Source: a virus. From it: a DNA stretch of 64,000 nt. The stretch lies in IMG/VR virus record IMGVR_UViG_3300018044_000002, positions 2,682 to 66,681 of that record; one strand, given 5' to 3'. Within the stretch, counting starts at the first letter, position 1. Each line of letters opens with the position of its first letter. This document shows, piece after piece, positions 1 through 64,000 of this stretch. Below the pieces are notes generated by a model. The model saw nothing but the letters and a program-made list of their open reading frames with translations, was not told the DNA's origin and made no database searches. The position numbers were made by a program, and so were the translations under genes.

Positions 1-193
1 GGCGACGCAGGTCGACCGGCTGGTCGGTCGGGCGACGACCAGGGAGGAGCGGCGAGCAAGGGCTGGCTGGGCGGGGTATGTGGAGCGGGAGCGAGCGATT
101 TTGGGGCAGGTTGCAGGGCCAGAAAACACCTAGTAACGTTTACTACTTACTAACCTGTCTTACTAAAGTGCAATGCTATCTCTTGGGAGATTT

Positions 194-380
194 CATGTCC
201 GGATAGGTTAAGTTGGTGATTGTAGTTGTTTTAATATGGTCAGTAGGCATGTCCGGATTCTGCCGGATTGTCCACTATCTCATAATGCGGTATATTACCG
301 GACAATCTGGACACGATCCGGACAAGTCAAGTGATCATATTACGCGGTTTGTAATGTAGGGTTTAAGTCGATCCGGACAA
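194..380. repeat. Iteron-like ATCCGGACA repeats in both orientations; candidate replication origin
   Basis: CATGTCCGGAT at 194 and 248; CCGGACAA at 298; ATCTGGACA at 305; GATCCGGACAA at 315 and 370; AT-rich non-coding setting upstream of the replication genes. Confidence 0.6.
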
Positions 381-529
381 AGTTGGCTGTAGTTTATATA
401 TCTGTATAGAGGTATTTTGGTGGGTGGTTGCTTGAGGTCGAGGTCGGCGGCAGGTAGATTTTTGTGGAAATGTTTACCAACTGGTAACTAGCTGGCGAGA
501 AGATTGGCTTTCCTGCATGTAATTTCCGC

Positions 530-558
530 TTGCATTGATCTCTGGTTTGCGTTAGGAT
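530..558 (+). promoter_or_regulatory. Sigma70-type promoter
   Basis: TTGCAT-17 bp-TAGGAT upstream of the ORF at 738. Confidence 0.6.
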
Positions 559-737
559 TCATCTCGGTAGCTGATCCCTACCCCTGCCCAGCCAGGTCGC
601 GTGGATTGTGGGGGCCAGTCGCAAGGCTGGCCCTGCTTCCCTCAGACTAGGCGGCATGGACGTATCCACGCACCTATCCACGATGCCAGCCTCCTCCGCC
701 GACACGATAGGATACTTGCGCTCTATAGGAGCGTTGA

Positions 738-1793
738 ATGGCTAGTGATAAGCCCGACCTAAGTTCTTTCCTCGACCGCCCAGCATCTACATCTTCCCTC
801 TCTCCGCTTTATGCCTCGACTGCCACCGTGCCTGGGATATTCCGGCGCCGGTCCGTGAACCTGATCATCGGCAAGAGCCGAGTAGGGAGGATGCGGTTCG
901 CGCTGACCCACCTGAATGCCTATGCGGATCAGGTCAGGCCTGCCTTCCTCGACCGGGAGGTTATAGTGCCGGTTCAGCTAGGTTGTGTTATAGGCCTCCA
1001 AGATCCCGACCAGCTCTTGCACGACCTACGCGCGATGGGGCTGGAGAACCTGACGCGGCCAGGCGCGTTCCCGGTCGTGAGCTACCGGCCAAGCCGCAGC
1101 GATGACTGCGAACCGTACCATCCGATGAAAGTTCCTTACGAGGCATTCGCCAAGTTACCTACCTGCCCAGCAAATCCAAAATTCCTCCTGATCGAGAATC
1201 TACAATCACTGCTGCCAAGTGGCGAGGTGGCCAAGCAGAAGGACGTGGCTGGATTTATGGACCAGTTGCGCGAGTTCGCCAATCACGAAGACTGCACGAT
1301 ACTGGGAACGGTCGGCACGCCGAAGATGTTGAAGGGTCAGGGTTATCCAAGTCTTCCGGAGCGGATCTTGGGCTGTATTCAGTGGGCCGAGGGCTCAGAC
1401 ACGCTGATCGGGATCGACGAGGTAATGGAAACGGCAGGGAACGGGTTGAATCGGCTGGAAGCGCAGTGGTATCGCAAGATAACGGTGATGCCGGCTGGAG
1501 CGCAGGAGTTTCAGGTATGCAGTCGTTTCGAGCCGGACGGTCGACTGGTTCCTTGCGACTGGCCACAGGCAGAAGGCTGGAGCGTGACAGGGCAGCCGGG
1601 GCTGGAGGCCAGGCTGGCAAAGGAACGCGAAGGGAAGCGATTCGGTGCCAATGAGTTTTACGGATGGGGAATGCAGATGGACTTGCACGAAAGGTTGATC
1701 CGGAGGTGGTTGAAGGTGGCGGTTAATGTTGGGTTGTTAGCCAGAGAGGGCCAAGGACCGGCCACGGTGTATATAAAGCCGCGGTCAAACTAG
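738..1793 (+). CDS. RecA-fold (AAA_25/RepA-like) helicase-type protein with degenerate Walker motifs and a possible C-terminal winged helix
   Basis: VNLIIGKSRVGRM (Walker A-like), FLLIENLQSL (Walker B-like), ILGCIQW...DTLI; RBS AGGAG. Confidence 0.55.
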   Translation: MASDKPDLSSFLDRPASTSSLSPLYASTATVPGIFRRRSVNLIIGKSRVGRMRFALTHLNAYADQVRPAFLDREVIVPVQLGCVIGLQDPDQLLHDLRAMGLENLTRPGAFPVVSYRPSRSDDCEPYHPMKVPYEAFAKLPTCPANPKFLLIENLQSLLPSGEVAKQKDVAGFMDQLREFANHEDCTILGTVGTPKMLKGQGYPSLPERILGCIQWAEGSDTLIGIDEVMETAGNGLNRLEAQWYRKITVMPAGAQEFQVCSRFEPDGRLVPCDWPQAEGWSVTGQPGLEARLAKEREGKRFGANEFYGWGMQMDLHERLIRRWLKVAVNVGLLAREGQGPATVYIKPRSN

Positions 1794-1829
1794 AAAAGTT
1801 GCCAACAAGAAAGAGAGAGTAAAAGTCTT

Positions 1830-2042
1830 ATGACATCCGACGAGATCCGTGCGATTGACGTGACTGATTCCAGCACTGTTGTATTGTTGCTACGCGAGTT
1901 GGTGGCACAACTGGCCGACATTGCATTTGTGCTGGGCGACGACCTGAGAGGGATGAACGTACAGGTCAGCGCCAAGTACGAAGGTGGCTTGCTGGTTATG
2001 GCGCAGAGTCCGCATGAGGGAGAAGTAGAGGATGCTGGGTAG
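1830..2042 (+). CDS. Hypothetical protein
   Basis: Co-directional ORF with ATG start and protein-like composition. Confidence 0.55.
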   Translation: MTSDEIRAIDVTDSSTVVLLLRELVAQLADIAFVLGDDLRGMNVQVSAKYEGGLLVMAQSPHEGEVEDAG

Positions 2043-2183
2043 GTTGGTTGCCAACCTTCCTACAGTTGCAAAATAATTTTCAATTTAGGTGATGTTGGGA
2101 GTGTTTGGGGGTTGACAACGGTTGGGAAGGGTGGTAGGGTTAGGGGGAAGTTGGGTTGGGCAGGGGAGAGGACGGGCAATACA

Positions 2184-4049
2184 ATGGCTAAGATTCTGTA
2201 TACTTCGAGGACTCCGGTGCAGCAGTACCAGCGTTGCAAAAGGCTGCGCTGGCTCGGCAACTACGAAGGCGCCGCCGGGCAGGGGCTGGAGCCGGCGAGG
2301 AAGTCGAGTCATCTGGTCGTGGGCGGCGCGGTGCATGCGGGGATGGAGGTGCTGCTACGCGACGGACAAGCCGCCTTGGACGAAGCAACCAGCGCCAAGA
2401 TGGTTGACGGCGTGACCGGTGCGGTCTTGGACCTCGGCGGCCAGTTGGACTGGCTGTTCGTCAACTCGAAATATGCTGACGGGCGGACCTTGGCGCAGGT
2501 GATTGAGGACCGCGCAGTTACCGCCGCGCTGGCCGAGTTCAACCAGGCTTGGGCCGCGGGGGTGGAGTTGGACCCGGAGGAGGCGAGGCAGCGAGCGGCG
2601 GCAGCAGGCCAGACAGAGGTCGTGAACGACTTCGCCGATCTGGTGGCCAATCCGATCGGGCGGGCGGGCGGCGTGGGAGGCGCGGCGAGCCCAGCGGCAG
2701 AGTCGCCGATCGTGGTCGACTTTGCTGACTTCGGGATGGTGGGTCCTACGACGACTCAGATCAGTCGAGACGAACTGGCTCAGATGTATCCGCCTGCTGC
2801 GTCGGCGCCCCCGGCCTGGCAGCCGTTCGATCAGGACGCTTGGTTGAAGGAAGAGATGGCGGCGCTGGTCGAGGGAATGGTCCGGTGCTGGGCGCGGCGC
2901 CGGCTAGAATCTCTGCTCCGCGACCACATCATCATTGAAGTAGAACAGGAGGGCTGCTGGAAACTCGCAGAGTGGGGCGCGACGGTCGATTACGACATCG
3001 AGCGCGTCGAGAATCCAGCCACCCACGAGTTGTACTTCCTCTCCCGGCACGACGCCTTACTCCTCGAACGCGCCACCGGCTACCTCTACCTTCAATCGTT
3101 CAAGACGACCGGCTCGTGGGACCGTAGGAAGGAACTCGACGCTCAGGTCGACATGCAGGGGTTGAGCGAGGCGGTGGACGTGGAGCGGAGGTTTCACGAA
3201 GCGTGGGAGTTGATCCACAAAGAGATTCTGGTAGCAGAGGCATTCGGCCCCTCGGCGCCCTTGGCCGACAATCCAGAGTACCTCGACGCCAGCCAGCGCG
3301 TCCGCGAGTTAGTCTCTGATCGCGTGGCTCACTGGCTTCGCTCCCTCCCCGACCCTCCGACGATCCTTGGCGTCCGCTACGAGTACCTGCTGAAGGGCAG
3401 CCGGCGGGAGGACAAGAAGGCCCAGCCGGGCGAGCCCAGGTGGAACCAGGAATCCATCCTCTGCCGAGCCTACTCCCAGGAGGGGATCACCTCCGCTGAC
3501 CGGCGCTGGGCCTGGACCTACGACTGGAAGGACGAAGGGGGCAAGGGGCGCCGGCTCGATTACAAGTCGTGGAGGAAGACGGCGGTGTGGCGGGCGATGA
3601 AGGTGAGCGAGTGGATCGACCTCTTGGACGCGGGCAAGGTCCAAGAAGGTGCGCTCGGGGAGGAAGGCGAGGTGCTGGACGCGCTGGCGGCGCAGTTGGT
3701 CCCGGTCGTGGTGGCGTACCGCGCGCAGGACGAGATGCTGGATTTGTTGGAGCAACTGGAATCGCAGGAAGTTCAGGTCGCCAAGGATGTCGAAGCCGTG
3801 CGCGAGGCCGAGCGAATCGGTGGGTATGCGGCAAAGCGGTCGGAGTTAAATCGTAGGTTCGGTCAAAACAGACAGGCCTGCTCGTACCCAGGATTGTGCG
3901 CCTACAGATCGACGGCGACCCAGCCAGGGTTCTGCTTCGGGCCGCCGGACGCCGAGCATGACGCGGGGGTGATGGAGCATTATCGGCCGCGGCAGGCGAA
4001 TCACCCTAAAGAGTTGGCGGGGCTGGTGCAGATTGGGAAGGCGGAGTGA
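2184..4049 (+). CDS. Cas4/RecB-like PD-(D/E)XK exonuclease
   Basis: YQRCKR..GGAVHAGME N-terminus, RHDALL..QSFKT core, three C-terminal Cys (CSYPGLC...FC); start moved to ATG 2184. Confidence 0.75.
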   Translation: MAKILYTSRTPVQQYQRCKRLRWLGNYEGAAGQGLEPARKSSHLVVGGAVHAGMEVLLRDGQAALDEATSAKMVDGVTGAVLDLGGQLDWLFVNSKYADGRTLAQVIEDRAVTAALAEFNQAWAAGVELDPEEARQRAAAAGQTEVVNDFADLVANPIGRAGGVGGAASPAAESPIVVDFADFGMVGPTTTQISRDELAQMYPPAASAPPAWQPFDQDAWLKEEMAALVEGMVRCWARRRLESLLRDHIIIEVEQEGCWKLAEWGATVDYDIERVENPATHELYFLSRHDALLLERATGYLYLQSFKTTGSWDRRKELDAQVDMQGLSEAVDVERRFHEAWELIHKEILVAEAFGPSAPLADNPEYLDASQRVRELVSDRVAHWLRSLPDPPTILGVRYEYLLKGSRREDKKAQPGEPRWNQESILCRAYSQEGITSADRRWAWTYDWKDEGGKGRRLDYKSWRKTAVWRAMKVSEWIDLLDAGKVQEGALGEEGEVLDALAAQLVPVVVAYRAQDEMLDLLEQLESQEVQVAKDVEAVREAERIGGYAAKRSELNRRFGQNRQACSYPGLCAYRSTATQPGFCFGPPDAEHDAGVMEHYRPRQANHPKELAGLVQIGKAE

Positions 4050-4285
4050 TGCCAGTCGGCCAGCACAACTACCTCGCTCTACCTCCCCCGCCGCGCCGGT
4101 TCGTCGCCACCGCCTACTCGCGGATCGAGGGGGCGGACAGGGAGGCGAGGTTCGAGGGTCGAGGCAGGTCGGCGCAGGAGGCCGGCAGGGAGCTGGCGGC
4201 GGCGCTGTCGGCCTGGCGCGAGGAGGCCGGGAAGCGAGCGCAGGCGGCGTGGCAGGGGGCAGAGGACCGGCTGCGGGAAAGTTGA
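4046..4285 (+). CDS. Hypothetical protein
   Basis: Start overlaps the upstream stop codon (GTGA). Confidence 0.55.
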   Translation: MMPVGQHNYLALPPPPRRFVATAYSRIEGADREARFEGRGRSAQEAGRELAAALSAWREEAGKRAQAAWQGAEDRLRES

Positions 4286-4294
4286 AAATAGTTG

Positions 4295-4323
4295 TTGACA
4301 AGCATTGCACGCTATGCAAGGAT
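4295..4323 (+). promoter_or_regulatory. Promoter with an operator-like palindrome, leaderless configuration
   Basis: TTGACA-17-AAGGAT; TTGCA-N5-TGCAA at 4305-4319; ATG 7 nt downstream. Confidence 0.55.
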
Positions 4324-4330
4324 TACTCAC

Positions 4331-4462
4331 ATGAAAAGCAATACTCTTCAAATCCGAGCCTTTCCAGAGAACGTCAACAAAGCACTCAAGATCAAGGCCG
4401 TGAGAATGGGAGTTACGCTCCGTGAGTTAGTCATCAAGCTGCTGACTGAGGGAGCCAAGTGA
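4331..4462 (+). CDS. Small ribbon-helix-helix DNA-binding protein (43 aa, not in the ORF track)
   Basis: Translated by hand: MKSNTLQIRAFPENVNKALKIKAVRMGVTLRELVIKLLTEGAK. Confidence 0.7.
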   Translation: MKSNTLQIRAFPENVNKALKIKAVRMGVTLRELVIKLLTEGAK

Positions 4463-4839
4463 GAGAAAAGGTTTTGGGTGTAAATGCGCAGCGGGTTCAT
4501 AGCTTAGTGGCGGAGGCCAAGAGGCATGGAAGGCTAGTCCCGCAACCTTGTGAGGTTTGTGGTACGAGCGAAAGAATACACGCTCACCATGAGAACTACA
4601 ATAAGCCTTTGAAGGTACGCTGGCTGTGTCCTGCGTACCATAGAGCCAGACACAAAGAAATCGGCAAACCTCTTACTCAAGCAAACGGCCTACATATCAG
4701 AGGTGTTGATCCCGAAACGTATTGGAAGCTAAAGGCCACTGCTGCTGCCCTTCAAATGACTATGAGCCAGTACGCAGCAAGTGTTCTCAAAAAGGAAATG
4801 GAAACATCGACAGTGCTCGACGATTTCATGAACGAGTAG
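4459..4839 (+). CDS. HNH-like zinc-binding domain fused to a C-terminal RHH domain
   Basis: PCEVCG...HAHHENYNKPLKVRWLC..YH; LHIRGVDPETYWKLKATAA. Confidence 0.65.
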   Translation: MREKVLGVNAQRVHSLVAEAKRHGRLVPQPCEVCGTSERIHAHHENYNKPLKVRWLCPAYHRARHKEIGKPLTQANGLHIRGVDPETYWKLKATAAALQMTMSQYAASVLKKEMETSTVLDDFMNE

Positions 4840-4879
4840 ATCGAACGCGTGGGAATAACCAACAGGGAGGAACGGTCAG

Positions 4880-5263
4880 ATGAAACTGGACGAACTTACA
4901 ATCGGTGAAGCACGGCAATTGGCCTCAATGTTTTTTCAGCATGACCCTATCAATCCACTTGGAACGCCGGGATGCAACGCAGAAGACGTTTATCCTCCTG
5001 GAACGGTTTTGTGGGAGATCGGCAAGAATTACCTTATCCGCACCGTGACCATGATCGACACCGGAAGGCTGGTCGCGGTAGGGCCGCAGGAACTGGTGCT
5101 GGAGTCGGCAGCGTGGATCGCGGACACGGGCAGGTTTGCCGGAGCGCTTACCTCGTGCGACTTCAGCGAGGTCGAGCCGTTTCCAGAAGGCAGGGTTATC
5201 CTCGGTCGCGGTTCTGTAATCGACGCCGTGCAGATCACTAGCCTTCCCACGAAGCAGAAGTAG
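4880..5263 (+). CDS. Conserved phage hypothetical protein (DUF6948-like)
   Basis: IGKNYLIRTVT..TGRLV..ELVLESAAWIADTGRF; RBS GGAGG. Confidence 0.65.
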   Translation: MKLDELTIGEARQLASMFFQHDPINPLGTPGCNAEDVYPPGTVLWEIGKNYLIRTVTMIDTGRLVAVGPQELVLESAAWIADTGRFAGALTSCDFSEVEPFPEGRVILGRGSVIDAVQITSLPTKQK

Positions 5264-5270
5264 GCCGAAT

Positions 5271-5495
5271 ATGAATCAGGCGATTTTGTTTGTGGGTTGG
5301 TTACGGAGCGGGAGCCGGAGCTGGAGCCGGAGCGGGAGCCGGAGCTGGAGCCGGAGCCGGAGCGGGAGCTGGAGCCGGAGCCGGAGCCGGAGCTGGAGCG
5401 GGAGCTGGAGCCGGAGCTGGAGCGGGAGCTGGAGCGGGAGCCGGAGCTGGAGCCGGAGCTGGAGCTGGAGCGGGAGCCGGAGCGGGATTAAGTAG
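5271..5495 (+). CDS. Ser-(Arg/Trp/Gly) repeat protein
   Basis: ATG 7 nt after the previous stop; ORF spans the hexamer array. Confidence 0.5.
   Translation: MNQAILFVGWLRSGSRSWSRSGSRSWSRSRSGSWSRSRSRSWSGSWSRSWSGSWSGSRSWSRSWSWSGSRSGIK
5305..5484 (+). repeat. Tandem hexamer array, 30 x GGAGC[C/G/T]
   Basis: Read directly; only the 6th base varies. Confidence 0.95.
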
Positions 5496-5529
5496 CAACC
5501 TACACAACAAGACAAGCAGGAGGAACTGG

Positions 5530-6585
5530 ATGGCACGAAGCGGCATCATCTTTGGAGACTCAGGCACGCTAAAATCGACGGCGGCCAAGCATTTCTCGCA
5601 CTACATCTACGAGAAGACAGGTAAGTGTTCTCTGCTGCTTTCCATGGACGGCGGCGGATGGGGGCCGATGCAGCCGGAGATTGACGCGGGAGTTATTCTC
5701 CCCTATCGCTGCAACATCCAGGTTCCGCTCCCGACCCTACGCAAGATCAGCCAGGGTTACTTCCCCGAGGACCCGACCCAGACCGAGGCCGCGCAGACCA
5801 ACCTGCGCGCGGTCGACTGGGCGAAGTACGGCGGGGTGATTGTCGAGGGAGTGACGTCGATTAGTCAGGCGCTGATGCGCCATCTGGCCGACCGGGGGAT
5901 CAAGACCGGCGAGGAGGCTACGTCGGCGTTCCTGCAACAGGTTATGGTCGAGGGGAAGGCCACCCCGGAGCAGTTCGCCGGGTCGAGCCGTGGCCACTAC
6001 GGCTTCGTGCAGAACCAACTCTACTCGATGATCACCAACTTCAACTCGCTCCCGTGCGAGTACGTCCTGTTCACTGGGCTGGAGTCGCGGGCCGAGGAGG
6101 ACGACCGCACGCCCGTGTACGGCCCGCAGATAGCAGGGAAAAAGGCCACGGCGCTGATTCCGAGCTGGGTCGGGGATTGCATCCACGCGCAGGGCACGCC
6201 GGTCAGGAAGACTGTGGAGGTTCCCGACCCAGCCGACCCGAAGAAGGTTATTCAGACCGAGATCGTAGACACAGTGGTCAGGATGTACTTTATGAAGCAT
6301 CCGGACCCGGTAACCAATATACTTTTCCCAGCCAAGCCGCGCGTGACTCCTGAAGCGATTCCACAGTTGATGGCCGCGTATCCGGGCGGGTATTTCGAGC
6401 CGGGGCTGGCCGAGGGGTTCGACACCTACCTCCACCTCGTCGACAAGCTGAACCAGGGCCAGAAGAACCAGGTGGACGAGTGGCGCAAGCGGGTTGATGA
6501 ACGATTCAAGGCAGCACGAGGCGGGGCGGCGAATGGGCAGGCAGCGGAGACCACGGCGGCGGCTCCGGTAACGGCAACCAAGTAG
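5530..6585 (+). CDS. AAA_24/Sak4-like ATPase of the recombination module
   Basis: GIIFGDSGTLKST Walker A; VIVEGVTS; YGPQIAGK; RBS AGGAGG before ATG 5530. Confidence 0.75.
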   Translation: MARSGIIFGDSGTLKSTAAKHFSHYIYEKTGKCSLLLSMDGGGWGPMQPEIDAGVILPYRCNIQVPLPTLRKISQGYFPEDPTQTEAAQTNLRAVDWAKYGGVIVEGVTSISQALMRHLADRGIKTGEEATSAFLQQVMVEGKATPEQFAGSSRGHYGFVQNQLYSMITNFNSLPCEYVLFTGLESRAEEDDRTPVYGPQIAGKKATALIPSWVGDCIHAQGTPVRKTVEVPDPADPKKVIQTEIVDTVVRMYFMKHPDPVTNILFPAKPRVTPEAIPQLMAAYPGGYFEPGLAEGFDTYLHLVDKLNQGQKNQVDEWRKRVDERFKAARGGAANGQAAETTAAAPVTATK

Positions 6586-6644
6586 GACCAACCAAGCGCG
6601 GGGACGGGCTCCCGGCGCGGAGCAGGAGAAAGGGAGGCAGAGAC

Positions 6645-7016
6645 ATGACCACAGCAGGACAGATCGCACAGGAGTTGCGCCGGATCGCCGACGCATTCGA
6701 CAAGGAACCGGAGACGGTGATGGAAAAGCCGATATTGTCGTTCCATTGCAATAACTACTCGGCTGCAAACAAGGGGAAGGCGGCGTTTTTGGCTGCGGTA
6801 CGGTTGTTGCCAAAGCCGCTGAAGAAGGAGCCGAGCGACACCTCCTACGAAGTGGGTTACGGCCGAATGGACAGCAAGGTAGCGGTCTGGTCCCGCGCGG
6901 TGATTGACCGCGCGAGTGTGTGCACCTTGATCGAGCCAGCCAAGCCAGCCGTGTATGACTGCCCGTCGCTGTTGTCGGTGGAGGAAGAGACGGGGCTGGT
7001 AGCGGCGGAGGAGTAG
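6645..7016 (+). CDS. Hypothetical protein
   Basis: RBS GGAGG plus ATG. Confidence 0.7.
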   Translation: MTTAGQIAQELRRIADAFDKEPETVMEKPILSFHCNNYSAANKGKAAFLAAVRLLPKPLKKEPSDTSYEVGYGRMDSKVAVWSRAVIDRASVCTLIEPAKPAVYDCPSLLSVEEETGLVAAEE

Positions 7017-7073
7017 TCCGGGCGGGACAGAACAAGGTCAACCACAACGAATCAGCGGGAGTGGAGGCAAGCG

Positions 7074-7700
7074 ATGTTAATGACAGAGATCAAGCGGGAG
7101 CGGTTTGACGCGGAGACAGTGGACAATCGTGCGCCGTTGCTGGCGTTGGCAGAGTCGGCGAGGGCTGTGCTGGGATATGACGTGCTAGCCAAGAAGGTCG
7201 AGAAGTCTGCTGCAACGGCGGTCAGCGAGGAAAGTGAGTTGCGCGCCGTGCTGGCCGCGCTGGAGATCGACATTCTGAACGAGCGCGACGTCGTGCGCTA
7301 CCAGAAGGAGCGTCTGATCGAGCGAACTACGGAGCTGATGCAGGAGTGGATGGAGAAGACGGCCAAGCGGTCGTTCGAGGAGTGTAGGGAGTATTCGTTC
7401 GACCAGTTTGGCGGCCCGTGCTGGCGGATGGAAACAATCAAGGAATATCGCCAGCCGATCCCGGAGTTCGTGCTGGCCAAGGCCGTGCAGATCAAGGAAC
7501 GTATGCCTGAATGCGAGATCTACATCGAGCATTTGGAGGATCATCCAGACCCTTTCCTGATCGTCGGGTCGTCCAAGGCGCAGTATTCGTGGAAGAAGCC
7601 AGCCGAGTATTACTACGTCGAGGCTTGGGCCGAGCCGAAGTTCGAGGGCAGGATCGGCGCGGGCGGCGGCGGCGAGGCAAGCGACGATATTCCGTTCTAG
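7074..7700 (+). CDS. Hypothetical protein with an SSB-like C-terminal tail (DDIPF)
   Basis: RBS GGAGG; ends GAGGGGEASDDIPF. Confidence 0.7.
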   Translation: MLMTEIKRERFDAETVDNRAPLLALAESARAVLGYDVLAKKVEKSAATAVSEESELRAVLAALEIDILNERDVVRYQKERLIERTTELMQEWMEKTAKRSFEECREYSFDQFGGPCWRMETIKEYRQPIPEFVLAKAVQIKERMPECEIYIEHLEDHPDPFLIVGSSKAQYSWKKPAEYYYVEAWAEPKFEGRIGAGGGGEASDDIPF

Positions 7701-7861
7701 GAAGTTCACGCCTACCCGCAGCTAGTCCAATACGCTGCACTGCTATCGAGATGTACAAGCGCGCTTACCGTTAGCTGGGGCCTGCCGGTCGCAGGGGATG
7801 GCACCAAGTTCAATGCAACATAACCACGACGTACGAACCAACAAGGAAGGAGAACAAGCAA

Positions 7862-8335
7862 GTGGATCAACCAACAGAACGACTAACTCAACAGGAGGTC
7901 GACGAGGCGAGGGAGCGGGTGGCCGCGATCCTCGGCAGACCGGGGAACGGCGCGGCAGGGCAGGCGGTAGTCGAGCAGGCCGGGCAGCAGGCCGGGCAGC
8001 AGGCCGGGCAGCAGGCCGGGCAGCAGGCCAACCAGCCAGCAGCCAACCTGACCTCTACGCGCCCTGCGGCTACTCGCCAGACAACCAAGCCAACTCGTGC
8101 CGCCAGCAAACGCACCGGCACGCCCAACCAGGCAGCCAGCACCACCGCCGACGCCCTGCCCTCGGTCAACATCTCGCTCCCGGACGAGGTTTATGCCTAC
8201 TTCCAGAAGCAGGCTGACGCCGACGAGCGGACCTTGGCGAAGTACATGCAGCGGCTTGTGCGGCAGGAGTATGCGAGGCTGACGCAACCGGTGCAGTCGG
8301 CGGCGACAGCAACGGAACTCGACGAAGCGCAGTAG
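7862..8335 (+). CDS. Protein with QQAG repeats and a C-terminal RHH-like domain
   Basis: 12-bp tandem repeat near 7975-8028; VNISLPDEVYAYFQKQA...TLAKYMQRLV. Confidence 0.6.
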   Translation: MDQPTERLTQQEVDEARERVAAILGRPGNGAAGQAVVEQAGQQAGQQAGQQAGQQANQPAANLTSTRPAATRQTTKPTRAASKRTGTPNQAASTTADALPSVNISLPDEVYAYFQKQADADERTLAKYMQRLVRQEYARLTQPVQSAATATELDEAQ

Positions 8336-8424
8336 TCTGGCGCTGGGCAGCGGCAACAATCAACCACCACAGCACCACCAACCCGAGCGGCCAGACTGAC
8401 CGCCGAAGAAGGAGAATCAATCTC

Positions 8425-9219
8425 ATGGCAACCACAGCAATCAACGGTCAGGCGGCCCCGGCGGACGACTTCGCCCAGCCGATTTACATGGACGAGCAGG
8501 CGGGTGCGGCAGGCGGCCAGAACGCCGCCGACCCGGCCTCCAACATCCCGATCCTCAACCTCGACGACCCGAACCTGCTGATGCAGGAGATGGACTGCAA
8601 GCCGGACGCGGACCCGTACGCCGCCCCGCCACCGCTGCCCGATGGCCGCTGGCTCGTGAAGATCAAGCAGCGCGATGTCAAGGGTCAGGACGGCCAGCCG
8701 GCGCGCTACAAGGTGGCGACCGACAAGCAGGGCCAACCTTACGCGTTCACCGCGCTCGACGCCGTGGTGATCGACCAGAGCGGGAAGTGGGACGGCGTCT
8801 CGCTGACCGACTACTTTGTCTCGACGCGCGCTGACTCGCGCAAGGGCGGCGCCATACCTCTCGCTTGGATCTTGGCGCAACTCAAGGTCCAGCTCCCGGC
8901 CCGGATCACCGCCCGGACCCTCTTGGACGAGTTCTTCAAGGCGACGGCCGGGGAACCCATGCTGGAGATTGACACGGTGTGGGAGGGCAGCCCCGATAAG
9001 GATACCCAGGAGCGGTTCGACCAGGCCGGGGAACGGTCGCCTCGGGTGCTAGGTCAGCACCGGTTCCCGCAGGACAGCAAGGGCGCGAGCATCCCCGACA
9101 TGGACGTCGACACGAAGTTGGGGAAGGTCCACCTGCAAGCACGGCCGAGGATCAACGGGTACTTTGCGGTTGGGAGTGCGAAGGCGAGCGGAGTGGAGTT
9201 GGGGCCGAAGGGCAAGTAG
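8425..9219 (+). CDS. Putative ssDNA-binding protein (DUF669-like)
   Basis: PPLPDGRWLVKI motif; context with exonuclease and AAA ATPase; RBS AAGGAG. Confidence 0.5.
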   Translation: MATTAINGQAAPADDFAQPIYMDEQAGAAGGQNAADPASNIPILNLDDPNLLMQEMDCKPDADPYAAPPPLPDGRWLVKIKQRDVKGQDGQPARYKVATDKQGQPYAFTALDAVVIDQSGKWDGVSLTDYFVSTRADSRKGGAIPLAWILAQLKVQLPARITARTLLDEFFKATAGEPMLEIDTVWEGSPDKDTQERFDQAGERSPRVLGQHRFPQDSKGASIPDMDVDTKLGKVHLQARPRINGYFAVGSAKASGVELGPKGK

Positions 9220-9259
9220 GTCGGCAGGTAGTCCAACAGCAGCGAAAACGACAACCAAG

Positions 9260-9505
9260 CCGCAGGTATCTTCAGGGTGAAGCCTGGATGCTGATTGAGG
9301 AGTTCAGTCCTCGGCCTGCGCAGATTTTGAAGTCAGCAGCCCCCAGCCGCGCCCACGGCTGGAACCAGCATCCAGCCCGGAGCGCAGGTCTAGCTCAAGA
9401 CCTCAGACTCCCCGCTCTGAGCTGGGTGGCGGCTGCGACAAGGGGAGGGTCAGCGCAGGAGTAATGGTTCTGGCGAACCGTCCGCACCTGCGCTGGCGCT
9501 CTCTG
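9260..9505 (+). ncRNA. Candidate structured non-coding RNA(s)
   Basis: Three consecutive multi-stem elements in a ~470 bp gap; pairings include G-U pairs on the + strand. Confidence 0.4.
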
Positions 9506-9693
9506 ATAGGGCGAGTGGGAGAGAGAGAGAGACCAAACTTCAACCCTCGTTATGGATCTCTGCGACTGCGCGGTGTTTCACATGAGGAGTGTCTGCGCCG
9601 GGGATAGGCACCGTTGCGCCCCGACGACTACTATGACCAATTGCTCGCCAAGGGAAAAGCCGACTACGAAGCATTGTGAAAGGAAGACGACTA

Positions 9694-9933
9694 GTGGCCT
9701 ACAACAATCCAACCCCGGAGCAGTCGACCACGATGACCGCGGTAGAGCGCGAGCGGGAGGCTGGGAAGATACTAGCTCTGTTGCGCGAGGAGTCCGACCT
9801 CGACCGCAAGATCACTCGCGATGCTCGGCAGTTCCTCAATCGCATGTGGCAGGAGGAAGAGTTGTGGGGCAAGGTAGTCGTGTCGCCTGAGCAACTCTGG
9901 TGGCTTAGGGATTTGAAGTCAAAGTTTGATTAG
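9694..9933 (+). CDS. Hypothetical protein
   Basis: GTG after AAGGAAG; ends SPEQLWWLRDL. Confidence 0.6.
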   Translation: MAYNNPTPEQSTTMTAVEREREAGKILALLREESDLDRKITRDARQFLNRMWQEEELWGKVVVSPEQLWWLRDLKSKFD

Positions 9934-9948
9934 GAAAGGAGCAGGAAA

Positions 9949-10179
9949 ATGGAACAGTGGGAGAAGGATCTAGCAGCGGCTCTGGACAAATCTGCTACAA
10001 CCGACGGCATCAAGTCCAACGATAACGAGAAGGACGAGCTCGAAGAGGCCAATCGAGAATTAACCAGCGAGAACGAGAAGCTGACAGACCAGCTAGGCAA
10101 GGTAGCCGACATACTTGCCGCTCACGGAATCATCCACAACACTCCCAAGGCCAAGTCAGACTGGACGGCAGGACTGTAG
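9949..10179 (+). CDS. Hypothetical coiled-coil protein
   Basis: RBS AAGGAG; heptad-like segment. Confidence 0.65.
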   Translation: MEQWEKDLAAALDKSATTDGIKSNDNEKDELEEANRELTSENEKLTDQLGKVADILAAHGIIHNTPKAKSDWTAGL

Positions 10180-10187
10180 CCCATCCT

Positions 10188-10433
10188 ATGCCCCACAGTT
10201 ACTCCGTCCGCGAAGCAGTGAACGAGCAGGAGGTTTACTCGGCGCTTGTGGTGGCCACGACGGGTTACGGCAACCTGGTCAAGTTCGCGCGCCGGGCCGG
10301 GCTCTCGCCGGAGCATGTCCACGGGATGATGTTCGGGCAGCAGCGGGTGAGCGTGCGGGTCGGGCGGGCACTTGGGTTCGAGTTACGTTGGGTCAGGGTT
10401 GGGCAGGGAACAGGGACAGAAGAGGGAGAGTAG
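10188..10433 (+). CDS. Cro/XRE-like helix-turn-helix protein
   Basis: LVKFARRAGLSPEHVHGMMFG..VGRALG. Confidence 0.55.
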   Translation: MPHSYSVREAVNEQEVYSALVVATTGYGNLVKFARRAGLSPEHVHGMMFGQQRVSVRVGRALGFELRWVRVGQGTGTEEGE

Positions 10434-10434
10434 G

Positions 10435-12036
10435 ATGGCAATCAGGCAGGACGCAGCGGAGCAGCAGTACCAGGACAATCTACGAACGGTACGCGAGGCT
10501 GAGGCGGGAGGAGAGCCGATTGCCGCGCCGCCTTCCCCCGCCGCCGACTCCTTCGATGCCTTCCTCGACCAGCTCGAACTCTCGACCGGTCACTTTCAGC
10601 GCGGACAGGGGGTAGACGTAGCCGGGCTCGAAGAAGCAGCCGGTGCCGTCCCCGATGCCGCCCGAGGCCAGTTCTCTCTCGACGCTCCAACCCCCTGCGC
10701 GTTTGTGACCGGACGCGCAGGCACAGGAAAAACTTGGACCATGCGCGAACGTTGCTTAGCCGACCCGCAGTACGCTGCGCTGTCCTCGTCGACTGGGATC
10801 TCAGCTATAAACCTGAACACGGTCACGATCCACTCGCTGCTCGGCTTCTACGACACGGACTCGCTCAGGGATGCCTACCTGCATGGGTCAACGCAGCGCC
10901 GCCTGCGCAAGGTAGCCGAGGAAGGTTACCGCAACGTCGTGGTGGACGAGTGCTCGATGATCGGTCGCGAGACCTTGGACCTGCTGATCCGAGTCTTCGA
11001 CGATGTGAACCTGCACCGGGAGGAGAAGGGCGAGGGGCCGGTGGGGTTGATACTGCTAGGTGATTTTGGCCAGCTCCCTAGCATTGCCGACCGCCCGCAG
11101 GGTTATCGGCCTACTCCGGGCCGCCGCGGCAAATCCCTGCCAACACCGTGGTGTTTTGAAAGCCAGTTCTGGCCGCGGTTCGCCGAGAACGAAACTCGGC
11201 TGACGAAGGTGTGGCGGCAGGCTGACGCGAGGTTCCTCGCCGCACTGGACTTTGCTCGGGCTGGGCGGGGGCGCGACGCGCTGGACGTGCTTCGCTCGGC
11301 CGGGCTAGCCTTCGCCGACGGAGTGGATATGGTCTACCGCGGGACCACGGTGGTCGGCAAGAACGACGAGGTAGACCGGATCAACCAGCTTCGGTTAGAC
11401 CGGGAGAAGGGCAGGTTGATCTCGCTCCCGAGCCGACGCTGGGCAGTAGGCGGCAAGATTCGTCCTGAATGGAAGAACGTCCCCGAGCGGACCATCCTCC
11501 GCGAAGGCTGCTACGTGATGATCCTTGCCAACCAGTACGACGAAGGCAGGATGGTCTACGCGAACGGAGACTGCGGCTGGGTCCGGGGGATCGAGACGGC
11601 TCCGGGGTCGCCACCGAGCATCATGATCGAACTGGCGCGAACCGGCGAAAAGGTGGCCGTGCAGAGCCTCGTGCGCGACATATCCGCGATGGAGAAGCCG
11701 AGTTGGGTCGGAGGCGAGTGGCAGGATCAGGGGAAGGAGGCGGACGGCAGGTTCCTCGCCCAGCCGCACTACCGGAAGAGTAAGCAGAGGTACGTGGTCG
11801 GGCAGTTGGAGTATTACCCGCTGAGGTTGGCCTATGCGACAACTCTGCATAAAGCCCAAGGGCTGACCATGGACGCCTGCCAGGTGGATATTAGGAGCTG
11901 GATGATGAAGTCGCCCTCCATGATTTACACAGCCCTCTCCCGGTGCAGGACACTCGCCGGGTTACGTATTGTGGGAACTTCAGAGATGTTTGTTGACCGT
12001 TGTAGATGCGACCCGAAGGTGCAGAGATGGCTTTGA
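10435..12036 (+). CDS. Pif1/RecD-like SF1B DNA helicase
   Basis: GRAGTGKT, TIHSLLG, VVDECSM, GDFGQLP, WRQAD, PLRLAYATTLHKAQGLT, YTALSR. Confidence 0.92.
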   Translation: MAIRQDAAEQQYQDNLRTVREAEAGGEPIAAPPSPAADSFDAFLDQLELSTGHFQRGQGVDVAGLEEAAGAVPDAARGQFSLDAPTPCAFVTGRAGTGKTWTMRERCLADPQYAALSSSTGISAINLNTVTIHSLLGFYDTDSLRDAYLHGSTQRRLRKVAEEGYRNVVVDECSMIGRETLDLLIRVFDDVNLHREEKGEGPVGLILLGDFGQLPSIADRPQGYRPTPGRRGKSLPTPWCFESQFWPRFAENETRLTKVWRQADARFLAALDFARAGRGRDALDVLRSAGLAFADGVDMVYRGTTVVGKNDEVDRINQLRLDREKGRLISLPSRRWAVGGKIRPEWKNVPERTILREGCYVMILANQYDEGRMVYANGDCGWVRGIETAPGSPPSIMIELARTGEKVAVQSLVRDISAMEKPSWVGGEWQDQGKEADGRFLAQPHYRKSKQRYVVGQLEYYPLRLAYATTLHKAQGLTMDACQVDIRSWMMKSPSMIYTALSRCRTLAGLRIVGTSEMFVDRCRCDPKVQRWL

Positions 12037-12173
12037 TGAATTGGCCGTATATTGCTGGATTCTTTGATGGAGAGGGTAACATTCGGATAGTTGCCGAAAG
12101 CAACAGAATAAACCCTCAGATTTCCATGGTGCAGTCTCGTGAGCGTGCTCGACGAGAAGGAGTCATTGCGTGA
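12036..12173 (+). pseudogene. Truncated LAGLIDADG homing endonuclease remnant (45 aa)
   Basis: Translated by hand: MNWPYIAGFFDGEGNIRI...PQISMVQ; AT-rich, too short for a full domain. Confidence 0.7.
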
Positions 12174-15100
12174 TGACTTGCCGCACCAAGTCCTGCCCGA
12201 CCTGCCAGGCCTGTCCGCTGCTCTCCGCCGGGTCGGACTTCTCGCAGCCGGAGGGGACGGGGCGCACCAAGGTTCTAATTGTTGGTGAAGCGAATGGTGA
12301 GATGGAAGCGCGGGACCAGCTCCCCTTCCGGCCGTACGCCCCTAGCGGTGCGATCCTCACACGTACGATACGACGCCTCGGCATGGACCGCGAAGACTTT
12401 GCGATCTCGAACCTGTTAAGGTGCAGGCCTTACAACAACATTCTCGATGGTGCCTCCTACGAGTACGCGGCGGTTGCTGCTTGCGAGCCCAACCTGCTCG
12501 AAGTCCTGCGCCAGTACCGTCCAAAAGTCCTGCTCGCGATGGGTAACCTACCGCTGAAGCACCTGACCGGGTTGGCAGGGGAGAAGCGTGGCGTAGGTCA
12601 CCTGCGCGGATACGTCCTCCGAGCCCTGCCGCAGTTCGAGCAGGCCGCTGGCCGGGGCCACTACTCCGACCCCCTGCTCGTCGTCCCTACCTACCATCCA
12701 GCGTTCCTCCGCCACGGCGCGATCCACCTGACTGGTGTGCTGGCGCGGGACATTGCACGGGCGGTGAACGTGGCGGCCGAACGGGATCAGAAGTTCGTGC
12801 TGGACATGCCGGACCTGACCCTGAACAATGGTTCCTACAAGTACCATCCAGTCGACAACCCTGACCCATGGGACGCTGGTTATGCCGATTGGGAGCAACG
12901 ACGGAAGCAAGAGATACAGTCCGACCTTGCTGCATGGATGACCCGTAACAACCTCCGCTACCAGCTCCACCCGACCCGTCGCGACCTTGACCTGTTCTGC
13001 CGCGACGTCAAGGCTCGGTCGGACGCCTGGCTCGCGCTCTCACCCGACGTACAGGCAGCCAGCTATCTTTGTCTGTCGCACGACCTGGAGACGTTTGAGT
13101 CGGCCTCGCTGGACGAGGACGCGACCGACGGGTTCACTGACACTAGGATTCGCCTGAGCCAGTTCTCGATCGAGCCGAGCCAGGGGGTCGCGCTGCAGTG
13201 GGACCGGGACGGGATCGCGGCGACGAGGTGGCTGCTGAAGCTGCCACTGTCGAAGTGCGGGCAGAACTACACAACCTTCGACTACAAGGTTCTACAGGCC
13301 GTGGGTGAGCGCGACTTTGGCGACCGGGCCTATCTGACCCCTGCTGGGCAAGTTCACGACACCCTAAGCATGTTCCACAAGTTCCAGCCAGACCTGCCCG
13401 CGCATCTCCAGTACGCAGCCTCGTTCGCGGGGTGGATGTTTCCGTGGAAGCACCTGAACGAGAGTTGTTTGGAACTGTACGGAGTGATTGACACGGACGC
13501 GGCGCTGCGAGTTTACCAAACCGTCCGCAAGACCTTGGAAGATCGCAAAATGTGGTGGGATTCAGCCTACCCGTCGCGCCAAGCGGCTGGGTTCGTAGCA
13601 CAGGTCGAGCAATTCCGGCCGATTCTCGCGCGCATGGAGGAGAGAGGGTTTCCGGTTGACGACGAGCGGCGCCGGGGGCTGGACGTGGAATTTACAGCAG
13701 CCGAGAAAGAGGCGCGGGCGGAGTTGGACCGGAGGTTCCCCGACGAGGCCAGAAAGGTCAAGAGTTATAAGACGGTGCCGACGGAGGTTCGAGGGTTGCT
13801 AGAGCAGTGGCATCCACCTACGCTGCCTGCCGAGGATGCGACGAACGAGAAGGGGAAACCGCTAGGCAAGGGAGCGCGGGCGAAGCTGGAACGAGCGGCC
13901 AGAAAAGAGTGTTACGCGGCAGTTACGGTAGACGACTTGGTAAGGTTGCGGCAGCAGGTTTTCCAAGAAGCCTCGACCAAGGACGCCGACGGCGAGGAAG
14001 AGGAAGGCGAGCGGTACTACTACGGAATGCGATCGGTAGGTGAGATTGAAGGCCAGCCTACGCCGCCGGTCTGGTGCCGAGTCTACGAGTTCTCGCCTAA
14101 CTCGTCCAAGCAGCTTATCCGGTACATGGAAGCTCGACGGCACAAGATCCCTACCACCAAGTCAGGCGAGAGTACCACAGGCAAGAAGGAACTGGACCGG
14201 CTGGTTGCCAAGTATAAAGATGATTTCTACACAAAGGTGGTTGAATGCCGCGAGATTGGAAAAATGCGTGGGACTTACATTGACGGGTTCAGGCCGCACG
14301 CCGACGGCAGAGTACATACGACTTTTACGGATCAGACCGCCACCAGCCAGTTGGCCTGCTGCGCGTCATGGACCCCGGTGCGCGCGCAGCGAGGGATGGT
14401 AGAGATAAAAGATGTTCAAGTGGGAGATTTGGTGTGGACACACAAACATCGTTGGCGTCCTGTTTTGGCTACATGGGTACATCCCGCCGAGCCGATGGTT
14501 TCGGTACACTTTGTTAATGGGGAAGTTTTAACTTGCACAACTTCCCATAAAGTGTTACTGTCGTCGCATGTCCATATCAAAGGAGTGGTGCCGAAAGACG
14601 GAAAATGTGGAGAAGGTGCTTCTGCTTTATCGAAGTGTGGAATCACCCACGGCACAAACAATAGCCACAGTCCTAAAAACCCAAATCCACAACGTGATTT
14701 GGATTCTTGCTCACCAAATACCAACAGCCGAGTACAAGGTCTTGCAAGCCCTGCGAAGATCGCGCGCTCGGAGAGGGACGGGGAGCCCATGGTACGGAAA
14801 GAAAGGCTCTTTGCACCCTCGCTGGATTGGAGAGGTGAGCGATGGACGAGGATATTTGACTTGCTTGGTAAATGGGAAGCGGGAGTTTGTGCATCGAGTA
14901 GTGATGGCAGGAGCATTAGGAGTGGAGAGGATTCCAGAAGATCTGGACATACACCACATCGACGGAAATACTGCGAACAACAAGCTGGACAACCTAGCCA
15001 TCGTGACACGAGCTGGGCACAAGGCTATTCACTTACTTCAGCGGCAGGACTCGAAGATGTTGGCATTGCGGAAGTCAACTTTGTGGGAAGCCTTCCAGTC

Positions 15101-16054
15101 TATGACATCACAGTAGAAGAAGACGAAAGCTACGAATCCTGTGGGGTCTTTTCTCACAATTCCAGAAGTCCAAATATAACTAACGTTCCCAAGCACGGTC
15201 GTCTGGCCAAGCCGATCAGGAAAATGTTTCGGGACTCGGTTGGCGGGAAGCTGCTGGTCGAGTGGGACAAGAAGAGTTACCACATCATGACAACTGGCTG
15301 GTGCGCACGCGACAAGCAGTATATGAGAATGGGCAGGCTGGACATGCACTCGTTCGTGACTTGGCATTTTCTAAAGCTGCCCAAAGCCGACCAGTTGTTC
15401 GATCTGCCTGACGAGGAGTTGCGCGCTCAGTTGAAGTGGCTGAAGAGTGATGAGAAGCGCAGACATGTTAGGGATTTTCAGGTTAAACGTGCAGTTCTGG
15501 GCATAGGTTTCGCCATGGGAGTCAACAAGCTCTACGACATGAACCGCGAATATTTCGATTCGCTCGCGCAGGCCAAGAAGCTGAAGGACATGCTAAAAGA
15601 CCTGTTCCCCAAGGTCTTTCGCTGGCAGGACCAGATCAAGGAACAAGCTCACCGGCAGGGCTACCTGATGAACGACTTTGGCGCGATCCGGTGGTTCTAC
15701 GAGGTGATTGCGCCGGACGGCCGGGGCGGGTGGAAGCCGGGGGACCAAGCGGAGGAGGCAGTGGCGTTCCTGCCGGCCAGCCTGGCGTTCGGCGATATGC
15801 GTGAGTTGATGAAGGAAGTAGCGCGGCGGGGACTGGACGAGAAGTGGGAGCAGGTTAATACGGTACACGATTCGCTGGTCTACCTGGTCGAGCCGGGAAG
15901 GTTGGAGGAACATTGCCGGGAGATGCACCCGGTACTGGCCGCGCCGAGCAAGGTCTTGGTGGACCCAGAGCTGGCACCAGGTGGGCTGGTGATTGACGTT
16001 GAGCCGAACGCTGGGGAAGATTGGAGCGAAATGAAGGAGGTATTGTTTGCATGA
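12173..16054 (+). CDS. Family A DNA polymerase with N-terminal family-4 UDG-like domain, 3'-5' exonuclease and intein
   Basis: UDG: CxxCxL, IVGEANG, SNLLRCRP, PTYHPAF; Exo I/II/III: HDLET, QNYTTFD, YGVID; polymerase: GRVHTTF, PNITNVP, VHDSL. Confidence 0.9.
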   Translation: MTCRTKSCPTCQACPLLSAGSDFSQPEGTGRTKVLIVGEANGEMEARDQLPFRPYAPSGAILTRTIRRLGMDREDFAISNLLRCRPYNNILDGASYEYAAVAACEPNLLEVLRQYRPKVLLAMGNLPLKHLTGLAGEKRGVGHLRGYVLRALPQFEQAAGRGHYSDPLLVVPTYHPAFLRHGAIHLTGVLARDIARAVNVAAERDQKFVLDMPDLTLNNGSYKYHPVDNPDPWDAGYADWEQRRKQEIQSDLAAWMTRNNLRYQLHPTRRDLDLFCRDVKARSDAWLALSPDVQAASYLCLSHDLETFESASLDEDATDGFTDTRIRLSQFSIEPSQGVALQWDRDGIAATRWLLKLPLSKCGQNYTTFDYKVLQAVGERDFGDRAYLTPAGQVHDTLSMFHKFQPDLPAHLQYAASFAGWMFPWKHLNESCLELYGVIDTDAALRVYQTVRKTLEDRKMWWDSAYPSRQAAGFVAQVEQFRPILARMEERGFPVDDERRRGLDVEFTAAEKEARAELDRRFPDEARKVKSYKTVPTEVRGLLEQWHPPTLPAEDATNEKGKPLGKGARAKLERAARKECYAAVTVDDLVRLRQQVFQEASTKDADGEEEEGERYYYGMRSVGEIEGQPTPPVWCRVYEFSPNSSKQLIRYMEARRHKIPTTKSGESTTGKKELDRLVAKYKDDFYTKVVECREIGKMRGTYIDGFRPHADGRVHTTFTDQTATSQLACCASWTPVRAQRGMVEIKDVQVGDLVWTHKHRWRPVLATWVHPAEPMVSVHFVNGEVLTCTTSHKVLLSSHVHIKGVVPKDGKCGEGASALSKCGITHGTNNSHSPKNPNPQRDLDSCSPNTNSRVQGLASPAKIARSERDGEPMVRKERLFAPSLDWRGERWTRIFDLLGKWEAGVCASSSDGRSIRSGEDSRRSGHTPHRRKYCEQQAGQPSHRDTSWAQGYSLTSAAGLEDVGIAEVNFVGSLPVYDITVEEDESYESCGVFSHNSRSPNITNVPKHGRLAKPIRKMFRDSVGGKLLVEWDKKSYHIMTTGWCARDKQYMRMGRLDMHSFVTWHFLKLPKADQLFDLPDEELRAQLKWLKSDEKRRHVRDFQVKRAVLGIGFAMGVNKLYDMNREYFDSLAQAKKLKDMLKDLFPKVFRWQDQIKEQAHRQGYLMNDFGAIRWFYEVIAPDGRGGWKPGDQAEEAVAFLPASLAFGDMRELMKEVARRGLDEKWEQVNTVHDSLVYLVEPGRLEEHCREMHPVLAAPSKVLVDPELAPGGLVIDVEPNAGEDWSEMKEVLFA
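14533..14561 (+). promoter_or_regulatory. Internal promoter within intein block B
   Basis: TTGCAC-17-TACTGT with extended TG; ATG 14568 lies 6 nt downstream. Confidence 0.6.
14568..15116 (+). CDS. HNH homing endonuclease nested in the +1 frame inside the intein
   Basis: HPRW..DGRGY..FVHRVVM...DIHHIDGNTANNKLDNL..VTRAGHKAIH. Confidence 0.88.
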   Translation: MSISKEWCRKTENVEKVLLLYRSVESPTAQTIATVLKTQIHNVIWILAHQIPTAEYKVLQALRRSRARRGTGSPWYGKKGSLHPRWIGEVSDGRGYLTCLVNGKREFVHRVVMAGALGVERIPEDLDIHHIDGNTANNKLDNLAIVTRAGHKAIHLLQRQDSKMLALRKSTLWEAFQSMTSQ

Positions 16055-16788
16055 TCCTAGTACCTATAGCTGCGCGATTCTGGTCTAAGGTCAAGATCAT
16101 TTTCAGTGGGGACGCCTGCTGGGAATGGCAAGCTAGGTTAAACGAGGATGGTTATGGGATATTCGGCGTGTCGCACTTTGTTGGGTTGGAAAAACGAGGC
16201 AAGTACGAACTCGCTCACCGAATGGCTTATAGACTTTTACATTGTACGTCCATTGCCGCTGCTCAGCGCGTATTGCACACTTGCGACAACCCTAAGTGTG
16301 TCCGTCCTCAACATCTCTGGCTTGGAACTCAGCGGGAGAATGTTGAGGACGCTGCTAAAAAAGGGAGAATGCGCGCGCCAAGAGGCATGTATTGTTCATT
16401 GGCCAAGCTTACTGACGCTAATGTTTATGCGATCAAGAAACGTTTGGCCGCCGGAGAAGGTCAATCTGCGATCGCTCGCGGCTATGAAGTATCGCCGGCC
16501 ACAATCAATGAAATATACTCAGGCCGGACATGGAGACATATTATAGCCGAATTGCCATTCCCGCCAGCCAAGCTTGGTCGGCCCGGTCCTTGGACTCCAG
16601 AAAAGGAGGCCTATATTTGTGAGTACGCCGGGAAGTTGCCGACCAAAGAGATGGCACGTGTATTGAACGTTGGATGCAATGCGTTGAGAAACAAGGCAAC
16701 GTATATGGGAATTAGTGTAAGAGTTGTTAGTAAGGTTATGGATAGGGGTCGATTGCAGTGTGGGGAGGAATTGGTCCGAGATGCGTGA
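16051..16788 (+). CDS. Free-standing HNH homing endonuclease with C-terminal HTH
   Basis: RFWSKV, CWEW, AHRMAY, VLHTCDNPKCVRPQHL..GTQRENV; ATGA overlap with the polymerase stop. Confidence 0.9.
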   Translation: MILVPIAARFWSKVKIIFSGDACWEWQARLNEDGYGIFGVSHFVGLEKRGKYELAHRMAYRLLHCTSIAAAQRVLHTCDNPKCVRPQHLWLGTQRENVEDAAKKGRMRAPRGMYCSLAKLTDANVYAIKKRLAAGEGQSAIARGYEVSPATINEIYSGRTWRHIIAELPFPPAKLGRPGPWTPEKEAYICEYAGKLPTKEMARVLNVGCNALRNKATYMGISVRVVSKVMDRGRLQCGEELVRDA

Positions 16789-16813
16789 GGTCGACCTGAT
16801 CAGGAAATAATAC

Positions 16814-16842
16814 TTGACACGCATCGCGTAACGCGCTAGAGT
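16814..16842 (+). promoter_or_regulatory. Promoter with palindromic spacer, leaderless configuration
   Basis: TTGACA-17-TAGAGT; CGCGT-A-ACGCG in the spacer; ATG 7 nt downstream. Confidence 0.7.
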
Positions 16843-16849
16843 GATTGTC

Positions 16850-16963
16850 ATGTCAACGAGTAAGTGCAAATCCTGCGGCAAGAAGTTCGATCGGCGTACG
16901 ACCTGGCAGCGGTTCTGCTCGAACGCGTGCAGGCAGCGGAACAAGCGGAGGAAGGAGCGGTGA
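16850..16963 (+). CDS. Small C4 zinc-finger protein (37 aa, not in the ORF track)
   Basis: Translated by hand: MSTSKCKSCGKKFDRRTTWQRFCSNACRQRNKRRKER. Confidence 0.7.
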   Translation: MSTSKCKSCGKKFDRRTTWQRFCSNACRQRNKRRKER

Positions 16964-17083
16964 TGAGCGAACTGAGCAACGGAAAGCCATTGTCGGACGC
17001 ACATGTTTCTAGCATGGTAGTGAATGTGGACAGGAAGAGCCGACCGGACGAGGGATACACGAATATTTTCGTTGAGGTGCTTG

Positions 17084-17350
17084 ATGCCTAGACAAATCTT
17101 TCCAGAATCCAGCATCACATTCCTCACCGCGCAGCAGTTGCAGGCCGAGCGCAACGCGGCCCACGAGGAAGCGCACCCGTCCCCGGTATGCCTGTGCCAC
17201 GACGGAGTAATCGACGGCGTGGCGGTACACTTCACCAATGCCGGCTGTCAGTTGCACGCGGAGTACCGAGACAGCCGTTACATCGCCGTGCTTGCGGGTG
17301 CGCGGCGGATCATGGGCGCTACACACCATGGATCAAGGAGCAATGAATAA
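17084..17350 (+). CDS. Hypothetical protein
   Basis: RBS GAGG before ATG 17084; coupled to the next ORF. Confidence 0.5.
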   Translation: MPRQIFPESSITFLTAQQLQAERNAAHEEAHPSPVCLCHDGVIDGVAVHFTNAGCQLHAEYRDSRYIAVLAGARRIMGATHHGSRSNE

Positions 17351-17538
17351 TGGCTGATATAAAGCAGGCTGCGAAATGGATGCAGGAAGGTCACACGGTA
17401 AAACGTGAGTCAACGGATCGTTTCTGGGTTAGCCCGTGGGAGCCCAGAAGGATCAGTTACGATGTATGTTGCGCAGATGGTGGCGAGCATATTCTCGACT
17501 TATTTGACCTGCAAGCTGAAGATTGGATCATCGCATGA
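17350..17538 (+). CDS. DUF2829-like (Tad2-like) small protein
   Basis: IKQAAKWMQEGHTVKR ... DLQAEDWII. Confidence 0.55.
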   Translation: MADIKQAAKWMQEGHTVKRESTDRFWVSPWEPRRISYDVCCADGGEHILDLFDLQAEDWIIA

Positions 17539-17798
17539 TCCTCCTCCTAGCCATCCCCCTAATCATCCTGGCAGCTCTCTGGGACCACCTGTGGCGCAAG
17601 CGGCACCCTAAGACTGCTACGGCGAGCGAATGGCGCGAAGGAATGGCGCGGCTCGATAGCCAAATGCCTCTTCCTGCTCCCCGCTTCCGGTCCCGGTACT
17701 GCGCGAAGGGTGCGCCCGGAGTTAGCTTCCCCGAGCCAAAGCCGAAGTCGTGCAATATCGCACCCAAGATCGCCGTGATCGGAAAGAAGAAAGCGTAG
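17535..17798 (+). CDS. Small membrane-anchored protein
   Basis: N-terminal hydrophobic helix followed by basic residues. Confidence 0.55.
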   Translation: MILLLAIPLIILAALWDHLWRKRHPKTATASEWREGMARLDSQMPLPAPRFRSRYCAKGAPGVSFPEPKPKSCNIAPKIAVIGKKKA

Positions 17799-17801
17799 AC
17801 A

Positions 17802-17833
17802 CCACAGGCCCCGCCAATCGACGGAGCCTGTGG
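17802..17833. terminator. Hairpin at the convergence of the two genome arms
   Basis: CCACAGGC...GCCTGTGG between convergent stop codons; no clear U-tract. Confidence 0.5.
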
Positions 17834-17861
17834 GTGCTCTGGCTTGCGGCGACCTCCTTTC

Positions 17862-18275
17862 CTATGAATTGAACAGCTTCACATCTTCTGCGCGGCGCGT
17901 AACCATTGCCGGAAGCACCTGCCCGCCGGCGTGGACCCATCGAGGCAACTGCGTCGGTATCTGGTCGATCCCATGCGCCAGCAGTTGCACGAGCGCCCCG
18001 CGGCCGCATTCAAAGGTAAAGTCCGCTACGGCGTCCCACTGGTTTTGGTTCAGGTCCAGCGATAGATGCTGCGCGTTCATGGCGGCGTCTACTTTGGCAA
18101 CGTCAGACAGCATCAGGATCCAAGCGTCTGCCGGCGTCATAGGCAGGTTGAAAGTCTCGCCGGGGAGAATGTCGTGGCCGTGGCCGATGACCTGGTGGCC
18201 GAAGTCTCCCGCTGGTTCGGGGTCAAAGCCTTCGTTCTTGGCGATAAAGGCGAGTCCTGCTGGGCTGGTTTGCAT
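17862..18275 (-). CDS. Endolysin, GH24 phage lysozyme
   Basis: GLAFIAKNEG, IGHGH, NQNQWDAVADFTF, VTRRAED. Confidence 0.88.
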   Translation of the reverse strand: MQTSPAGLAFIAKNEGFDPEPAGDFGHQVIGHGHDILPGETFNLPMTPADAWILMLSDVAKVDAAMNAQHLSLDLNQNQWDAVADFTFECGRGALVQLLAHGIDQIPTQLPRWVHAGGQVLPAMVTRRAEDVKLFNS

Positions 18276-18340
18276 GGCTTACCTCGCAAAAAGTGGGCCA
18301 GAGCGAGATGCGCTGGCCCCGGAGAATAGGTGCAAACTGG

Positions 18341-18586
18341 TTAGGCGGCCGGCGGTGTGAGCGGAGCCGGGTTCGGCAGCAACGCCTGTACGCTCTCGAC
18401 GGTGATCTCCTGCCCAGACGCCTTGCTCCATGCCGCAAGCGCAGTGGTGGCAAGCTGTTCGATGGCGGTGATGGCCGCGACGGGAAGGCCAAGCGCCGGA
18501 TCAACTGCGGAAACGCCAGCCAGCACGGTATTCGCTATCTGCTCGACTTCCTGAACGATGGTGAGGACTTCGCCAGCGGTTGCCAT
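18341..18586 (-). CDS. Hypothetical lysis-region protein
   Basis: Coupled to the upstream lipoprotein gene. Confidence 0.65.
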   Translation of the reverse strand: MATAGEVLTIVQEVEQIANTVLAGVSAVDPALGLPVAAITAIEQLATTALAAWSKASGQEITVESVQALLPNPAPLTPPAA

Positions 18587-18984
18587 TACTTCACCCCCTG
18601 ATAGAGCGCCTTGACGTTCGCGATGATGGTTGGAAGGTTGTTGAGCGCAACGGTTACATCGGCCTGCAATGCGGTAAGGTTGGCAGCAGTTCCGCCGGCT
18701 GCTTTGGCTTCCTCGTATGTGAGGAAAGAATTGACTGTAGTGGTCTGTGTGTTCTTGGCCGTGTTGATAGTGTCATAGACCGCCTTGGTATGCGGCAGAC
18801 AGGGCGTTGTGGCGATGGCGGGGCAGGTTCCGGTCGTAGCCGAAGCCTCGTAGTCGATCTGGGCTTGATTGATAACGGCTTGGCTTGCCGAGAGCGTCTG
18901 ATAAACCGAACGTTCCCAGTTCGTGCAAGCGGTCATACAGAGCGCCAGCAAACAGCCAGCGGTGATGATTGCCATTCGTTTCAT
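18586..18984 (-). CDS. Lipoprotein, possible spanin component
   Basis: Signal peptide with lipobox-like MTAC; lysis cassette context. Confidence 0.6.
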   Translation of the reverse strand: MKRMAIITAGCLLALCMTACTNWERSVYQTLSASQAVINQAQIDYEASATTGTCPAIATTPCLPHTKAVYDTINTAKNTQTTTVNSFLTYEEAKAAGGTAANLTALQADVTVALNNLPTIIANVKALYQGVK

Positions 18985-18993
18985 GTGATCCTC

Positions 18994-19227
18994 TCAGTTT
19001 GTTGGTGGTGCGCCCGGTGCGGGGCGGTAAACGTGCACTAGAGCAGCAATGCCTGTCATCACTGCGTAGCCAGTCAGTTTGTTGATTCCAGAGCGGGTCC
19101 AGTCGATGTGACCGCTGGCGAGTTCGTCTTGAATTGCCGATACGACCGCCCCAGTCATTGCGCTGGAAACGGTGACGAATACCGGGTTGCTGCGAACAGA
19201 CAGCCAAACTTGCTTCAGGAAGTTCAT
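18994..19227 (-). CDS. Putative holin
   Basis: 77 aa, two hydrophobic segments, near the endolysin. Confidence 0.55.
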   Translation of the reverse strand: MNFLKQVWLSVRSNPVFVTVSSAMTGAVVSAIQDELASGHIDWTRSGINKLTGYAVMTGIAALVHVYRPAPGAPPTN

Positions 19228-19232
19228 GCGTT

Positions 19233-19514
19233 CTATTTTCCTTTCGGCCGTGCGAGTCCTACGCGCTCAGAATCCGTCAATGCTAGGTATGCCCTCGCGT
19301 AAGCATCCTTCAGTACATCATTGGCAAGGATGTTAGGCCCTATAAGATTGGCTACTTGTTGCGCCAGGTCTATCACCATCATAGATGCGATGTGCCTAAC
19401 GTTGATAGATCGAACATCTGGATCGACAGGTGCTTCCGCGCAGGGTTGTGGAGGAGGTGTAGGCTTGTGCCCCGGTGCGGGTGGCTGTGTGCCTAGATAC
19501 GGATCGGTTGACAT
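19233..19514 (-). CDS. Hypothetical protein
   Basis: RBS AAGGAG. Confidence 0.6.
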   Translation of the reverse strand: MSTDPYLGTQPPAPGHKPTPPPQPCAEAPVDPDVRSINVRHIASMMVIDLAQQVANLIGPNILANDVLKDAYARAYLALTDSERVGLARPKGK

Positions 19515-19523
19515 AATTTCTCC

Positions 19524-20015
19524 TTACCATCCCGTTCTGTCTGTACTTGATACTTTTGTTGGAAGAGGAACCCTCATCAATCCTAGCATCGGATCAGGAG
19601 GAACAGATCGAGAATGTTTGTCGTTGTAGAGTTTTTCAAGCTCCTGGTCCAGATTGGCATCCGGGCCTTTGCGCTGGTCCAGAGGCCAAGTGTGGTAGTC
19701 GGGAGTCACATCGTCAATCGGAATCCGCAAGCGGAACATGATTTTATCGATCTTCACGTTCTGCTTCACGTCATCGACCATAAGGGTGTGATGCTCTTGG
19801 CTGATGGAAGACAGAGCATCCTTTGTCTCTTTCTGCCCCGTTTGCAGATCGGAAAGTTTGGTTTCGAGCGTCACTTTGTAGGAGGTCACCGCCGCAACCA
19901 TGCCCCCGAAGCAACCGAGAGCCGACGCGCAGAACGTCAGGATCGGCATCCAATCATGCCAAAACTTCCGTACCTTGGAATCCGTTTGCCGCCGTCTGCG
20001 CCCTTCAGTGTCCAC
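19524..20015 (-). CDS. Membrane protein with coiled coil
   Basis: One TM segment followed by a heptad-like region. Confidence 0.6.
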   Translation of the reverse strand: MDTEGRRRRQTDSKVRKFWHDWMPILTFCASALGCFGGMVAAVTSYKVTLETKLSDLQTGQKETKDALSSISQEHHTLMVDDVKQNVKIDKIMFRLRIPIDDVTPDYHTWPLDQRKGPDANLDQELEKLYNDKHSRSVPPDPMLGLMRVPLPTKVSSTDRTGW

Positions 20016-20163
20016 TCATGCTCTCCTTGACTCACGATTCACAACTTAGCCCTTGTGTCACATTACCCTCCGTTCTTACTGCGACTCACCCACTCCCGAG
20101 CAGTTGACGATTGCTCCGTTTGCGATGCTCTGACATCCGTCTCTCCTGTCCCTCTTTCCAGTT

Positions 20164-22749
20164 TTACTCCCATCCCTCGCAGGATGCCGCTGTGAGACTG
20201 TTCGGTGCCGCCACCATGTTGATAAAGTATGCCACAGCCGACGTTGTGTTTGTATTCACCTGCCCAAATATGCTAGATTGTCCTGCCGATGCGCCATTCA
20301 CATAGCACACCAGGTGCCAATTCGAGTCAGGGAAAGCGTTGGGGAATGTGACAGTAAAGGGGCAGTCATTGGGGAAATTAGCGGCTGCTATGCACACAGG
20401 AGAACCGGTGACATAAACCTTTTGACGAATAGCATATTGCGTACCATTTGTTCCTGTGACAATTCCACCCGGGGCGTGATAGACACCTGACGCATCGATT
20501 TGCCCTATCAAAGTAGCTCCAGGACCGCCTTTCCAGAATCTGTCTCCAAAAGCCGCGCTTGCTCCCACCGAAAGATTCCATCCTGCGCTGTTGTCGTCTG
20601 ATATTCCTAAATTTGTGGTTGATCCTCGGATGTCTCCCCCCGCACCAATTTGTAGTCCATCTACAAAGTAGGGGTAATTGCTGACTCCGTTTAGATCGAC
20701 CGTTTGATTCGTGCATCCGACAGATACGTTTGTATCTAGCCCCTGGCTTCCTGTGGTGGTGCCATCCAGCTTGACCACTGCTAAACAAGTACCAGCCGCA
20801 GAGTTTGAAGAAACTACGTTGCCGGAAGACGCCAGCAAGTTGATTGCTGCAATGCTGCTTGATCCGCTTCCCGAGCCCATAACGTTGTTTGAAATAACAT
20901 TTGCGGTCGTGCTTTGGAGTTGGATTGGGGCGGCAGACCCGTTTGTGGCTGGAAACTGGTTGCCTATAATCTGGTTCGCTCCGCCACCATTTACATAGAG
21001 TCCGATGCCGGTTCCAACCGGGTTCCAGACTGCGGCATCGCTGACGTGGACGTTTGACGATAACTCAAGATCGATGACAGGCTCTGAACCGGAGCCGCCT
21101 TTATAGTTCCAACCCCCTAATACTTCAATCGATCCTGAGACGTTTTGGAAGAACATGCACGAGATCAGGCAACCATCGTTGATGGACCGCTTGATATGCA
21201 CATCCGTTCCATGATTGCTCCCGCCAGCGGTGAAGCTCATGTAATCTCCGTAACCAACTCCAGCCGTCTCGAAGTTGTCTACAAATAGATCGTTCAACGC
21301 CTTGCCAATGTGCGCGAGCCCGTAAGTCGTGGGGCCTGAGAGAGTCGTGAAAACTCCTACATCGTGGATACGCAACGAATTGCTTGATATTCCATCGGCA
21401 CTATCGATGAAGAATCCGTAGAGGCTTCCGGTCGTTTCCGTGACGCTGTTGTAACCCCATACCGCCGTCGAGTAGGCAATGTAGCCGTCTCCCTGCCCAC
21501 CAACCGCGTGTAACCAGAAGTCATAGATGCTATCTTCCGAATCGACTGAGTCAACCTGGGTTCCGTAAGTGAAGCTCAGATGCAAACCGGCAGCGGTTCC
21601 AGTGGGGATCACGTTGCGCCAGATGGAAAAATTCTTGAACTGGTTAAACCCGATGGTGGTTCCTATCCCTGTCCCGTAGGCGTAGATCGCATCCGCCGAC
21701 GCACTAGTTTCGAGCATGACTGTTGGGTTGTAGGAATAGAGCGTGTTGTTTGTGACGCCGTAGGTTTTGCCGACAATTCCCACGCTTGACTTCGCGATTG
21801 TGATGGTCCCTGTGAGATAGTAGGTCGCCGCTTGGCTCAAGTAGCAATTGCCAGATGTGATCGCATTGATGCAGTTCTGAATGGCGGTTTGATTTGCGAC
21901 ACCGGCTCCGCTTGAGTTCACCACGGCTCCGAACCATTCGACGGGAGGCTGTGTAACAAGAGAGCCGAGTGTTACCACGCCGCTCCCGGTGAATATCTGC
22001 GTTGCCGGTGCCTGTATTGGCCCATTGATCGTGAGCGCGTAACCCGCCGTGTTGATCGAACCCGGCTGATTAAAAACTAGCGTAGTCGTGGCCGGAAGCG
22101 TTATAGGTCCGCTCAAAGGAACCGTGCCGGTCACTTGGATGGTGCATCCGCCACCGCCAGGACAAGCCGCCGCCGCTGCGTTGACAGAGGAGTATATGTT
22201 GGCAATCACGACATAGTTGATCTGCGGTGCCATCAGCGGCCCGGTCAGCGTGCCGCCGGTGAGCTTGAGATACAAAGCGCTTACCGTGCCGTTGCATGGG
22301 TTGGTGGGTAGGGCGGCTGTGACTTGACTGGATATATCTACGGTTCCACCACCGAAGCCGGCCAGCACGGCCATCGGGAGTTGTATCGCGAATCCACTAT
22401 CGGGACTTCCCGCAGGGCAGGAATAAGTAAATGTGAAGGACCAGGTGTCGGGCTGAGGGATCACTTGTCCCGGGTCAGCCAGCAGAACCGAAAATTTCCC
22501 GTTAGCGTCGAGTGTGCCGCTGACTGTGGTCTGGAATGTACTGACCCCGCCAAGCAGACTAAGCTGCGATGACGAAGACAGATTGGTCCACGAGGCTCCG
22601 AACGACCCGCCAGCGAGAGAAGGGACCGTGGCGGTAGTTTGAACAAAACCCGCGGGGATCTGGGCCGAGAGAGAGTCAGGCAGGAAGCAACATAGAGCAA
22701 GGGCGAGGATGATCGAGATCGAGATTGGGAGGGGATGACTGATTCTCAC
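20164..22749 (-). CDS. Tailspike/fiber-like beta-helix (pectate-lyase-like) protein with a signal-peptide-like N-terminus
   Basis: VEWFGAV...NQTAIQNCINA, G/N/S/T-rich beta repeats, C-terminal VTFPNAF. Confidence 0.75.
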   Translation of the reverse strand: MRISHPLPISISIILALALCCFLPDSLSAQIPAGFVQTTATVPSLAGGSFGASWTNLSSSSQLSLLGGVSTFQTTVSGTLDANGKFSVLLADPGQVIPQPDTWSFTFTYSCPAGSPDSGFAIQLPMAVLAGFGGGTVDISSQVTAALPTNPCNGTVSALYLKLTGGTLTGPLMAPQINYVVIANIYSSVNAAAAACPGGGGCTIQVTGTVPLSGPITLPATTTLVFNQPGSINTAGYALTINGPIQAPATQIFTGSGVVTLGSLVTQPPVEWFGAVVNSSGAGVANQTAIQNCINAITSGNCYLSQAATYYLTGTITIAKSSVGIVGKTYGVTNNTLYSYNPTVMLETSASADAIYAYGTGIGTTIGFNQFKNFSIWRNVIPTGTAAGLHLSFTYGTQVDSVDSEDSIYDFWLHAVGGQGDGYIAYSTAVWGYNSVTETTGSLYGFFIDSADGISSNSLRIHDVGVFTTLSGPTTYGLAHIGKALNDLFVDNFETAGVGYGDYMSFTAGGSNHGTDVHIKRSINDGCLISCMFFQNVSGSIEVLGGWNYKGGSGSEPVIDLELSSNVHVSDAAVWNPVGTGIGLYVNGGGANQIIGNQFPATNGSAAPIQLQSTTANVISNNVMGSGSGSSSIAAINLLASSGNVVSSNSAAGTCLAVVKLDGTTTGSQGLDTNVSVGCTNQTVDLNGVSNYPYFVDGLQIGAGGDIRGSTTNLGISDDNSAGWNLSVGASAAFGDRFWKGGPGATLIGQIDASGVYHAPGGIVTGTNGTQYAIRQKVYVTGSPVCIAAANFPNDCPFTVTFPNAFPDSNWHLVCYVNGASAGQSSIFGQVNTNTTSAVAYFINMVAAPNSLTAASCEGWE

Positions 22750-25100
22750 TGCTGGGCTCCTTGTGTGGGGGGTTGCTGTAGTGGCTGCGGCTGGTTGAAC
22801 TGCTGGCCTTGGTTTCGCTGGATCGTAGCGGCGTAGGCTGCAAGCAAAGGGCTAACAGGCACGCCACGCGAGCGGGCCGCCTGAACGATGTTCGGCATGT
22901 CTCCACGCAGGTCGAGAGGGATCTGCGCAATCTGCGCTCGGCTGGGACGGGTCAGGAATTCCTTTACACCTGGATGAGCCAAAACTTCCTCGATAGCCAT
23001 GCCGGTGGCTCCGGCGGCAGGGATGGCAGCCAGACCGCCAGGGGAGACCTCCCGCCCGCGCATCAGGTCGCTCAGCAAGTGGAACGCAGGCCATACTACG
23101 GACAGTCTGATCAAACTGCCCACCGCCGACGATCCGCGGTGCTGGACGGAGGCTTCGTTCGCGCGCTGGAGATCGTCGGCCGAGATCGTGCGCGTGGGAG
23201 AAAGCTTGGGCTGGCGGAATGGAATATCTGCTGGAGGCCCTGGTAGTGCAGGAGGCAGCGGAAGATTAGGCTTGGCCGGGACAGGCTTGATCTTCGGGGG
23301 CGGAACATCAGCAGCAACAGACTTCCTGCCGCCGGACGGGACTTCGACCTTAGCCTCTGCCGTGCGCTGAAGGTCTTGCGCCAAGTTAGCGAGGCTGGGG
23401 CTGTACTTACCGAGGTCAGCCACACCGCGATCAGCGGAGGGTCCTGTGAATTTGTTTGCGGCGACCAGAGGATCTTTGGCAAGTAGAGCCTGAGCGACGG
23501 GAGATCCCGAGGAAGACGGACCTGTGGGCTCATGAAAGGTGTTCATGTAGTCGCGATAAAATGCGCGTGCGGCGCGATGCTGCGGGCCAACTCCTTGTGC
23601 GTCGGCCAATTGCTGCATCTGATCGCCGACAAATTGATGAACTTGCTGGATCGCCTTGTAAATATCTCCCTTGCCGGGCTGTGGGCCGTCGGCGATTTTA
23701 GCCCCTGTCTCCTCATAAAATCCCTGAAGGTCATTCCAAGAGATCGGGCGGGTCCCCTGGCCAATCGCCGCATCCCACACATCAGGCGGAAGAGCCCGTG
23801 AAAGAGTCGAACGGATAGCGGGGTTAGAGATCGCCGTGCGAAAGTCTTTGTAACCCATGTTCTGCGCTGTCTGATCCGCGAGCACAAGCTCGGGACCGGG
23901 CTGGCCGGGGGACATCATCGCGTTAAACTCTGCTACTTTTGCGGGCGACCCACGTATCCATTCAGTTTGCGCAGCCTTGACTCCATCAGCCAAGGTATCT
24001 GAGGGGAGAGATGCCCCTGCCATCTTCTCACGAACGGCTCCATAGAGATCGTTAGCCTTCGCACGGAGAGTCTTGTCGAGCTGGCGCAGGCCATAGATCA
24101 GTTGTGACCCGCCAACTTGGAGACGTGCAGCCTGGTCGGATTTGGCGCGCTCGTCCGCAGTAATCTCGCGGTTATGCTTGACTGCCTCGCCGATCTTCTG
24201 GTTGTATTCGCGCAGCGCGGCGGCGTTGGCCTGCTCAGCCTCAGCCCTAGCAACACGATGAGCCTCCAACGCCTTGGGAGAGTCCTTGACTGGATATTGT
24301 TGACTTATCTTTAACAATTTGTCTTTGTAATCAGCAACAGACTTAGCTTGGGCCTCTTGCCAATTAGCGCGTGCGTCCGCCATGCGATCAGCATTGTGCA
24401 GGCCAATCTTGCGATTGTCTTCAGCGACCTCGCGGACGAGATTGCGAGCTACGCCAGGACCGGAGCCTGCGAGACGGCGGACAATACCCTGCGCGGCTTC
24501 AGGAGCAACAGCGAGTGCCTTTCCAGCGGCTTTGGGTGCTAGAGCCAACGCCGCGTTTCCCACCGCTGTGCCAGCCGCTCCTTTGTAGTTTTCTGTCCCG
24601 AGTTGCTCGCCTTCTTTCTCTCCCACGCTCGCAGCCCACGGTCCAAGCATCGGAATGGCCGCGGCGAGTCCGTGGCCAAGCGCCAACTCGCGATGAGATA
24701 CGGCAGCCGGGGATGGGTGCATTGAATACCAGGGAGTCGCTGCATTAGCCTGGCTGAACTCGCTAACCGCCTGCTTTCCTTGGTCAACTGCCGGCATAAC
24801 AAGCATATTCTTGATCGCTTCGTATTGCGCCGAACCAGGAATAGTTCTTTCAGCCAGCTCTTTCCAACTATGCGGAACCATAGACTTGGCTGTATCGATG
24901 AAAGGCGTGGCAGCGGATGCCCAGAAGCCCTCTTGCGAGGGAAGAGGAGCGGCGGGAGGAACGGTAACAGGACCAATAGGCGGAGCCGCCGGAGCAGGTG
25001 GCTTAACCCCCATCGCCTTCGCGATCATCTCCGGCGTCGACCCGTCGGGGAAGACGTGAGTGTTGCCTTGCTCGTCCTGGACACGAACTTCGCCTGCCAT
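22746..25100 (-). CDS. Internal virion/DNA ejection protein
   Basis: Large Ala-rich helical protein, N-terminal HVFPDG motif, synteny. Confidence 0.6.
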   Translation of the reverse strand: MAGEVRVQDEQGNTHVFPDGSTPEMIAKAMGVKPPAPAAPPIGPVTVPPAAPLPSQEGFWASAATPFIDTAKSMVPHSWKELAERTIPGSAQYEAIKNMLVMPAVDQGKQAVSEFSQANAATPWYSMHPSPAAVSHRELALGHGLAAAIPMLGPWAASVGEKEGEQLGTENYKGAAGTAVGNAALALAPKAAGKALAVAPEAAQGIVRRLAGSGPGVARNLVREVAEDNRKIGLHNADRMADARANWQEAQAKSVADYKDKLLKISQQYPVKDSPKALEAHRVARAEAEQANAAALREYNQKIGEAVKHNREITADERAKSDQAARLQVGGSQLIYGLRQLDKTLRAKANDLYGAVREKMAGASLPSDTLADGVKAAQTEWIRGSPAKVAEFNAMMSPGQPGPELVLADQTAQNMGYKDFRTAISNPAIRSTLSRALPPDVWDAAIGQGTRPISWNDLQGFYEETGAKIADGPQPGKGDIYKAIQQVHQFVGDQMQQLADAQGVGPQHRAARAFYRDYMNTFHEPTGPSSSGSPVAQALLAKDPLVAANKFTGPSADRGVADLGKYSPSLANLAQDLQRTAEAKVEVPSGGRKSVAADVPPPKIKPVPAKPNLPLPPALPGPPADIPFRQPKLSPTRTISADDLQRANEASVQHRGSSAVGSLIRLSVVWPAFHLLSDLMRGREVSPGGLAAIPAAGATGMAIEEVLAHPGVKEFLTRPSRAQIAQIPLDLRGDMPNIVQAARSRGVPVSPLLAAYAATIQRNQGQQFNQPQPLQQPPTQGAQQ

Positions 25101-26398
25101 TATTGCGCCGCCTGCGGAACCAGTTGACCGTTAACGATCTTGTAGTGGATTTCTTTGCCGCCTTCGGGCGCTCTCGGGTTCTTCAGCCGGTTATTAGCCA
25201 ACAGCCAGGGCTGCATCGTCTCTCTCACGACTTCCAAGGCTCCAACCAGCGCGGCAGGATTGGTCTTCATCTCACCAAGTGCGTTGTTCAAGTCGTTGAT
25301 CGTGTGAACGTTCCTGCCGCCGAATACTGCAACCCCGTGCTCAGACCCGAGCAACGAGGAGATGAGGAATTGCTGCGCGTCAGGGTCTTGGGTGCCGAGC
25401 CACATCTGAAGCTTGGTCAATTGGCCTGACCCTGGTCCTGTGAGATGGGGGTCAGCCGTGAGGATACGCTCCATCCGGTCAACCTGCTGGATCGCCGACT
25501 GCGCGAGCTGCTGGTTCTTCTTGTCCATGCTAGTAGCTGAGCCGATGCCTGGGCCGCCGTAGGGGGTACCCTGGTTGGCTGCTGCCACAGCCTGCGCGAC
25601 CGGGATCAGGATGTCCTGTCCGTCGTCTCCAGTGACGACCTGGAGATGGTACTGCGCTGCGAACTCGGCCATCGCCTTCATGCGAGCGATGCCAGGGAGG
25701 GTGAGCGCTCCCTGTGCGCCCTGCAACTGCGCCGCTTCCTCATTGGTCAGCGGCGGGCCTTGTTTCTTGTTGGCGAGAATCTGCTTGGCGAGCAGGTTGG
25801 CGTACTGTGCGGAGGGGGAGGTAGGCTTGGGCGCGGGCGGCTTGTAATCCGCGCCTACCGGCTTCGACACGATGTTTCCGGTTTCGTCCCGGCCATAAGC
25901 AACATAGGACTTGCCGTCCGGTCCGAGTTGCGGCTGGCCAGCAGCGCCGGGCAGGGGAGTGAACTTGGCGGCGGGTAGCGCTTTGGCGCCGTAGAACTCT
26001 GGTGCTATGGCAGCCTCTTGCTCCGGAGTCAGGTTGACTCCCATCCGCTTGACCGACTGGAGATAGTTCTGGAACCGGGCCTCGTTCGACGGCGCGTCGG
26101 CGACGGTCTTATATCCAGTTGGCGTAAAGTAGACGGTATAATCCGCGCCATCGTCTCCCTTGTACTTGCGCAGCGGAATGCCCAGTTGCTGCCTGACCGT
26201 CTCCCGCTCCTCGGCGTCGCGGGCCGCGAGCGCGTTCTGCTGGCGCGCTCCCTCGGCGGCCAGTTGCTGCGTCACGGTCTGCGCCTTCTGCAACTCCAGT
26301 TCCTGCGTCTGCTTGGCCCGGTCGGCGCGCAGGTCGCGAGCGTCGGACATGGCCGGGGCTACAGGTGCGAGGACCGAGAGTGCGTTCCAGAATCCCAT
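25100..26398 (-). CDS. Internal virion/DNA ejection protein
   Basis: Ala/Gln-rich, synteny. Confidence 0.55.
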   Translation of the reverse strand: MGFWNALSVLAPVAPAMSDARDLRADRAKQTQELELQKAQTVTQQLAAEGARQQNALAARDAEERETVRQQLGIPLRKYKGDDGADYTVYFTPTGYKTVADAPSNEARFQNYLQSVKRMGVNLTPEQEAAIAPEFYGAKALPAAKFTPLPGAAGQPQLGPDGKSYVAYGRDETGNIVSKPVGADYKPPAPKPTSPSAQYANLLAKQILANKKQGPPLTNEEAAQLQGAQGALTLPGIARMKAMAEFAAQYHLQVVTGDDGQDILIPVAQAVAAANQGTPYGGPGIGSATSMDKKNQQLAQSAIQQVDRMERILTADPHLTGPGSGQLTKLQMWLGTQDPDAQQFLISSLLGSEHGVAVFGGRNVHTINDLNNALGEMKTNPAALVGALEVVRETMQPWLLANNRLKNPRAPEGGKEIHYKIVNGQLVPQAAQ

Positions 26399-26424
26399 CG
26401 AATTAGTCCTCCTTGTGGCCTTGC

Positions 26425-27117
26425 TTAGAAACTAGGGACACCTGTACTGGCATAATTCAACCCTGCCGTGTAATCGGGCCAGCCTGCTCCAGCTTCAAGC
26501 GTGGTGGGGGTATAGCTCGATAAATCCTGTGCAGGAGCGTCGAATTGCTGCATCGGTTGATAGGGGATGGACATATCACCCATATCGTAGGGTGTGGTTT
26601 GAGGTGCTGCCCCGGAAGCGGCGAGTTGCTGTATCCGGGTGAGCGCTGAAGCGCCGGAAAGATCGGCTGGAGCAGTCTGACCTGCGAACATCTTCGCCAG
26701 CGCCGAAATCGTGTTGGCGGATGAGTTGTTCGGGTTGACCGCTCCGCCGCCGAGGCCGAGGGCCTGAATCGCGTTCTGGTAACCCTGCTGCTGGTTCTGC
26801 TGGATGTAAGGCGCGATCGCCTGCGCGTAGACCTGCTGAGAGATCTCGGGAGAGTCGGTCAGGCCTCGGGTCGCAAGGTCGGCCTGAGCCGCGTTGGCCA
26901 CGCCGGTTTGCAGGCCGGCGTTCAGCGGCTGCGTGAACTGGGCGGCGTACTGGTTCATCTTCGCCGGGTCCTGCGCGAACGAGCGGAGCTTGTTCTGGTA
27001 CTGCTGGTTCTGGTACTGGTTGTACATGTTGTAGGCCGTGGAGCCGACGCCTGCAACCTCTCCGCCGACCTTGAGCGCCGGCTGGATCGCCTGGAGTGCC
27101 TGGGTGATTCCGTCCAT
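26425..27117 (-). CDS. Internal virion protein
   Basis: Gln/Ala-rich, synteny, RBS AAGGAGG. Confidence 0.55.
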   Translation of the reverse strand: MDGITQALQAIQPALKVGGEVAGVGSTAYNMYNQYQNQQYQNKLRSFAQDPAKMNQYAAQFTQPLNAGLQTGVANAAQADLATRGLTDSPEISQQVYAQAIAPYIQQNQQQGYQNAIQALGLGGGAVNPNNSSANTISALAKMFAGQTAPADLSGASALTRIQQLAASGAAPQTTPYDMGDMSIPYQPMQQFDAPAQDLSSYTPTTLEAGAGWPDYTAGLNYASTGVPSF

Positions 27118-27140
27118 CAGACTCGGACCTCCTTCTGAGG

Positions 27141-27737
27141 TTAAACGACTGGGTTGGACAACTCGAACTGGGACTGTGGCTGGGCCGGAGACTGGCCTGG
27201 CCAGTTGCCTCCGGTGATAGAAGAGCCGGAGCCGCCGCCTACGCCGAATTGGCCTCCGCTGGCGCCGCCTCGGAGCATCTGCAGGATCGCGGAGATGTCA
27301 GGAGAGCCGGTGCCGCCGACCGCGCCGGTAGCTCCGGTGCCGCCGCCACCCGGAGCCGCAGCCCCGCCTGAAACGCCGCTCGCGCCGATACCAGTGCCAG
27401 TGCTGGTGCCGCTTCCTCCGGTTGATCCTGCCGAGCCCCCTTGGTAGCCCGGATACCCGGCCAGCAGGTCAGTCAGCGATGCAGTGCCTGGATCGGTCAG
27501 CGAGCCGCCGGTCTGAGCCTGAGCTTGTCCCTGCGCGCCGAGGACCGCCTGCTGCTTGGTCAGATCGGCCTGGTTGGCTGCCTGCTGCTGCTGCTGGAGT
27601 AGAGCTTGCTGGCTGGCTTTCTGTGCGTCGGATTGCGCGTCCCGGTTCGCGACTCCCTCGTAGGCAGTGACCCCGGCTCCGGTCAACCCGGCAGCGATTC
27701 CGGCGATTGCCAATGCGATTGTGGTGGTTCCGGCCAT
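27141..27737 (-). CDS. Internal virion (pilot-like) protein
   Basis: Gly/Ala hydrophobic N-terminus followed by a Gln-rich helix. Confidence 0.55.
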   Translation of the reverse strand: MAGTTTIALAIAGIAAGLTGAGVTAYEGVANRDAQSDAQKASQQALLQQQQQAANQADLTKQQAVLGAQGQAQAQTGGSLTDPGTASLTDLLAGYPGYQGGSAGSTGGSGTSTGTGIGASGVSGGAAAPGGGGTGATGAVGGTGSPDISAILQMLRGGASGGQFGVGGGSGSSITGGNWPGQSPAQPQSQFELSNPVV

Positions 27738-27764
27738 CGGGTTGATCCTCGCCTTTCTCTGAGC

Positions 27765-28238
27765 CTACTGCCCGGTGATTGTAACGGTGTCCCGGCCGCC
27801 ATCCCTGCGCGAGGCCAAGCAGTCAGTCTCGGCGAATACCATATCCTCTGCCTCGACGACGGACTGGACTGCGGTTGGGAAGATCATGGTCATCTCGACA
27901 GGGCTTCGGGTCAGGAACAGTTGTTTGCGGCCTGCGCAGCCAGGGATAACGTTGTAGCCTGAGAGTTCAACGAGTTCGTCGCCGACGACCACGGCACAGT
28001 CGCCGTGAACAATCAGCACGGTCGCGAGCCGGATCAGCGAGCCCATCATCCACATGCCGGGAATCAGCCGGATCGTCCGCGCATAGAGGCCGCCGTGCAA
28101 GAGGTGCTCGGTGGCGATGGGGACTTGAGTCTGGGCGAACAGGATGGACTGAGCCTCGGCCAGCTTGTCGAGCATGGCCGGAGTAGGAGGCACGAGGGCA
28201 GCGGTGATCGGGAGAGGTACGGCCAGTGCGTTGCTCAT
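27765..28238 (-). CDS. Cupin-like phage protein
   Basis: EHLLHGGLYARTIRLIPG ... AGRKQ. Confidence 0.6.
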   Translation of the reverse strand: MSNALAVPLPITAALVPPTPAMLDKLAEAQSILFAQTQVPIATEHLLHGGLYARTIRLIPGMWMMGSLIRLATVLIVHGDCAVVVGDELVELSGYNVIPGCAGRKQLFLTRSPVEMTMIFPTAVQSVVEAEDMVFAETDCLASRRDGGRDTVTITGQ

Positions 28239-28708
28239 GGCAACCTCCGCGTAAACACGGAATGTGTCTGCCGGTATCCTGCGCGACGAGACAAAACCTT
28301 CTCCAACCTGCTGCCGATGATGGCCACGCCAGTAATGCCGATACAGCCATAATCCTCAGTGAACCGATCGGCTGCATCGAGGAGCAGGTCGCCTGCTCCG
28401 GTCGAGCGATAGGCAGGATCGACGAAGATGTTTTTGATCGTAGCAAGACACTTGCCTGGATGGTCAAGCATGGGTGTGAGAAGGAGTGCGGCGAACCCAA
28501 TCAGGCTGTCGTTCAGGTAGGCGGCAAAGCATTGGATCACACCGGTCTGTTCCATTGCTTCGTAGATCGCGCGCTGGGGGTCGGCGTCGGGGACAAGGCA
28601 TTCCTCGGCGTTGGCACGAAACAGGTCGGCAGAATTTGGGGCATCGAAAATAGCTGCGACAGAGACAGGAAGGATAGTGACCGAGATGGCTGATTCCGCG
28701 GCGATCAT
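28235..28708 (-). CDS. GNAT family acetyltransferase
   Basis: LIGFA, IFVDPAYRSTGAGDLLL. Confidence 0.8.
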   Translation of the reverse strand: MIAAESAISVTILPVSVAAIFDAPNSADLFRANAEECLVPDADPQRAIYEAMEQTGVIQCFAAYLNDSLIGFAALLLTPMLDHPGKCLATIKNIFVDPAYRSTGAGDLLLDAADRFTEDYGCIGITGVAIIGSRLEKVLSRRAGYRQTHSVFTRRLP

Positions 28709-29211
28709 TGATCTTCTCCAGTCAGTCCGTCCAGCCTGCCTACTCCCATCGACCCGGCGAAAGGCAGCAGAGTCGCGCTGGGGAGCGCAGCCACGATCCT
28801 CGCCAACTGAACCTCCTCGGGACGGTTATCCGCGAGCAGGGTCAGGAATCCAACGCAGCCTCGGGAGGCGGCCTCGGCGAAGACTTGCGGCAGCGCCTCC
28901 ATGATCCAGTTTAGCGGGATTTCGGGTGGAAGCGGAGAGAGGGAGAGAATTCGCCACAACACTATCCAGCCATGCGCGAAGGAACAGACGACGAGAGCGA
29001 AGGAGGCAGGTGGCGGTGCGGGCGGCGGCGTGTGTGGCGCGGTCAGGATCGAGATCGGCGACGGGTCGTCCGGAGGGTCGTCCGGCGGCGCAGACTCTAC
29101 CACCCAGCACCACTGCGGGTCGAGGTAAGGCATACCATGGTTGAGCAGGGTAGGGGGGAGGGTGTCAGCTTCTCCCTCACGAAGGTTGCGAACTTGGATA
29201 GCCTGAGTCAC
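28705..29211 (-). CDS. Hypothetical protein (possible GNAT-like fold)
   Basis: IQVRNLREGE N-terminus; ATGA coupling to the GNAT gene; start uncertain. Confidence 0.5.
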   Translation of the reverse strand: MTQAIQVRNLREGEADTLPPTLLNHGMPYLDPQWCWVVESAPPDDPPDDPSPISILTAPHTPPPAPPPASFALVVCSFAHGWIVLWRILSLSPLPPEIPLNWIMEALPQVFAEAASRGCVGFLTLLADNRPEEVQLARIVAALPSATLLPFAGSMGVGRLDGLTGEDQ

Positions 29212-29257
29212 AGAGTCTTTCTGGCACAAGAAAGTACACAATCAACCTAAAAAAGTC

Positions 29258-29286
29258 TTGACACGGAGCGCGAACTCTGCTTGAAT
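29258..29286 (+). promoter_or_regulatory. Promoter, leaderless configuration
   Basis: TTGACA-17-TTGAAT, A-tract upstream, ATG 6 nt downstream. Confidence 0.6.
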
Positions 29287-29292
29287 AAGGCA

Positions 29293-29586
29293 ATGCCAAA
29301 GACGACTACATTCTACATCAAATGCTCTGAAGAAGAGGCGGCAACGATCCGCGCAGCGGCCAAGATGAGGCAGAGAACGGTCCACAACTGGCTGCGAATG
29401 GTCGTGCTGTTTAAGGATGAGAGATTGGAACTAGACCCGCACAAAGCTAAGGTGTTCTTCGCCGGAGATCAGGAGTATATAGTGATTCCGGTTACGCGCG
29501 TTGGCTCTAACGTATTGCGACCGACGCTAGAAACAGGCCTGGAAATAATCATGGTTAGAAAACCGAAAGGTGAAGCCAACGTATGA
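29293..29586 (+). CDS. RHH-like DNA-binding protein
   Basis: TFYIKCSEEEAATIRAAAK..TVHNWLR. Confidence 0.6.
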   Translation: MPKTTTFYIKCSEEEAATIRAAAKMRQRTVHNWLRMVVLFKDERLELDPHKAKVFFAGDQEYIVIPVTRVGSNVLRPTLETGLEIIMVRKPKGEANV

Positions 29587-29921
29587 CAATTCATTTTCAG
29601 GCTCAGATCGACGACCCCGCCACGGAAGAACTTTTGCTTTGGCTGAAAGAGCGTTATGGCGAGAATTGGGTACACAAGTCTGTACTGCTGCGCTCAGCTC
29701 TGAGTTGGATGGAACTCCGAGCCCCACATGGATGCCTGAACGCGGCAGATCCGGTCATGTCTTTGCGAGTAGAATCGGGGGGTCAAGAGAAACTGAAATT
29801 TGGAATCTGCCCGGACTGCGGAGCCGACGGCAAAAAGCCAGGTACTCCCATGGCGCGCCGAAGTGGGTCCGGTAAATTGATGCCGGGCCATAAAGAAGGA
29901 GAACTTAATGAACTCAGTTAG
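29583..29921 (+). CDS. Hypothetical protein
   Basis: Coupled ORF containing CPDC. Confidence 0.55.
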   Translation: MTIHFQAQIDDPATEELLLWLKERYGENWVHKSVLLRSALSWMELRAPHGCLNAADPVMSLRVESGGQEKLKFGICPDCGADGKKPGTPMARRSGSGKLMPGHKEGELNELS

Positions 29922-30291
29922 CCCCGTTCTAACTGCTACTGAAAAACCTGATGAGCAGATGTATGCGGATAAAGATCCAAAAGATCCTTTATTCCTCCTC
30001 ACACGAGTGGGCTTCGATGATGGGAGCGTTGGTACACTTGTTCGCTTGCGCTTCACTCCCGAGGATCGTGAACTGATTGCCAAGGGGGCAGACCTTCTTA
30101 TCGGTCAATCAAACGGTAGACTCATGCCTCCAGTGCCAATCAGCGCGAAACTGGCTATGCCTGGAGAATACCCAAAAGAGGATCGAACCGACACGGCAAC
30201 GGAGCTGAATGACGCGATGATGGACATGAAGGAAGATGAAGGTATCGATATGTCGTTTTCGTTGCTGGGAGAGGTTGAAGATGCCGAATGA
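29908..30291 (+). CDS. Hypothetical protein
   Basis: RBS AAGGAG. Confidence 0.6.
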   Translation: MNSVSPVLTATEKPDEQMYADKDPKDPLFLLTRVGFDDGSVGTLVRLRFTPEDRELIAKGADLLIGQSNGRLMPPVPISAKLAMPGEYPKEDRTDTATELNDAMMDMKEDEGIDMSFSLLGEVEDAE

Positions 30292-30622
30292 CAATCGTAC
30301 CGACATGCAGGTTGTTTATTTGTGCAACGACAACGGAACTCTCCCCGGTCTGTGCCCCGCAGGGCTGTGCCATTACTGCAAAGAACTGTTCTACTGGAGT
30401 TCCGCGCACGATGCTGTCTATCATCGGCCACAGAACATCGAGGGTAAGGCAGACTGTCCTAATCGCGGAAAATGGTTCAAGATAGGCCCGATGATTGAGT
30501 TTGTCGTTGAGCCCGCCTACGTCCCTCCTAAGACGGCCTATGTGAAACCGGAGGCGATCGGACACACGCCCGCTTGGCCTAGCGAAGACGAGCAGCAAGA
30601 ACTCCCCGGCGGAGCATATTAA
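30281..30622 (+). CDS. Cys-rich hypothetical protein
   Basis: RBS GAGG; CHYC..H..C. Confidence 0.55.
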   Translation: MPNDNRTDMQVVYLCNDNGTLPGLCPAGLCHYCKELFYWSSAHDAVYHRPQNIEGKADCPNRGKWFKIGPMIEFVVEPAYVPPKTAYVKPEAIGHTPAWPSEDEQQELPGGAY

Positions 30623-30636
30623 GAGGAAGGACTCAA

Positions 30637-30975
30637 ATGAACAGACGCCAATTCATTCAGTTTCTAGCTGCGGCGGTCGCGGTAAGCGCAGCAACGACAT
30701 CGGCCTGTGCTGCGGCATACGCGGACTCTCCTGACTGCAAAAATCCAGAACACCCGGCGGGCGCATCCAAAAGGATGCTTTTCCTAGCGCATAAGGATCA
30801 TGCCCGCGTGTTTGGCTGCCAAGCATGCTGGGACAAAAACCGTGTACAGAGCGTTCAGGTAAAGACCGATCCCGACTACCGGCAGGAAGTTCGGAGTCAA
30901 CTCGCAGCACAGGGCCGATTATTGACGCAACACCCTGTAGTTATGCGTACCTCTTGGAAACGGACGAATACTTAA
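30637..30975 (+). CDS. Protein with a Tat-like signal, paralog of 49431-50033
   Basis: MNRRQFI; CKNPEHP..HARVFGCQAC. Confidence 0.65.
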   Translation: MNRRQFIQFLAAAVAVSAATTSACAAAYADSPDCKNPEHPAGASKRMLFLAHKDHARVFGCQACWDKNRVQSVQVKTDPDYRQEVRSQLAAQGRLLTQHPVVMRTSWKRTNT

Positions 30976-30994
30976 AAACAAAAGCTAAGGAAAT

Positions 30995-31231
30995 ATGAAC
31001 TGCAATGTAGAAACTTGTCCTCACAAAGCCCAATTTGTTTACACCGCTTCAGTGTCCAAGCGGCAAGTCTATGCTTGTGCTTACCACATAGCTCCTTTCC
31101 GGTATTACGTCCAGTTCGGCGCGACAGTCGATAAAATTGAAGAACCTGCTAAGAAAGTTTCAAGGTGTGGCAGGAATACAAGTATAATCATAAGCGACAC
31201 ACCCGCCAAGCCTATCCCTGGAAACAGGTGA
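30995..31231 (+). CDS. Hypothetical protein
   Basis: RBS AAGGA plus ATG. Confidence 0.5.
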   Translation: MNCNVETCPHKAQFVYTASVSKRQVYACAYHIAPFRYYVQFGATVDKIEEPAKKVSRCGRNTSIIISDTPAKPIPGNR

Positions 31232-31261
31232 CGCTCAAATCGGCGGGTTTTTCATTTTGGC

Positions 31262-31615
31262 TCACGAGATGATCCTCCGGGCCAAAGCGCTCTTCGGTGA
31301 GACGGCCCATGGGCCAGGCCATGGATTTTTCCGGCAAGCGAGGTTGGCTAGTGTAAGCGCCAACTTGGTTTCAGTCATGCGCTGACTTTGAATGACGCTT
31401 TCGCCAGTGTCCATGTCTTGACACGACACCAACGGGCGGCGTAGTCGCCAACGGTTGCCGAGGCTGATCCACACTATCAGACGGTTGTCGAATATGAAGG
31501 TAATGACATTGTCGCTACCTTCTCCGGTGTACCCCATTGCATGATATGGAAATATCTCCACGGCGGAAGTGCGTTTGCGTATGTTCCCCGTTTTGCGCAC
31601 GGTGTCTTTTTTCAC
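31262..31615 (-). CDS. Hypothetical protein ending in a copy of the tail gene C-terminus
   Basis: GTG overlaps the upstream TGA; ends WAVSPKSALARRIIS. Confidence 0.5.
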   Translation of the reverse strand: MKKDTVRKTGNIRKRTSAVEIFPYHAMGYTGEGSDNVITFIFDNRLIVWISLGNRWRLRRPLVSCQDMDTGESVIQSQRMTETKLALTLANLACRKNPWPGPWAVSPKSALARRIIS

Positions 31616-33936
31616 GAAATGATCCTCCTCGCCTGCGCCGACTTCGGCACGACACTCCAATCGATCGAGTCGATCACTCCGGCCGCGCCACCGTTATTCC
31701 CCGAGATGTCCAAGTGCGCCCGCTGCCCGGACCTCATGATATTGACCCTCGCGACGAACATCGAATCCCCTTGCGGGACGACGTCTATCGCGCACGAGCC
31801 AAGGTTAGTCCCGTCGAGCCAGAGCGCGGCGATGATCGAGTTGACCATCGCTACCGATCCGTACCCGGTGATCGTGGCCTGCTCGTAGAATATCCTCTGA
31901 GTCTGGCCCTCGCCGAACACGTCCGGGGTGCGGAAGGACCACTGGACCGTAGACTGGTCCTCGGCACCTTGATCCCAGTTTCGATCTCCGGCTTGCAAGC
32001 GCTGGACCGTGCCATCGGATTTTCCGGCAAGGACCAGCGGCGAACCCTCGCCGACAGACAGCGCAGCCAGCGAGTCAATCGCCCACGGCAGGTCCAGCAC
32101 AGCCCATGCCTTCATCACCATGTCGTAGCAGAACAGGCGGGTGAGCTGGCCGGCGGCTCCGGCCAGTGGCATCGCACAGAGGTACATCGGCGGCGTGGTA
32201 GTCTGTGCCGATACCGACCGATAGACAAAAGTCTGATCGACTGGAGTCAGGTCCGACTCCGAGTCCACCCCGCCGAACAGGTACGGTCGAATATCCTCCG
32301 AGATCAGCCGGTCGTTGATCCCATCGAACACGGCAAACCCAAGGTGGGTCCAGCGGCAGACTCCGAAGCCGGGCAGGAACTGGATCGACCGGGCAGCCAG
32401 ACAGCCAAGATTGGTCTGCGCCGGTTGAATCTCGAATGAGGTCGAGCCGAACACTCCGATCACCTGGTAGGTGGTGTACTCCTTGAAAACGCAGAGGGAG
32501 CCGGTGGGGGAGATTCCGAGGGCGGCGATCGTAAACGGTTGCAGGCCGGTGATCTGCGTCCCGTCGTCTCGTCCAATGAAAGCAGTGTTCAGCGGATTCC
32601 ACGAGTTAGGGTTGTTCGAGTCCGACATTTTCAGGCAGGTAGGTCCGTCTATGCCATCGGAGGTGGTAGTCGGGTAGGTGTTGGCAAGCCATAGCGAACC
32701 GGCGTAGGAGACAGCGTGCGCGGCTCCGTGTGGCGCAGTCGTGGCTACTATCGGACCTTGCGATGTCCAGACTACGGTGCCGTCGACAGTCTGGTCGCCG
32801 AGAGTGGTTTGCCAGGCAGGGGGTCCTGGGGTCTGCGATACTCCTCCCTGGGTCGCAACGAAATAGGTCCCGGCGCCATCAGTCACAGTCGAGCCGGTCA
32901 GCCAGGCGACGGCCGCCTGCCAGGTCGGATAGGCGGCGGTGAAGGTGTTGGCGAGCGGGACAGGCGCGGAGGGAGGTACGCCAGAGGAAGGATCGTAGGC
33001 CACGGGTGGCAGGCCGTTGCCTAGGATAACGATGGTCTGCCCGGCGAACTGGATCTGGGTCGGGATCGGGCAGGCGATGCCGACCAGCCCGCCGTACGGC
33101 GAGTAGCCGGGGTAGAGTGCCGCCGGGTTGAACTGCGGGTCGCCGATCGGCAGCGGCGCGGGCAGGGGAGCAAGCGCCGGGAAAACATTGTGGTTGGCCG
33201 TAGAGAGGGAGTTGCCTGGGTGGACCAGGTTATATCCGAACGCGATCTCGTAGTAAAGGTCGATCAGGGAGAGGTACTGGGTTGAGTTCTGCCACGGCGC
33301 GACGGTGTTGGGGTTGGGAAGCAAGCCAGAGGGGGTCGTGAAGGTGGTCACGTTGGCTGCGACCGTGCCGAGCAGGTTGCCGTAAAACCCCGCTACGAGG
33401 CTGATCGGCAGCACGCTAAGCCCGAGGAACCAGATTTGATAGCCGCCATTCCCGGCGAGATTGGTCCAGTTCAAGGTTACCGTGTTGAACGCGCTCGGGA
33501 CGAACTGCTCGGCCGCCGCGCCGGGAGACAGGATAGAGGTCGTGCCGCCTGAGGTAGGGTCCAGCGCGACTATGGCGAAGGTGTAGTAGAACCCGTCTGG
33601 GTTGGGGTTGCTGCCTCCAGTAGCCGTGAGGATCGTCGTGCCGACCACGCCGGAGAGGACCGGGGAGGGGAGTTGGTCGATAAAGGTCAGCACGGGTGGG
33701 TACTGGCCGATGCCAAGCGTGGGGTTGGCTTTGGAGAAGGCCGAGATCGAGAGCGCGGGGCCGGGGAGAGTGAGGGAGTTAGCGATGGGGGCCGAGCCGT
33801 CGGCGGTTTGGAGCGAGCCACGCTGAGTCATCAGCAGATTACTCATGCGGGAGAGGGCTCCGGGGGGTTGGGAGAGGACTCCGGTGGAACTAACCAATTT
33901 TGAAAACTTTTTTTGACTTATGATCCGGGCAGGCAC
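31612..33936 (-). CDS. Tail nozzle / tail tubular protein B-like
   Basis: Size, beta-rich sequence, LCVFKE..IG, GC, ISEDIRPY; synteny; GTG after GGAGG. Confidence 0.7.
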   Translation of the reverse strand: MPARIISQKKFSKLVSSTGVLSQPPGALSRMSNLLMTQRGSLQTADGSAPIANSLTLPGPALSISAFSKANPTLGIGQYPPVLTFIDQLPSPVLSGVVGTTILTATGGSNPNPDGFYYTFAIVALDPTSGGTTSILSPGAAAEQFVPSAFNTVTLNWTNLAGNGGYQIWFLGLSVLPISLVAGFYGNLLGTVAANVTTFTTPSGLLPNPNTVAPWQNSTQYLSLIDLYYEIAFGYNLVHPGNSLSTANHNVFPALAPLPAPLPIGDPQFNPAALYPGYSPYGGLVGIACPIPTQIQFAGQTIVILGNGLPPVAYDPSSGVPPSAPVPLANTFTAAYPTWQAAVAWLTGSTVTDGAGTYFVATQGGVSQTPGPPAWQTTLGDQTVDGTVVWTSQGPIVATTAPHGAAHAVSYAGSLWLANTYPTTTSDGIDGPTCLKMSDSNNPNSWNPLNTAFIGRDDGTQITGLQPFTIAALGISPTGSLCVFKEYTTYQVIGVFGSTSFEIQPAQTNLGCLAARSIQFLPGFGVCRWTHLGFAVFDGINDRLISEDIRPYLFGGVDSESDLTPVDQTFVYRSVSAQTTTPPMYLCAMPLAGAAGQLTRLFCYDMVMKAWAVLDLPWAIDSLAALSVGEGSPLVLAGKSDGTVQRLQAGDRNWDQGAEDQSTVQWSFRTPDVFGEGQTQRIFYEQATITGYGSVAMVNSIIAALWLDGTNLGSCAIDVVPQGDSMFVARVNIMRSGQRAHLDISGNNGGAAGVIDSIDWSVVPKSAQARRIIS

Positions 33937-34493
33937 ACACCCTCCAGACAAGCGAACTCACCATGCAGTTCTTTGGCTGCTGTACAGTATGCTGCATAGG
34001 CTTCTAGTTCTGTTAGAAAGTAGCCAAGAAATTTCCTCTTCCGGTCTACAGTAATGGTCGAGCACCATCTACCACTCGTTTCCGACTTTCTCCATTTCTG
34101 CCAAAACACTCCTTTATACTTGGATTTTCCATTACACTTGGCTCTCTGATTGTGCATACTCTGCACGCGCGTACACGCACGCAAGTTATTATCGGTGTTA
34201 TCCAAAGTGTTGTGGTTGATGTGATCAGCTTGACGCGGATCGGTGGCATCTAAGCCAATAACTTCTCTAGCCATGGACACAGCCAATGACTTGTACTTTC
34301 CATTAACCTTACCCAAGTATTCCGAACGATACGCATAGAAAGAATGAGTACAAGGATTCCACTGCGCGTGCCACTTATACTGCATGGCCCATTCGTAACG
34401 ATGGGCGCTAATCAGTGCAAATTGTCCTTGGGTTAGCGGGATAAGTCGAATATCATCGACTTGGGGGCAGGTTTCCTGTTCAAGCAGGTTCAT
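33918..34493 (-). CDS. HNH-AP2 homing endonuclease
   Basis: IPLTQG, DHINHNTLDNTDNNLR, SKYKGV, LGYF..EAYAAY..LHGEFA. Confidence 0.92.
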   Translation of the reverse strand: MNLLEQETCPQVDDIRLIPLTQGQFALISAHRYEWAMQYKWHAQWNPCTHSFYAYRSEYLGKVNGKYKSLAVSMAREVIGLDATDPRQADHINHNTLDNTDNNLRACTRVQSMHNQRAKCNGKSKYKGVFWQKWRKSETSGRWCSTITVDRKRKFLGYFLTELEAYAAYCTAAKELHGEFACLEGVCLPGS

Positions 34494-34584
34494 TGGCACG
34501 CCTCCTAAGCGTGTTAAGCTTGCCCTCATTATACACCGAATCCTACGCATTGTAACCTCAAATAAGACATTTAGAATCAGATAT

Positions 34585-35898
34585 TTACGGCAAAATCACG
34601 CCCCCGAAAAATCCTCCAAGTCCCGAGCACACCTCCGGTCCCCCAGCCCCGCCAGCCTGCACCCGCTGCCGTGTCATCACCTGCCGGTTGCCCTTGATCG
34701 CCAAAGCCTTCTGCTCGACGGATTTGAGCAGCGCGGCCTGACCCTCGACATCTTGCTCAGCTCCCTTGAACCGCGACGAGAGGTAATCCTTCAAGGCGTC
34801 GATCCAAGCAGGCGGCAACCCAAGCTGCTGCCCCGCCTGCCCCCGCGTGTAGTGCGTCGGATAGCGCAAGCCAGTCAAGTATAGGTTGCATTCGAGCAGG
34901 GGAGTGCCGTTGGGCCATGCCTGCGCAAAGGTTCCTCCCATGCCGCGGGTGACTCCAGTTAGCTGGTTAGGTCCACTGCCTGAGTTGCCTGAGTAGTAGA
35001 CCAGTTCGCACGCGGAAGGGTCGGCGGGATAAGGGCCAAGCAAGGCCAATCCGAATCCAAGCTGCCAGCCGGTCGCGCCGAGTACATAGGGAATTGAGGT
35101 CGCGGTCGCGGGAAGGAGTCCAGAGAGAGCAAAAACAGTACCCGCGCCGGAGGTTCGGCTGGATTGTGGATAGAACTCGACCTGCTGGATGACAGAATCC
35201 TGGTTCAGCACACCCGTTCCGCTGATCCCTACGACGTTCGAGTGGCGGAAGATGTCGGACTTGTTGCCTGACGTCATCGGCCAGCCGTCGTAGAATTGGT
35301 TGTCGATCTTGCGCCAGTTAGAGATCAGTTGGTACTGGGCCTGGCCGGAGGTGGAGGGGATGCCTGTGATGTCGCGGATGCCTTCAGTCAGACCAGTCAG
35401 TACGTCCAGCCCCTCGTTGATCCACCTGTACAACGCCGCCGCCGACAGCGCCGTCCCGTCCGTATCCGGCAGCCAGGCCGACGAGCGCGACGGCGGGAAC
35501 CCTGGAGTGATCGTGCCTTGGCCTGCCGCCGTCCCGGACAGGTTGAACTGGAGCGAGAACACGCCCTGTCCGCCAGCCGGGATCGTGTACGAGGAATAGC
35601 GGTCTTCGAGGTTGCTGCCCGCGAGGGTAAAGTAGACACGGAGCGAGGTCGCAGCAAACGAGCAGGTCCCGGTCAGCGTGAAGGACGAGCCGATTGCGCC
35701 GTTGGTCAGGGCGATTTCGGTCGAGTCGGCAGATTCGCCCCAAGGGGTGAGTTGCGAGACGGTGAACCAGATCGGGAGGGAGCCGGGAGGGGCAGCGACG
35801 GCACCGACGGAGGCGGGCGGAGGGAGCGAGGAGGGCGGGTCTGCGCTTTGCTCGCGCAGGGCCATCAAAGCATCGCCGACCAGTGACCACTGACTCAT
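34585..35898 (-). CDS. Head-tail adaptor / tail tubular protein A-like
   Basis: LYRWINEGL, GQAQYQL, LPPAWIDAL; located after the capsid genes. Confidence 0.55.
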   Translation of the reverse strand: MSQWSLVGDALMALREQSADPPSSLPPPASVGAVAAPPGSLPIWFTVSQLTPWGESADSTEIALTNGAIGSSFTLTGTCSFAATSLRVYFTLAGSNLEDRYSSYTIPAGGQGVFSLQFNLSGTAAGQGTITPGFPPSRSSAWLPDTDGTALSAAALYRWINEGLDVLTGLTEGIRDITGIPSTSGQAQYQLISNWRKIDNQFYDGWPMTSGNKSDIFRHSNVVGISGTGVLNQDSVIQQVEFYPQSSRTSGAGTVFALSGLLPATATSIPYVLGATGWQLGFGLALLGPYPADPSACELVYYSGNSGSGPNQLTGVTRGMGGTFAQAWPNGTPLLECNLYLTGLRYPTHYTRGQAGQQLGLPPAWIDALKDYLSSRFKGAEQDVEGQAALLKSVEQKALAIKGNRQVMTRQRVQAGGAGGPEVCSGLGGFFGGVILP

Positions 35899-35909
35899 TC
35901 GACCCTCCT

Positions 35910-35951
35910 AATAAAAATGGCGGTCACTCCCGGTCAGGTAGAGTGACCGCC
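35910..35951 (-). terminator. Intrinsic terminator after the capsid operon
   Basis: 11-bp stem GGCGGTCACTC/GAGTGACCGCC followed by a T-run on the - strand. Confidence 0.75.
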
Positions 35952-35997
35952 GTTGATGGAGCAAGCAGCGGCGAACGGCAGCAGCGAAGGACCTAGC

Positions 35998-36432
35998 TCA
36001 CACGAGCGAGACTTCAGCGTCGATCGGCACCAAGGTCGAGGTCCCCGTGCTCAGCCCAACGACGAACCAAACCTGCGTGATCGCCACGTCGGTCTTGAAC
36101 TCGCCAGTGTAGTCGACGTTGCCGCCGGCTGCGGCGACCGGGATCGTGGCGACGGTCCACAAGGTGTTGCCGTCAGTGACCTGCACGGCGAGCGAGAGCA
36201 CCGAGGTCGAGGTTGCGCCGACCAGCCGGAGGTGCCACTTGCCAGAGGTCGGAGTCGGGCCGCCAGAGAGGTTGAACCCGGTGCCGCCGGTTACGGGCGT
36301 GGTCGCGGTGTTACCGATGATGATCGTGACGGCGGAGGTGTTCGAGGTGCCGGAACTGGCTGACCCATAGTAACTCGGCGAGCCGAATCCCGGCATACAT
36401 TGGGAGACTGGATTCTGGAACGGTAAGGGCAT
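35998..36432 (-). CDS. Putative capsid decoration protein
   Basis: Small beta-rich T/G/V protein directly after the major capsid gene. Confidence 0.55.
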   Translation of the reverse strand: MPLPFQNPVSQCMPGFGSPSYYGSASSGTSNTSAVTIIIGNTATTPVTGGTGFNLSGGPTPTSGKWHLRLVGATSTSVLSLAVQVTDGNTLWTVATIPVAAAGGNVDYTGEFKTDVAITQVWFVVGLSTGTSTLVPIDAEVSLV

Positions 36433-36507
36433 GAGGAATCTCCTTGGGGGAGGAGGGGGAAGGTTGAATCTAGGCCGAGCCTAGTCTGCCTCCCCCTCCG
36501 GCTCGGG

Positions 36508-37494
36508 TTAGGTGATCGAGGTGATCGCCACGTTCATGCGCGGCGAGATGCACGACAAGTTCCAGGTCAGGTACATGCACGAGACCAGAACGCGCTGGTT
36601 GCTTGGCTTGAGGAACGGGTCAACGTTGAAGTAGTCCGCCTCGTGGAACACGGGGAAGATGTACTTCGAGTTGAGGAGGAGGGCCTGGTTGGCGGTCGAG
36701 AAGTAGTCGGCCACGGTCACCGCGTTATTGAACAGGAAGTGGTTGCGGAAGCCGACCTGCAAGGCTTCGTCGTCCTGCATCCCCTGCCCGAAGCGGATGT
36801 TGGCGACGAACTGGTTCTTGAACGCGGCGTAGGAGGTACGGTTCATCACGAACAGGTCTGGCTCGTCGTAGCCCCAGGTGACGGACTGGTAGGCGGGCTC
36901 GGCCGTGGTCGAGGAGAGGGCGGTGGAACCACCTGAAGCAGCGGTTGCAGGCAGCCACCACGCATTCGCCGAGGAAGCGCGGTTGATCCCGGCGATGGTG
37001 TTGGTGGTCGAGACTACCCACGAGTTCAGATCGTCGACGTCCAGAGAGGTGTTCTGCGGCGAACTGTGCCACAAGGCGCGCGAGAGTTTCTGGAGGAACG
37101 AGCCTGAAGCAGTCTGGAACTTCGCCCGGATAATATCCAGGTTGTTCGACCCGCCGCGGTTCAGGATGATGTCGGTGATCGGGATGACTACGGGCTGACG
37201 GTACGGCTTCCATTGCTGGTTCGCCGGCTGCACCGAGTCAACAACCGAGGTGTCTAGAAGCTGGTCGCCGTAGTAGGCGCCACCGGGCAGTTCCTCCTGG
37301 TAGATCTCAGGGAAGATCAGTTCGCCCGCGCCGAAGCGTTTCCCCTCGCGAGTCAGCGCCCAGAATACAGGCGAGGGCTTGAAAACGTTGTCGCCGAGAA
37401 CCGGGACGATAAACTTCTGGGAGATCGCGTTAACGGTGTTCGAGAGCTGTACCGGCGGCGATGCTAGTCCCAGTCCAACCACGCTATTGGCCAT
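36508..37494 (-). CDS. Major capsid protein
   Basis: 328 aa; LGDNVFKPSP, IAGINR, PDLFVM, C-terminal NLSCISPR; synteny; biased codon use. Confidence 0.82.
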   Translation of the reverse strand: MANSVVGLGLASPPVQLSNTVNAISQKFIVPVLGDNVFKPSPVFWALTREGKRFGAGELIFPEIYQEELPGGAYYGDQLLDTSVVDSVQPANQQWKPYRQPVVIPITDIILNRGGSNNLDIIRAKFQTASGSFLQKLSRALWHSSPQNTSLDVDDLNSWVVSTTNTIAGINRASSANAWWLPATAASGGSTALSSTTAEPAYQSVTWGYDEPDLFVMNRTSYAAFKNQFVANIRFGQGMQDDEALQVGFRNHFLFNNAVTVADYFSTANQALLLNSKYIFPVFHEADYFNVDPFLKPSNQRVLVSCMYLTWNLSCISPRMNVAITSIT

Positions 37495-37656
37495 GATGGC
37501 TGCTCCTGGTCCAGGCGAGGAGGTGGAAGGGGGAGGTCACCGAGCGCCGGACGGGTTAGGGTGCGGTTAAGGTCGGAGGAGGCGGCGCGGGGGAGGGCCG
37601 GGTCCCAGGAAAACTTGCGCGGGCCGGGCGAACTGCCTGGCCCGGTTACTGCACGG

Positions 37657-38646
37657 CTACTGCACCGTGCCGAAGGTCGCCGTCTGCATGGCAGACTTCA
37701 GTACGTCCTCGTCCGACATCGCCGCAGACATTGCTTCCTCGAACGACTTGACGACTTTGACCTTGTTGCCCTTGGCGTCGGTCCGCTCGTTGAACGGGTC
37801 GAACTGGCCGTCGGCGACCTTGGCTGAGGAGTGGAGAGGGTTGCGCGAGGAGGGCGGGGTCAGGGAAGCGAGCTTGCGCGTCTCCTCCAGTTCCTTGGTG
37901 GTCTTGGCGACGAGATCGGCGCGTTCGGCGGCCAGCTCAGCCTTCTTGCGGTCTTGCCAAGTCAGCCGGTCCACCGCCTCGGAAACCTGGAGGAAGCCAT
38001 CCTTGTCCTTGAGCTGGTGTTCGGAGGCGTACTTGTAGGCGGTTTCGTAGTCCACGGTCACACCCTTGGGCAGGGACTTGGTAGCCTCGGCGAACTGCGA
38101 CTGATACTGATCGTTCAGGTAGCGGCCAACCGAGGTGTTCACGACGCCGGTCACCTTGCCGAGCGAGTCGGTCAGAGTAGTTTTCAAAGAGTCGAACTGG
38201 CTGGGCAGGGCGTCGATCTTGGTCGAGAGTTCAGCAAGGCGGGTATCGCGAGCGGCTAGTTCCTTCTTCATCGCCTTGACAACCGGACCGAGAAGCGGGT
38301 CGTTGTCGTCGAGGTTGAATTCGGCTTGGGCAGCGGCGCGGAGTTCGGCGGCGGTCGGCGTGCTTGGTTGCTGCGACTGCGTCTGTTGCTGCCGGGCTGG
38401 AGGCGGGACGACCCTGCCGTCCTGCGCGAGCCAGCCTTCCTGTACAGCTTGTTGGAACTTGGCGGCGAAGGCCAGTTCGGCCTGGCCGAGAGTGTTCTGA
38501 CGCTGCTCGATTTGCGAGGTAAGGGCTTGGCGTTCGGCGGCGGGAAGGGCACGAATCTCGCCCACGTTGACCGTGCTGCCGTCCGGCAGGTTCAGCACCA
38601 TGTCGTCGGGGTACTTCGAGTTCTTCAGGATGTCGTTTAGAGCCAT
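37657..38646 (-). CDS. Scaffolding protein
   Basis: Charged helical protein immediately upstream of the major capsid gene. Confidence 0.65.
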   Translation of the reverse strand: MALNDILKNSKYPDDMVLNLPDGSTVNVGEIRALPAAERQALTSQIEQRQNTLGQAELAFAAKFQQAVQEGWLAQDGRVVPPPARQQQTQSQQPSTPTAAELRAAAQAEFNLDDNDPLLGPVVKAMKKELAARDTRLAELSTKIDALPSQFDSLKTTLTDSLGKVTGVVNTSVGRYLNDQYQSQFAEATKSLPKGVTVDYETAYKYASEHQLKDKDGFLQVSEAVDRLTWQDRKKAELAAERADLVAKTTKELEETRKLASLTPPSSRNPLHSSAKVADGQFDPFNERTDAKGNKVKVVKSFEEAMSAAMSDEDVLKSAMQTATFGTVQ

Positions 38647-38700
38647 GGGGGTAGGTCTCCTTCTTCTGGGTTACTGATTCACTGACTGCTGGTTACTGGT

Positions 38701-39234
38701 TCACTGTCCGCCCATGCCGCCTGGCTGGCCTGGCTGGCCTGCCGGGTTCGGAATGGCTGCGTTGTTGGCAATCGGTCCGGCTGCGGCGGTAGCGGCTGCC
38801 GCCTTCTCCGCTTCCTGGATCGAATTGTCGAGATACTTGACCACGTTGGCAAGGTTGCGCGACACGCCGGGGATCGTGAACACGGCGCGGGTGTAGAGTT
38901 GCACGGCGACGGACTTGAGCGAGGTCAGGGATTTGACCATCGCGTCGGGGTCGGCGTTCTGGAGTTCGGCCAGTTGCTGCGAGAGTTGAAGGCCGGCGGG
39001 GGTTGTGGGAGGAGAGTCGGGGCCGGGAGGGGGAGGGCCGCCGCCGGGGCCTCCGGGTCCGCCAGCGCCAGGCATCGGAGGACCGCCTGCGCCAAGCATT
39101 CCGGGCGGAGGAGGGAGAGGTCCGCCGGGTCCGGCAGGAGGACCGCCAGCGGCAGGGCCACCACCCGCGCCAGCCAGCTTGCCGATCAGTTGCCGGGCCA
39201 TCATCTGCGCGAGAGCGGGATTGGAGGTTGCCAT
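38701..39234 (-). CDS. Pro/Gly-rich hypothetical head-region protein
   Basis: ATG ORF in the head operon. Confidence 0.6.
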   Translation of the reverse strand: MATSNPALAQMMARQLIGKLAGAGGGPAAGGPPAGPGGPLPPPPGMLGAGGPPMPGAGGPGGPGGGPPPPGPDSPPTTPAGLQLSQQLAELQNADPDAMVKSLTSLKSVAVQLYTRAVFTIPGVSRNLANVVKYLDNSIQEAEKAAAATAAAGPIANNAAIPNPAGQPGQPGGMGGQ

Positions 39235-39277
39235 GAGAGTTGTCTACCTGTCCTGACCAGTTCTGTCCTGTTGCTGC

Positions 39278-39463
39278 CTACTTGTTCGACCAGTACGGCT
39301 TCGGTCCGCCTTCGGGGATCAGGCCGAGCGGGTCCTTCACGTCGACGGCCGGGTTGTTGTTGACGTCGGGGCCGGGCTCGTTGCCGGTTCTGCCGACAGT
39401 CAGGGGGGACTTCAGGATTTCGGAATTGAAATTATTCCCCATCTCGCCTTTGATCTTTGCCAT
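39278..39463 (-). CDS. Hypothetical protein
   Basis: RBS AAGGAG. Confidence 0.65.
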   Translation of the reverse strand: MAKIKGEMGNNFNSEILKSPLTVGRTGNEPGPDVNNNPAVDVKDPLGLIPEGGPKPYWSNK

Positions 39464-39528
39464 TGCGCTGCTCCTTCGCTACCGAGTCTGTTGTGCTGGT
39501 TGCTACTGCTGGTTGCCGGCTACCGAGG

Positions 39529-39630
39529 CTACTTCCGCTTCCCCACGCGCCGGTTCACGTTCCGGGTCATGCGAGGAATATGTCTCATTCCGCCGGTGTA
39601 GGTTCCTGCTCCCTTGATCTTCGGTCCCAT
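39529..39630 (-). CDS. Small basic peptide (33 aa)
   Basis: AAGGGAG + MGPKIKGAGTYTGGMRHIPRMTRNVNRRVGKRK. Confidence 0.6.
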   Translation of the reverse strand: MGPKIKGAGTYTGGMRHIPRMTRNVNRRVGKRK

Positions 39631-39836
39631 GGTCGAGGTCTCCCTTGGTTAGGTTGGGATTCGGCAGGGAGGAGGAAGGTCGAAGTTACCGCCTGTCCCG
39701 CCTCCTCGCCTGCCGCTTCCTGTCTTGCGCATCCAACGCTTTCGGCGGAGGGGCGGGGTCTGGTCCCCCACCTTCTCCCACCCGCCGCCGAACCGGGCCG
39801 GGCCGCTGACTGACGAACCAGCCAACCTGTCCTGCC

Positions 39837-39896
39837 CTACTTGCGAGCGGCGGTGCGCCGACGCCGGGTGGATCGTCTTCCTCCACGAGAAGCCAT
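39837..39896 (-). CDS. Small basic peptide (19 aa)
   Basis: AAGGAGGT + MASRGGRRSTRRRRTAARK. Confidence 0.6.
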   Translation of the reverse strand: MASRGGRRSTRRRRTAARK

Positions 39897-40015
39897 GCGT
39901 ACCTCCTTCGCTCCGGGTTGGGGCGGTCTAGTCAGGCAGGGGGTTGACCTGTCCGACTACCGCTCCTGCTAAGAAGACGGGGCGCGAAGGCCAGCAGCAC
40001 CGTCTCCGGGATGAG

Positions 40016-40138
40016 CTAGGTCCGGGGAGAACTCTTACGCGAGTTCTTCGCGGCCTTGGCACGCATGTCGCGCAGGAACTTCCGGGGTTGGCCAAAGTCC
40101 TTGACGACGCGGCGGGTTGTGCTGGAGGTTCCGGCCAT
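40016..40138 (-). CDS. Small basic protein (40 aa)
   Basis: AAAGGAG + MAGTSSTTRRVVKDFGQPRK... Confidence 0.6.
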   Translation of the reverse strand: MAGTSSTTRRVVKDFGQPRKFLRDMRAKAAKNSRKSSPRT

Positions 40139-40204
40139 CTGGATCAGGTCTCCTTTCGAGAGTTGCTGAACGACGGTTAGGCAGCAGGTTAGGCAGCGCA
40201 AAAA

Positions 40205-40249
40205 CTACTTGCGCTTGCTACCCTTCTTACGTTCACGACGATGTGCCAT
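40205..40249 (-). CDS. Small basic peptide (14 aa)
   Basis: AAAGGAG + MAHRRERKKGSKRK. Confidence 0.55.
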   Translation of the reverse strand: MAHRRERKKGSKRK

Positions 40250-40363
40250 TTGGTTCTCCTTTGCACATGCTGGGACGCGGCTGAGGCCGGGTCCATGGCA
40301 GAGTGCGATTAAGGAGATGGTAGCGCCGGGAAGGGAGAAGGGGAAGGGTACCTCCTCAACACT

Positions 40364-40391
40364 AATTTAACGGCGAAGGAAAATTTTGCAA
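40364..40391 (-). promoter_or_regulatory. Candidate promoter of the head operon
   Basis: TTGCAA-16-TAAATT in an AT-rich gap. Confidence 0.45.
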
Positions 40392-40504
40392 ATCTACGTC
40401 AATTTTCATTAGCATTAAAACAGTAACTTGGACAAGATCGGGCGAGGCGTGGCGTGGTCAGACGAGGCAAGGTGCGGCGAGGCAGTAATCAATAAAGCAC
40501 TCGG

Positions 40505-40753
40505 TTAGACATACGGATTTTGTATGAAAAATCTAGCCGAGTGCTTTCTTCCCGAACGAAATCCATAAACAGATATACCAAAAGTGCTTAGAACATCATC
40601 CTCGATCCAACCATAAACAGTCCTGGGATTTCTTCCCATCATTCTCGAAAATTCCGTAATTGTTAACCAGTGGCCGGGCCAAGAACATTGCGGAACTGTT
40701 TGTGGTCGTGGCATTACAGGTTGTTCCTTCACGGTTTTGGCCATCACGTACAT
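40505..40753 (-). CDS. Excisionase/MerR-like HTH protein
   Basis: WLTITEFSRMMGRNPRTVYGWI. Confidence 0.7.
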   Translation of the reverse strand: MYVMAKTVKEQPVMPRPQTVPQCSWPGHWLTITEFSRMMGRNPRTVYGWIEDDVLSTFGISVYGFRSGRKHSARFFIQNPYV

Positions 40754-40758
40754 TCTCC

Positions 40759-42531
40759 TTACTTCCTGCCTGACCGAACCTTCGCCAGCGCGGCCAGCGC
40801 TTGACTCGTCTGCTGCTCCTGCGCGATTCCCTCCGGGTCGGGGTAGCCGAGGGTCCGCAAGCCGCGCTCCGGCCCGACCACCCCAGCCTTCATCAGGTCA
40901 GGCGTGATCTTGCGGACTACGGCCTCGGAGAGCGGCCGGACCGAGGCGTCGTCCAGCGCAACGTCGAAGGTGGAGGGGTCGACTTGGCCGTTCCATGCCG
41001 CGAGCGTGATTCCCTCGGGGCCGCGATAGGGCAGGGTCGTCTTGGTCTGGTAGCGGCACATCGTGTCGAAGAAGAACTCGCCGACGGCGCTGGCCGTCTC
41101 GGAGAGGAACCGGCCAGCCAGTTGCAACATCCCCGAGGACTGGAGGACCGCGCTGTCGAACAGGTCGGTCGAGACGTTCCCCGCGCCGGGCTCGCCTTGT
41201 CTGGAGGCCGAGAACCCGAGGCAGTCATTCTGCAACGTGAGCAGCTTCTCCGCGCCTTGCAGCGCGCCCGACCCCATCGCGTTTGGGGTCACGACGGAGG
41301 GGATACGGCTGTTCGGCTTGATCACGCAGACCTCGCCGGGCAACCCGCCGAACCCATCCACGTCGATCCCGGTGTTCTCGTCGATGAACCAGACGCCGTT
41401 GTTCAGGCGCAGGCCGTTCTCGTAGATCTGGGTGTAGAAGCGCTGGGCGAGGCGCTGGAGGTTCTCGGTCATGCGCGTTACAGGTATGCCCCAAGGTCCG
41501 AACAGGGGAGGCAGCACGTAGTTCGGGAACAGGGGGAAGCGCGGTGCGGCAAGGTCGCGGCGGGGCGGGTACGGATTGTCGCCGTCCTGTAGGATCACCC
41601 CTTCGCATTCCACGAGCCAGCGGCCGTTGGGGTATTTCAGACGGACTTCCGGGTCGATCAGCGAGGCGGGCGGCTGGTCGGCCTGCTCGACCGTTTCGCG
41701 GGTGTAGTCGCGGCAGAAGCAGTGGCGGACCAGCACGCGCCATTCGGACCGGGTCGTCTTGGAGTTCTGCCCTCCGAGTCCGGGCATCGAGGACATCGGC
41801 CCGGCCGGCTGCGAGATCCCGTAGCCTGAGTCACCCGAGAACGGCTGGAACCCGCCCGAAGTGTGCCGCGGCGAGATCGCGCGCGAGGTCTCCGGCCAGC
41901 GCAGCCGCACGTCTTCGAGGTTCATCCAGGTTCCCCAGCCAGCGTAGCTGGGGTTCCAGGTGTAGTCCGCGCCAGGGTCGAAGAATACCAGCCGCGGGTC
42001 GATCGACCTGGCCCACATTCCGCCACGCGCGCGAGAGAGGTCCGGGTCGAAGCCCGAGACGATCCACCCGGCGCCACAGTAACGCGCGGTCAGCCCGGCC
42101 ATGAGAAGGTGCAGGTTCATTTTGCTGATCTGCCACTGTGCCTGGAGGGAGACTTCGCGGGCGAGATCACGCGCGGTGGTGGAGGCGAGAGCAGGGTCGC
42201 CCTGCTTGGCGGCGGCGTAGCTAGGGTCAGAGGAGCCAGCCGACGGGAACACGTACATACGCGGACTTAAGCTACTCACTTGATTTGCTTCTTCTAGCAT
42301 AATTCTTTGAAGCATTGGGATGCTCAAGGAGGGCCTATAGACCGGTCCAGGCGTCATCGCATCGGACAAATTGTACAAATCCTCTGCACTCTTAGCGAAA
42401 TTTTCTCCCAGGGATTTATTACGAGCAGAGTCAGACGCCTCTATCCATTCCTGAATATGACGCGCTCGGGGATCAATCGACTCCTGCTTCGCCGACTTCT
42501 TGTTCGCGCCGATGAATACGAGGTTCGAGAT
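40759..42531 (-). CDS. Portal protein (probable ATC start)
   Basis: SIDPRLVFFDP, ILQDGDNPY, WGIPV; size and synteny; frame is open 51 codons upstream of the track start, back to RBS+ATC. Confidence 0.78.
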   Translation of the reverse strand: MSNLVFIGANKKSAKQESIDPRARHIQEWIEASDSARNKSLGENFAKSAEDLYNLSDAMTPGPVYRPSLSIPMLQRIMLEEANQVSSLSPRMYVFPSAGSSDPSYAAAKQGDPALASTTARDLAREVSLQAQWQISKMNLHLLMAGLTARYCGAGWIVSGFDPDLSRARGGMWARSIDPRLVFFDPGADYTWNPSYAGWGTWMNLEDVRLRWPETSRAISPRHTSGGFQPFSGDSGYGISQPAGPMSSMPGLGGQNSKTTRSEWRVLVRHCFCRDYTRETVEQADQPPASLIDPEVRLKYPNGRWLVECEGVILQDGDNPYPPRRDLAAPRFPLFPNYVLPPLFGPWGIPVTRMTENLQRLAQRFYTQIYENGLRLNNGVWFIDENTGIDVDGFGGLPGEVCVIKPNSRIPSVVTPNAMGSGALQGAEKLLTLQNDCLGFSASRQGEPGAGNVSTDLFDSAVLQSSGMLQLAGRFLSETASAVGEFFFDTMCRYQTKTTLPYRGPEGITLAAWNGQVDPSTFDVALDDASVRPLSEAVVRKITPDLMKAGVVGPERGLRTLGYPDPEGIAQEQQTSQALAALAKVRSGRK

Positions 42532-42798
42532 GGCCGTACTCCCTTTCTCAGCGTATCACTAATCAGTCTCTTGGAGTAGATCTCCGTGCGACAAGGCGAA
42601 CGGGCTGGCGCGAGGCAGGGCGGACAGGAAGCCGCGTCGGCAAGGCGCGCCGGACTGTGCCGTCAACGGCGGCGGGGGGTTGGTCGACGCGAATGCCGGT
42701 CCGGTCGGGGAGAGCGGCGCGAGGGGTGCCGGAGGGGCGGGGGCGTAAGGGGCGCGAGCGGGGAGGGCTGGTCGGACAGAGGGAGTAGGCATCGTGGA

Positions 42799-42960
42799 TT
42801 ACTTCCTTTTCCTAGCTCGCTTCTTGCTGCGGCTGTGGTCGACCTTGTGCGCGTGACCAGCGACCACGACCTCCTTCGCGTGGGTCGGAATGTCGTGGAG
42901 GTGCGTATAGGCTCGCGACTTGCGGTAGGATTCAGCGGACTTGAAGTGCTCGGTTGGCAC
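42799..42960 (-). CDS. Small basic His-rich protein
   Basis: AGGAGG + GTG; ends KKRARKRK. Confidence 0.55.
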   Translation of the reverse strand: MPTEHFKSAESYRKSRAYTHLHDIPTHAKEVVVAGHAHKVDHSRSKKRARKRK

Positions 42961-42964
42961 CGGG

Positions 42965-43252
42965 CTACCTCCTCGCCGATGCCGCACGAGGAGCGGTACG
43001 ACGCGACGCGGTCCGGGCAGCAGGCTTGCGCGCGGCTGTCCGCGACGCGGCTGCCTTCTTCGCGTCCTCGGCTGCGGCTGCGGCGCGAGCGGACTCGTTG
43101 GCTTTGCGAACCATATCGTCCATGTAGGAGGTGTCGCGGCGAGGGAAGAAGCCGGAGAGTCCCGGCTGGCTGGCGCGGTTGTAGAAGTCCTTGGCCTTGG
43201 ACTTGAGGCCGGTCAGGTAGTCGGAGAGCGGGGAGGAGGCAGGGTCGGGCAA
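42965..43252 (-). CDS. Hypothetical protein with an Ala/Arg-rich tail
   Basis: GAGG + TTG. Confidence 0.55.
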   Translation of the reverse strand: MPDPASSPLSDYLTGLKSKAKDFYNRASQPGLSGFFPRRDTSYMDDMVRKANESARAAAAAEDAKKAAASRTAARKPAARTASRRTAPRAASARR

Positions 43253-43410
43253 GGGTCAGCCTCGCTTTCCCGATCGGCGGCGACCGGTTGACCTGCCTGA
43301 CTTCTTCTCCGACGCGCGCACAGCCTTGCGCAGGAAGGCAGTGGAATGAGACTTGGCCTCATAGGCTGGAGTCTCATCTTCTTCTCTCATACCACATTCT
43401 TTACTTTGCT

Positions 43411-43788
43411 TCATCTCCGGCCTCCGGTTCTGGCGCGGCGGCGCGTAGCACGGCGCGCTGAGGAGTGGTGCAGGGAGTGCGAGGCAGGCTGGTGGGCGGC
43501 GGGGGATGATACTTCCGCCCCCGCTTCATCGTCTGCGACGCGCCCAAGTGAACGAGTGGAAGAGTGCTTCTTGGAGGACTTGGTTGATCCGCCGCTGCCG
43601 CCTGCGCCGCCGCCCAGCGCGGACTTGGCATGTGCCAGAGCCTCGTCGACGGTGGAAGCTACGCGACGGACGGAGCGACCCGGCTGGTCTTTCTTGGATG
43701 ATCGTTGGTGCCAGCGGACTACGTGGCCGTTGTCGGCTGGTTCAATGGTGACTTCAGGCGGGCGGGGATCGTCGGAGGAATCAATCAC
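43411..43788 (-). CDS. Hypothetical basic protein
   Basis: AGGAG + GTG; VTIEPADNGHVV. Confidence 0.55.
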   Translation of the reverse strand: MIDSSDDPRPPEVTIEPADNGHVVRWHQRSSKKDQPGRSVRRVASTVDEALAHAKSALGGGAGGSGGSTKSSKKHSSTRSLGRVADDEAGAEVSSPAAHQPASHSLHHSSARRATRRRARTGGRR

Positions 43789-43984
43789 GGCGGCGGCTCC
43801 TCTTTGCCCCCTTGCGCTTGGACGAGGAGACACGGTGCGGCGTGCTGACAGCCGGGCCGCCGCCGGAGCGACCGGGCGGACGGGCGTCGGGGGAGTCGTA
43901 TTCCTTGCGCGGGTTGGCTGGGAGGTCAGGCGAGAATCGCGCTGGGGACGTGGTCGAAAACTTCGGTCGCGGGCTGGTGGACAT
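43781..43984 (-). CDS. Hypothetical basic protein
   Basis: GGAGG + ATG. Confidence 0.5.
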   Translation of the reverse strand: MSTSPRPKFSTTSPARFSPDLPANPRKEYDSPDARPPGRSGGGPAVSTPHRVSSSKRKGAKRSRRRD

Positions 43985-44163
43985 GGCGGGCTGGTGCCTC
44001 CAAGCGGGCCGCGGGGGACGGCGAAGTGGCTAGGGAGAGGATAGCGCAGGAGGGGGTGGGGAGGGGAGAGAGGGTCACAACACTAAGAAAAGTCGACTGG
44101 GATCGAGTTGCAGAGGGATTACTTGCCAATGATCCAACGCCGAGTGGAGAAGGCGTGTGCAGG

Positions 44164-44622
44164 TTACTCGGCAGGCTCGGTCTCGGACTCCCTGACCGAT
44201 TCAGAGGAATCGTCTGGCTCATCTAATTCGGTAATGTCGTCCACTACCTCTGCCTCCGACTGACCTGCCTCCTCCAGCCCCCTCACCTCCTCCGGTCCCA
44301 TTCGCAACCACCGCCCCAACACCGTCGCCGGCGTCTCCGTCGCCTCGGCCTCGGTCTCCTTGGTCAGCAGTTCGAGGTTGGTGATCACAGTGGTCACCTC
44401 CTTCAGATCGATCGCCCCGCCCATGATTAAGACGTCGAGGTTGGCCATCAGGTCGTGACGGTAGGCGGCGTAGGCACGGGTCTTGCTCGCGCGCCGGTTC
44501 TCGTTGAACCTCTCGCCGATCTCGCGGAAGAGTCGGCGGGCATCCTGACGAGCGGCTTCGGTGGGGACGAGGCGGGTGGGGTTGGCAGGGTCGACCTGGA
44601 CGCCGGGGTCCGGGCCGAGCAT
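44164..44622 (-). CDS. Hypothetical protein with an acidic tail
   Basis: Protein-like 3' half of track ORF 44164-45141; start uncertain. Confidence 0.5.
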   Translation of the reverse strand: MLGPDPGVQVDPANPTRLVPTEAARQDARRLFREIGERFNENRRASKTRAYAAYRHDLMANLDVLIMGGAIDLKEVTTVITNLELLTKETEAEATETPATVLGRWLRMGPEEVRGLEEAGQSEAEVVDDITELDEPDDSSESVRESETEPAE

Positions 44623-44627
44623 CTTGG

Positions 44628-45101
44628 CTATCTCGCTGGGAAAGGCTGGCTTGGGACTGGCCGCAGCCGACTTGGCTGTCTTCCTGCTCGACGCGCCGCT
44701 TCCGGCTGCTCGCCCGACCCGTCCGCGAACCCGCCTTCCTGTGCTGCCCTGATCCGCGGCGACGGTTGTCCCGTCGGCTGCGGCTGGTCCCCCGGCCGCG
44801 AGAACGGCAGCACTCCGTCGCGCAGGGTCGTCTGGGCTCGGAGCAGGCGCTGGCGCGAGGTCCGGCCCTCCGCTCGCTGATTGTAGAGGGCTTCCTGGCG
44901 TTCGGGGGTCAGGACGGCGTGGCGGGAGCGCGACGGCTGGCTGGCTGGCTGGCTCGGCGCCTCCGCCGCCCCGAGGGACGACTCTGAAACTGGCTCGGAG
45001 GTTCCGCTGCCGAGGAGACTTCTCAGGAACTGCGCGAACGTCTGCGCCGCCTCGGGGGAGGGGAGGGTTAGGACCAGTTGGTTGGCTTGCTGCTCGATCA
45101 T
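44628..45101 (-). CDS. Hypothetical protein
   Basis: GAGGTG + ATG. Confidence 0.55.
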   Translation of the reverse strand: MIEQQANQLVLTLPSPEAAQTFAQFLRSLLGSGTSEPVSESSLGAAEAPSQPASQPSRSRHAVLTPERQEALYNQRAEGRTSRQRLLRAQTTLRDGVLPFSRPGDQPQPTGQPSPRIRAAQEGGFADGSGEQPEAARRAGRQPSRLRPVPSQPFPAR

Positions 45102-45340
45102 CGCGTATCACCTCGTTCCTCCTCTGCACATCCCTCTTCAACTGAGTCCGCCTCTATGCTCACAGCAAAATTATGTACCATGTCTGCAAACTTTGGGGAG
45201 AACCTGTCCATAGCGACATAAGCACAATCTTTATCTGGCCAAGATTCATCACTAACTAACTGGTCTCCATTTGGGAAGGTAATGACATGCACAAATTTGC
45301 CGTTCTGTTTGCAAACTTTCAAGCTGAAATCATAGTGCAT
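45098..45340 (-). CDS. Hypothetical protein (low-GC insert)
   Basis: ATG preceded by a G10 tract. Confidence 0.55.
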   Translation of the reverse strand: MHYDFSLKVCKQNGKFVHVITFPNGDQLVSDESWPDKDCAYVAMDRFSPKFADMVHNFAVSIEADSVEEGCAEEERGDTR

Positions 45341-45369
45341 AAATTACCCCCCCCCCAAATTTCTCAAAT

Positions 45370-45618
45370 TTAGTCGTGCGGTGGCTTGGACTTGTCGCGC
45401 GTGCGCAATTTTCTCATCAGCCACTTCCATCCATGATCTTCTTCTGCCTTCCAGGAAGACCAGCCTGTTTCCTGCCATTCTTCCAGATTTTTGAACCCAT
45501 TAGGCCTCCTTCCTCCAACAGACGCAATACAAGTTGCCTTTCTCAGTGCATCTTTTTCTGAATCTGCTTCAACCAATACTTGCTGCGTGACTTGCCTACT
45601 TACCTTGTAAGTGGTCAT
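45370..45618 (-). CDS. Hypothetical protein (low-GC insert)
   Basis: AGGAGG + ATG; VLVEADSEKDA. Confidence 0.6.
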   Translation of the reverse strand: MTTYKVSRQVTQQVLVEADSEKDALRKATCIASVGGRRPNGFKNLEEWQETGWSSWKAEEDHGWKWLMRKLRTRDKSKPPHD

Positions 45619-45693
45619 ATACTCCTCCTGTTTGCAATGGCCGTGCCCACTGGCTGCCCTGTTGCTCGATCATCTTGAATCACCTCTTGCCCC

Positions 45694-47502
45694 CTAGATC
45701 CACTCCAGCCTGTTCGCCTTCTGCTTCCTCTTGCTGTACAATTCCAGCTTCCGCAGGTGATCGTTCCCAGTCGTCAGCAGCATCCCCGCGCCAGTGACAG
45801 AAGGATCTTTGAGCCATTCCGGCATCTGGCCTCTGGTCGGCTGAAACCCCGCCGTCTCCAACTCCTCCTTGGTCATCAGGACGTTCTTGGGGGAGCGGGG
45901 CTGACAGGCGGTTGGGTGGTACTGCTCTTTGGCGATCCACGCGAGCAGAATGGCCATCAATAAATCGTCGTGGCCAACCGCTACGTTCCACCGCCAGCCC
46001 ATTTCCATCTTGGCCTTTTTCATCTGCGCGATGAGGGTTTTGTCCTTGGGGACGACTTCCTTGCGGTGGAGCGCCGTCCGGTACAGATTGAACATCATTC
46101 GGCGATAGCGGTCAGAGGTCTCAAACCCGAACGCGGTGCCGGACTTCGACTTGTCCATCTTGTCGTCGCGGCCTTTCCAGAGATACTGGTTCGGGTAGTA
46201 GATCCGGTCGCGGAGTTCGCGCATGGTCACGTAGCCGATGTTGTTCAGCTCGACGTTGAGCATCGCGGAGTTGAAGTAGTAGCCGAGGGCGGCTGCGATG
46301 CCGGACAGTTCCTCCGGCGAGACCCTGGCCATGTAGGTCGCAGCCACCGCGCCGGTCTCCGCGTTCACGCAGCCAAGCGCGGCGTAGTCGCCGGGCGTCA
46401 TGGTCGATTCCTCACCGCGCGCCGAGTCCACCCCGATAAAGTAGTGGTGCTTCGGCTGCGGCGTTTCGTACAGGCAGAGTGGGCCTTCGATCGACTTCAG
46501 AATCTCACCGTGCTTGTTGTCGGCGGACAGGACGCAGTTGCCGCGCCAGGGGATTTTGACGAATGAATTCTCCGCGAACTGCATCTCCTCGATCGTGAAG
46601 GCTGGGTTGCCAGTCGCGATGAAGGCTTCCTCGGGAGTGGCTGGATACTCCTGACGCCACTTCTCGATGATCCCCTCGCACTTGGTCGAGAGGGTTTCTC
46701 GGAACCAAGCGATCTGCGACTTGGTGATCCGAACCTTACGCCCTGTCTTCCAGTGCTTGACGTCGTTCATCAGGTAACGTTCGTACTCATCGCGTGGAGC
46801 GTCGGAGGCGAACTCTTCAGGGAGTTGGTAAGCCGGGTCGTCCCACCACGGCAGGAAGATCGCAAGGAACTCATTGTCACCTGCGATCGCTGCCTCCCAG
46901 GCCTGGTAATATCCCTCGCCCGGACCTTCCATGCCGTTGGCTGTGGTCTCGATCAGGCAGATGTTGTTGGGGTCCTTGCTGAGTGTGTTCATCAGCGAGG
47001 TGAAGGCGCCCGAATATGGGTAGAAGGCTGCTTCGGTTAGGTGGAGGAACGAGGAGGTCAGGCCGCGCTGGCCGTGTACCGTGGCCGCTGTGTGATGGGT
47101 GAACTGCGAGTCCGGCCCATCGGAGTGCGGCCAGATCAGAGTTTTCTTGGTCGGTTTGGGAGCGCCTGGGTAGAGGTCCTTGCAGTCCTCGCGGAATCCG
47201 CAGGCCATGGCGAAATTGGCTGCGGCAACCTCGGCGTTCTGCGCGATGCAGCGAGCAAGGGCTCCGGGGTGGGCGATGCAGTGCGCCTGGCCGAGGCCTG
47301 TGGCGAGAGTAGACAGCCCCACGCGCCGCGCCTTGAGGAAAATGATGAACAGGCGTCGACGCCGAGCAAGATGGGCCTGAGCGAGGGAGAATACTTCGCG
47401 CTGCTGCTGCCTGAGTATGAACGGCAGGAAGGTTCCCTCATCGCGATCACGAATGTTCAGCCGCGTGAATAGCCGCTCTACGTGATTGAGATCGAGGGGG
47501 AT
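45694..47502 (-). CDS. terL: Terminase large subunit (probable ATC start)
   Basis: LKARRVGLST, LHLTEAAF, ETTANG, QEYP, IGVDSARG, VELNNIG, HDDLLMA. Confidence 0.92.
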   Translation of the reverse strand: MPLDLNHVERLFTRLNIRDRDEGTFLPFILRQQQREVFSLAQAHLARRRRLFIIFLKARRVGLSTLATGLGQAHCIAHPGALARCIAQNAEVAAANFAMACGFREDCKDLYPGAPKPTKKTLIWPHSDGPDSQFTHHTAATVHGQRGLTSSFLHLTEAAFYPYSGAFTSLMNTLSKDPNNICLIETTANGMEGPGEGYYQAWEAAIAGDNEFLAIFLPWWDDPAYQLPEEFASDAPRDEYERYLMNDVKHWKTGRKVRITKSQIAWFRETLSTKCEGIIEKWRQEYPATPEEAFIATGNPAFTIEEMQFAENSFVKIPWRGNCVLSADNKHGEILKSIEGPLCLYETPQPKHHYFIGVDSARGEESTMTPGDYAALGCVNAETGAVAATYMARVSPEELSGIAAALGYYFNSAMLNVELNNIGYVTMRELRDRIYYPNQYLWKGRDDKMDKSKSGTAFGFETSDRYRRMMFNLYRTALHRKEVVPKDKTLIAQMKKAKMEMGWRWNVAVGHDDLLMAILLAWIAKEQYHPTACQPRSPKNVLMTKEELETAGFQPTRGQMPEWLKDPSVTGAGMLLTTGNDHLRKLELYSKRKQKANRLEWI

Positions 47503-47715
47503 GGGTAGGCTCCTACTTAGACGAGTCGAATAGTTGCAGTGGGTCCGGTACCCCACGCAGGCGCAACAGCACCTCGCGATAACTGGTCGTCGTCGGAGGA
47601 TAACGACGAAGAAACTCGCGAGTCACATCGGACTTGGGCTGTGCGGCATATTGCGGCCAGAGTTCACAAATCGTGGCGTAGAGGCGATCGGTGGGTAAAG
47701 GCACAGAACCGGACA

Positions 47716-48027
47716 TCACTGCACCTTCTTCAGCACTGGCACGGACAGGTCCGTGATGATCCTGCTCGTCGCGTCGGTCAGAGCGGCGCGTTCGGCTGCG
47801 TGCTGATCGATCACCGACAACGCTTCGAGCAGATCCTGCCTGCTCGCCTTCTCCAGCCCGCCCCGGACCAGTAGGACAGGGTTGGCGTAGGGAGTGAAGC
47901 CGATGCCCTGCTGGGTCATTTCGCTGAAGGTGGACATGTCGGTCTCGTCGCGCACGATGATCAGCTCGTTGGGGCCAAGGGATAGCTTCTCGATGCGGGC
48001 TTTCATCTGGTCGATGTGACTAGGCAT
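47716..48027 (-). CDS. Hypothetical protein
   Basis: ATG after GAGG. Confidence 0.6.
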   Translation of the reverse strand: MPSHIDQMKARIEKLSLGPNELIIVRDETDMSTFSEMTQQGIGFTPYANPVLLVRGGLEKASRQDLLEALSVIDQHAAERAALTDATSRIITDLSVPVLKKVQ

Positions 48028-48298
48028 AAATCCTCTTCCTCTTTCGCGTGACCGCAAAACCCTCGGCCGTGGAAATATTCACATCAGGCAAGTCAGGCAC
48101 ATTGTGATTCAAGGTCTTCCACTTTTCGTGCGAGATCAGCACAGCCAAAGTCTTCGTTCCACGTTTGCTGTCCGCCGTGATGAACTTAGGCCCATCGATT
48201 CCGGCAAGAATCTCGCGGAGGTCGTCAACGTCAAGTTGACTTAGCTCGTCAACAGTGATGTGCAATTCAGGAAGCGGTTTACCGAGTTTAGCCATCAT
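48020..48298 (-). CDS. Hypothetical protein (possible Phd/YefM-like)
   Basis: PKFIT...LAVLISHEKW. Confidence 0.45.
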   Translation of the reverse strand: MMAKLGKPLPELHITVDELSQLDVDDLREILAGIDGPKFITADSKRGTKTLAVLISHEKWKTLNHNVPDLPDVNISTAEGFAVTRKRKRIYA

Positions 48299-48528
48299 TC
48301 ATCCTCCTCATCAACATCATCTTGATTTCCCCGCAATGCTCGCTTGAGCATATCTGTCATTTGCCGATCCGAAGGAGAGTTAGAATACTGCCACTGTTCA
48401 GTTCCATCGGGGTCCGCAATCAAGATAATACAGTTACATTCGTTGCCCACGTGCTCCTCGGCTACCGCCACTATTTCCTCAAAAGAAGCCCCAGGCAGTC
48501 GAACTGGAACTTTCGTGGTATCGCTCAT
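48295..48528 (-). CDS. Hypothetical protein
   Basis: Coupled ORF; resembles its neighbour (CIILI..YSN). Confidence 0.55.
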   Translation of the reverse strand: MSDTTKVPVRLPGASFEEIVAVAEEHVGNECNCIILIADPDGTEQWQYSNSPSDRQMTDMLKRALRGNQDDVDEEDE

Positions 48529-48770
48529 TGTCCGTCCTCTTCATCAGCTTCCGTAGCCCAATCTGCGCTCGCCATGGCAATCATACCGAACATCTCCGGT
48601 TCGGAACGCGCGTTGGAGTACAGGTATCGCCGCTCTCCCTCATCAGACATGGCAATGACGACACAGCGAGTGAAATCCTTCTCGCCAAAATCGGACATTG
48701 CCTCTACCATCAAGTCCGTAATGGATAGGGCGGAACGCCGAGCCGGATGGTTGGATGTATCGGCCATCAC
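48525..48770 (-). CDS. Hypothetical protein
   Basis: Coupled ORF (CVVIA..YSN). Confidence 0.55.
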   Translation of the reverse strand: MMADTSNHPARRSALSITDLMVEAMSDFGEKDFTRCVVIAMSDEGERRYLYSNARSEPEMFGMIAMASADWATEADEEDGQ

Positions 48771-49378
48771 AGAATATCTCCTTGCTCACGCCCATCAAAT
48801 CTCAATTTTTTCCGATCTTCGGGTGGGAGCATCTTCTCGCGATTGCGTTCCCTGACGCACTGCACGCCGCAGTAGCGATAAGGCATAGGCACGCCTGTCT
48901 CCGGGTCTACCTCACTACCCATCATAATGAATTGACTTTTTCGAGATTCCTCAAGTGTCTTTCCGCAGCCGGTACAGCGCTCGGTGTTGTTGTCGTCCAT
49001 ACGACCTTGGAGTGTCTCCGCCGCCAGATCACATTGCTTCCTCATCTTGGCCAGCAGTTCCAGACCAGAGGGGACTGCGATCTTGCGGAAGTACGCCCGG
49101 ACCTCGATCTCCTTGGCGTCGAGGGTCAGCCAGGCGGCGGTCGTAGCGGCGCGGATGGCGGAGTAGGGGTCGCGGGGGGAGAGGGCAGGGGGGGCGGAGG
49201 TGGCCAAGTCTCCACCGTCCAGTACTCCAGCCGCTGCGGCCTCCGCGCGTTGGGCTTCAAGGGGAGAGGCGAATTGGCGGACAGGCGCGGCTACTGGTTT
49301 AGTGGCTGGCCGGGGCGTGGGCGCTGCTCCAAGCCCTTGCGTTGGCTGACCGGTGGTAACGGCTGCGAGTCGGGACAT
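48767..49378 (-). CDS. Protein with a C-terminal C4 zinc finger
   Basis: CTGCGK ... YCGVQC; RBS AAAGGA. Confidence 0.65.
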   Translation of the reverse strand: MSRLAAVTTGQPTQGLGAAPTPRPATKPVAAPVRQFASPLEAQRAEAAAAGVLDGGDLATSAPPALSPRDPYSAIRAATTAAWLTLDAKEIEVRAYFRKIAVPSGLELLAKMRKQCDLAAETLQGRMDDNNTERCTGCGKTLEESRKSQFIMMGSEVDPETGVPMPYRYCGVQCVRERNREKMLPPEDRKKLRFDGREQGDIL

Positions 49379-49430
49379 GGGGTGGGTTCCTTTCGGTTCT
49401 GCCAGTCAGGCTGGCTGGGTGGTTGGTTGG

Positions 49431-50033
49431 TTAGTAAGTCTCCTGCTCGCGCCGCGCCGACTCTTCCGGTGTCAGCGGCGCACGCGGGTCTCCATACAGG
49501 TGCAGCATCAGTTCACTCCCTCGCGCCACCCGCTGCCAGTAGGCCGACTCGGTGCGGAACTCTTCGCGCGAGGCGAGATGGTCGTCCATCTGGGGGCAGA
49601 GCTTGCCCGCCACGGCCATTTGGATCTGCACGGCGCCGGAGCCGAGTTCGCGGTAGGCCACCAGCTCGTACTTGCCGTCGCGAGTGCGGCGATGGTCGGA
49701 GTCCCAGTCGAACCGGCTGGCGGCAGCGCGGCGGCGGGCGGCGTCGAGGGAGAGTTCGCGGAGGAGGTCGAGTTCGCGCTGGGAGCGGGGGCGAGGTCGC
49801 TGCGGGCCACGAAGGAGCTGGTTGCGGGCGGCCAGGTCACGCCGGACCTCGCGCTGGTAGAACTGGTCGGTCAGGACGCGGACGGACAGCCGGTGGTTCA
49901 CGTCGCGGCAGGCCTGACAGCCGAAGACGTGGGCGTGGGAGACGGTCTGAAGGTAAGTCATACGAGTGGGAAGGCCGCGCGGGTGCTGCGGGTTGGTACA
50001 GTGGGGGAGCGCGGAGTCGGGGAGGGTGCTCAT
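49431..50033 (-). CDS. Hypothetical zinc-binding protein, paralog of 30637-30975
   Basis: CTNPQHP..HAHVFGCQAC. Confidence 0.65.
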   Translation of the reverse strand: MSTLPDSALPHCTNPQHPRGLPTRMTYLQTVSHAHVFGCQACRDVNHRLSVRVLTDQFYQREVRRDLAARNQLLRGPQRPRPRSQRELDLLRELSLDAARRRAAASRFDWDSDHRRTRDGKYELVAYRELGSGAVQIQMAVAGKLCPQMDDHLASREEFRTESAYWQRVARGSELMLHLYGDPRAPLTPEESARREQETY

Positions 50034-50260
50034 GCTTGCCGCTCCATTCTCTTGGCGTATCGGCGGAAGCGGAAGAGTTTGCGCATGGCCCAAGGTTCCC
50101 CATTGCGTTCCACCTGCCACATAGAAATGCGTACGAATCTGTATCCTCGACAGAACTCGACAACGTGCATGTTGTATATGCGACTGGCTTGCACTCCGGC
50201 TATGGTCAGTCGATCTATGATTGATCCGCGCACCGTCTGCTTCCTCCAGTTGGTTTGCAA
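50030..50260 (-). CDS. Hypothetical protein
   Basis: Coupled to the downstream ATG; start uncertain. Confidence 0.4.
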   Translation of the reverse strand: MQTNWRKQTVRGSIIDRLTIAGVQASRIYNMHVVEFCRGYRFVRISMWQVERNGEPWAMRKLFRFRRYAKRMERQA

Positions 50261-50291
50261 CTTTACACTAACACAACTCCGACCTGCTGGC

Positions 50292-51080
50292 CTACCTAAC
50301 CTTCAGACTCCGGTCCCAGGTCTTGACCACGCCCTCCCCCTGGCAGACCGGGCAGGCTCCGGCGAACCCGGCCTCGCCCGCGATCTGGCCACCGCCGCCG
50401 CAGCGGCCGCAGGGACGGCCAGAGGTGGCAAGCTGGCGCGGCTGGCGGGTGCGCGTGCGAGGGGCGGAGGATTCGGCTGGCTGCTCGGCTGGGATGTCAG
50501 AGGGTTCTACCTGGGCCTGCACCGCCTGCTGACGCTGGAACCGCTGGTCCTCGGCGAGCTGGCTGGCTGCCTGCTCGGCCTGGGCGGCTTCAGTGAGAAG
50601 GTTGGCCATCTCTGCCTCGGCCAGCTCCGGCGCGGGCGGCGCAGCGGCATCCTGGTAGATTTGAGGCTTGCGCCTGGTCGCGGGAATCTTGATCGGATCG
50701 CTGGGGCCGGGTGTAGGAGTCGGAGACTCCCCTGTGGCTGCCTCGCCTGTGCGTCCAGCAGCTAAGTCGGCTGCGAATTGCTCCTGAATGTCAGGTTCAC
50801 CCGCATAATCTTTGGCAATCGCTGTTGCCTCTATGTGTTCCCTCGCGGCCTTTGTTGCGGGTTGCGAACTCGACGCCATCGCGTTCGCGCCGTTCCCGTT
50901 CCGCTTCATCACCTTTGTTTCTCCATCGACTGTGATGATCACTTTCCGCGCGCTGGCGGCGAGGGGAAGGATAGCCTGGGACAGGACCTTGCTATACGGG
51001 CCGGTCGAGTTGATGATCCAGTCGCCGTCGTCGATAATGACCGATATGGCTGGCTTTACGGATTCGATTTCCTGTGTCAT
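50292..51080 (-). CDS. Protein with a C-terminal DnaJ-type zinc ribbon
   Basis: CGRCGGGG...CPVCQGEG. Confidence 0.65.
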   Translation of the reverse strand: MTQEIESVKPAISVIIDDGDWIINSTGPYSKVLSQAILPLAASARKVIITVDGETKVMKRNGNGANAMASSSQPATKAAREHIEATAIAKDYAGEPDIQEQFAADLAAGRTGEAATGESPTPTPGPSDPIKIPATRRKPQIYQDAAAPPAPELAEAEMANLLTEAAQAEQAASQLAEDQRFQRQQAVQAQVEPSDIPAEQPAESSAPRTRTRQPRQLATSGRPCGRCGGGGQIAGEAGFAGACPVCQGEGVVKTWDRSLKVR

Positions 51081-51307
51081 TGCTTCCTCGATCTTTCTAC
51101 AGCTTTGACCATATCCGCGAGCGCTTCGCCGAAGTCCGCGCCGGACATGGCGCTCAGTGGACGGAACCGTTTGCGCCGGGCCAGCTTGTCCTGCCACTCG
51201 TCGTCCATCCTGGCGAACTTCTGCTTGCGCCACTCGGCACAAGACGGGCAGGGAATGGTGGTAGTTGGTTGCTCGCAATCGGGACAGAGTTGGGGGTCGG
51301 CGCTCAA
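51077..51307 (-). CDS. Small CxxC..CxxC protein
   Basis: AAGGAG + TTG; CPDC, CPSC. Confidence 0.55.
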   Translation of the reverse strand: MSADPQLCPDCEQPTTTIPCPSCAEWRKQKFARMDDEWQDKLARRKRFRPLSAMSGADFGEALADMVKAVERSRKQ

Positions 51308-51624
51308 GAGTTCTCCTTATCGAACTTCGCAGGCACAGGGTGTACTGGACCGACCTTCACTTTCCCTCGAACCCAAATGGGATGCTCAATTCTCAATTCC
51401 CCATTCAGCCTGATTTTCGGCCACTGATCGTGTGAGGGCAGACCTTCCCGCTTGCGCCACGGGACCAGAGGCGGGCACTCATTGTTGATCCCGTAAGCAC
51501 GAACCAAAAGATAGATTCTCATGGCCTCAATCCAACGGGATATTGCAGTCAGCATTGTGTACAACCTAATAATTACGCTCATGTGTTTATGGCTCCTATC
51601 AAGCAAGAACCGCGCGGGTGACAT
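51304..51624 (-). CDS. Hypothetical protein (low-GC insert)
   Basis: Coupled ORF. Confidence 0.45.
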   Translation of the reverse strand: MSPARFLLDRSHKHMSVIIRLYTMLTAISRWIEAMRIYLLVRAYGINNECPPLVPWRKREGLPSHDQWPKIRLNGELRIEHPIWVRGKVKVGPVHPVPAKFDKENS

Positions 51625-51893
51625 ATCTGAAACGAATTTAGCTCGATGAGTATGTCACCTTTAGCTACGATCTGTCTGATCCTTTCTTGACTCACCCCAA
51701 ACATCTCCGCTGCTCGCTTTCTACTCATTCCAGCGTAATGAACAAGAAAGTATATGTCCGCCGTCCGTTTAAGCGAAGGATGTTCCTGTGAATCCCTCCT
51801 GCGAACAAAACGACGAAACAGCCGCTGTTTAACGGCATTACGATGAAGACGACCGATGATACTGAGATCAGGACAGAGTTGGGGGTCAGACAT
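51579..51893 (-). CDS. Sigma region-4-like HTH protein
   Basis: MSRKRAAEMFGVSQERIRQIV. Confidence 0.6.
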   Translation of the reverse strand: MSDPQLCPDLSIIGRLHRNAVKQRLFRRFVRRRDSQEHPSLKRTADIYFLVHYAGMSRKRAAEMFGVSQERIRQIVAKGDILIELNSFQICHPRGSCLIGAINT

Positions 51894-52413
51894 CTTTCAA
51901 CCCTCGTTTCAAATACTCCTGGAATCGGGCGTCGATCTCCTCGTCTGAAGTGCCGTCCAGATCGAAGCCCGGCGCCTGCTCCGACTTTTCGCCGTGAGAG
52001 ACGCGCTCGGCGATCGCGTAGGTTCCGGCGTCGCGGTTGAGGTCGAGCAGTTCATCCTGGAGTTTGCGGCCATCTTCGGCCACTTCGAGAATGTCGAACG
52101 ATGACCGGCTCCAGTTCTTCTCGGCCTCTTCACGCGACAATCCTTTCCGTGTGCCCACAGCCCATTGGCTGAAACCGCCTTTACCGTTCGGGTAGAGAGT
52201 GGTGTCGAGAACAGTCTCTCTGCCTGGGGGCTCACGATAGAACGCGCCATCCTCGCGCTGGTAGAAGGCTCCAAGGCAACGCTCCGGAGTGGGGAGCCCT
52301 TCACGACGGCGAAGACTGATGAGGGCTTGCTTGCGGAATTCGTCGCGGAGTCCAAACCAATCTCCGACGCGCTGAACCGCGCGCTGAGGCTGAAGATCGT
52401 CTTCGTTAAACAT
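51886..52413 (-). CDS. Hypothetical protein
   Basis: GAGG + ATG. Confidence 0.6.
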   Translation of the reverse strand: MFNEDDLQPQRAVQRVGDWFGLRDEFRKQALISLRRREGLPTPERCLGAFYQREDGAFYREPPGRETVLDTTLYPNGKGGFSQWAVGTRKGLSREEAEKNWSRSSFDILEVAEDGRKLQDELLDLNRDAGTYAIAERVSHGEKSEQAPGFDLDGTSDEEIDARFQEYLKRGLKDV

Positions 52414-52696
52414 GGGGAGTGTCCTCTGTTGGCTTAACCTCGATTGTCTTACTTGCCTCCAGCATACTGTCTCTTACAGCCTTGGTGACCAGTTTCAGTA
52501 GGTCCACCTGACCGAACGCCGTCCGCACCATTTCGTTGATCAGGATACGAACCTCGGGGTCGGTCTGGACGAACGTGCTGATAGCCTTGCTCATCTCCTC
52601 GACGTACGCGTCGAGTGAGCGGTGGACGAACAGTTCCTGGTTGACCCGAATCAGCAGGTCGGTAGAGTTGGGCTCGCGGGTGAAGTTAATCGCCAC
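52406..52696 (-). CDS. Hypothetical protein
   Basis: AGGAGG + GTG. Confidence 0.55.
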   Translation of the reverse strand: MAINFTREPNSTDLLIRVNQELFVHRSLDAYVEEMSKAISTFVQTDPEVRILINEMVRTAFGQVDLLKLVTKAVRDSMLEASKTIEVKPTEDTPHV

Positions 52697-53537
52697 TGGG
52701 CACCTCCTCGGCAGGAACCCTCGCGGCGGCCATCGCGGCGGCGATATTGCGATGGCGGATCTGGCGTTGTAGGCCAGCAAATCTACTTCCTTCGGCCTGC
52801 TTAGACCTCCCCGGATCGTGGATACTAAGGCATCTCGACGGGTCGTCGTTGAAAAACAAAAGGTCGTCGGAATACAGGGTTATTCCCTGTGCGGAGTATG
52901 CCTCGACAGGTGAGCGGCGCAGAGGATCATCCCATGCCAGATTACCCTTGAGGGCCTCTCCAATAAAAAAATCGTCCCAGGGATAATCAAGTTTGGGAGC
53001 AGTCAGACCAAAGCCGATTTCTAGTTGGTTTGGCCAATCATCAAGATAATCCGCGCGCCACTCGGTATCGACGATCTTCTGCATGGCTTTCTTCGATAGC
53101 CAGATGCCACAGCCACCATGACAAAAATCATAGTAGGCCATGGGTGTTTTAAAGACTCCTCCGAGTCGTAGAGTGCAAGGGAAGTTGCCGCCGTAATCAA
53201 ACTGGAAAAGATTAGCCTTAAGAATGCGCTCAGGCCACCACCACGTATCGTCCATGGCTCTCCAGAGGAATTGTGCATCCTGCTCCAAGGCCCACTGGCA
53301 AGCGGCTTTATCTTTCAGGTGAAGGTGGGTCTTCAGATCGGAGCCCGGAGCGTGAAGGATCTCGTCGTCAGGTATGCCGGTCTTGCTCCAATCGCCGTAA
53401 GGCGCGTCACCAAAGACAAACTTGTATGGAATTGGCGAGTTAGGCAAGAACTGCGCCCGAGCAATCTGGCGGTAGTGCCAGCGGGAGGGATCATGCGCGG
53501 TGAGAATGGCTGCTACAACCTTGTTACTTTGAATCAT
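52686..53537 (-). CDS. Glycosyltransferase, GT31/fringe-like
   Basis: YKFVFG, FLWRAMDDTW, GGCGIWLSKKAM, DDFFIG. Confidence 0.7.
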   Translation of the reverse strand: MIQSNKVVAAILTAHDPSRWHYRQIARAQFLPNSPIPYKFVFGDAPYGDWSKTGIPDDEILHAPGSDLKTHLHLKDKAACQWALEQDAQFLWRAMDDTWWWPERILKANLFQFDYGGNFPCTLRLGGVFKTPMAYYDFCHGGCGIWLSKKAMQKIVDTEWRADYLDDWPNQLEIGFGLTAPKLDYPWDDFFIGEALKGNLAWDDPLRRSPVEAYSAQGITLYSDDLLFFNDDPSRCLSIHDPGRSKQAEGSRFAGLQRQIRHRNIAAAMAAARVPAEEVPSGD

Positions 53538-54432
53538 TGATCTTCTCCATTCTGTGCTTTATTTGCCATGCGCTTTGCCTGTTACGCAGACATGTCCTGC
53601 AACGCATTCTCGTACCTTTTCCTTTTCCCGCGGAAACCATTACAACATTATCACCCGCTACGACATGACCGTGCTTACAAACTTTGCTCCAACGATGTGG
53701 GCGCCTGTTTCCTGCTTGCTCTTTTGCTGTGGCCCAACGCGTGTTGCCTAGCTCGTAATTACCATCGTTGTTTGGGAAGCGGTCTATGGATAAGCCGGGA
53801 GGGCACTCGCCTACGTCACGCAGGAAGTTCTCGAAATCCATCCAAGATGGACATACCGATATGCCCCGACCACCATAGTTAGGCCACGAGTGGCACTTAG
53901 GATTAAGACATCTCTCTACCATTCCTTGCCAGATATGATAAGTTCTAGTTTTGCTCTGGCCATGTGTTGTTGCTCGCGCTGCAACGTCATCTCTATGCCA
54001 GCATCCGCAGCTTTTGGTCATGCCGTCTAATAGGTTAAACTTACTGACTATTGTTTCTTTTCCGCACTCACATCGACACAACCAAAAACGCGTCTTCTTT
54101 ATCCGCCCCTCGTTGCGTAGGCAGATTACGGTCAGGCGTCCGAACACCCTACCAGTTAGATCCTGCTTTGATGTGTTCGCTTTGGAGCGTGCAACGAAAC
54201 CTTCCACAATCAGACAGCCGCAACTACGAGTGAGTCCGTATCGAAGAGTGTACTTGCTGGTTGAAACTTCCTTCCCACAATCACAAAGGCAGCGCCACAA
54301 TTCAATCCCATCCTTGTTGCGCCCACCCGGACCAAGCACAGTCAACCTACCGAACTTTTGTCCAATGAAGTCCTCGACGCGAATCCTTGCTGCCGGTCCT
54401 CTTCGTGTTACAGTTTTCTTAGGGGTCGTCAT
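53524..54432 (-). CDS. HNH homing endonuclease with tandem Cys-rich (GRLTV..WxCxCxCG..SCGC) repeats
   Basis: YGGRGISVC, SIDRFPNNDGNYELGNTRWAT..Q; start moved to ATG 54432. Confidence 0.88.
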   Translation of the reverse strand: MTTPKKTVTRRGPAARIRVEDFIGQKFGRLTVLGPGGRNKDGIELWRCLCDCGKEVSTSKYTLRYGLTRSCGCLIVEGFVARSKANTSKQDLTGRVFGRLTVICLRNEGRIKKTRFWLCRCECGKETIVSKFNLLDGMTKSCGCWHRDDVAARATTHGQSKTRTYHIWQGMVERCLNPKCHSWPNYGGRGISVCPSWMDFENFLRDVGECPPGLSIDRFPNNDGNYELGNTRWATAKEQAGNRRPHRWSKVCKHGHVVAGDNVVMVSAGKGKGTRMRCRTCLRNRQSAWQIKHRMEKINDSK

Positions 54433-54509
54433 TCGTCGGACCTCCATCCGATGTGACATGAGTCGAGAGCGCAAACTCTCGACTCCCCCATTGTAACTCA
54501 GACGAGTGA

Positions 54510-55277
54510 TCATAGATAGAGCGCTTTCAATTTCTCATACAGCGAGTCAGGATGGTAGGTCGCGTCGGTCAGAAGCGTGGGGCCGGGAGGCAGGTCGAGG
54601 TCGAATCCTCGTCCGGTGCGGTCGGCTGGACCCTGGTTCCACGCCGCGTGGAAAAGGTGCAGAGAGTAAGAGTTCTCCAAATCCCACGTCGCCTCCGGGT
54701 TTACCAGTTCGCGTATACGCAGGTGGTGGATCGGGTCGAACGCGCGGCCAGGCTGGGCGTAGTTGGTCATGTGGAAGTATTCCACCGCCCCCTGTACGAA
54801 CTCCGCTCCGATCTCCTGCCAGGATAGGCGAGCACGATCGTCAGCGGAGAGGGAGGCGATATAGGCATGACAATGCTGGAGGAGCGGCGCTCCTGCCGGA
54901 GCCTTGGCTAGCGCAAGCGAGACAGTAGACTCGTCGTGATCGGAATAGAAGACGTACTCAGAGGAAATGTCAAGAGGTTTCAAGGCCACGTTGTCCAGGT
55001 CAGAATGCCATCCTCCTTTGTCGAGCAGGAGTTTTATGCGGAACCAGTCACTGAATTGCTGGGAGCAGCGGAAGGTCGCCTGCTCAGACTCGGGCAGTAT
55101 CTTAGCGGCGTCTAAGACCAGTACACCTTCCGGCACACCCTTTACATAGTCGTCGTAGGTGTAGAGATGGAACTGGTGGCCGTTGGCGAGGAAGGAGGCC
55201 ATGCTGAGCCGCTCCATCGTGGTCAGCGGGCCGGACCAGAAGCCTTGAACGACCTGGTTGTCTACTGAGAGGGTCAC
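54510..55277 (-). CDS. Glycosyltransferase, GT32-like (DXD)
   Basis: FSDWFRIKLLLDKGGWHSDLD, WQEIG, SLHLF. Confidence 0.82.
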   Translation of the reverse strand: MTLSVDNQVVQGFWSGPLTTMERLSMASFLANGHQFHLYTYDDYVKGVPEGVLVLDAAKILPESEQATFRCSQQFSDWFRIKLLLDKGGWHSDLDNVALKPLDISSEYVFYSDHDESTVSLALAKAPAGAPLLQHCHAYIASLSADDRARLSWQEIGAEFVQGAVEYFHMTNYAQPGRAFDPIHHLRIRELVNPEATWDLENSYSLHLFHAAWNQGPADRTGRGFDLDLPPGPTLLTDATYHPDSLYEKLKALYL

Positions 55278-56026
55278 GGTTGTCCTCCCCACCCGGCAGG
55301 GTTCCGCACCGTCCCCAGTTCCCCCCGGATCATCGCCGCGCATTTCTGTTCGAACAGGTCGCGCATCTGGGGGGCGTCGTCGTAGGTCCCCGCCGGCTCG
55401 TGCCACTGATGGTGGACGAGGGGCAGGTCAGGGTAGCAGAACTCGACGCCTTCTCCGGCGAGACGGGCAGCGAGGTCGTCGTCATCGTAGCCGGCTCCAC
55501 GAAAATCTTCATCAAACCCGCGCAGCCGGGTCAGCAACTCGCGCCGGATCGCGCCGCAGAAGAAGTAGGGTCGCTGGTTGTCCGGGCCGCAGTAGGACTG
55601 CTGCACCGCGCCAGCCGGGTCAAGCGCCAGCACGTGTGCAAAGACGGCGGCGGGTCGGGAGGAAGGAGCGTCGAGGACAGCCGCGACCAGCCGCGCAACG
55701 GTGTCCGGCGACTGGTGCTCGCACTCGGCGTTCTGGAGGATCACTACCTCGCCCGAGGCCGCCCGAATCCCCATGTTATTCGGAAGGGACGGATTGCGAA
55801 AGGCGGCGGAAGCGGGGCGCCGGCAGGGGAGCCAGCGCGCGCCGAACTGTTCGCAGAGGAATCGCGCGGAAGGGTGGCCGTGGCGGCCATCGCCGTCGTC
55901 GACCACGATCACCTCACAGGGGTAAGGAAGAGAGGAGATCTGCCGCGCGATCGACGCGAGGGTCCGGGCGAGCTGTGGATTGCGATTGAAGGTCGAAATA
56001 ACAATAGAAACAGTCGGTTGACTCAC
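55274..56026 (-). CDS. Glycosyltransferase family 2
   Basis: VSIVISTFNR, EVIVVDDG, GFDEDF.G.GYDDDD. Confidence 0.88.
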   Translation of the reverse strand: MSQPTVSIVISTFNRNPQLARTLASIARQISSLPYPCEVIVVDDGDGRHGHPSARFLCEQFGARWLPCRRPASAAFRNPSLPNNMGIRAASGEVVILQNAECEHQSPDTVARLVAAVLDAPSSRPAAVFAHVLALDPAGAVQQSYCGPDNQRPYFFCGAIRRELLTRLRGFDEDFRGAGYDDDDLAARLAGEGVEFCYPDLPLVHHQWHEPAGTYDDAPQMRDLFEQKCAAMIRGELGTVRNPAGWGGQP

Positions 56027-56571
56027 AGTTGAATCACCCCTAACCCGTAGCTTCCAGGGCGGATGTACTTCACGTAATCCGGCCCGAACACCTTCCGAAA
56101 CTCGTTGAATGCCCGCCACACCCCAGGGAAGTTGTCATTCGCCAGCACGTCATGTACCAGCACCAACCCGCCCCGTAGAACCAACTCGGAATATGCCCTG
56201 AGATCGTGCAACGTGGCCTCGTAGGTGTGGCAACCATCTACATATAACACGGAGTAGTGTTGGTTGCAAACTTTATCGTAGGTTTCTGCCAACTGACTGT
56301 CTCCGAGCACGAAGCGCCACTGTGGAGAGTCAGGAAAGTTCTCGGCGCATAGTGGGTTGATGTCGATCGAGGTCACTGAGCTGGCTGCACCGGTCAGGAA
56401 GGCGGTGGTAGAGTTCCCGCAGTCGCAGCCGATTTCGAGGATCGCGCCGGGCAGGGAGTGGAGGAGAGGGAGGTGGTCACGGGTGTCGATCAGCTCGGCA
56501 CAGGTGAGGAGGTGCTGATAGTGGTCGGCGAGAGTAGCGGCGAGTTTGGGCTGAGATGTACCGAGAGCCAT
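56023..56571 (-). CDS. Class I SAM-dependent methyltransferase (Methyltransf_24-like)
   Basis: LEIGCDCGNST, YVDGCHTY, GGLVLVHD. Confidence 0.85.
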   Translation of the reverse strand: MALGTSQPKLAATLADHYQHLLTCAELIDTRDHLPLLHSLPGAILEIGCDCGNSTTAFLTGAASSVTSIDINPLCAENFPDSPQWRFVLGDSQLAETYDKVCNQHYSVLYVDGCHTYEATLHDLRAYSELVLRGGLVLVHDVLANDNFPGVWRAFNEFRKVFGPDYVKYIRPGSYGLGVIQL

Positions 56572-56575
56572 GTTG

Positions 56576-57517
56576 TTACTTGCCTCCTTGCGCCGCGGCG
56601 AGGTGCCGGTCGTTCCAGTACCGCGCGAGGTCCGGCAGGGTCAGTCGCTGCTCGTCGAGGAGGAGCTTGATCTCGCGGATGCCGTCGGAGAGCGAGTAGG
56701 CCGGGTCGAAGCCGAGGTCGCGCCGGGCTCGCTCGCTGCTGACGCGGTAGTTCCGGTTGTCCTCGAAGTGTTGAGGGGTGCGGAGGACTTCGAGGTTGGG
56801 GAACTCGGTGGCGACCTGCGCGGCGAGGTCAGCGATGGACCAGTTGGACCGCGAAAGGTTGTAGACCCCGCGCGCCTCCTGCTCCAGCCCCCGCACCACC
56901 GCCCGCGCCGCATCCCGAACGTGTAGCAGAGGCCGGTACTGCTCCCCGCCGAACACGGTGATCCGGTGGTCCCGGTGCGCGCGCTGGGTCAGGGTGTTCA
57001 GGACCAAGTCGAAACGCACGCGGGAGAAGTGGTCGGAGAGTCCGAAGAGGGTGCCGAGGCGGAACACGAGCGCATCCTTCCCGGCGAGGTACTGCTCGGC
57101 GGCCAGCTTGGTCGAGGCGTAGACCGAGAGCGGGTTGGTCGGCGAGGTCTCGTCGAGTTCCGAGTCGGCTGCGCCGTAGACCGAGCAGGTCGAGAGGAAG
57201 ATTATTCTGCCGTCGAAGTTGTCGGCCAGCCACTGCACCGAGTCTTGGTTGACTGCCACCGCGTTGGCTGGGTCGAGCGCACAGGCCCCGTCGCCCACGA
57301 CCGCAGCCAGCCAGACCACGGCGTCGGCCCACAGGAGGTGAGGCAGGAGTCGCGCGTGGTCGCGGATGTCGCCCCGGACAAACGGGACCGGCTTGCGGTA
57401 GCTCTCCTCGTAGAGGAGCGAGTCGTACACTCGAAAGTCGTAGTTGTTGTTGCCGAGCAGCAAGTCAGTGACTGCGCCTCCGACGTAACCCGCGCCGCCA
57501 ACGATAAGGATTTTCAT
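56576..57517 (-). CDS. NAD-dependent nucleotide-sugar epimerase/dehydratase
   Basis: GGAGYVG, STCSVYG, YASTK, RPLLHVRD. Confidence 0.9.
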   Translation of the reverse strand: MKILIVGGAGYVGGAVTDLLLGNNNYDFRVYDSLLYEESYRKPVPFVRGDIRDHARLLPHLLWADAVVWLAAVVGDGACALDPANAVAVNQDSVQWLADNFDGRIIFLSTCSVYGAADSELDETSPTNPLSVYASTKLAAEQYLAGKDALVFRLGTLFGLSDHFSRVRFDLVLNTLTQRAHRDHRITVFGGEQYRPLLHVRDAARAVVRGLEQEARGVYNLSRSNWSIADLAAQVATEFPNLEVLRTPQHFEDNRNYRVSSERARRDLGFDPAYSLSDGIREIKLLLDEQRLTLPDLARYWNDRHLAAAQGGK

Positions 57518-58632
57518 ACTGCCTGCCTTTCTGGTAGGTAAGAGAGGAGGATGCGTACGACAGTCTCGGCCACGTTCGTGCGGAGGTAGTCGGCGGGCGG
57601 GGTCCAGGAGGCGTGGTCGGCGCGGGTCACCAGCCGCACGAGGTCGAGGATTCGCGCCGGGTCAGCGCCGGAGAGGACCGACGTGCCGCACTCCACTGTT
57701 TCTGGCCTCTCGGTATGGTCGCGCAGGGTGACGGAGGGGGTCTGGAGCAGGCAGGACTCCTCTTGCACGGTACCTGAGTCCGAGAGGGTGCAGAAGGCGG
57801 CTCGCTGAAGCGCGATGAAGTCGAAGAAGGGGAAGGGAGGGAGGAATCGCACAGAGGGGCTGAGGTCCCCCCCGCGCAGATTGAGCGCGTCGATTCTCTG
57901 CTGCAAGTGTGGATGGGTACTGACGATAACAGGGTGAAGGTATGTGTATTGGAGTTGGTTAAACGCCTCGATGAAGTTTCGGAGGCGGGCCGGGTCGTCG
58001 ATGTTCTCAGCGCGGTGCAGTGTGACGAGGAAGAACTGGCGCGCGGTCAGGCCGAGCCGCTCGCGCACCGCTGCGGCGGCAAGGTCGATCTGTCTGCCGT
58101 AGTGTTGGATGACCTCCCAGATCGGGTTCCCCGTGACGAACACTCGGTCCGATGGGATGCCCTCTGCTAGCAGGTTCGCCCGGCTCCGCTCCGTGTAAGG
58201 CAGCAGGACTCGGCTGGCATGGTCGATCAGCCGGCGGTTGACTTCCTCGGGCGAGGTGGGCGAGTAGGACCGGTTCCCTGCCTCCATGTGGTAGACCGAG
58301 AGGCCGAGCCGGGCGGCAGGAATCGCGGCCAGGGACGAGTTGGTGTCACCGAGGATCAGCACGCGGTCGGGGCGGGTGGCGGTGAGCAGGAGCTCGATGG
58401 CAGGCAGCAGCGCGGCCAGTTGCTCGCCGAACGAGCCTTGCATTTCGAGTTGGATGTCCGGCGCACGCAGGCCAAGCTCGTCGAAGAAGACTTGCGAGAG
58501 GCCGGGGTCGTGGTTCTGGCCGGTGTGCACGAGCAGGTGGTTCGCCCTCCCGACCGCCTCGTCGAGCAGGGGGATCACGCGCGAGAGGCGAATGATCTCC
58601 GGGCGCGTGCCGAGGATGGTGAGCACCTTCAT
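57514..58632 (-). CDS. UDP-N-acetylhexosamine 2-epimerase (WecB family, FnlC/WbjD-like)
   Basis: GTRPEIIRL, HTGQN, GDTNS, HMEAGNR, PEEVNR, DSGTVQEE, TERPE. Confidence 0.92.
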   Translation of the reverse strand: MKVLTILGTRPEIIRLSRVIPLLDEAVGRANHLLVHTGQNHDPGLSQVFFDELGLRAPDIQLEMQGSFGEQLAALLPAIELLLTATRPDRVLILGDTNSSLAAIPAARLGLSVYHMEAGNRSYSPTSPEEVNRRLIDHASRVLLPYTERSRANLLAEGIPSDRVFVTGNPIWEVIQHYGRQIDLAAAAVRERLGLTARQFFLVTLHRAENIDDPARLRNFIEAFNQLQYTYLHPVIVSTHPHLQQRIDALNLRGGDLSPSVRFLPPFPFFDFIALQRAAFCTLSDSGTVQEESCLLQTPSVTLRDHTERPETVECGTSVLSGADPARILDLVRLVTRADHASWTPPADYLRTNVAETVVRILLSYLPERQAV

Positions 58633-59537
58633 CGGCTAACCTCCCCGGCCATCTCTGCCACCATCTCGCGGATCGTCGGCGGGGCTGGGTATCCAGCCGC
58701 CTGCCACAGCCCCTCGTTCACTTCCGGGTGGTCAGTCGCCAAGGTCCGGTCCACCCTGCTCGCCGCCTCCTTCTCCTCGATCCGGATGTCCCGCCGCGAG
58801 TAGAAGTGCGCGAAGTTGCGCAGCAGTTCCGACTTGGGGATTGCGTAAGCGGGGAGAACGTGCTGGACCGGGGGGAGGACAGGGAAGTTCCTCTCGTCCG
58901 ACATGATGCCATGGCAGAGGCGGGCGAAGGCAAGGGTGGTAACGCCGTTCCAGAAGTGGTTAGTAAAGCCGGAGACAGTCGCGCTCGGCGGCTGCGCAAG
59001 GAACCACTGAAGCAACGAGCAGACGGGGCGGGGAGGGTCTACCTGTTCCGGCCCCACAATCGAGCAGCGCAGGTGCCGGACGGTGGGCGAGCGGACCTCG
59101 CCGAGGGACTTGGTCTTGCCATAGACGTCGAGGGGGTCGTGGGGGGAGGACTCGAAGTAGGAGCCGGCCGACGCGCCCTGCCCGGAGTAGACGCAGTCGG
59201 TGGCGATTTGCAGAACGCGCGCTCCAACACGCTCGGCTACCTCCGCGAGCATGTGAGGAAACAGCGCGTTGACTCGCACAGCGCGTTGAACCGAGCACGA
59301 GTTCTGTTCGTCGATGCGTGGCTTGATGATGCCGATGCAGTTGATGATGTAGTCCTGTCCATTAAGCAGGTACACCAGACTTTCAACACTAACTTGCGCT
59401 GCGTCGAATGGGAACTCTCCGCCTCTATGGTCGATCACGCACAGGTCGTACTCCGGCTGCTGACTGAGGAACCGCGCCACCATCCCCCCGAGCATCCCGG
59501 TCGAGCCGAGGATTGCAACCTTCACAGACTTACTCAT
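58629..59537 (-). CDS. RmlD-like NDP-4-keto-6-deoxysugar reductase
   Basis: GSTGMLG, INCIGII, TDCVYSG, YGKTK. Confidence 0.88.
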   Translation of the reverse strand: MSKSVKVAILGSTGMLGGMVARFLSQQPEYDLCVIDHRGGEFPFDAAQVSVESLVYLLNGQDYIINCIGIIKPRIDEQNSCSVQRAVRVNALFPHMLAEVAERVGARVLQIATDCVYSGQGASAGSYFESSPHDPLDVYGKTKSLGEVRSPTVRHLRCSIVGPEQVDPPRPVCSLLQWFLAQPPSATVSGFTNHFWNGVTTLAFARLCHGIMSDERNFPVLPPVQHVLPAYAIPKSELLRNFAHFYSRRDIRIEEKEAASRVDRTLATDHPEVNEGLWQAAGYPAPPTIREMVAEMAGEVSR

Positions 59538-59965
59538 CGTTCAATTACCTCCCACGGATTCCACCGCCTCGCCTCGAACCTCACATCGTCCTCCCGCGAC
59601 TCCTCGACCGTGGCCGACGAGAACCACATCAGGGTCGCGTCCCCGGTCAGGCTCATCCACCCGTTCGCGTACCCCGGCGGGATGGCGAGGATGGCGGGGC
59701 GGGCAGCGGAGAGAACGAACCGCTCGACGTCGTCGTTGAGCCCGGCGAGCGGGACCGTGCAGACCAGCGCGCTGCCCGCTACGGCCACCACCCACTTCCG
59801 CTCCCGCCGGTGCCCGTGCCATGCGCGGACCATCCCGGCGCGGTGGTTCTGGGTCAGGTAAGCGCGGCGGACCCCGGTGAACTGGAAATCGTTGACGAAG
59901 GAGAGCGTGCCGCGGTCGTCGACTGCGAGGGCGCCGGGGATCAGGGTGGGGATTGCGTAGTCCAT
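59534..59965 (-). CDS. RmlC/FdtA-like cupin sugar epimerase/isomerase
   Basis: DDRG, VRAWHGH, IPPGYANG. Confidence 0.85.
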   Translation of the reverse strand: MDYAIPTLIPGALAVDDRGTLSFVNDFQFTGVRRAYLTQNHRAGMVRAWHGHRRERKWVVAVAGSALVCTVPLAGLNDDVERFVLSAARPAILAIPPGYANGWMSLTGDATLMWFSSATVEESREDDVRFEARRWNPWEVIER

Positions 59966-59980
59966 GCTGACTTGACCTTT

Positions 59981-60736
59981 CTACTGTCCCTTAGCGATGT
60001 TATCGACCTGCCGTGATTCTGGCACGATGTCCTCGTACAACACGGGTACGAGGCGCTGGAACTCAGCGAGAAGCGGGATTACAACCTGCCGCATCTGTGG
60101 ATGAGCTTCCTTGCTGGTTCTCATCAGGAAGAAGTGCCGCCAAACGCGAAGGTTGTAGGTGACGATGATCTTGCTGGAGAGCGCGTTAGGGAAAACCGAG
60201 CGGGCTTCCTGCGGGCGCCAGCCTTTCTCCAAGAGATTTTTGTATTTGCGCTCTACTGTGTCTATAGAGTCGAGCCAATCGCCGTCGTATTGACACACAG
60301 CCAATCCCACCTGCTCGCCCCCAGGGTGGTGATACCAACGGGAACCTCCATCGGTCGCGATGCGCATTGCAGATGGCTCTATTCCACTGGAACAATATGG
60401 ACATTTTGTTTCGACAATCGGATATATGAACGTCGGCGGCATCTTCTTCGCGTAGTTCACGAACCGGGTGCTTTCCTGTGTGTAGGCCGCAAGACGATGC
60501 CGAACGATCTCGTGCGTGATACCCCGGTCCACAAGAAACTCGACTGAGGCTGACACATGCTCAGTCACCGACCAGTCTCCATGTTGCAGCACGACGGCTC
60601 GGATAAACTTCTCTGGCGAGTCGCTCGCGTTCTCTTCTGACCGGTGACTGACCCGCGCGGCGTATTCGATGCGCGACAGAGAGCCAGCAAGCAGGTCCGG
60701 CTCCATAATCTTTGCGTAAGGCTGAACAATCTTCAT
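59981..60736 (-). CDS. thyX: FAD-dependent thymidylate synthase
   Basis: AARVSH, SVTEH, RGITHEIVRHR..YTQESTR, EARSVFP, AHPQMR. Confidence 0.92.
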   Translation of the reverse strand: MKIVQPYAKIMEPDLLAGSLSRIEYAARVSHRSEENASDSPEKFIRAVVLQHGDWSVTEHVSASVEFLVDRGITHEIVRHRLAAYTQESTRFVNYAKKMPPTFIYPIVETKCPYCSSGIEPSAMRIATDGGSRWYHHPGGEQVGLAVCQYDGDWLDSIDTVERKYKNLLEKGWRPQEARSVFPNALSSKIIVTYNLRVWRHFFLMRTSKEAHPQMRQVVIPLLAEFQRLVPVLYEDIVPESRQVDNIAKGQ

Positions 60737-61089
60737 CAGTCCAGATCTTCCTTTCCTTGCACTACACGACCACTGACCAGAACCGCGCCGGGGCTACCTG
60801 ACTTGTCGGTCGCCTTGAAGAACGCTTTCTGGTCGTTCGGGTAGAGGAATTCGAGCATGGCATAGTTAGCGATGTCGATCAGGTTTTCGGTGTTGTGCGA
60901 CTCGCGATACTTGGTCAGACGCAACCGAAGCGACTTGATCCAGTTGAATCCGTGGCCGCTCTGCCAGGACTTCTTTGCATCGCCATAGTTGTGGTAGCCG
61001 ACTGCAACCCGGTTCAGCATCCCTTGGAGGAAATCCTTGCTGAATTGAGTCTGGGGGATGGAGTCGGGCCAATTGAGAGTTATCTTCAC
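60736..61089 (-). CDS. Putative all-alpha (MazG-like) nucleotide pyrophosphohydrolase
   Basis: GYHNYG ... ENLIDIANYAMLE; adjacent to thyX. Confidence 0.45.
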   Translation of the reverse strand: MKITLNWPDSIPQTQFSKDFLQGMLNRVAVGYHNYGDAKKSWQSGHGFNWIKSLRLRLTKYRESHNTENLIDIANYAMLEFLYPNDQKAFFKATDKSGSPGAVLVSGRVVQGKEDLD

Positions 61090-61104
61090 GATGTCTGACC
61101 TTTC

Positions 61105-61815
61105 TTACTCAGGAATCGGGTTGGGGCAGGAGGAGGAAAAGTTGGGAGCGACATGAGCACGGTAGTAGCGCTCTTCGGCGGAGAGGTTGTCTGACTGGCT
61201 GTACCACGGAATGTGTCGCACGACATAGGGGAAGTCCAGCCGGACGTGTTGCACTCCGCCCTGGTCGGCGAGGGGCCACTTTTGCCATCCGGGTTGGTAA
61301 ACGGCAGGCGTGGTGTCGATCGCGGCGTTCCAACAGTCCTGCTCGGGATAGCGACGCAACCAGTAATCGCTCTCGCACATCCTCATGTGGTCGCGCTGGT
61401 CGTAGCAGGCAGGCAGGTCGTCGATGCGGATCGCCGGGCCGACCTTCGCCGGGTGGTAGCGCTCGGCCACCTCCAGCATCTTGCGGACGAGGTCCAGTGG
61501 GCAGTCGGGGTCAGGCACGCAGTCAGGGTCGGTCACCACGAACGGGCGGGTTTGCTGAAGGTGCAGGTCCATCCGCCAGAACGCGTCCGGGCCGAGGTTC
61601 TGGGCGCGGATCAGGGTGATGCCGGTCATCGCAGGCGAGTCGTAGAAGTCGAGCAACGGCGGATAGGTCGACGCGTTGTCGATCACGCCGATCGAAGTCA
61701 TCCCGGCGCAGCGCAGCCAGGCGAGAAGGTCGCGGAAGCCCAGGTCGAGCCGGTCGTGGTTGTTGATCCAGACCGGGGTCTGCTGCCACGAGGTTTGCCA
61801 GTCCTGCCAGTTCAC
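61105..61815 (-). CDS. Glycosyltransferase, GT2-like
   Basis: GVIDNASTYPP, FVVTDPD, IDTT, RHIPWY. Confidence 0.75.
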   Translation of the reverse strand: MNWQDWQTSWQQTPVWINNHDRLDLGFRDLLAWLRCAGMTSIGVIDNASTYPPLLDFYDSPAMTGITLIRAQNLGPDAFWRMDLHLQQTRPFVVTDPDCVPDPDCPLDLVRKMLEVAERYHPAKVGPAIRIDDLPACYDQRDHMRMCESDYWLRRYPEQDCWNAAIDTTPAVYQPGWQKWPLADQGGVQHVRLDFPYVVRHIPWYSQSDNLSAEERYYRAHVAPNFSSSCPNPIPE

Positions 61816-62171
61816 TTGGCCACCTCGTTCTCTGCCGTGTCATCGTCCTCAACTCTGGCCAGCCGCACGCCATCAAGCGACTTCAGCCAGGCCAGCAACT
61901 GCTCGCGGAACCAGTCGACCGTGTCCAGGTCCTTGCAGAGGATCGTCGCCGACTCGCCGAGCAGCCAGCGGTACGCCGGCTTGGGTTTCGATACTGTCCC
62001 CGGCCCGTAGCAACCAAGCATGAGTCTGAGCCGGATCGCGCCCATCTCGGCGAGGCAGGCATCGAAGACTTCGACGTTGGAAGGTTCGTCGACCACGCTG
62101 GCCGACTTCACCTCGACTCGGATGTTGTCGTCGGACCACTGGGTTTTGGGGAGGCGGGGACGGGGGCTCAT
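61812..62171 (-). CDS. Hypothetical protein
   Basis: Coupled ORF. Confidence 0.55.
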   Translation of the reverse strand: MSPRPRLPKTQWSDDNIRVEVKSASVVDEPSNVEVFDACLAEMGAIRLRLMLGCYGPGTVSKPKPAYRWLLGESATILCKDLDTVDWFREQLLAWLKSLDGVRLARVEDDDTAENEVAK

Positions 62172-62344
62172 TGAATCACCACTTTCTTGATCTCGTAATA
62201 GTCAACACAGGAAGGTGGAGGATCATTGGCTTCCTGCTCGGCGACCCACTTCTCGGCCTTCTCAAGGGTGGAAAACGCCACGTCCGCCGCACCTCCCCAC
62301 TCGCAACCGTTCAGTTCGATGATGAATACAGTGTCGCCAATCAT
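62168..62344 (-). CDS. Hypothetical protein (58 aa, not in the ORF track)
   Basis: MIGDTVFIIE...AFSTLEKAEKW; ATGA overlaps at both ends. Confidence 0.55.
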   Translation of the reverse strand: MIGDTVFIIELNGCEWGGAADVAFSTLEKAEKWVAEQEANDPPPSCVDYYEIKKVVIQ

Positions 62345-62507
62345 TCTGCTGCCTTCTTCCTCGCCGCGATCACCTCTCGCCGCAGCCGGTTCGCGTAGGC
62401 GGTCAGCTCGGCGCGGGGGAGGGCCGGGCCGTGCTTGAGGCGGCGGAGGATAAGCTGCCTTTCAGTCGCGGTAAGAGTCGTATCAGTCGAGTTGGTCTCC
62501 GTGGTCA

Positions 62508-62945
62508 CTAGGCCAGCCACCTCCGACCTACTCGCTGCTCCTCTGCCTCGCGCTGCCGCACCGTCGCCTGTCGCTCCCCCGCCCGGACCATCCTTTTACT
62601 CTTGTAAGGCATCACGATCTGCGACCAGGCTCGCCCGGAGGAGAAGTTGTAGATGGCGTCCGGCCACATGATTTTTCTCGCCTCTTCCTCGGTTACGGGC
62701 CACGCTTCCCATTCAACTCCGGTGGTACGGTATCGAGCGCGGAGGGAGGGTCCGGCGGGTTGGATCGTGCGGCCCCGGTCGTCGAGAACGGCTTCGGCAG
62801 ACTCCTGCCAGAACAACCATGTGAAAACGCGGCTGGGGGCTGGATCGAGGCGGAGGGTGTGGGAAGCGGCGGGAGAGGTCGGCTCCAGTTCGGATGCTCG
62901 CTCGGCTGGATGGCCCTTCTGCCCGGTGGTGGGGGACTGGTTCAT
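62508..62945 (-). CDS. KTSC-like domain protein
   Basis: LRARYRTTG.EW..WPV....SSGRAWSQIV. Confidence 0.45.
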   Translation of the reverse strand: MNQSPTTGQKGHPAERASELEPTSPAASHTLRLDPAPSRVFTWLFWQESAEAVLDDRGRTIQPAGPSLRARYRTTGVEWEAWPVTEEEARKIMWPDAIYNFSSGRAWSQIVMPYKSKRMVRAGERQATVRQREAEEQRVGRRWLA

Positions 62946-63529
62946 TCAGGAAGGATGGTAGCACAAGGGAGGGTTGGTTGCAAACAATTATTTTCAGGTT
63001 CGCGGCAAACTTCATCGGCCACCCGTCCCATCGCTCCAGTCCCCGGATACAGGTCCACCACCTCGTCTCCCGGCTCGGCGTTCAGCAGGGCCAGAATCCA
63101 CCGGCATACCTTCTCCGGCTTGGCCCCGACTAGCCCTTTCTTCAAGGTGATCGGCTCGACGATGAAATCTTTTGGAGTGGTCTGCTTGCCGTTCTTCTCT
63201 GGAATTACGGCGCGGCAACCGAGCATTGGGTTCCTGCCGCCCCAGAAGATGATCGGCTCCCACGCGTAACAAGGCCGCACATTCCGCTTGAACGCACAGA
63301 AGGACTTGCACCAGACGGCGATGCGCCAGCCGGGAGGGCAGTGCTGGTTGAGGATCGGGATGATTCGGTCGAGCGACGATGACGAGGCAGACAAGGCCCA
63401 GCCATCAGGGAAGTCGCGGACGAGGCGCTGGACGAGTTCCGTGTGGTCAACCTCGGCGCATAAGGGGTCAGCGGAGTAGTGACGCTGTGCTTGGCCAATG
63501 TAGGGTGGGTCTGCGTAGGCGAATTTCAT
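62942..63529 (-). CDS. Amino (N6-adenine/N4-cytosine) DNA methyltransferase
   Basis: YADPPY, WEPII, KPEKV, DLYPGTG. Confidence 0.85.
   Translation of the reverse strand: MKFAYADPPYIGQAQRHYSADPLCAEVDHTELVQRLVRDFPDGWALSASSSSLDRIIPILNQHCPPGWRIAVWCKSFCAFKRNVRPCYAWEPIIFWGGRNPMLGCRAVIPEKNGKQTTPKDFIVEPITLKKGLVGAKPEKVCRWILALLNAEPGDEVVDLYPGTGAMGRVADEVCREPENNCLQPTLPCATILPE
62955..62983 (-). promoter_or_regulatory. Promoter inside the 3' end of the methyltransferase gene
   Basis: TTGCAA-17-TACCAT with extended TG; GAAAATAATTG upstream; ATG 9 nt downstream. Confidence 0.6.
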
Positions 63530-63651
63530 TGAAGCACCCACTTATATACTCCGTTCTTGAACTTTTGCCAAATCAACCTACCACACAACTTACAGTGGCA
63601 GAACTGTTGGTCCGGGTATTGCGGTTCATGCTTACAAGGACTCTTTCTCAC
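63526..63651 (-). CDS. Small Cys-rich protein
   Basis: GGAGG + GTG; CKH..CKLCG. Confidence 0.4.
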   Translation of the reverse strand: MRKSPCKHEPQYPDQQFCHCKLCGRLIWQKFKNGVYKWVLQ

Positions 63652-63950
63652 GCCGCACCTCCTGCCGCTGCCCGCGCGATCACACCGCACCGGCACCCTC
63701 TCAGCACCCCGTCCGGCACCTCTCCGACTCGAACCACGTGAACCCTGGCCCCGTTCCACGGCACCGGCTGGAGGCTGTGCGCGTGCTCGAAGAACGGGTC
63801 GGCCTCGCGGTCCAGCCGCTCGCAGCGATCCTTCAGGTCGGCAAAGGTCACGGGAGAGCAGTCCACCTGCCAGCCGCCGAACGCTTCCTTGGCTCGCTGG
63901 CCTAACTCCTCGCGCCAGGTGAACACTTCGTCGAGAGGAACGTCTCTCAT
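63648..63950 (-). CDS. Hypothetical protein
   Basis: GGAG + ATG. Confidence 0.55.
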   Translation of the reverse strand: MRDVPLDEVFTWREELGQRAKEAFGGWQVDCSPVTFADLKDRCERLDREADPFFEHAHSLQPVPWNGARVHVVRVGEVPDGVLRGCRCGVIARAAAGGAA

Positions 63951-64000
63951 CGCCCTGTCTCCACCGCCCGCGCCACCCGCCCCACCGCCCCCACTCCCAC

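What the first reader, a model, noticed from the sequence alone, without database searches (positions are those of the whole stretch)
14357..15160. Dual-coding intein: HNH endonuclease overprinted in the +1 frame, with its own promoter inside intein block B
Seen: the polymerase frame reads through the whole intein with intact splicing motifs, but between blocks B and F it has no recognisable domain. The same DNA in the +1 frame (14568-15116) encodes a complete 182-aa HNH endonuclease. Seen: the codons for block B (TCTTSHKVLL) also spell TTGCAC-17-TACTGT with an extended TG, 6 nt before the HNH ATG and with no RBS, matching other leaderless promoters in this genome. Known: intein endonucleases are normally in-frame domains at this same site. 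Inference: here the intein acts as a self-removing shell for an independently expressed homing gene, uncoupling homing from polymerase expression. Novelty needs a literature check, since out-of-frame endonucleases in phage genes may already be reported.
Basis: partly seen in the sequence, partly recalled or inferred. Interest (0 to 1): 0.92.

Follow-up and report, generated by a model that had tools for sequence, protein, structure and literature searches.

The report
Polymerase intein with overprinted HNH gene
A self-splicing protein insert (intein) in this uncultivated phage's DNA polymerase gene carries its homing nuclease as a separate gene in a shifted reading frame of the same DNA; the layout is real and shared by dozens of phages, but this kind of intein has already been described.

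Summary
The family A polymerase ORF (12170-16054) reads without a stop through a 268-aa class-1 intein (14357-15160). The +1 frame (14568-15116) encodes a 182-aa HNH_3 endonuclease. Given the HNH protein, the polymerase frame stays open by chance with P about 0.001. Independent metagenome assemblies show no indel in the intein.

At least 46 other viral or metagenome contigs carry the same layout at the same polymerase site. In all of them the HNH is in +1, never in frame. Selection acts on the splicing lobes in frame 0 and on the HNH in +1. The frame-0 middle is only kept open and is predicted to be disordered.

The promoter claim is only partly supported. The motif is there and is rare, and it recurs in one relative. 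But 24 of 32 relatives use a Shine-Dalgarno site instead, and this genome is not generally leaderless.

The kind is in print: the dnaX intein, actinophage inteins and the ShiLan domain. This scan has also found it repeatedly on other DNA. It is a new member of a known kind, of moderate interest.

The parts
12170..14356 (+). N-extein of the polymerase: UDG-like domain, exonuclease region and N-terminal part of the family A polymerase. It ends ...TATSQLA at the insertion site.
   Evidence: ORF list. Pfam UDG 9e-18 and DNA_pol_A 4.3e-18. The start may be GTG 12170 or ATG 12173, behind AAGGAG.
14357..15160 (+). Class-1 intein, 268 aa, read in the polymerase frame: Cys1 ... His-Asn, followed by Ser+1.
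   Evidence: Translation. C1, T61, H64, D250, D256, H267 and N268 are invariant in 9 of 9 aligned family inteins. A profile built from window, L002 and L003 hits the Spl DnaX mini-intein 7cfv at E 1.5e-9, through both ends. The AF2 model matches mini-inteins by Foldseek: MchDnaB-1 at E 2.7e-5, NpuDnaE at TMt 0.74.
14357..14566 (+). Intein N-lobe (blocks A and B, ...LTCTTSHKVLL), constrained in frame 0.
   Evidence: pLDDT 75-94 for residues 1-70. Against L087, frame 0 has aa identity 53%, pN 0.35 and pS 0.74.
14533..14561 (+). Promoter-like motif TTGCAC-17-TGnTACTGT, ending 6 nt before the HNH ATG. A candidate promoter for a leaderless transcript; function untested.
   Evidence: Sequence. Not called by the promoter scan. 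Only 1 of 1435 ATGs in the window has TGnTAnnnT 5-8 nt upstream, and it is this one. L087 has the same geometry with TAGAAT.
14568..15116 (+). HNH homing-endonuclease ORF (182 aa plus stop) in the +1 frame: N-terminal helix-turn-helix-like domain, NUMOD3-like linker, HNH_3 nuclease domain.
   Evidence: HNH_3 6.9e-11. H109, H129, H130, N138, N142, H151 and H155 are invariant in 17 of 17 sequences. AF2 mean pLDDT 86.9. I-HmuI 1u3e is the top VIA match: Z 7.9, 76 residues aligned, rmsd 4.4. Residues 1-67 match HTH domains at Z 5-6. pN is below pS in this frame only.
14567..15052 (+). Frame-0 spacer of the intein (about residues 71-232). It is kept open but is otherwise unconstrained and is predicted to be disordered.
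   Evidence: pLDDT below 50 for residues 71-160 and 176-232. No Pfam hit. Frame-0 aa identity to relatives is 18-28%, the same as the non-coding third frame at 17-27%, with pN at or above pS in 5 of 7 pairs and essentially equal in the other two.
15053..15160 (+). Intein C-lobe (blocks F and G: VYDITVEEDESY...GVFSHN). The last HNH codons (...SMTSQ stop) overlap block F.
   Evidence: pLDDT 64-90. For nt 748-804 of the intein, against L087: aa identity 84%, pN 0.09. The conserved HNH tail '(Y/S)MTS' in 17 sequences is block F read in +1.
15161..16054 (+). C-extein of the polymerase, beginning SRSPNITNVP.
   Evidence: ORF. DNA_pol_A stretch 998-1285. In relatives the same site reads HN|(S/C)xxPNLQ(N/Q)(I/L)P.
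14338..14351 (+). Polymorphic patch in the N-extein just 5' of the insertion site. It is the probable homing or recognition region.
   Evidence: A contig of run X3 is identical over 14200-15171 except for six differences here. Together they recode 5 of 7 codons synonymously.

Best explanation
This is a real dual-coding mobile element. A class-1 mini-intein sits in the conserved TGRxS|SxPNLQNxP motif of a phage family A DNA polymerase.

Between splicing blocks B and F, its coding sequence is overprinted in the +1 frame by a free-standing-type HNH homing-endonuclease gene (HTH, NUMOD3-like linker, HNH_3). The polymerase frame through that stretch only has to stay open. It yields a disordered loop that is removed with the intein when the two HINT lobes splice the polymerase.

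The HNH is made as a separate protein from its own start codon. It presumably cuts or nicks intein-less polymerase alleles, so that repair copies the intein and the HNH together (homing).

Shown here:
- both frames are open beyond chance;
- the constraint switches from frame 0 to +1 and back to frame 0;
- the catalytic residues of both proteins are conserved;
- the layout is shared by a large family.

Inferred: splicing, nuclease activity, homing and the route of expression.

On expression, most relatives have an SD encoded by the intein's G-E/E-E codons in front of the start, which implies internal initiation on the polymerase mRNA. This phage and L087 have lost that segment. They start at an ATG with no SD, right behind an extended -10-like motif. 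Expression here is therefore either from a leaderless transcript of an internal promoter (about 40%) or by SD-independent internal initiation (about 45%).
For: Both frames open.
- There are 0 stops in frame 0 and 0 in +1 across the overlap, against 12 in the third frame.
- P(frame 0 open, given the HNH protein) is 0.0013 for the window, 0.0015 for L002, 5e-5 for L003 and 3e-4 for L083.

Not an artefact. Logan contigs of X2, X3 and X4 come from three studies other than that of the possible source, X1.
- Single contigs of X2 and X3 cover the whole intein.
- X4 covers it in three pieces with gaps.
- None shows a substitution or an indel in 14357-15160.

Family.
- 12 loci were inspected by eye.
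- 41 of 80 loci found with the intein profile have this HNH inside the intein in +1, and 0 have it in frame.
- The polymerase site is confirmed in 37 of 41 by a pattern and in 3 more by eye.
- 13 further database proteins, 48-59% identical, end in a tail that is block F read in +1.

Selection.
- HNH frame: aa identity 33-51%, pN 0.35-0.49 against pS 0.74-0.87.
- Host frame in the overlap: identity 18-28%, pN at or above pS in 5 of 7 pairs and essentially equal in the other two (0.56/0.57, 0.51/0.54), like the third frame.
- Lobes in frame 0 against L087: pN 0.35 (N-lobe) and 0.09 (C-lobe).

Folds. The intein ends form a HINT fold and the middle is disordered. The HNH model has pLDDT 86.9 and its top match is I-HmuI.

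Foreign origin. The intein has 50.5% GC against 59.7% for the window. Free-standing relatives exist: L084, L085 and 25 of the 26 non-nested loci L095-L120; L119 lies in a 1343-aa open frame.

Start sites.
Against: - No RNA, ribosome or peptide data exist for either product. No RNA run holding the stretch was listed.
- Splicing and cleavage are untested.
- The Pfam intein hits are below their gathering scores. Membership rests on the profile, the fold and the motif evidence.
- The window's HNH lacks the SD that most relatives have, so it might be poorly expressed here.
- The extein flanks in this phage depart from the family consensus: SQLA for GRLS and PNITN for PNLQN. Polymerase function itself is therefore not certain.
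- The family members were found with patterns taken from this family, so the proportions quoted are not prevalence estimates.
Confidence: 0.85

Rival explanations
1. The HNH is expressed, but not from a promoter of its own. Ribosomes start at ATG 14568 on the polymerase mRNA without an SD, and the promoter-like motif is a by-product of the block B codons.
For: - TTGCAC arises from the Thr-Cys-Thr codons and is also present in L002, where the HNH starts about 60 nt later behind AGGAG.
- Each hexamer matches at 3 of 6 positions, and the scan does not call the site.
- 24 of 32 relatives clearly use internal SD-led starts, so translation from the host-gene mRNA is the family's norm.
- The GTG TTA letters that supply 'TGnTA' encode the conserved Val-Leu of block B.
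Against: - An extended -10 5-8 nt before an ATG occurs once among the window's 1435 ATGs. The chance expectation at a given ATG is about 0.003, or about 1.4e-4 with TTG at -35.
- L087, the other SD-less member, keeps the geometry and has TAGAAT.
- Both SD-less members use ATG, the codon that leaderless initiation prefers (recalled).
Confidence: 0.45
2. In this particular phage the HNH is a silent relic. It lost its ribosome-binding segment by deletion and is no longer made, and the intein persists as a functional mini-intein with a long loop.
For: - There is no SD before the start, unlike most relatives.
- The intein is 268 aa, against 273-291 aa in most relatives. The segment after block B that carries the SD elsewhere is missing.
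- Decaying copies exist in the family: L134 is truncated and L182 is split over two frames.
Against: - The ORF is intact, with all invariant HNH residues.
- Against L087, which shares the SD-less layout, the HNH frame still shows pN 0.35 below pS 0.74 with 51% identity. Selection therefore continued after the segment was lost, if that loss is shared.
- The intein is letter-identical wherever the contigs of four metagenome runs cover it.
Confidence: 0.12
3. Artefact: the HNH is really an in-frame endonuclease domain, and two compensating indel errors in the assembly shifted it.
For: The window is a metagenome-assembled viral contig.
Against: - A shifted false frame would be expected to hold about 5 stops, and it holds none (P about 0.001).
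- Contigs assembled independently from X2, X3 and X4 show no indel in the intein.
- All 41 family loci and the 12 have the HNH in +1, and none has it in frame.
Confidence: 0.01
4. The HNH part is reached by +1 ribosomal frameshifting from the polymerase frame and is made as a fusion to the N-extein and the intein N-lobe.
For: The two frames overlap on one mRNA. The +1 frame is open for 12 codons upstream of the ATG.
Against: - A start codon (ATG, GTG or TTG) sits at the same aligned position in 32 of the 37 start contexts examined; the locator failed on the other five rows. 24 of the 32 are preceded by an SD.
- In relatives the +1 frame is closed only 2-8 codons upstream of the start.
- I did not look for a slippery or shift-prone motif, and none stands out.
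Confidence: 0.03

Closest known systems
[quoted passage not shown] First proposed by Gorbalenya 1998, NAR 26:1741, which is not held here and is known to me only through citations)
   Same: - It is a contiguous intein whose splicing lobes are in the host frame, while the endonuclease is a separate overlapping ORF between them.
- Purifying selection acts on the endonuclease frame, and dN/dS is raised in the host frame over the overlap.
- It is interpreted as secondary invasion of a mini-intein.
- The HINT lobes here are also the closest in sequence to a solved DnaX mini-intein: 7cfv, E 1.5e-9.
   Different: The endonuclease there is of LAGLIDADG type, the host is a bacterial chromosome and the host gene is dnaX. 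Here it is an HNH_3 enzyme in +1, inside a phage family A polymerase.
Actinobacteriophage non-canonical inteins (Gosselin, Arsenault, Gogarten and co-workers, bioRxiv 10.1101/2025.01.02.630785; I read passages only)
   Same: - They are phage inteins whose homing endonuclease is encoded in a reading frame or strand separate from the splicing domain.
- The in-frame middle has no recognisable structure.
- The proposed origin is invasion by a free-standing endonuclease gene.
- The authors expect the architecture to be under-annotated.
   Different: - Their same-strand out-of-frame case is an endonuclease VII-like gene in frame 3.
- Their HNH cases are in frame.
- Their polymerase host is Pol III alpha.
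- In the passages I read, no out-of-frame HNH in a family A polymerase intein is reported. I could not see the supplements.
[quoted passage not shown]
   Same: An HNH endonuclease is hidden in an alternative frame of an insertion that the host gene reads through without stops. No RBS is seen, and leaderless initiation is proposed. A look-alike appeared in my own loci: L012, a methylase.
   Different: That insertion has no splicing domains and is thought to stay in the protein. Here canonical intein lobes flank the overlap.
I-HmuI-type HNH homing endonucleases of phage introns and free-standing genes (PDB 1u3e)
   Same: The nuclease core matches best: VIA Z 7.9 over residues 75-159, Foldseek probability 0.99, profile E 0.017. 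The build is modular, a nuclease plus DNA-binding modules.
   Different: The domain order differs: here the HTH-like module is N-terminal and the nuclease C-terminal. Sequence identity is about 26-29% over 76 residues. Whether it nicks or cuts is unknown.
Fractured genes and split inteins with a free-standing endonuclease gene between the halves (Dassa et al. 2009, PMC2677866; I read passages only)
   Same: A free-standing endonuclease gene has invaded an intein at the position where endonuclease domains normally sit. Short coding overlaps with the downstream intein part occur.
   Different: There the invasion breaks the host gene into two ORFs and splicing is in trans. Here the host frame was kept open and the intein stays contiguous.

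Membership tests
Intein (HINT superfamily, class 1) | N-terminal nucleophile Cys or Ser at position 1 | tested here: met
   Cys1 at 14357-14359. It is invariant in 9 of 9 family inteins.
Intein (HINT superfamily, class 1) | Block B TxxH | tested here: met
   T61 and H64 (TTSH) are invariant in 9 of 9.
Intein (HINT superfamily, class 1) | Blocks F and G ending in His-Asn, followed by Ser, Thr or Cys as the first C-extein residue | tested here: met
   The sequence reads ...VYDITVEEDESY...GVFSHN|S. D250, D256, H267 and N268 are invariant. Relatives have S or C at +1.
Intein (HINT superfamily, class 1) | Significant match to curated intein or Hint profiles | tested here: inconclusive
   Pfam Hint_2 scores 19.5 bits (cut-off 28.4) and Intein_splicing 18.7 bits (cut-off 35.8), both below gathering. 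A profile of window, L002 and L003 hits the solved Spl DnaX mini-intein at E 1.5e-9 and the Mtu RecA intein at 2.5e-7.
Intein (HINT superfamily, class 1) | HINT fold formed by the N- and C-terminal lobes | tested here: met
   In the AF2 model, residues 1-70 and 233-268 have pLDDT 64-94. Foldseek finds 16 matches at E up to 0.001; the rows listed down to that level are inteins or related HINT domains (a hedgehog autoprocessing domain, a BIL domain). Examples: MchDnaB-1 at 2.7e-5, NpuDnaB at TMt 0.74.
Intein (HINT superfamily, class 1) | Protein splicing activity | not testable with these tools
   It needs expression of the polymerase fragment and detection of the ligated exteins.
HNH_3 (PF13392) / His-Me finger homing endonuclease | Profile match above the curated cut-off | tested here: met
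   42.1 bits against 24.8, E 6.9e-11, residues 107-151.
HNH_3 (PF13392) / His-Me finger homing endonuclease | Conserved His, Asn and His metal-binding and catalytic residues | tested here: met
   H129, H130, N138, N142, H151 and H155 are invariant in 17 of 17 aligned sequences. Which residue plays which role is inferred from the family (recalled).
HNH_3 (PF13392) / His-Me finger homing endonuclease | Beta-beta-alpha nuclease fold | tested here: met
   AF2 pLDDT is 86.9, with strands 97-107 and 126-147 and helix 148-158. I-HmuI is the top match at Z 7.9 (76 residues aligned, rmsd 4.4) and I-PpoI reaches Z 5.0. A Z under 8 is middling by the tool's own note.
HNH_3 (PF13392) / His-Me finger homing endonuclease | Site-specific cleavage of the intein-less allele | not testable with these tools
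   It needs purified protein and a target DNA.
[quoted passage not shown] | The host and intein frame is uninterrupted while a complete endonuclease ORF lies in another frame between blocks B and F | tested here: met
   The same holds in 12 loci inspected and in 41 of 80 loci found with the intein profile.
[quoted passage not shown] | Purifying selection on the endonuclease frame and none on the host frame over the overlap | tested here: met
   pN/pS and identity per frame in 7 pairwise comparisons. dS is saturated, so only proportions are given.
Sigma-70-type promoter giving a leaderless mRNA | -35 and -10 hexamers close to consensus at 16-18 nt spacing | tested here: not met
   Each hexamer matches at 3 of 6 positions. 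The scan, which needs 9 of 12, does not list the site.
Sigma-70-type promoter giving a leaderless mRNA | Extended -10 (TGnTAnnnT) placed so that transcription would start at the A of the ATG | tested here: met
   Sequence. It is unique among the window's 1435 ATGs and is shared with L087.
Sigma-70-type promoter giving a leaderless mRNA | Mapped transcript 5' end at the start codon | not testable with these tools
   No RNA run holding the stretch was listed.

The most novel reading that the evidence does not exclude
The sub-lineage of this phage and L087 lost the intein segment that supplies the HNH gene's Shine-Dalgarno site in the rest of the family. In compensation, block B codons double as an extended -10 promoter that fires a leaderless HNH mRNA from inside the polymerase gene. 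The same about 30 nt would then encode a catalytic splicing motif, a promoter and a transcription and translation start, and homing would be timed independently of polymerase translation.

The clustered synonymous recoding of the five codons next to the insertion site in another metagenome would then mark ongoing conflict over the nuclease's target.
Probability: 0.3. Interest if true: 0.6.

Novelty: new member of a known kind. Interest (0 to 1): 0.4.

Why it matters
This is one of the clearest natural cases of long same-strand dual coding in a phage: about 550 nt with a complete switch of constraint between frames. It also shows how a free-standing homing endonuclease gene can use an intein as a self-removing shelter inside an essential gene.

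The comparative set gathered here has at least 46 contigs, all at one polymerase motif and all with the HNH in +1. This suggests the architecture is common in uncultivated phages and is missed by gene callers, as the 2025 actinophage survey predicted.

In practice, annotation pipelines should look for nested ORFs in apparently 'decaying' inteins. The family also offers matched SD-led and SD-less variants for testing how nested genes are expressed.

It does not open a new category. The principle has been in print since 1998 and was documented again in 2025-2026, and this scan has met it many times.

Tried and rejected
- **Close DNA relatives.** A distant blastn of 14000-15500 against the phage records found none. 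The C-extein alone found no relative in the viral contigs. I therefore have no near-identical intein-less allele, and the homing site could not be defined by comparison.
- **Expression data.** The look-up of sequencing runs listed no RNA holder, so nothing can be said on expression.
- **RNA structure at the start.** Folding 14528-14617 and 14568-14657 gave z-scores of -1.33 and -0.44, which are not informative.
- **Origin of the nested HNHs.** The tree holds 58 distinct sequences, 41 nested and 17 free. Identical sequences and hits covering fewer than 100 profile positions were dropped before the tree. The careful search did not finish, so this is the quick tree. It needs 3 changes of the label, and well-supported branches force only 1. 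A single capture is neither shown nor excluded, and the direction is unknown.
- **TTA Leu codon.** I considered whether the rare TTA inside the -10 argues for selection on the promoter. TTA is 1 of 100 Leu codons in the extein but 3 of 15 in the intein, so it does not.
- **Second HNH gene.** The free-standing HNH gene at 16051-16788 is not a paralogue of the nested one (E 0.77).
- **Literature.** Four searches found no paper on an out-of-frame HNH inside a family A polymerase intein. Gorbalenya 1998 is not held. The supplements of the two Gogarten-group preprints could not be seen and may list such cases. PMC5418858 proved irrelevant.
- **Foldseek on the HNH model.** It gave no match at E up to 0.001. 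The VIA search was used instead.

Full report
**What is there**

The window is 64 kb of a 66.7-kb IMG/VR viral contig. A single ORF, 12170-16054 on the + strand, encodes a 1294-aa protein. It has a UDG-superfamily domain at the N-terminus and a family A DNA polymerase domain at the C-terminus.

Between ...TATSQLA and SRSPNITNVP... lies a 268-aa insert, 14357-15160. It begins with Cys, has TTSH at residues 61-64, and ends ...VYDITVEEDESYESCGVFSHN followed by Ser.

Frame 0 has no stop anywhere in the insert. The +1 frame is open from 14532 to 15113, with an ATG at 14568. The third frame has 14 stops in the insert.

The 182-aa +1 product is an HNH_3 endonuclease: 6.9e-11, above Pfam's cut-off. 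The frame-0 product matches intein models only at its two ends, and below Pfam's cut-offs.

**Is it more than chance or error?**

I kept the HNH protein and permuted its synonymous codons. The polymerase frame then stays open in only 0.12% of 20000 permutations, with 5.4 stops expected. The reverse test gives 0.37%. A frame created by two compensating indel errors would not be expected to be open.

Contigs assembled independently from four public metagenome runs (peat, soil and wetland, four studies, one of them possibly the source) cover the stretch. They show no substitution and no indel inside 14357-15160. The insert has 50.5% G+C against 59.7% for the window, as expected of a mobile element.

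**Relatives**

The HNH protein found two viral contigs (L002, L003) with HNH proteins 48% and 37% identical. In both, the HNH ORF lies in the +1 frame of a UDG-PolA gene, between intein blocks B and F, and the polymerase frame is open.

- A profile of these HNHs found a fourth case in a metagenome contig (L083) and free-standing relatives (L084, L085).
- A 17-sequence profile found eight more nested cases (L087-L094) and 26 that are not nested (L095-L120). Of these, L119 lies in a 1343-aa open frame and may be an in-frame domain.
- A profile of nine inteins retrieved 80 loci. 41 carry this HNH family inside the intein in +1, none carries it in frame, and one (L182) has it split over two frames.
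- All 41 sit at the polymerase motif TGRxS|SxPNLQNxP: 37 by a pattern, 3 by eye, and L160 not verified.
- After removing loci that are the same contig, at least 46 contigs besides the window share the layout.
- The shuffle test repeated on L002, L003 and L083 gives P of 0.0015, 5e-5 and 3e-4.
- Thirteen more database proteins, 48-59% identical and 180-190 aa long, end in '(Y/S)MTS(Q/R)' or 'TSQSKKTKAT'. That tail is block F (YDITVEEDESY) read in +1, so they are very probably nested too.

**Where selection acts**

On codon alignments guided by the HNH protein, the HNH frame shows 33-46% amino-acid identity, with pN 0.42-0.49 well below a saturated pS of 0.75-0.87. The polymerase frame over the same letters shows 18-24% identity, no better than the unused third frame (17-24%). 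Its pN is at or above pS in four of the six pairs, and in the other two they are essentially equal.

The closest pair with equal lengths, window against L087, aligns without gaps over 804 nt:

| Region | Frame | aa identity | pN | pS |
|---|---|---|---|---|
| N-lobe | 0 | 53% | 0.35 | 0.74 |
| Overlap | +1 (HNH) | 51% | 0.35 | 0.74 |
| Overlap | 0 (host) | 28% | 0.47 | 0.38 |
| C-lobe | 0 | 84% | 0.09 | 0.48 |

So the constraint passes from frame 0 to +1 and back.

- Invariant in 9 of 9 inteins: C1, T61, H64, D250, D256, H267 and N268.
- Invariant in 17 of 17 HNH proteins: H109, H129, H130, N138, N142, H151 and H155.

**Structure**

*Intein in frame 0.* AlphaFold2 with the 9-row alignment gives pLDDT 75-94 for residues 1-70 and 64-90 for residues 233-268. 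It gives pLDDT below 50 for residues 71-160 and 176-232. The model matches solved mini-inteins, for example MchDnaB-1 at E 2.7e-5 and NpuDnaE and NpuDnaB at TMt 0.74. By sequence profile, the best solved relative is the Spirulina DnaX mini-intein (E 1.5e-9, both ends).

*The +1 protein.* It folds with mean pLDDT 86.9 into an N-terminal helical domain and a beta-beta-alpha domain. I-HmuI is the top structural match: Z 7.9, 76 residues, rmsd 4.4. Residues 1-67 resemble helix-turn-helix DNA-binding domains at Z 5-6. Foldseek alone gave only weak E-values.

**How it most likely works**

*Shown.*
- The intein has intact class-1 splicing motifs.
- A conserved, selected and well-folding HNH gene lies in +1.
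- The frame-0 spacer is kept open and is otherwise unconstrained.

*Inferred from what is known of inteins and homing endonucleases.*
- The polymerase precursor is translated through the spacer.
- The two HINT lobes associate and splice.
- The separately made HNH cuts or nicks empty polymerase alleles, and repair copies the whole element.

The existence of free-standing relatives, and the absence of any in-frame form, fits invasion of a mini-intein by a free-standing endonuclease gene. The quick tree cannot decide the number or the direction of such events.

**The promoter claim**

The letters are as described. Against the claim:
- Each hexamer matches its consensus at 3 of 6 positions, and the promoter scan does not list the site.
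- TTGCAC comes from the Thr-Cys-Thr codons of block B and is present in L002 too.
- Among 32 distinct family start contexts with a locatable start codon, 24 have a GGAG/GAGG-type core 4-11 nt upstream. It is encoded by the intein's Gly-Glu or Glu-Glu codons after block B (7 of 10).
- Most genes of this phage have clear SD sites. Only one other loose leaderless candidate exists, at 62945 on the - strand. The genome is therefore not 'leaderless'.

For the claim:
- TGnTAnnnT occurs 43 times on both strands of the window. It lies 5-8 nt before an ATG only once in 1435 ATGs, and that ATG is this one. The chance expectation is about 0.003 per ATG, or 1.4e-4 with TTG at -35.
- The window and L087/L088 have the shortest full inteins (268 aa). 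They lack the SD-bearing segment, both start with ATG, and both have TTGCAC-17-TGnTAnnnT-6-ATG. In L087 the -10 is TAGAAT.

I rate the leaderless-promoter reading at about 0.4, SD-independent internal initiation at about 0.45, and a silent relic at about 0.12.

**Comparison with what is known**

- The Synechocystis DnaX intein was proposed in 1998 to have an endonuclease in an alternative ORF (Gorbalenya; cited; paper not held).
- A 2026 preprint documents an out-of-frame LAGLIDADG endonuclease in cyanobacterial dnaX inteins, with frame-specific selection.
[quoted passage not shown] It predicts that such inteins are under-annotated.
- The ShiLan domain is an out-of-frame HNH in a methylase, without an intein.

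None of my four literature searches found an out-of-frame HNH in a family A polymerase intein. I could not see the supplements of these papers.

Within this scan, the same kind has been noted on other DNA many times: 386 notes in at least 321 genomes. They include followed-up polymerase cases (e1-191111, e1-138097, e1-6134863, e1-3437986) and terminase cases. None of them shares sequence with this window.

**Verdict**

The promoter interpretation is open. The claims of genome-wide leaderless promoters and of novelty are not supported. This is a new member of a known, recently described kind, and interest is moderate (0.4).

The part most worth an experiment is the contrast between the SD-less members, with their promoter-like motif, and the SD-led members. 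The oddly recoded flank at the insertion site is also worth testing.

Noticed in passing
window 14338-14351 and 15168: A contig of soil run X3 (depth 44.6) is identical to the window over 14200-15171 except for six differences in the seven codons just 5' of the intein. Together they change 5 of 7 codons synonymously, including a Ser codon-family switch made by a 1-nt loss plus a 1-nt gain. The intein itself is identical. Runs X2, X3 and X4 also share G>A at 15168, which turns the third C-extein residue from Ser to Asn. This may be a short conversion patch, or selection on the nuclease's target.
   Followed up: partly
window 16051-16788 (+): A second, free-standing HNH gene follows the polymerase gene directly. 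It has HNH_3, zf-His_Me_endon and HTH_38, its ATG overlaps the polymerase stop, and it has a strong AAGGAGG site. It is unrelated in sequence to the nested HNH.
   Followed up: partly
L005, L008, L009, L013-L019, L028, L033, L036, L037, L041, L060: 17 of the 80 viral loci found with the HNH query carry a different HNH family in the other shifted frame (+2) inside long ORFs. The 13 whose translations I printed have intein ends. Of the 10 host ORFs scanned, 9 hit intein models and 7 are terminase large subunits. Out-of-frame HNH genes in inteins therefore recur in several host genes and in both frames.
   Followed up: partly
L012:1-1221: An N6/N4 DNA methylase carries an out-of-frame HNH ORF and has no intein hit. 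It resembles the published ShiLan domain.
   Followed up: no
window 14336-14356 and 15161-15190: The extein flanks here read ...TSQLA| and |SRSPNITNVP, where relatives have ...TGR(L/M/F)S| and |SxxPNLQ(N/Q)(I/V)P. Two normally conserved residues differ (Arg to Gln, Gln to Thr). Another first-reader note (e1-6182739) flags unusual invariant residues in this polymerase.
   Followed up: no
L093:2093-5758: The host polymerase ORF shows a further 'DY|CLTGDT...' shortly after the first intein. This is probably a second intein in polymerase motif A.
   Followed up: no
L134, L182, L160: These look like decay or variant stages of the family. L134 has a 220-aa intein with a truncated HNH. L182 has the HNH hit split over two frames. 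L160 has a 335-aa intein with a divergent HNH.
   Followed up: no
window 62945 (- strand): This is the only other start in the window with TTG-16..18-TGnTAnnnT upstream and no SD. It begins a 145-aa ORF that overlaps a + strand open frame.
   Followed up: no

Follow-up and report, generated by a model that had tools for sequence, protein, structure and literature searches.

Does a family A DNA polymerase (PolA) in which a set of normally unchanging active-site residues has been replaced still copy DNA, and from which substrates? This question is raised by a polymerase gene in a 64,000-nucleotide stretch of DNA from an uncultured phage, hereafter the window. We analyzed its domain layout, mapped its motifs on reference enzymes, and compared it with metagenomic relatives and with the gene content of related viral records.

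Domain architecture of the polymerase precursor

The gene has a GTG start codon, and an ATG one codon further gives the 1293-aa form (P0002). [quoted passage not shown] Both the DNA_pol_A (65.9 bits, cut-off 34.3) and UDG (65.1 bits, cut-off 24.3) Pfam families match ORF 12170-16054. The gene and the features of its first two domains are as follows:

12170..16054, + strand: UDG / 3'-5' exonuclease / family A polymerase precursor gene, 1294 aa
12191..12766, + strand: family-4 UDG domain (aa 8-199), with motifs GEANGEME (aa 39-46), SNLLRCRP (aa 80-87) and YHPAF (aa 175-179)
12956..13579, + strand: 3'-5' exonuclease domain, borders approximate, placed by hhalign to the E. coli Klenow fragment
13076-13090, + strand: Exo I, SHDLE
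13262-13282, + strand: Exo II, QNYTTFD
13478-13498, + strand: Exo III, YGVIDTD

The UDG domain possesses four Cys at the positions of Fe-S cluster ligands, and its residues E47, N82, H177 and P178 (numbering of the relative P0004) are invariant or at least 90% conserved among 89 relatives. The E. coli exonuclease pairs D355/E357, N420/D424 and Y497/D501 correspond to D305/E307, N366/D371 and Y437/D441, respectively. Exo I is well conserved, with D in 250 and E in 251 of 264 relatives.

An intein inside the TGR motif

The polymerase domain is interrupted by an intein, the borders of which were defined by natural intein-free relatives:

14336..14356, + strand: N-extein half of the TGR-equivalent motif, TATSQLA, with Q727 at the place of E. 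coli R668
14357..15160, + strand: intein (aa 730-997), inside the TGR motif
14568..15116, + strand: HNH_3 endonuclease ORF, 182 aa, in the +1 frame within the intein-coding stretch (Pfam HNH_3, E 6.9e-11)
15161..15190, + strand: C-extein half of the TGR-equivalent motif, SRSPNITNVP (STDPNLQNIP in E. coli)

The intein starts with CCASWTPV, contains a TTSH block and ends with VYDITVEEDESYESCGVFSHN, which is followed by a +1 Ser; the Pfam families Hint_2 and Intein_splicing both score under cut-off for it. Its columns are gapped in 117 of 119 aligned homologs. The intein-free P0004, 86% identical to the window protein over the searched region (998-1294), reads TATSQLASRNPNITNVP uninterrupted across the insertion site. 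The precursor would mature by splicing out of the intein within the TGR motif. A homologous HNH_3 ORF that starts and stops at the same places is present in the related locus L044, and the two ORFs are identical at 108/181 positions in their own frame, compared with 57/181 when the same bases are read in frame 0.

Substitutions in the polymerase active site

A profile of 89 relatives was aligned to Taq and to E. coli Pol I, which located the remaining polymerase motifs:

15266..15289, + strand: motif A, DKKSYHIM, with catalytic Asp D1033, K1035 at the S707 place and H1038 at the E710 steric-gate place
15470..15514, + strand: motif B (O-helix), RDFQVKRAVLGIGFA, with K1106, L1110 and F1114, R1101 at K-5 and D1102 at K-4, the canonical Arg place
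15752..15781, + strand: motif 6, EEAVAFLPAS, with A1203 at the Q849 place
15866..15874, + strand: motif C, HDS, with H1233, catalytic D1234 and S1235 at the E883 place

In the profile alignments Q727 falls on R668, D1033 on D705, H1038 on E710, K1106 on K758, L1110 on F762, F1114 on Y766, A1203 on Q849, and H1233-D1234-S1235 on H881-D882-E883. Two HMMER alignments (to Taq and to E. coli) and one by hhalign, all three independent, concur on R668, D705, E710, K758, F762, Y766, Q849, H881, D882 and E883; the hhalign match to E. coli Pol I has a probability of 99.7% over 557 columns. The original prediction had been drawn from the sequence by eye. Its replacements of R668 by Q, E710 by H, F762 by L, Y766 by F and E883 by S are confirmed, as the profile alignments to the two reference enzymes do not restore the canonical residues. 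Its claim that the two catalytic Asp, the Lys of motif B and the three exonuclease motifs are all retained is likewise borne out by the alignments and by the 264 relatives. Of the two Ala substitutions it proposed in motif 6, that of Q849 stands, whereas the N845 place is A1199 in the ungapped E. coli alignment and L1201 in the Taq alignment (2-residue gap), neither of them Asn, and is not settled as Ala.

The placement of the O-helix Arg differs between alignments, since hhalign opens a 5-residue gap there. Because the helix is unbroken (H825-843) in the model of P0004, an Asp at the canonical Arg place is favoured, the placement being uncertain. The AlphaFold model of this intein-free protein (pLDDT 92.4, pTM 0.86) has the Klenow, Taq and Bst large fragments as its best Foldseek matches (E about 1e-20, target TM 0.69-0.77), and a Klenow-like fold of the clade polymerase is confidently predicted.

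Conservation of the substitutions across the clade

The original prediction had asked whether the substitutions co-occur in homologs, and they do. Among the 264 metagenomic relatives, Q occupies the R668 place in 248 and H the E710 place in 261. The 16 rows with no Q comprise 14 with inserts at or adjoining the site, one gapped and one misaligned. The core is retained throughout (D705 in 262, K758 in 263, H881 in 261 and D882 in 262 of 264). Arg is found one residue earlier in motif B, at K-5, in 260 relatives, and the canonical K-4 place is taken by D in 195 and by N in 45. The S707 place holds K in 183 and R in 23, and the R682 place H in 162. The Y766 place is more variable (F in 155/264; F, N, L or Y in the clade), and Q849 and E883 are lost in most clade lineages. 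Motifs A, B, 6 and C rank among the best-conserved columns.

In the phylogenetic tree, all 58 clade rows possess H and 57 possess Q, the lone exception being the window's own row, where the intein causes an alignment artefact. Both R668 and E710 are retained in the two nearest outgroups, L071 and MW202554.1. At the level of sequence, Q and H are fixed together and strictly paired across the clade. The clade is large, metagenome-only and unstudied, and its active site appears to be rewired as a set; no member was found in a cultured phage, the best match being only 24% identical. Fixation of the substitutions in enzymes that keep the metal-binding Asp, motif B Lys, H881 and exonuclease motifs argues against simple decay, as originally proposed. 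Since normally unchanging residues are all replaced together, the clade enzyme may serve as a natural test of how family A polymerases check their substrates.

In the available part of Czernecki et al. 2023 (PMC10201439), the catalytic residues are strictly conserved in known PolA clusters, and the only TGR change reported there is Thr to Ala in one cluster. The positions substituted here are residues conserved across these clusters, which we count against the reading preferred below. Klenow mutant studies reportedly bear on whether such substitutions would cripple a canonical PolA.

Genomic neighbourhood

The polymerase gene is directly preceded by a helicase gene:

10372..12036, + strand: PIF1/RecD-like SF1 helicase (Pfam PIF1, E 4e-13, above Pfam's cut-off)

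For 58 related viral loci we analyzed the flanking DNA to a distance of at most 10 kb from the polymerase in either direction. A PIF1 helicase homolog is present in 36 of them, and a PD-(D/E)XK nuclease and a DUF669-like protein in 35 loci each. The nuclease and SSB-like protein calls rest on feature and structure look-alikes, and an ATPase match (AAA_25) is under Pfam's cut-off. Searches for primase and modification genes covered 35 related records, 32 of them at least 90% complete, and used a small number of Pfam families; for most genes of these phages there is no match at all. Family B polymerases were found in 0/35 records and not in the window's own record, which holds one PolA reading frame, so the enzyme is the only recognisable polymerase in these phages.

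A probable replicase and the alternatives

We consider it fairly probable, judging from the sequence comparisons, that the enzyme alone serves as replicative DNA polymerase in a clade of ~55-100 kb phages, that His forms its steric gate and that its UDG is active. A single chain would combine family-4 UDG, proofreading 3'-5' exonuclease and family A polymerase activities. Gln takes the place of the minor-groove Arg (R668) and His that of the Glu steric gate (E710). Y766, the hydrogen-bond partner of this Glu, is free to vary; in Bst Pol I the corresponding residues form the Tyr714-Glu658 hydrogen bond. The O-helix Arg would lie one residue earlier, and a new Lys or Arg stands two residues past the motif A Asp. 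The substrates are presumed to be ordinary dNTPs. His1038 may still block the 2'-OH, by analogy with the His of family D polymerases, and the minor groove at the primer terminus may still receive a hydrogen bond from Gln727. The UDG would remove template uracil ahead of the polymerase, as in SP15-like UDG-PolAs. Counted against this reading is that Gln, being shorter than Arg, may fall short of the minor groove.

It is rather unlikely that the rewired site is instead an adaptation to non-canonical genome chemistry, i.e. an unrecognised base or sugar modification, where lost minor-groove readout (R668, Q849, N845) would permit copying and extending modified DNA. Known phage base modifications, except 2-aminoadenine, sit in the major groove, which speaks against it. 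The SP15-like enzymes leave that groove free, according to the available part of PMC13697223. In its favour, SPO1-like and SP15-like UDG-PolA phages have thymine-replaced or hypermodified DNA (parts of PMC10201439 and PMC13697223), and the Phe found at Y766 in 155/264 relatives is the substitution called unique to the two DpoZ clusters in the available text of Czernecki et al. (PMC10201439). Most genes of these phages are, moreover, unannotatable, and the window encodes at 54.5-60.7 kb ThyX, a weak glycosyltransferase match, two sugar epimerases and a methyltransferase. However, no homolog of these sugar genes occurs in the 58 loci, which were covered for up to 10 kb to either side of the polymerase. 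PurZ-type enzymes and ThyA-type synthases were each found in 0/35 related records and not in the window's own, and ThyX, the expected product of which is ordinary dTMP, in 2/35. No known base-replacement pathway accompanies the clade, and the modified-base specificity originally suggested finds no support in these searches.

We regard as improbable a relaxed sugar selection, by which the enzyme would accept ribonucleotides or initiate from them, or would elongate unusual primers, and so offset a missing phage primase. As originally noted for the window, no primase is recognisable: Prim-Pol, Toprim_2 and the DnaG zinc ribbon were found in 0/35 related records, and Prim-Pol, Toprim_2 and an N4 gp43-like protein were not found in the window's own. 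As most genes here cannot be annotated, the absence of these Pfam families weighs little. Many phages rely on the primase of the host or prime their replication by recombination, and a nuclease, a DUF669-like protein and a helicase are encoded in the clade. E710 and Y766, both tied to sugar discrimination in the available part of PMC10201439, are both changed. But His is bulky and, as described in the accessible part of PMC7708050, has been proven to act as the steric gate of family D polymerases, so the E710 to H change need not open the gate, which leaves the original suggestion of rNTP tolerance unsupported. The intact proofreading exonuclease and the UDG domain also fit a DNA replicase.

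It is very unlikely that the polymerase domain is dead or much weakened and serves as a scaffold for UDG and exonuclease, with replication of the phage left to a host polymerase. As many as six polymerase residues that are normally conserved have changed, but at least 261/264 relatives retain the two metal-binding Asp, K758 and H881, motifs A, B, 6 and C are among the best-conserved columns, and no other polymerase was found in the PolB searches. The replacements are themselves conserved; near-invariant Q and H are a sign of selection on the site rather than drift. Finally, an alignment artefact of the intein and of low identity to the reference enzymes is scarcely credible: the structural matches show only 16-18% identity to Klenow and Taq, and the N845 and R754 places differ between alignments, but the ten key residues from R668 through E883 agree in all three and the flanking residues match (LSS..PN.QN.P, the motif A Asp, K...[FL]G...G, HD).

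Comparison with known polymerases

The enzyme was compared with several known systems. The E. coli Klenow, Taq and Bst large fragments share its fold, two catalytic Asp, K758, H881 and exonuclease DEDDy motifs. The window polymerase differs from them by the replacement of R668, E710, F762, Y766, N845, Q849 and E883, a different Arg754 register, and the added UDG domain and intein. In family D polymerases, H931 lies beside the incoming nucleotide's sugar and excludes rNTPs; their unrelated two-barrel fold limits the likeness to an analogy of mechanism (PMC7708050, available part).

The nearest deposited record, MW202554.1 (uncultured Caudoviricetes sp.), is also a UDG-exonuclease-PolA with HDS in motif C and is encoded by two separate CDS, a split also found in 10 clade loci; it is 24% identical and keeps the Arg (TLRLSS) and Glu (DKNQLEYR). 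Bacillus phage SPO1 gp31 combines an N-terminal family-4 UDG with exonuclease and PolA and also possesses HDS in motif C, which is thus not clade-specific. A mobile element that includes an HNH endonuclease is also inserted in its gene, as an intron in SPO1 and as an intein in the window. However, motif A (DYSQLELR) and motif 6 (NTPIQG) are canonical and motif B has Arg at K-4 (QRTASK). SPO1 exon 2 gives a weak profile match (E 1.5e-9), and the first exon aligned in the UDG part only. The UDG catalytic residues are kept in SPO1-like UDG-PolAs (PMC13697223, available part).

N4-like UDG-PolAs (cluster 17 of Czernecki et al. 2023, PMC10201439) have the same three-domain order and a similar replication module, N4 being annotated with a helicase, a nuclease, a Sak4-like ATPase and an SSB. 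N4 gp39 (profile E-value only 1e-11) differs in SGRLSS, DFASLEDR and Arg at K-4, and so keeps R and E. The available part of that report describes Phe at B3 and loss of the UDG catalytic residues in N4 gp39.

The SP15-like UDG-PolAs (YerA41, phiLo, SP-15), compared by description only from the available part of Missoury et al. (NAR 2026, PMC13697223), are replicative PolAs fused to a UDG that excises template dU ahead of the polymerase. They differ in having two large inserts and a C-terminal domain, at a length of about 1300 aa, and in coming from phages with hypermodified thymine where PolX and ligase travel along; for sugar selection, an O-helix Phe is named together with an E710-type steric gate. 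They are the best functional model for the UDG domain of the window enzyme.

Domains and predicted fold of the UDG-PolA

The parent record of the window comprises 66,681 bases and is 87% complete according to CheckV. Its polymerase gene encodes a fusion of a family-4 UDG, a 3'-5' exonuclease and a family A polymerase (UDG-PolA), and is interrupted by an intein.

12170-16054, + strand: UDG-PolA ORF, 1294 aa

The window protein matches the Pfam families PF00476 (DNA_pol_A; 65.9 bits, cut-off 34.3) and UDG (65.1 bits, cut-off 24.3). A single-sequence search of the PDB retrieved family-4 UDGs with E 3e-13 and gave a weak match to Taq polymerase (E 2e-8), which identifies the polymerase part as a divergent PolA. 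We built an AlphaFold2 model of the intein-free relative P0004 on an alignment of 89 intein-free relatives (A1) and obtained a pLDDT of 92.4 and a pTM of 0.86. The Klenow, Taq and Bst large fragments top its Foldseek/PDB list (E 3e-21 to 4e-19), and the matches, including 1kfs, 3rrg and 4ds4, have target TM scores of 0.69-0.77 at 16-18% identity; no YerA41 or phiLo structure is among the 50 best matches listed (PDB entries to April 2026). The model resembles the Klenow fragment in fold, with the exonuclease, thumb, palm and fingers all present. The Pfam score, the predicted fold, the Asp residues of motifs A and C and the Lys of motif B all place the window protein among the family A DNA polymerases.

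The DEDDy exonuclease residues D305/E307, N366/D371 and Y437/D441 align by hhalign with E. coli D355/E357, N420/D424 and Y497/D501. The UDG domain, which was aligned to 1l9g, 4zbx and 1ui0, shows the family-4 features: four Fe-S Cys, GEA.GE.E as motif A, the Asn within ..N..RCRP and the motif B His (HPA). Residues E47, N82 and H177 (P0004 numbering) are conserved in at least 90% of the 89 intein-free relatives. Catalytic residues E53 and H178 of the phiLo UDG are named in the text of Missoury et al. 2026 (PMC13697223); from the motifs, we infer that their equivalents are among these conserved residues of the clade UDG. The UDG of the clade is apparently live.

Intein, other inserts and split genes

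14357-15160, + strand: intein, aa 730-997, which starts CCASWTPV, contains a TTSH block, ends ...VFSHN and is followed by Ser
14568-15116, + strand: HNH_3 ORF of 182 aa in the +1 frame within the intein (Pfam E 6.9e-11)

The insertion has the sequence features of a class 1 intein (C730, the TxxH block TTSH, the C-terminal HN, Ser at +1 and absence from orthologs), and its matches to the Pfam Hint/intein families Hint_2 and Intein_splicing are all below the cut-offs. Since 117 of 119 homologs have gaps across the intein columns in a MAFFT alignment, and P0004 (1025 aa; 86% identical over region 998-1294) reads TATSQLASRNPNITNVP without a break, the junction TSQLA|S at which the original prediction had removed the intein is right.

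The homing endonuclease lies out of the intein frame, and frame 0 is open and encodes a low-complexity linker. The independent contig L044 (7567-8373) has a homologous HNH ORF with identical start and stop places; over the same bases, the window and L044 are identical at 108/181 positions in the +1 frame versus 57/181 in frame 0. Four more proteins retain an imprint of the HNH in frame 0, and P0152 has a 142-aa mini version. There is no obvious Shine-Dalgarno sequence before the ATG of the +1-frame ORF. Given the shared arrangement in L044 and the four imprints, we reject paired sequencing frameshifts as the origin of the out-of-frame HNH. Two publications of 2025 (10.1101/2025.01.02.630785, PMC11855218) describe out-of-frame EndoVII-like endonucleases of inteins and a non-intein insertion that contains an HNH out of frame; an out-of-frame HNH within an intein is in neither report.

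Seven relatives (P0022, P0073, P0149, P0174, P0182, P0184 and P0193) have a second, different insert in this TGR/PN.QN motif, a few residues further downstream (...ITGN|CQNFP); with two different inserts there, the motif is a hot spot at which inserts invade the clade. In other relatives, inserts with LAGLIDADG or Hint Pfam domains lie at other places. The UDG-exonuclease and polymerase parts are separate ORFs in 10 loci (L048, L059, L060, L062-L066, L068 and L069), which overlap by a few bases in some loci and are about 500 bases or more apart in others (~1.5 kb in L048). An exonuclease/polymerase split is so far described, in the text of PMC10201439, for T7-like PolAs. GenBank MW202554.1 is split between UDG-exonuclease and polymerase in like manner.

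Active-site residues against reference polymerases

The A1 profile was aligned in three ways to reference PolAs: HMMER was used for Taq (E 1.7e-26) and for E. coli Pol I (E 1.8e-27), and hhalign for the E. coli enzyme together with a Paraburkholderia Pol I (99.7% probability over 557 columns). T7 gp5, whose alignment with the clade profile was not significant (E 0.012), was not kept as a reference. R668, E710, Y766, Q849 and E883 (E. coli Pol I numbering) are textbook residues of family A, involved in minor-groove reading, ribonucleotide exclusion and metal binding.

Active-site places of E. coli Pol I, the window residue on which all three alignments concur, and the residues in the 264 collected clade members (A2, B3 and B4 as named by Czernecki et al. 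2023)
Place; window residue; clade residues (n=264)
R668; Q727; Q 248
D705; D1033; D 262
E710 (A2); H1038; H 261
K758; K1106; K 263
F762 (B3); L1110; L 219
Y766 (B4); F1114; F 155, L 47, N 45, Y 15
Q849; A1203; A 183, Q 40, S 33
H881; H1233; H 261
D882; D1234; D 262
E883; S1235; S 185, A 49, E 12, D 11

All three alignments reproduce the changes that the original prediction had read by eye at R668 (Q), E710 (H), F762 (L), Y766 (F), Q849 (A) and E883 (S), and none of them restores the canonical residues. The profile alignments likewise confirm that both catalytic Asp, the motif B Lys and the three exonuclease motifs are kept. The predicted change of N845 to Ala stands in part: the Asn is absent either way, and the residue at this place is A1199 if the alignment is ungapped or L1201 with the 2-residue gap of the Taq alignment.

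Conservation across the clade

With residues 998-1294 as query, a word-indexed search retrieved 139 proteins; the 120 listed stem from metagenome contigs as long as about 150 kb, and most of them contain both UDG and PolA, a minority PolA alone. When 1.84 billion cluster representatives were searched exhaustively with the profile, 2455 proteins had E <= 1e-30, other PolAs and UDGs included, and the weakest of the best 150 listed has E 2e-206. All 264 collected proteins were aligned to the profile for the residue counts in the table.

Among homologs, the Gln and His substitutions recur together. Seven of the 16 rows without Gln have the same intein, seven have the second insert slightly downstream, one is gapped and one is misaligned; by pattern match, Gln directly precedes the intein in 6/7 of the same-intein proteins. 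The three rows without His are two with Phe at the gate place and the misaligned row. The coordinated change at normally invariant residues is therefore strengthened relative to the original prediction, being a clade-wide pairing of Gln and His (Q/H) rather than a peculiarity of one gene.

Further places are altered in most members, including S707 (Lys or Arg in 206/264) and R682 (His in 162/264). The motif B Arg is located at K-5 in 260/264, and the canonical K-4 place, which is Arg in E. coli, T7, N4, SPO1 and the outgroup locus L071, is Asp in 195 and Asn in 45. In this R754 region hhalign sets a 5-residue gap, and the P0004 model has one unbroken helix (residues 825-843). The Y766 and Q849 places covary: Phe occurs with Ala in 140 proteins, Leu with Gln in 35, and Asn with Ala or Ser in 37. 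The counterparts of Y766 and E710 in Bst Pol I are described as hydrogen-bonded in the closed complex (PMC4256020), which fits with Y766 being free to vary once the Glu is replaced. The clade lacks acidic E710 and E883 and basic R668 and R682 but has gained one basic residue; R841 is a third basic residue lost according to the HMMER alignments to Taq and E. coli. The charge and hydrogen-bond network thus looks as if it had been rewired with compensation.

Origin of the Q/H pair

The profile was used to fetch 60 viral and 7 genome loci, and Gln and His occur together in every clade member of this set. The Arg and Glu are kept in the nearest outgroups, L071 and GenBank MW202554.1 (24% identical each), and also in N4 gp39 and E. 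coli. In a quick maximum-likelihood tree of the polymerase domain (60 rows, 393 profile columns), 58 clade rows are split from L071 and E. coli by one branch with SH-aLRT 96. Several side or early lineages retain Q849, and three have Glu or Asp at the E883 place, so the Q/H pair looks founding and the other changes look later. We suggest this order tentatively, as the root lies on two very long branches.

Genomic context, hosts and distribution

Upstream of the polymerase are a PIF1-like helicase and a PD-(D/E)XK nuclease, the latter assigned by feature and structure look-alikes; the neighbourhood also includes a DUF669-like protein (a lead only) and an AAA_25 ATPase (below the Pfam cut-off). 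The helicase recurs in 36, the nuclease in 35 and the DUF669-like gene in 35 of the 58 related loci. Most neighbouring ORFs, as well as most window genes scanned, have no PHROG or Pfam match; thus, the phage of the window is largely unannotated, and probably its group too.

We searched 35 related virus records, of which 32 are at least 90% complete and 18 have direct terminal repeats; their genomes form two size groups of about 54-75 kb and about 93-101 kb. PolB is absent from all 35 and from the window's own record, which leaves UDG-PolA as the only recognisable polymerase, and the clade appears to depend on it for replication. Prim-Pol, Toprim_2 and the DnaG zinc ribbon were each found in 0/35, and Prim-Pol, Toprim_2 and an N4 gp43-like protein are all absent from the own record; for the families searched, this agrees with the earlier statement that no primase is recognisable. 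A ThyA-type synthase or hydroxymethylase and a PurZ-type enzyme (PF00709) were each found in 0/35 records and not in the own record, and ThyX is present in 2/35 and in the own record. None of these base-replacement enzymes travels with UDG-PolA. As PurZ was found in neither set, we reject 2-aminoadenine as the cause of the lost minor-groove contacts.

Three further features of the window are two free-standing HNH genes and a sugar/ThyX gene cluster.

16021-16788, + strand: HNH endonuclease gene (HNH_3, zf-His_Me_endon, HTH_38), overlapping the 3' end of the polymerase gene by 34 bases
53524-54513, - strand: second HNH endonuclease gene
54510-60736, - strand with one ORF on +: sugar/ThyX gene cluster

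Homologs of the first HNH gene adjoin the polymerase in 7 related loci. The cluster includes a weak glycosyltransferase match, Methyltransf_24, an NAD-dependent epimerase/dehydratase, a UDP-GlcNAc 2-epimerase, a 377-aa ORF and ThyX, and none of its homologs was found within the polymerase flanks of the 58 related loci. It could serve glycosylation of the virion or host surface, or DNA modification.

The contigs that carry clade members include some assigned to Terracidiphilus, Terriglobia and Acidobacteriota MAGs by their labels, which hints at acidobacterial hosts, although phage-contig binning is unreliable. A 2.5-Mb contig of an Acidobacteriota MAG (L013) has at 9854-10540 a 229-aa ORF that is 43% identical to P0004 and covers the exonuclease part only (profile nodes 193-368); it may be a prophage remnant and, as such, a host hint. 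A DNA search of the polymerase gene against 50,697 phage records gave no match. A tblastn search with P0004 retrieved 164 records at E <= 1e-3, of which 79 also pass E <= 1e-5, the best being 24% identical; all are below 60% identity and none spans 80% of the query, and with identity and coverage this low no cultured member was found.

Possible roles of the altered active site

The clade is a large, coherent and undescribed phage UDG-PolA subfamily with a co-ordinately rewired active site. The enzyme is probably an active replicase that uses normal dNTPs; its catalytic residues are kept, and it is the only recognisable polymerase of these phages.

The minor-groove and sugar checkpoints might instead have been given up for a task that is not that of an ordinary PolA, be it an unknown DNA modification or UDG-coupled abasic bypass or ribonucleotide use, which we regard as possible but rather unlikely. 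Under the first option, the enzyme would copy DNA with a still-unknown modification. Such an adaptation to unknown DNA chemistry is again a minority reading: the residues replaced include those that read the minor groove, but none of the base-replacement enzymes searched (PurZ, ThyA, ThyX) travels with UDG-PolA. Under the second option, its own UDG would be coupled to efficient bypass of, and extension past, the abasic sites that the UDG makes, and chains might further be started or extended with ribonucleotides. Such use of ribonucleotides would also account for the absence of a recognisable primase from the 35 genomes. Relaxed sugar selection or priming as the explanation of the changes, to which the replaced steric gate would correspond, seems improbable to us; the gate place is occupied by His almost throughout the clade. 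A dead enzyme is very improbable: several textbook residues are replaced, but the catalytic Asp residues, the motif B Lys and the exonuclease motifs persist across the clade. An alignment artefact is hardly credible given the agreement of three profile alignments, the ambiguity being confined to places such as N845.

Nature has replaced R668, E710, Y766, Q849 and E883 as a set in this clade, which numbers at least 264 sequence clusters, and so provides a natural experiment to learn which of the checkpoint functions can be dispensed with or replaced. If the checkpoints have indeed been given up for another task, the strict pairing of R668Q with E710H would be the hallmark of a functionally new class of replicative polymerases. 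The clade is also a source of polymerases whose tolerance may be unusual, of use with modified or unnatural nucleotides.

Comparison with known UDG-PolAs and other polymerases

Czernecki et al. 2023 (PMC10201439) classified PolAs into 19 clusters in which, as their text describes, the catalytic residues are strictly conserved, and the one variation of the TGR motif that it mentions is Thr to Ala in one cluster. The window protein departs from this canonical signature at the TGR Arg (Q727) and the Glu gate A2 (H1038), and also at Q849 (A1203), N845 (A1199 or L1201) and E883 (S1235). We found no published description of the Q/H variant, and the supplementary alignments of two key papers might hold such sequences.

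The subfamily does not fit the N4-like, SPO1-like or SP15-like UDG-PolAs, the last being set apart by description. The N4-like proteins of cluster 17 are described as having dead UDG domains and Phe at B3 (PMC10201439), whereas the clade keeps the UDG motifs and has Leu at B3 in 219/264. N4 and SPO1 share the domain architecture of the clade but differ in active-site residues; the motif C HDS is common to the clade, SPO1 and MW202554.1, so this change alone is not new. The UDG-PolAs of SPO1, SP-10 and SP-15 are noted as not yet clustered in the text of Czernecki et al. 2023 (PMC10201439). For SP15-like enzymes, Missoury et al. 2026 (PMC13697223) describe excision of template dU by the fused UDG and bypass of the abasic site by the polymerase, and, as features, insert 1, insert 2 and a ~80-aa C-terminal domain; YerA41 has 1306 aa versus about 900-1050 aa for intein-free clade members. 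DpoZ, as described, shares Phe at B4 with the clade but is distinguished by its co-occurrence with PurZ. Finally, a histidine steric gate is described as proven in family D and proposed in family C polymerases (PMC7708050), and by analogy a working His gate is plausible in the clade.
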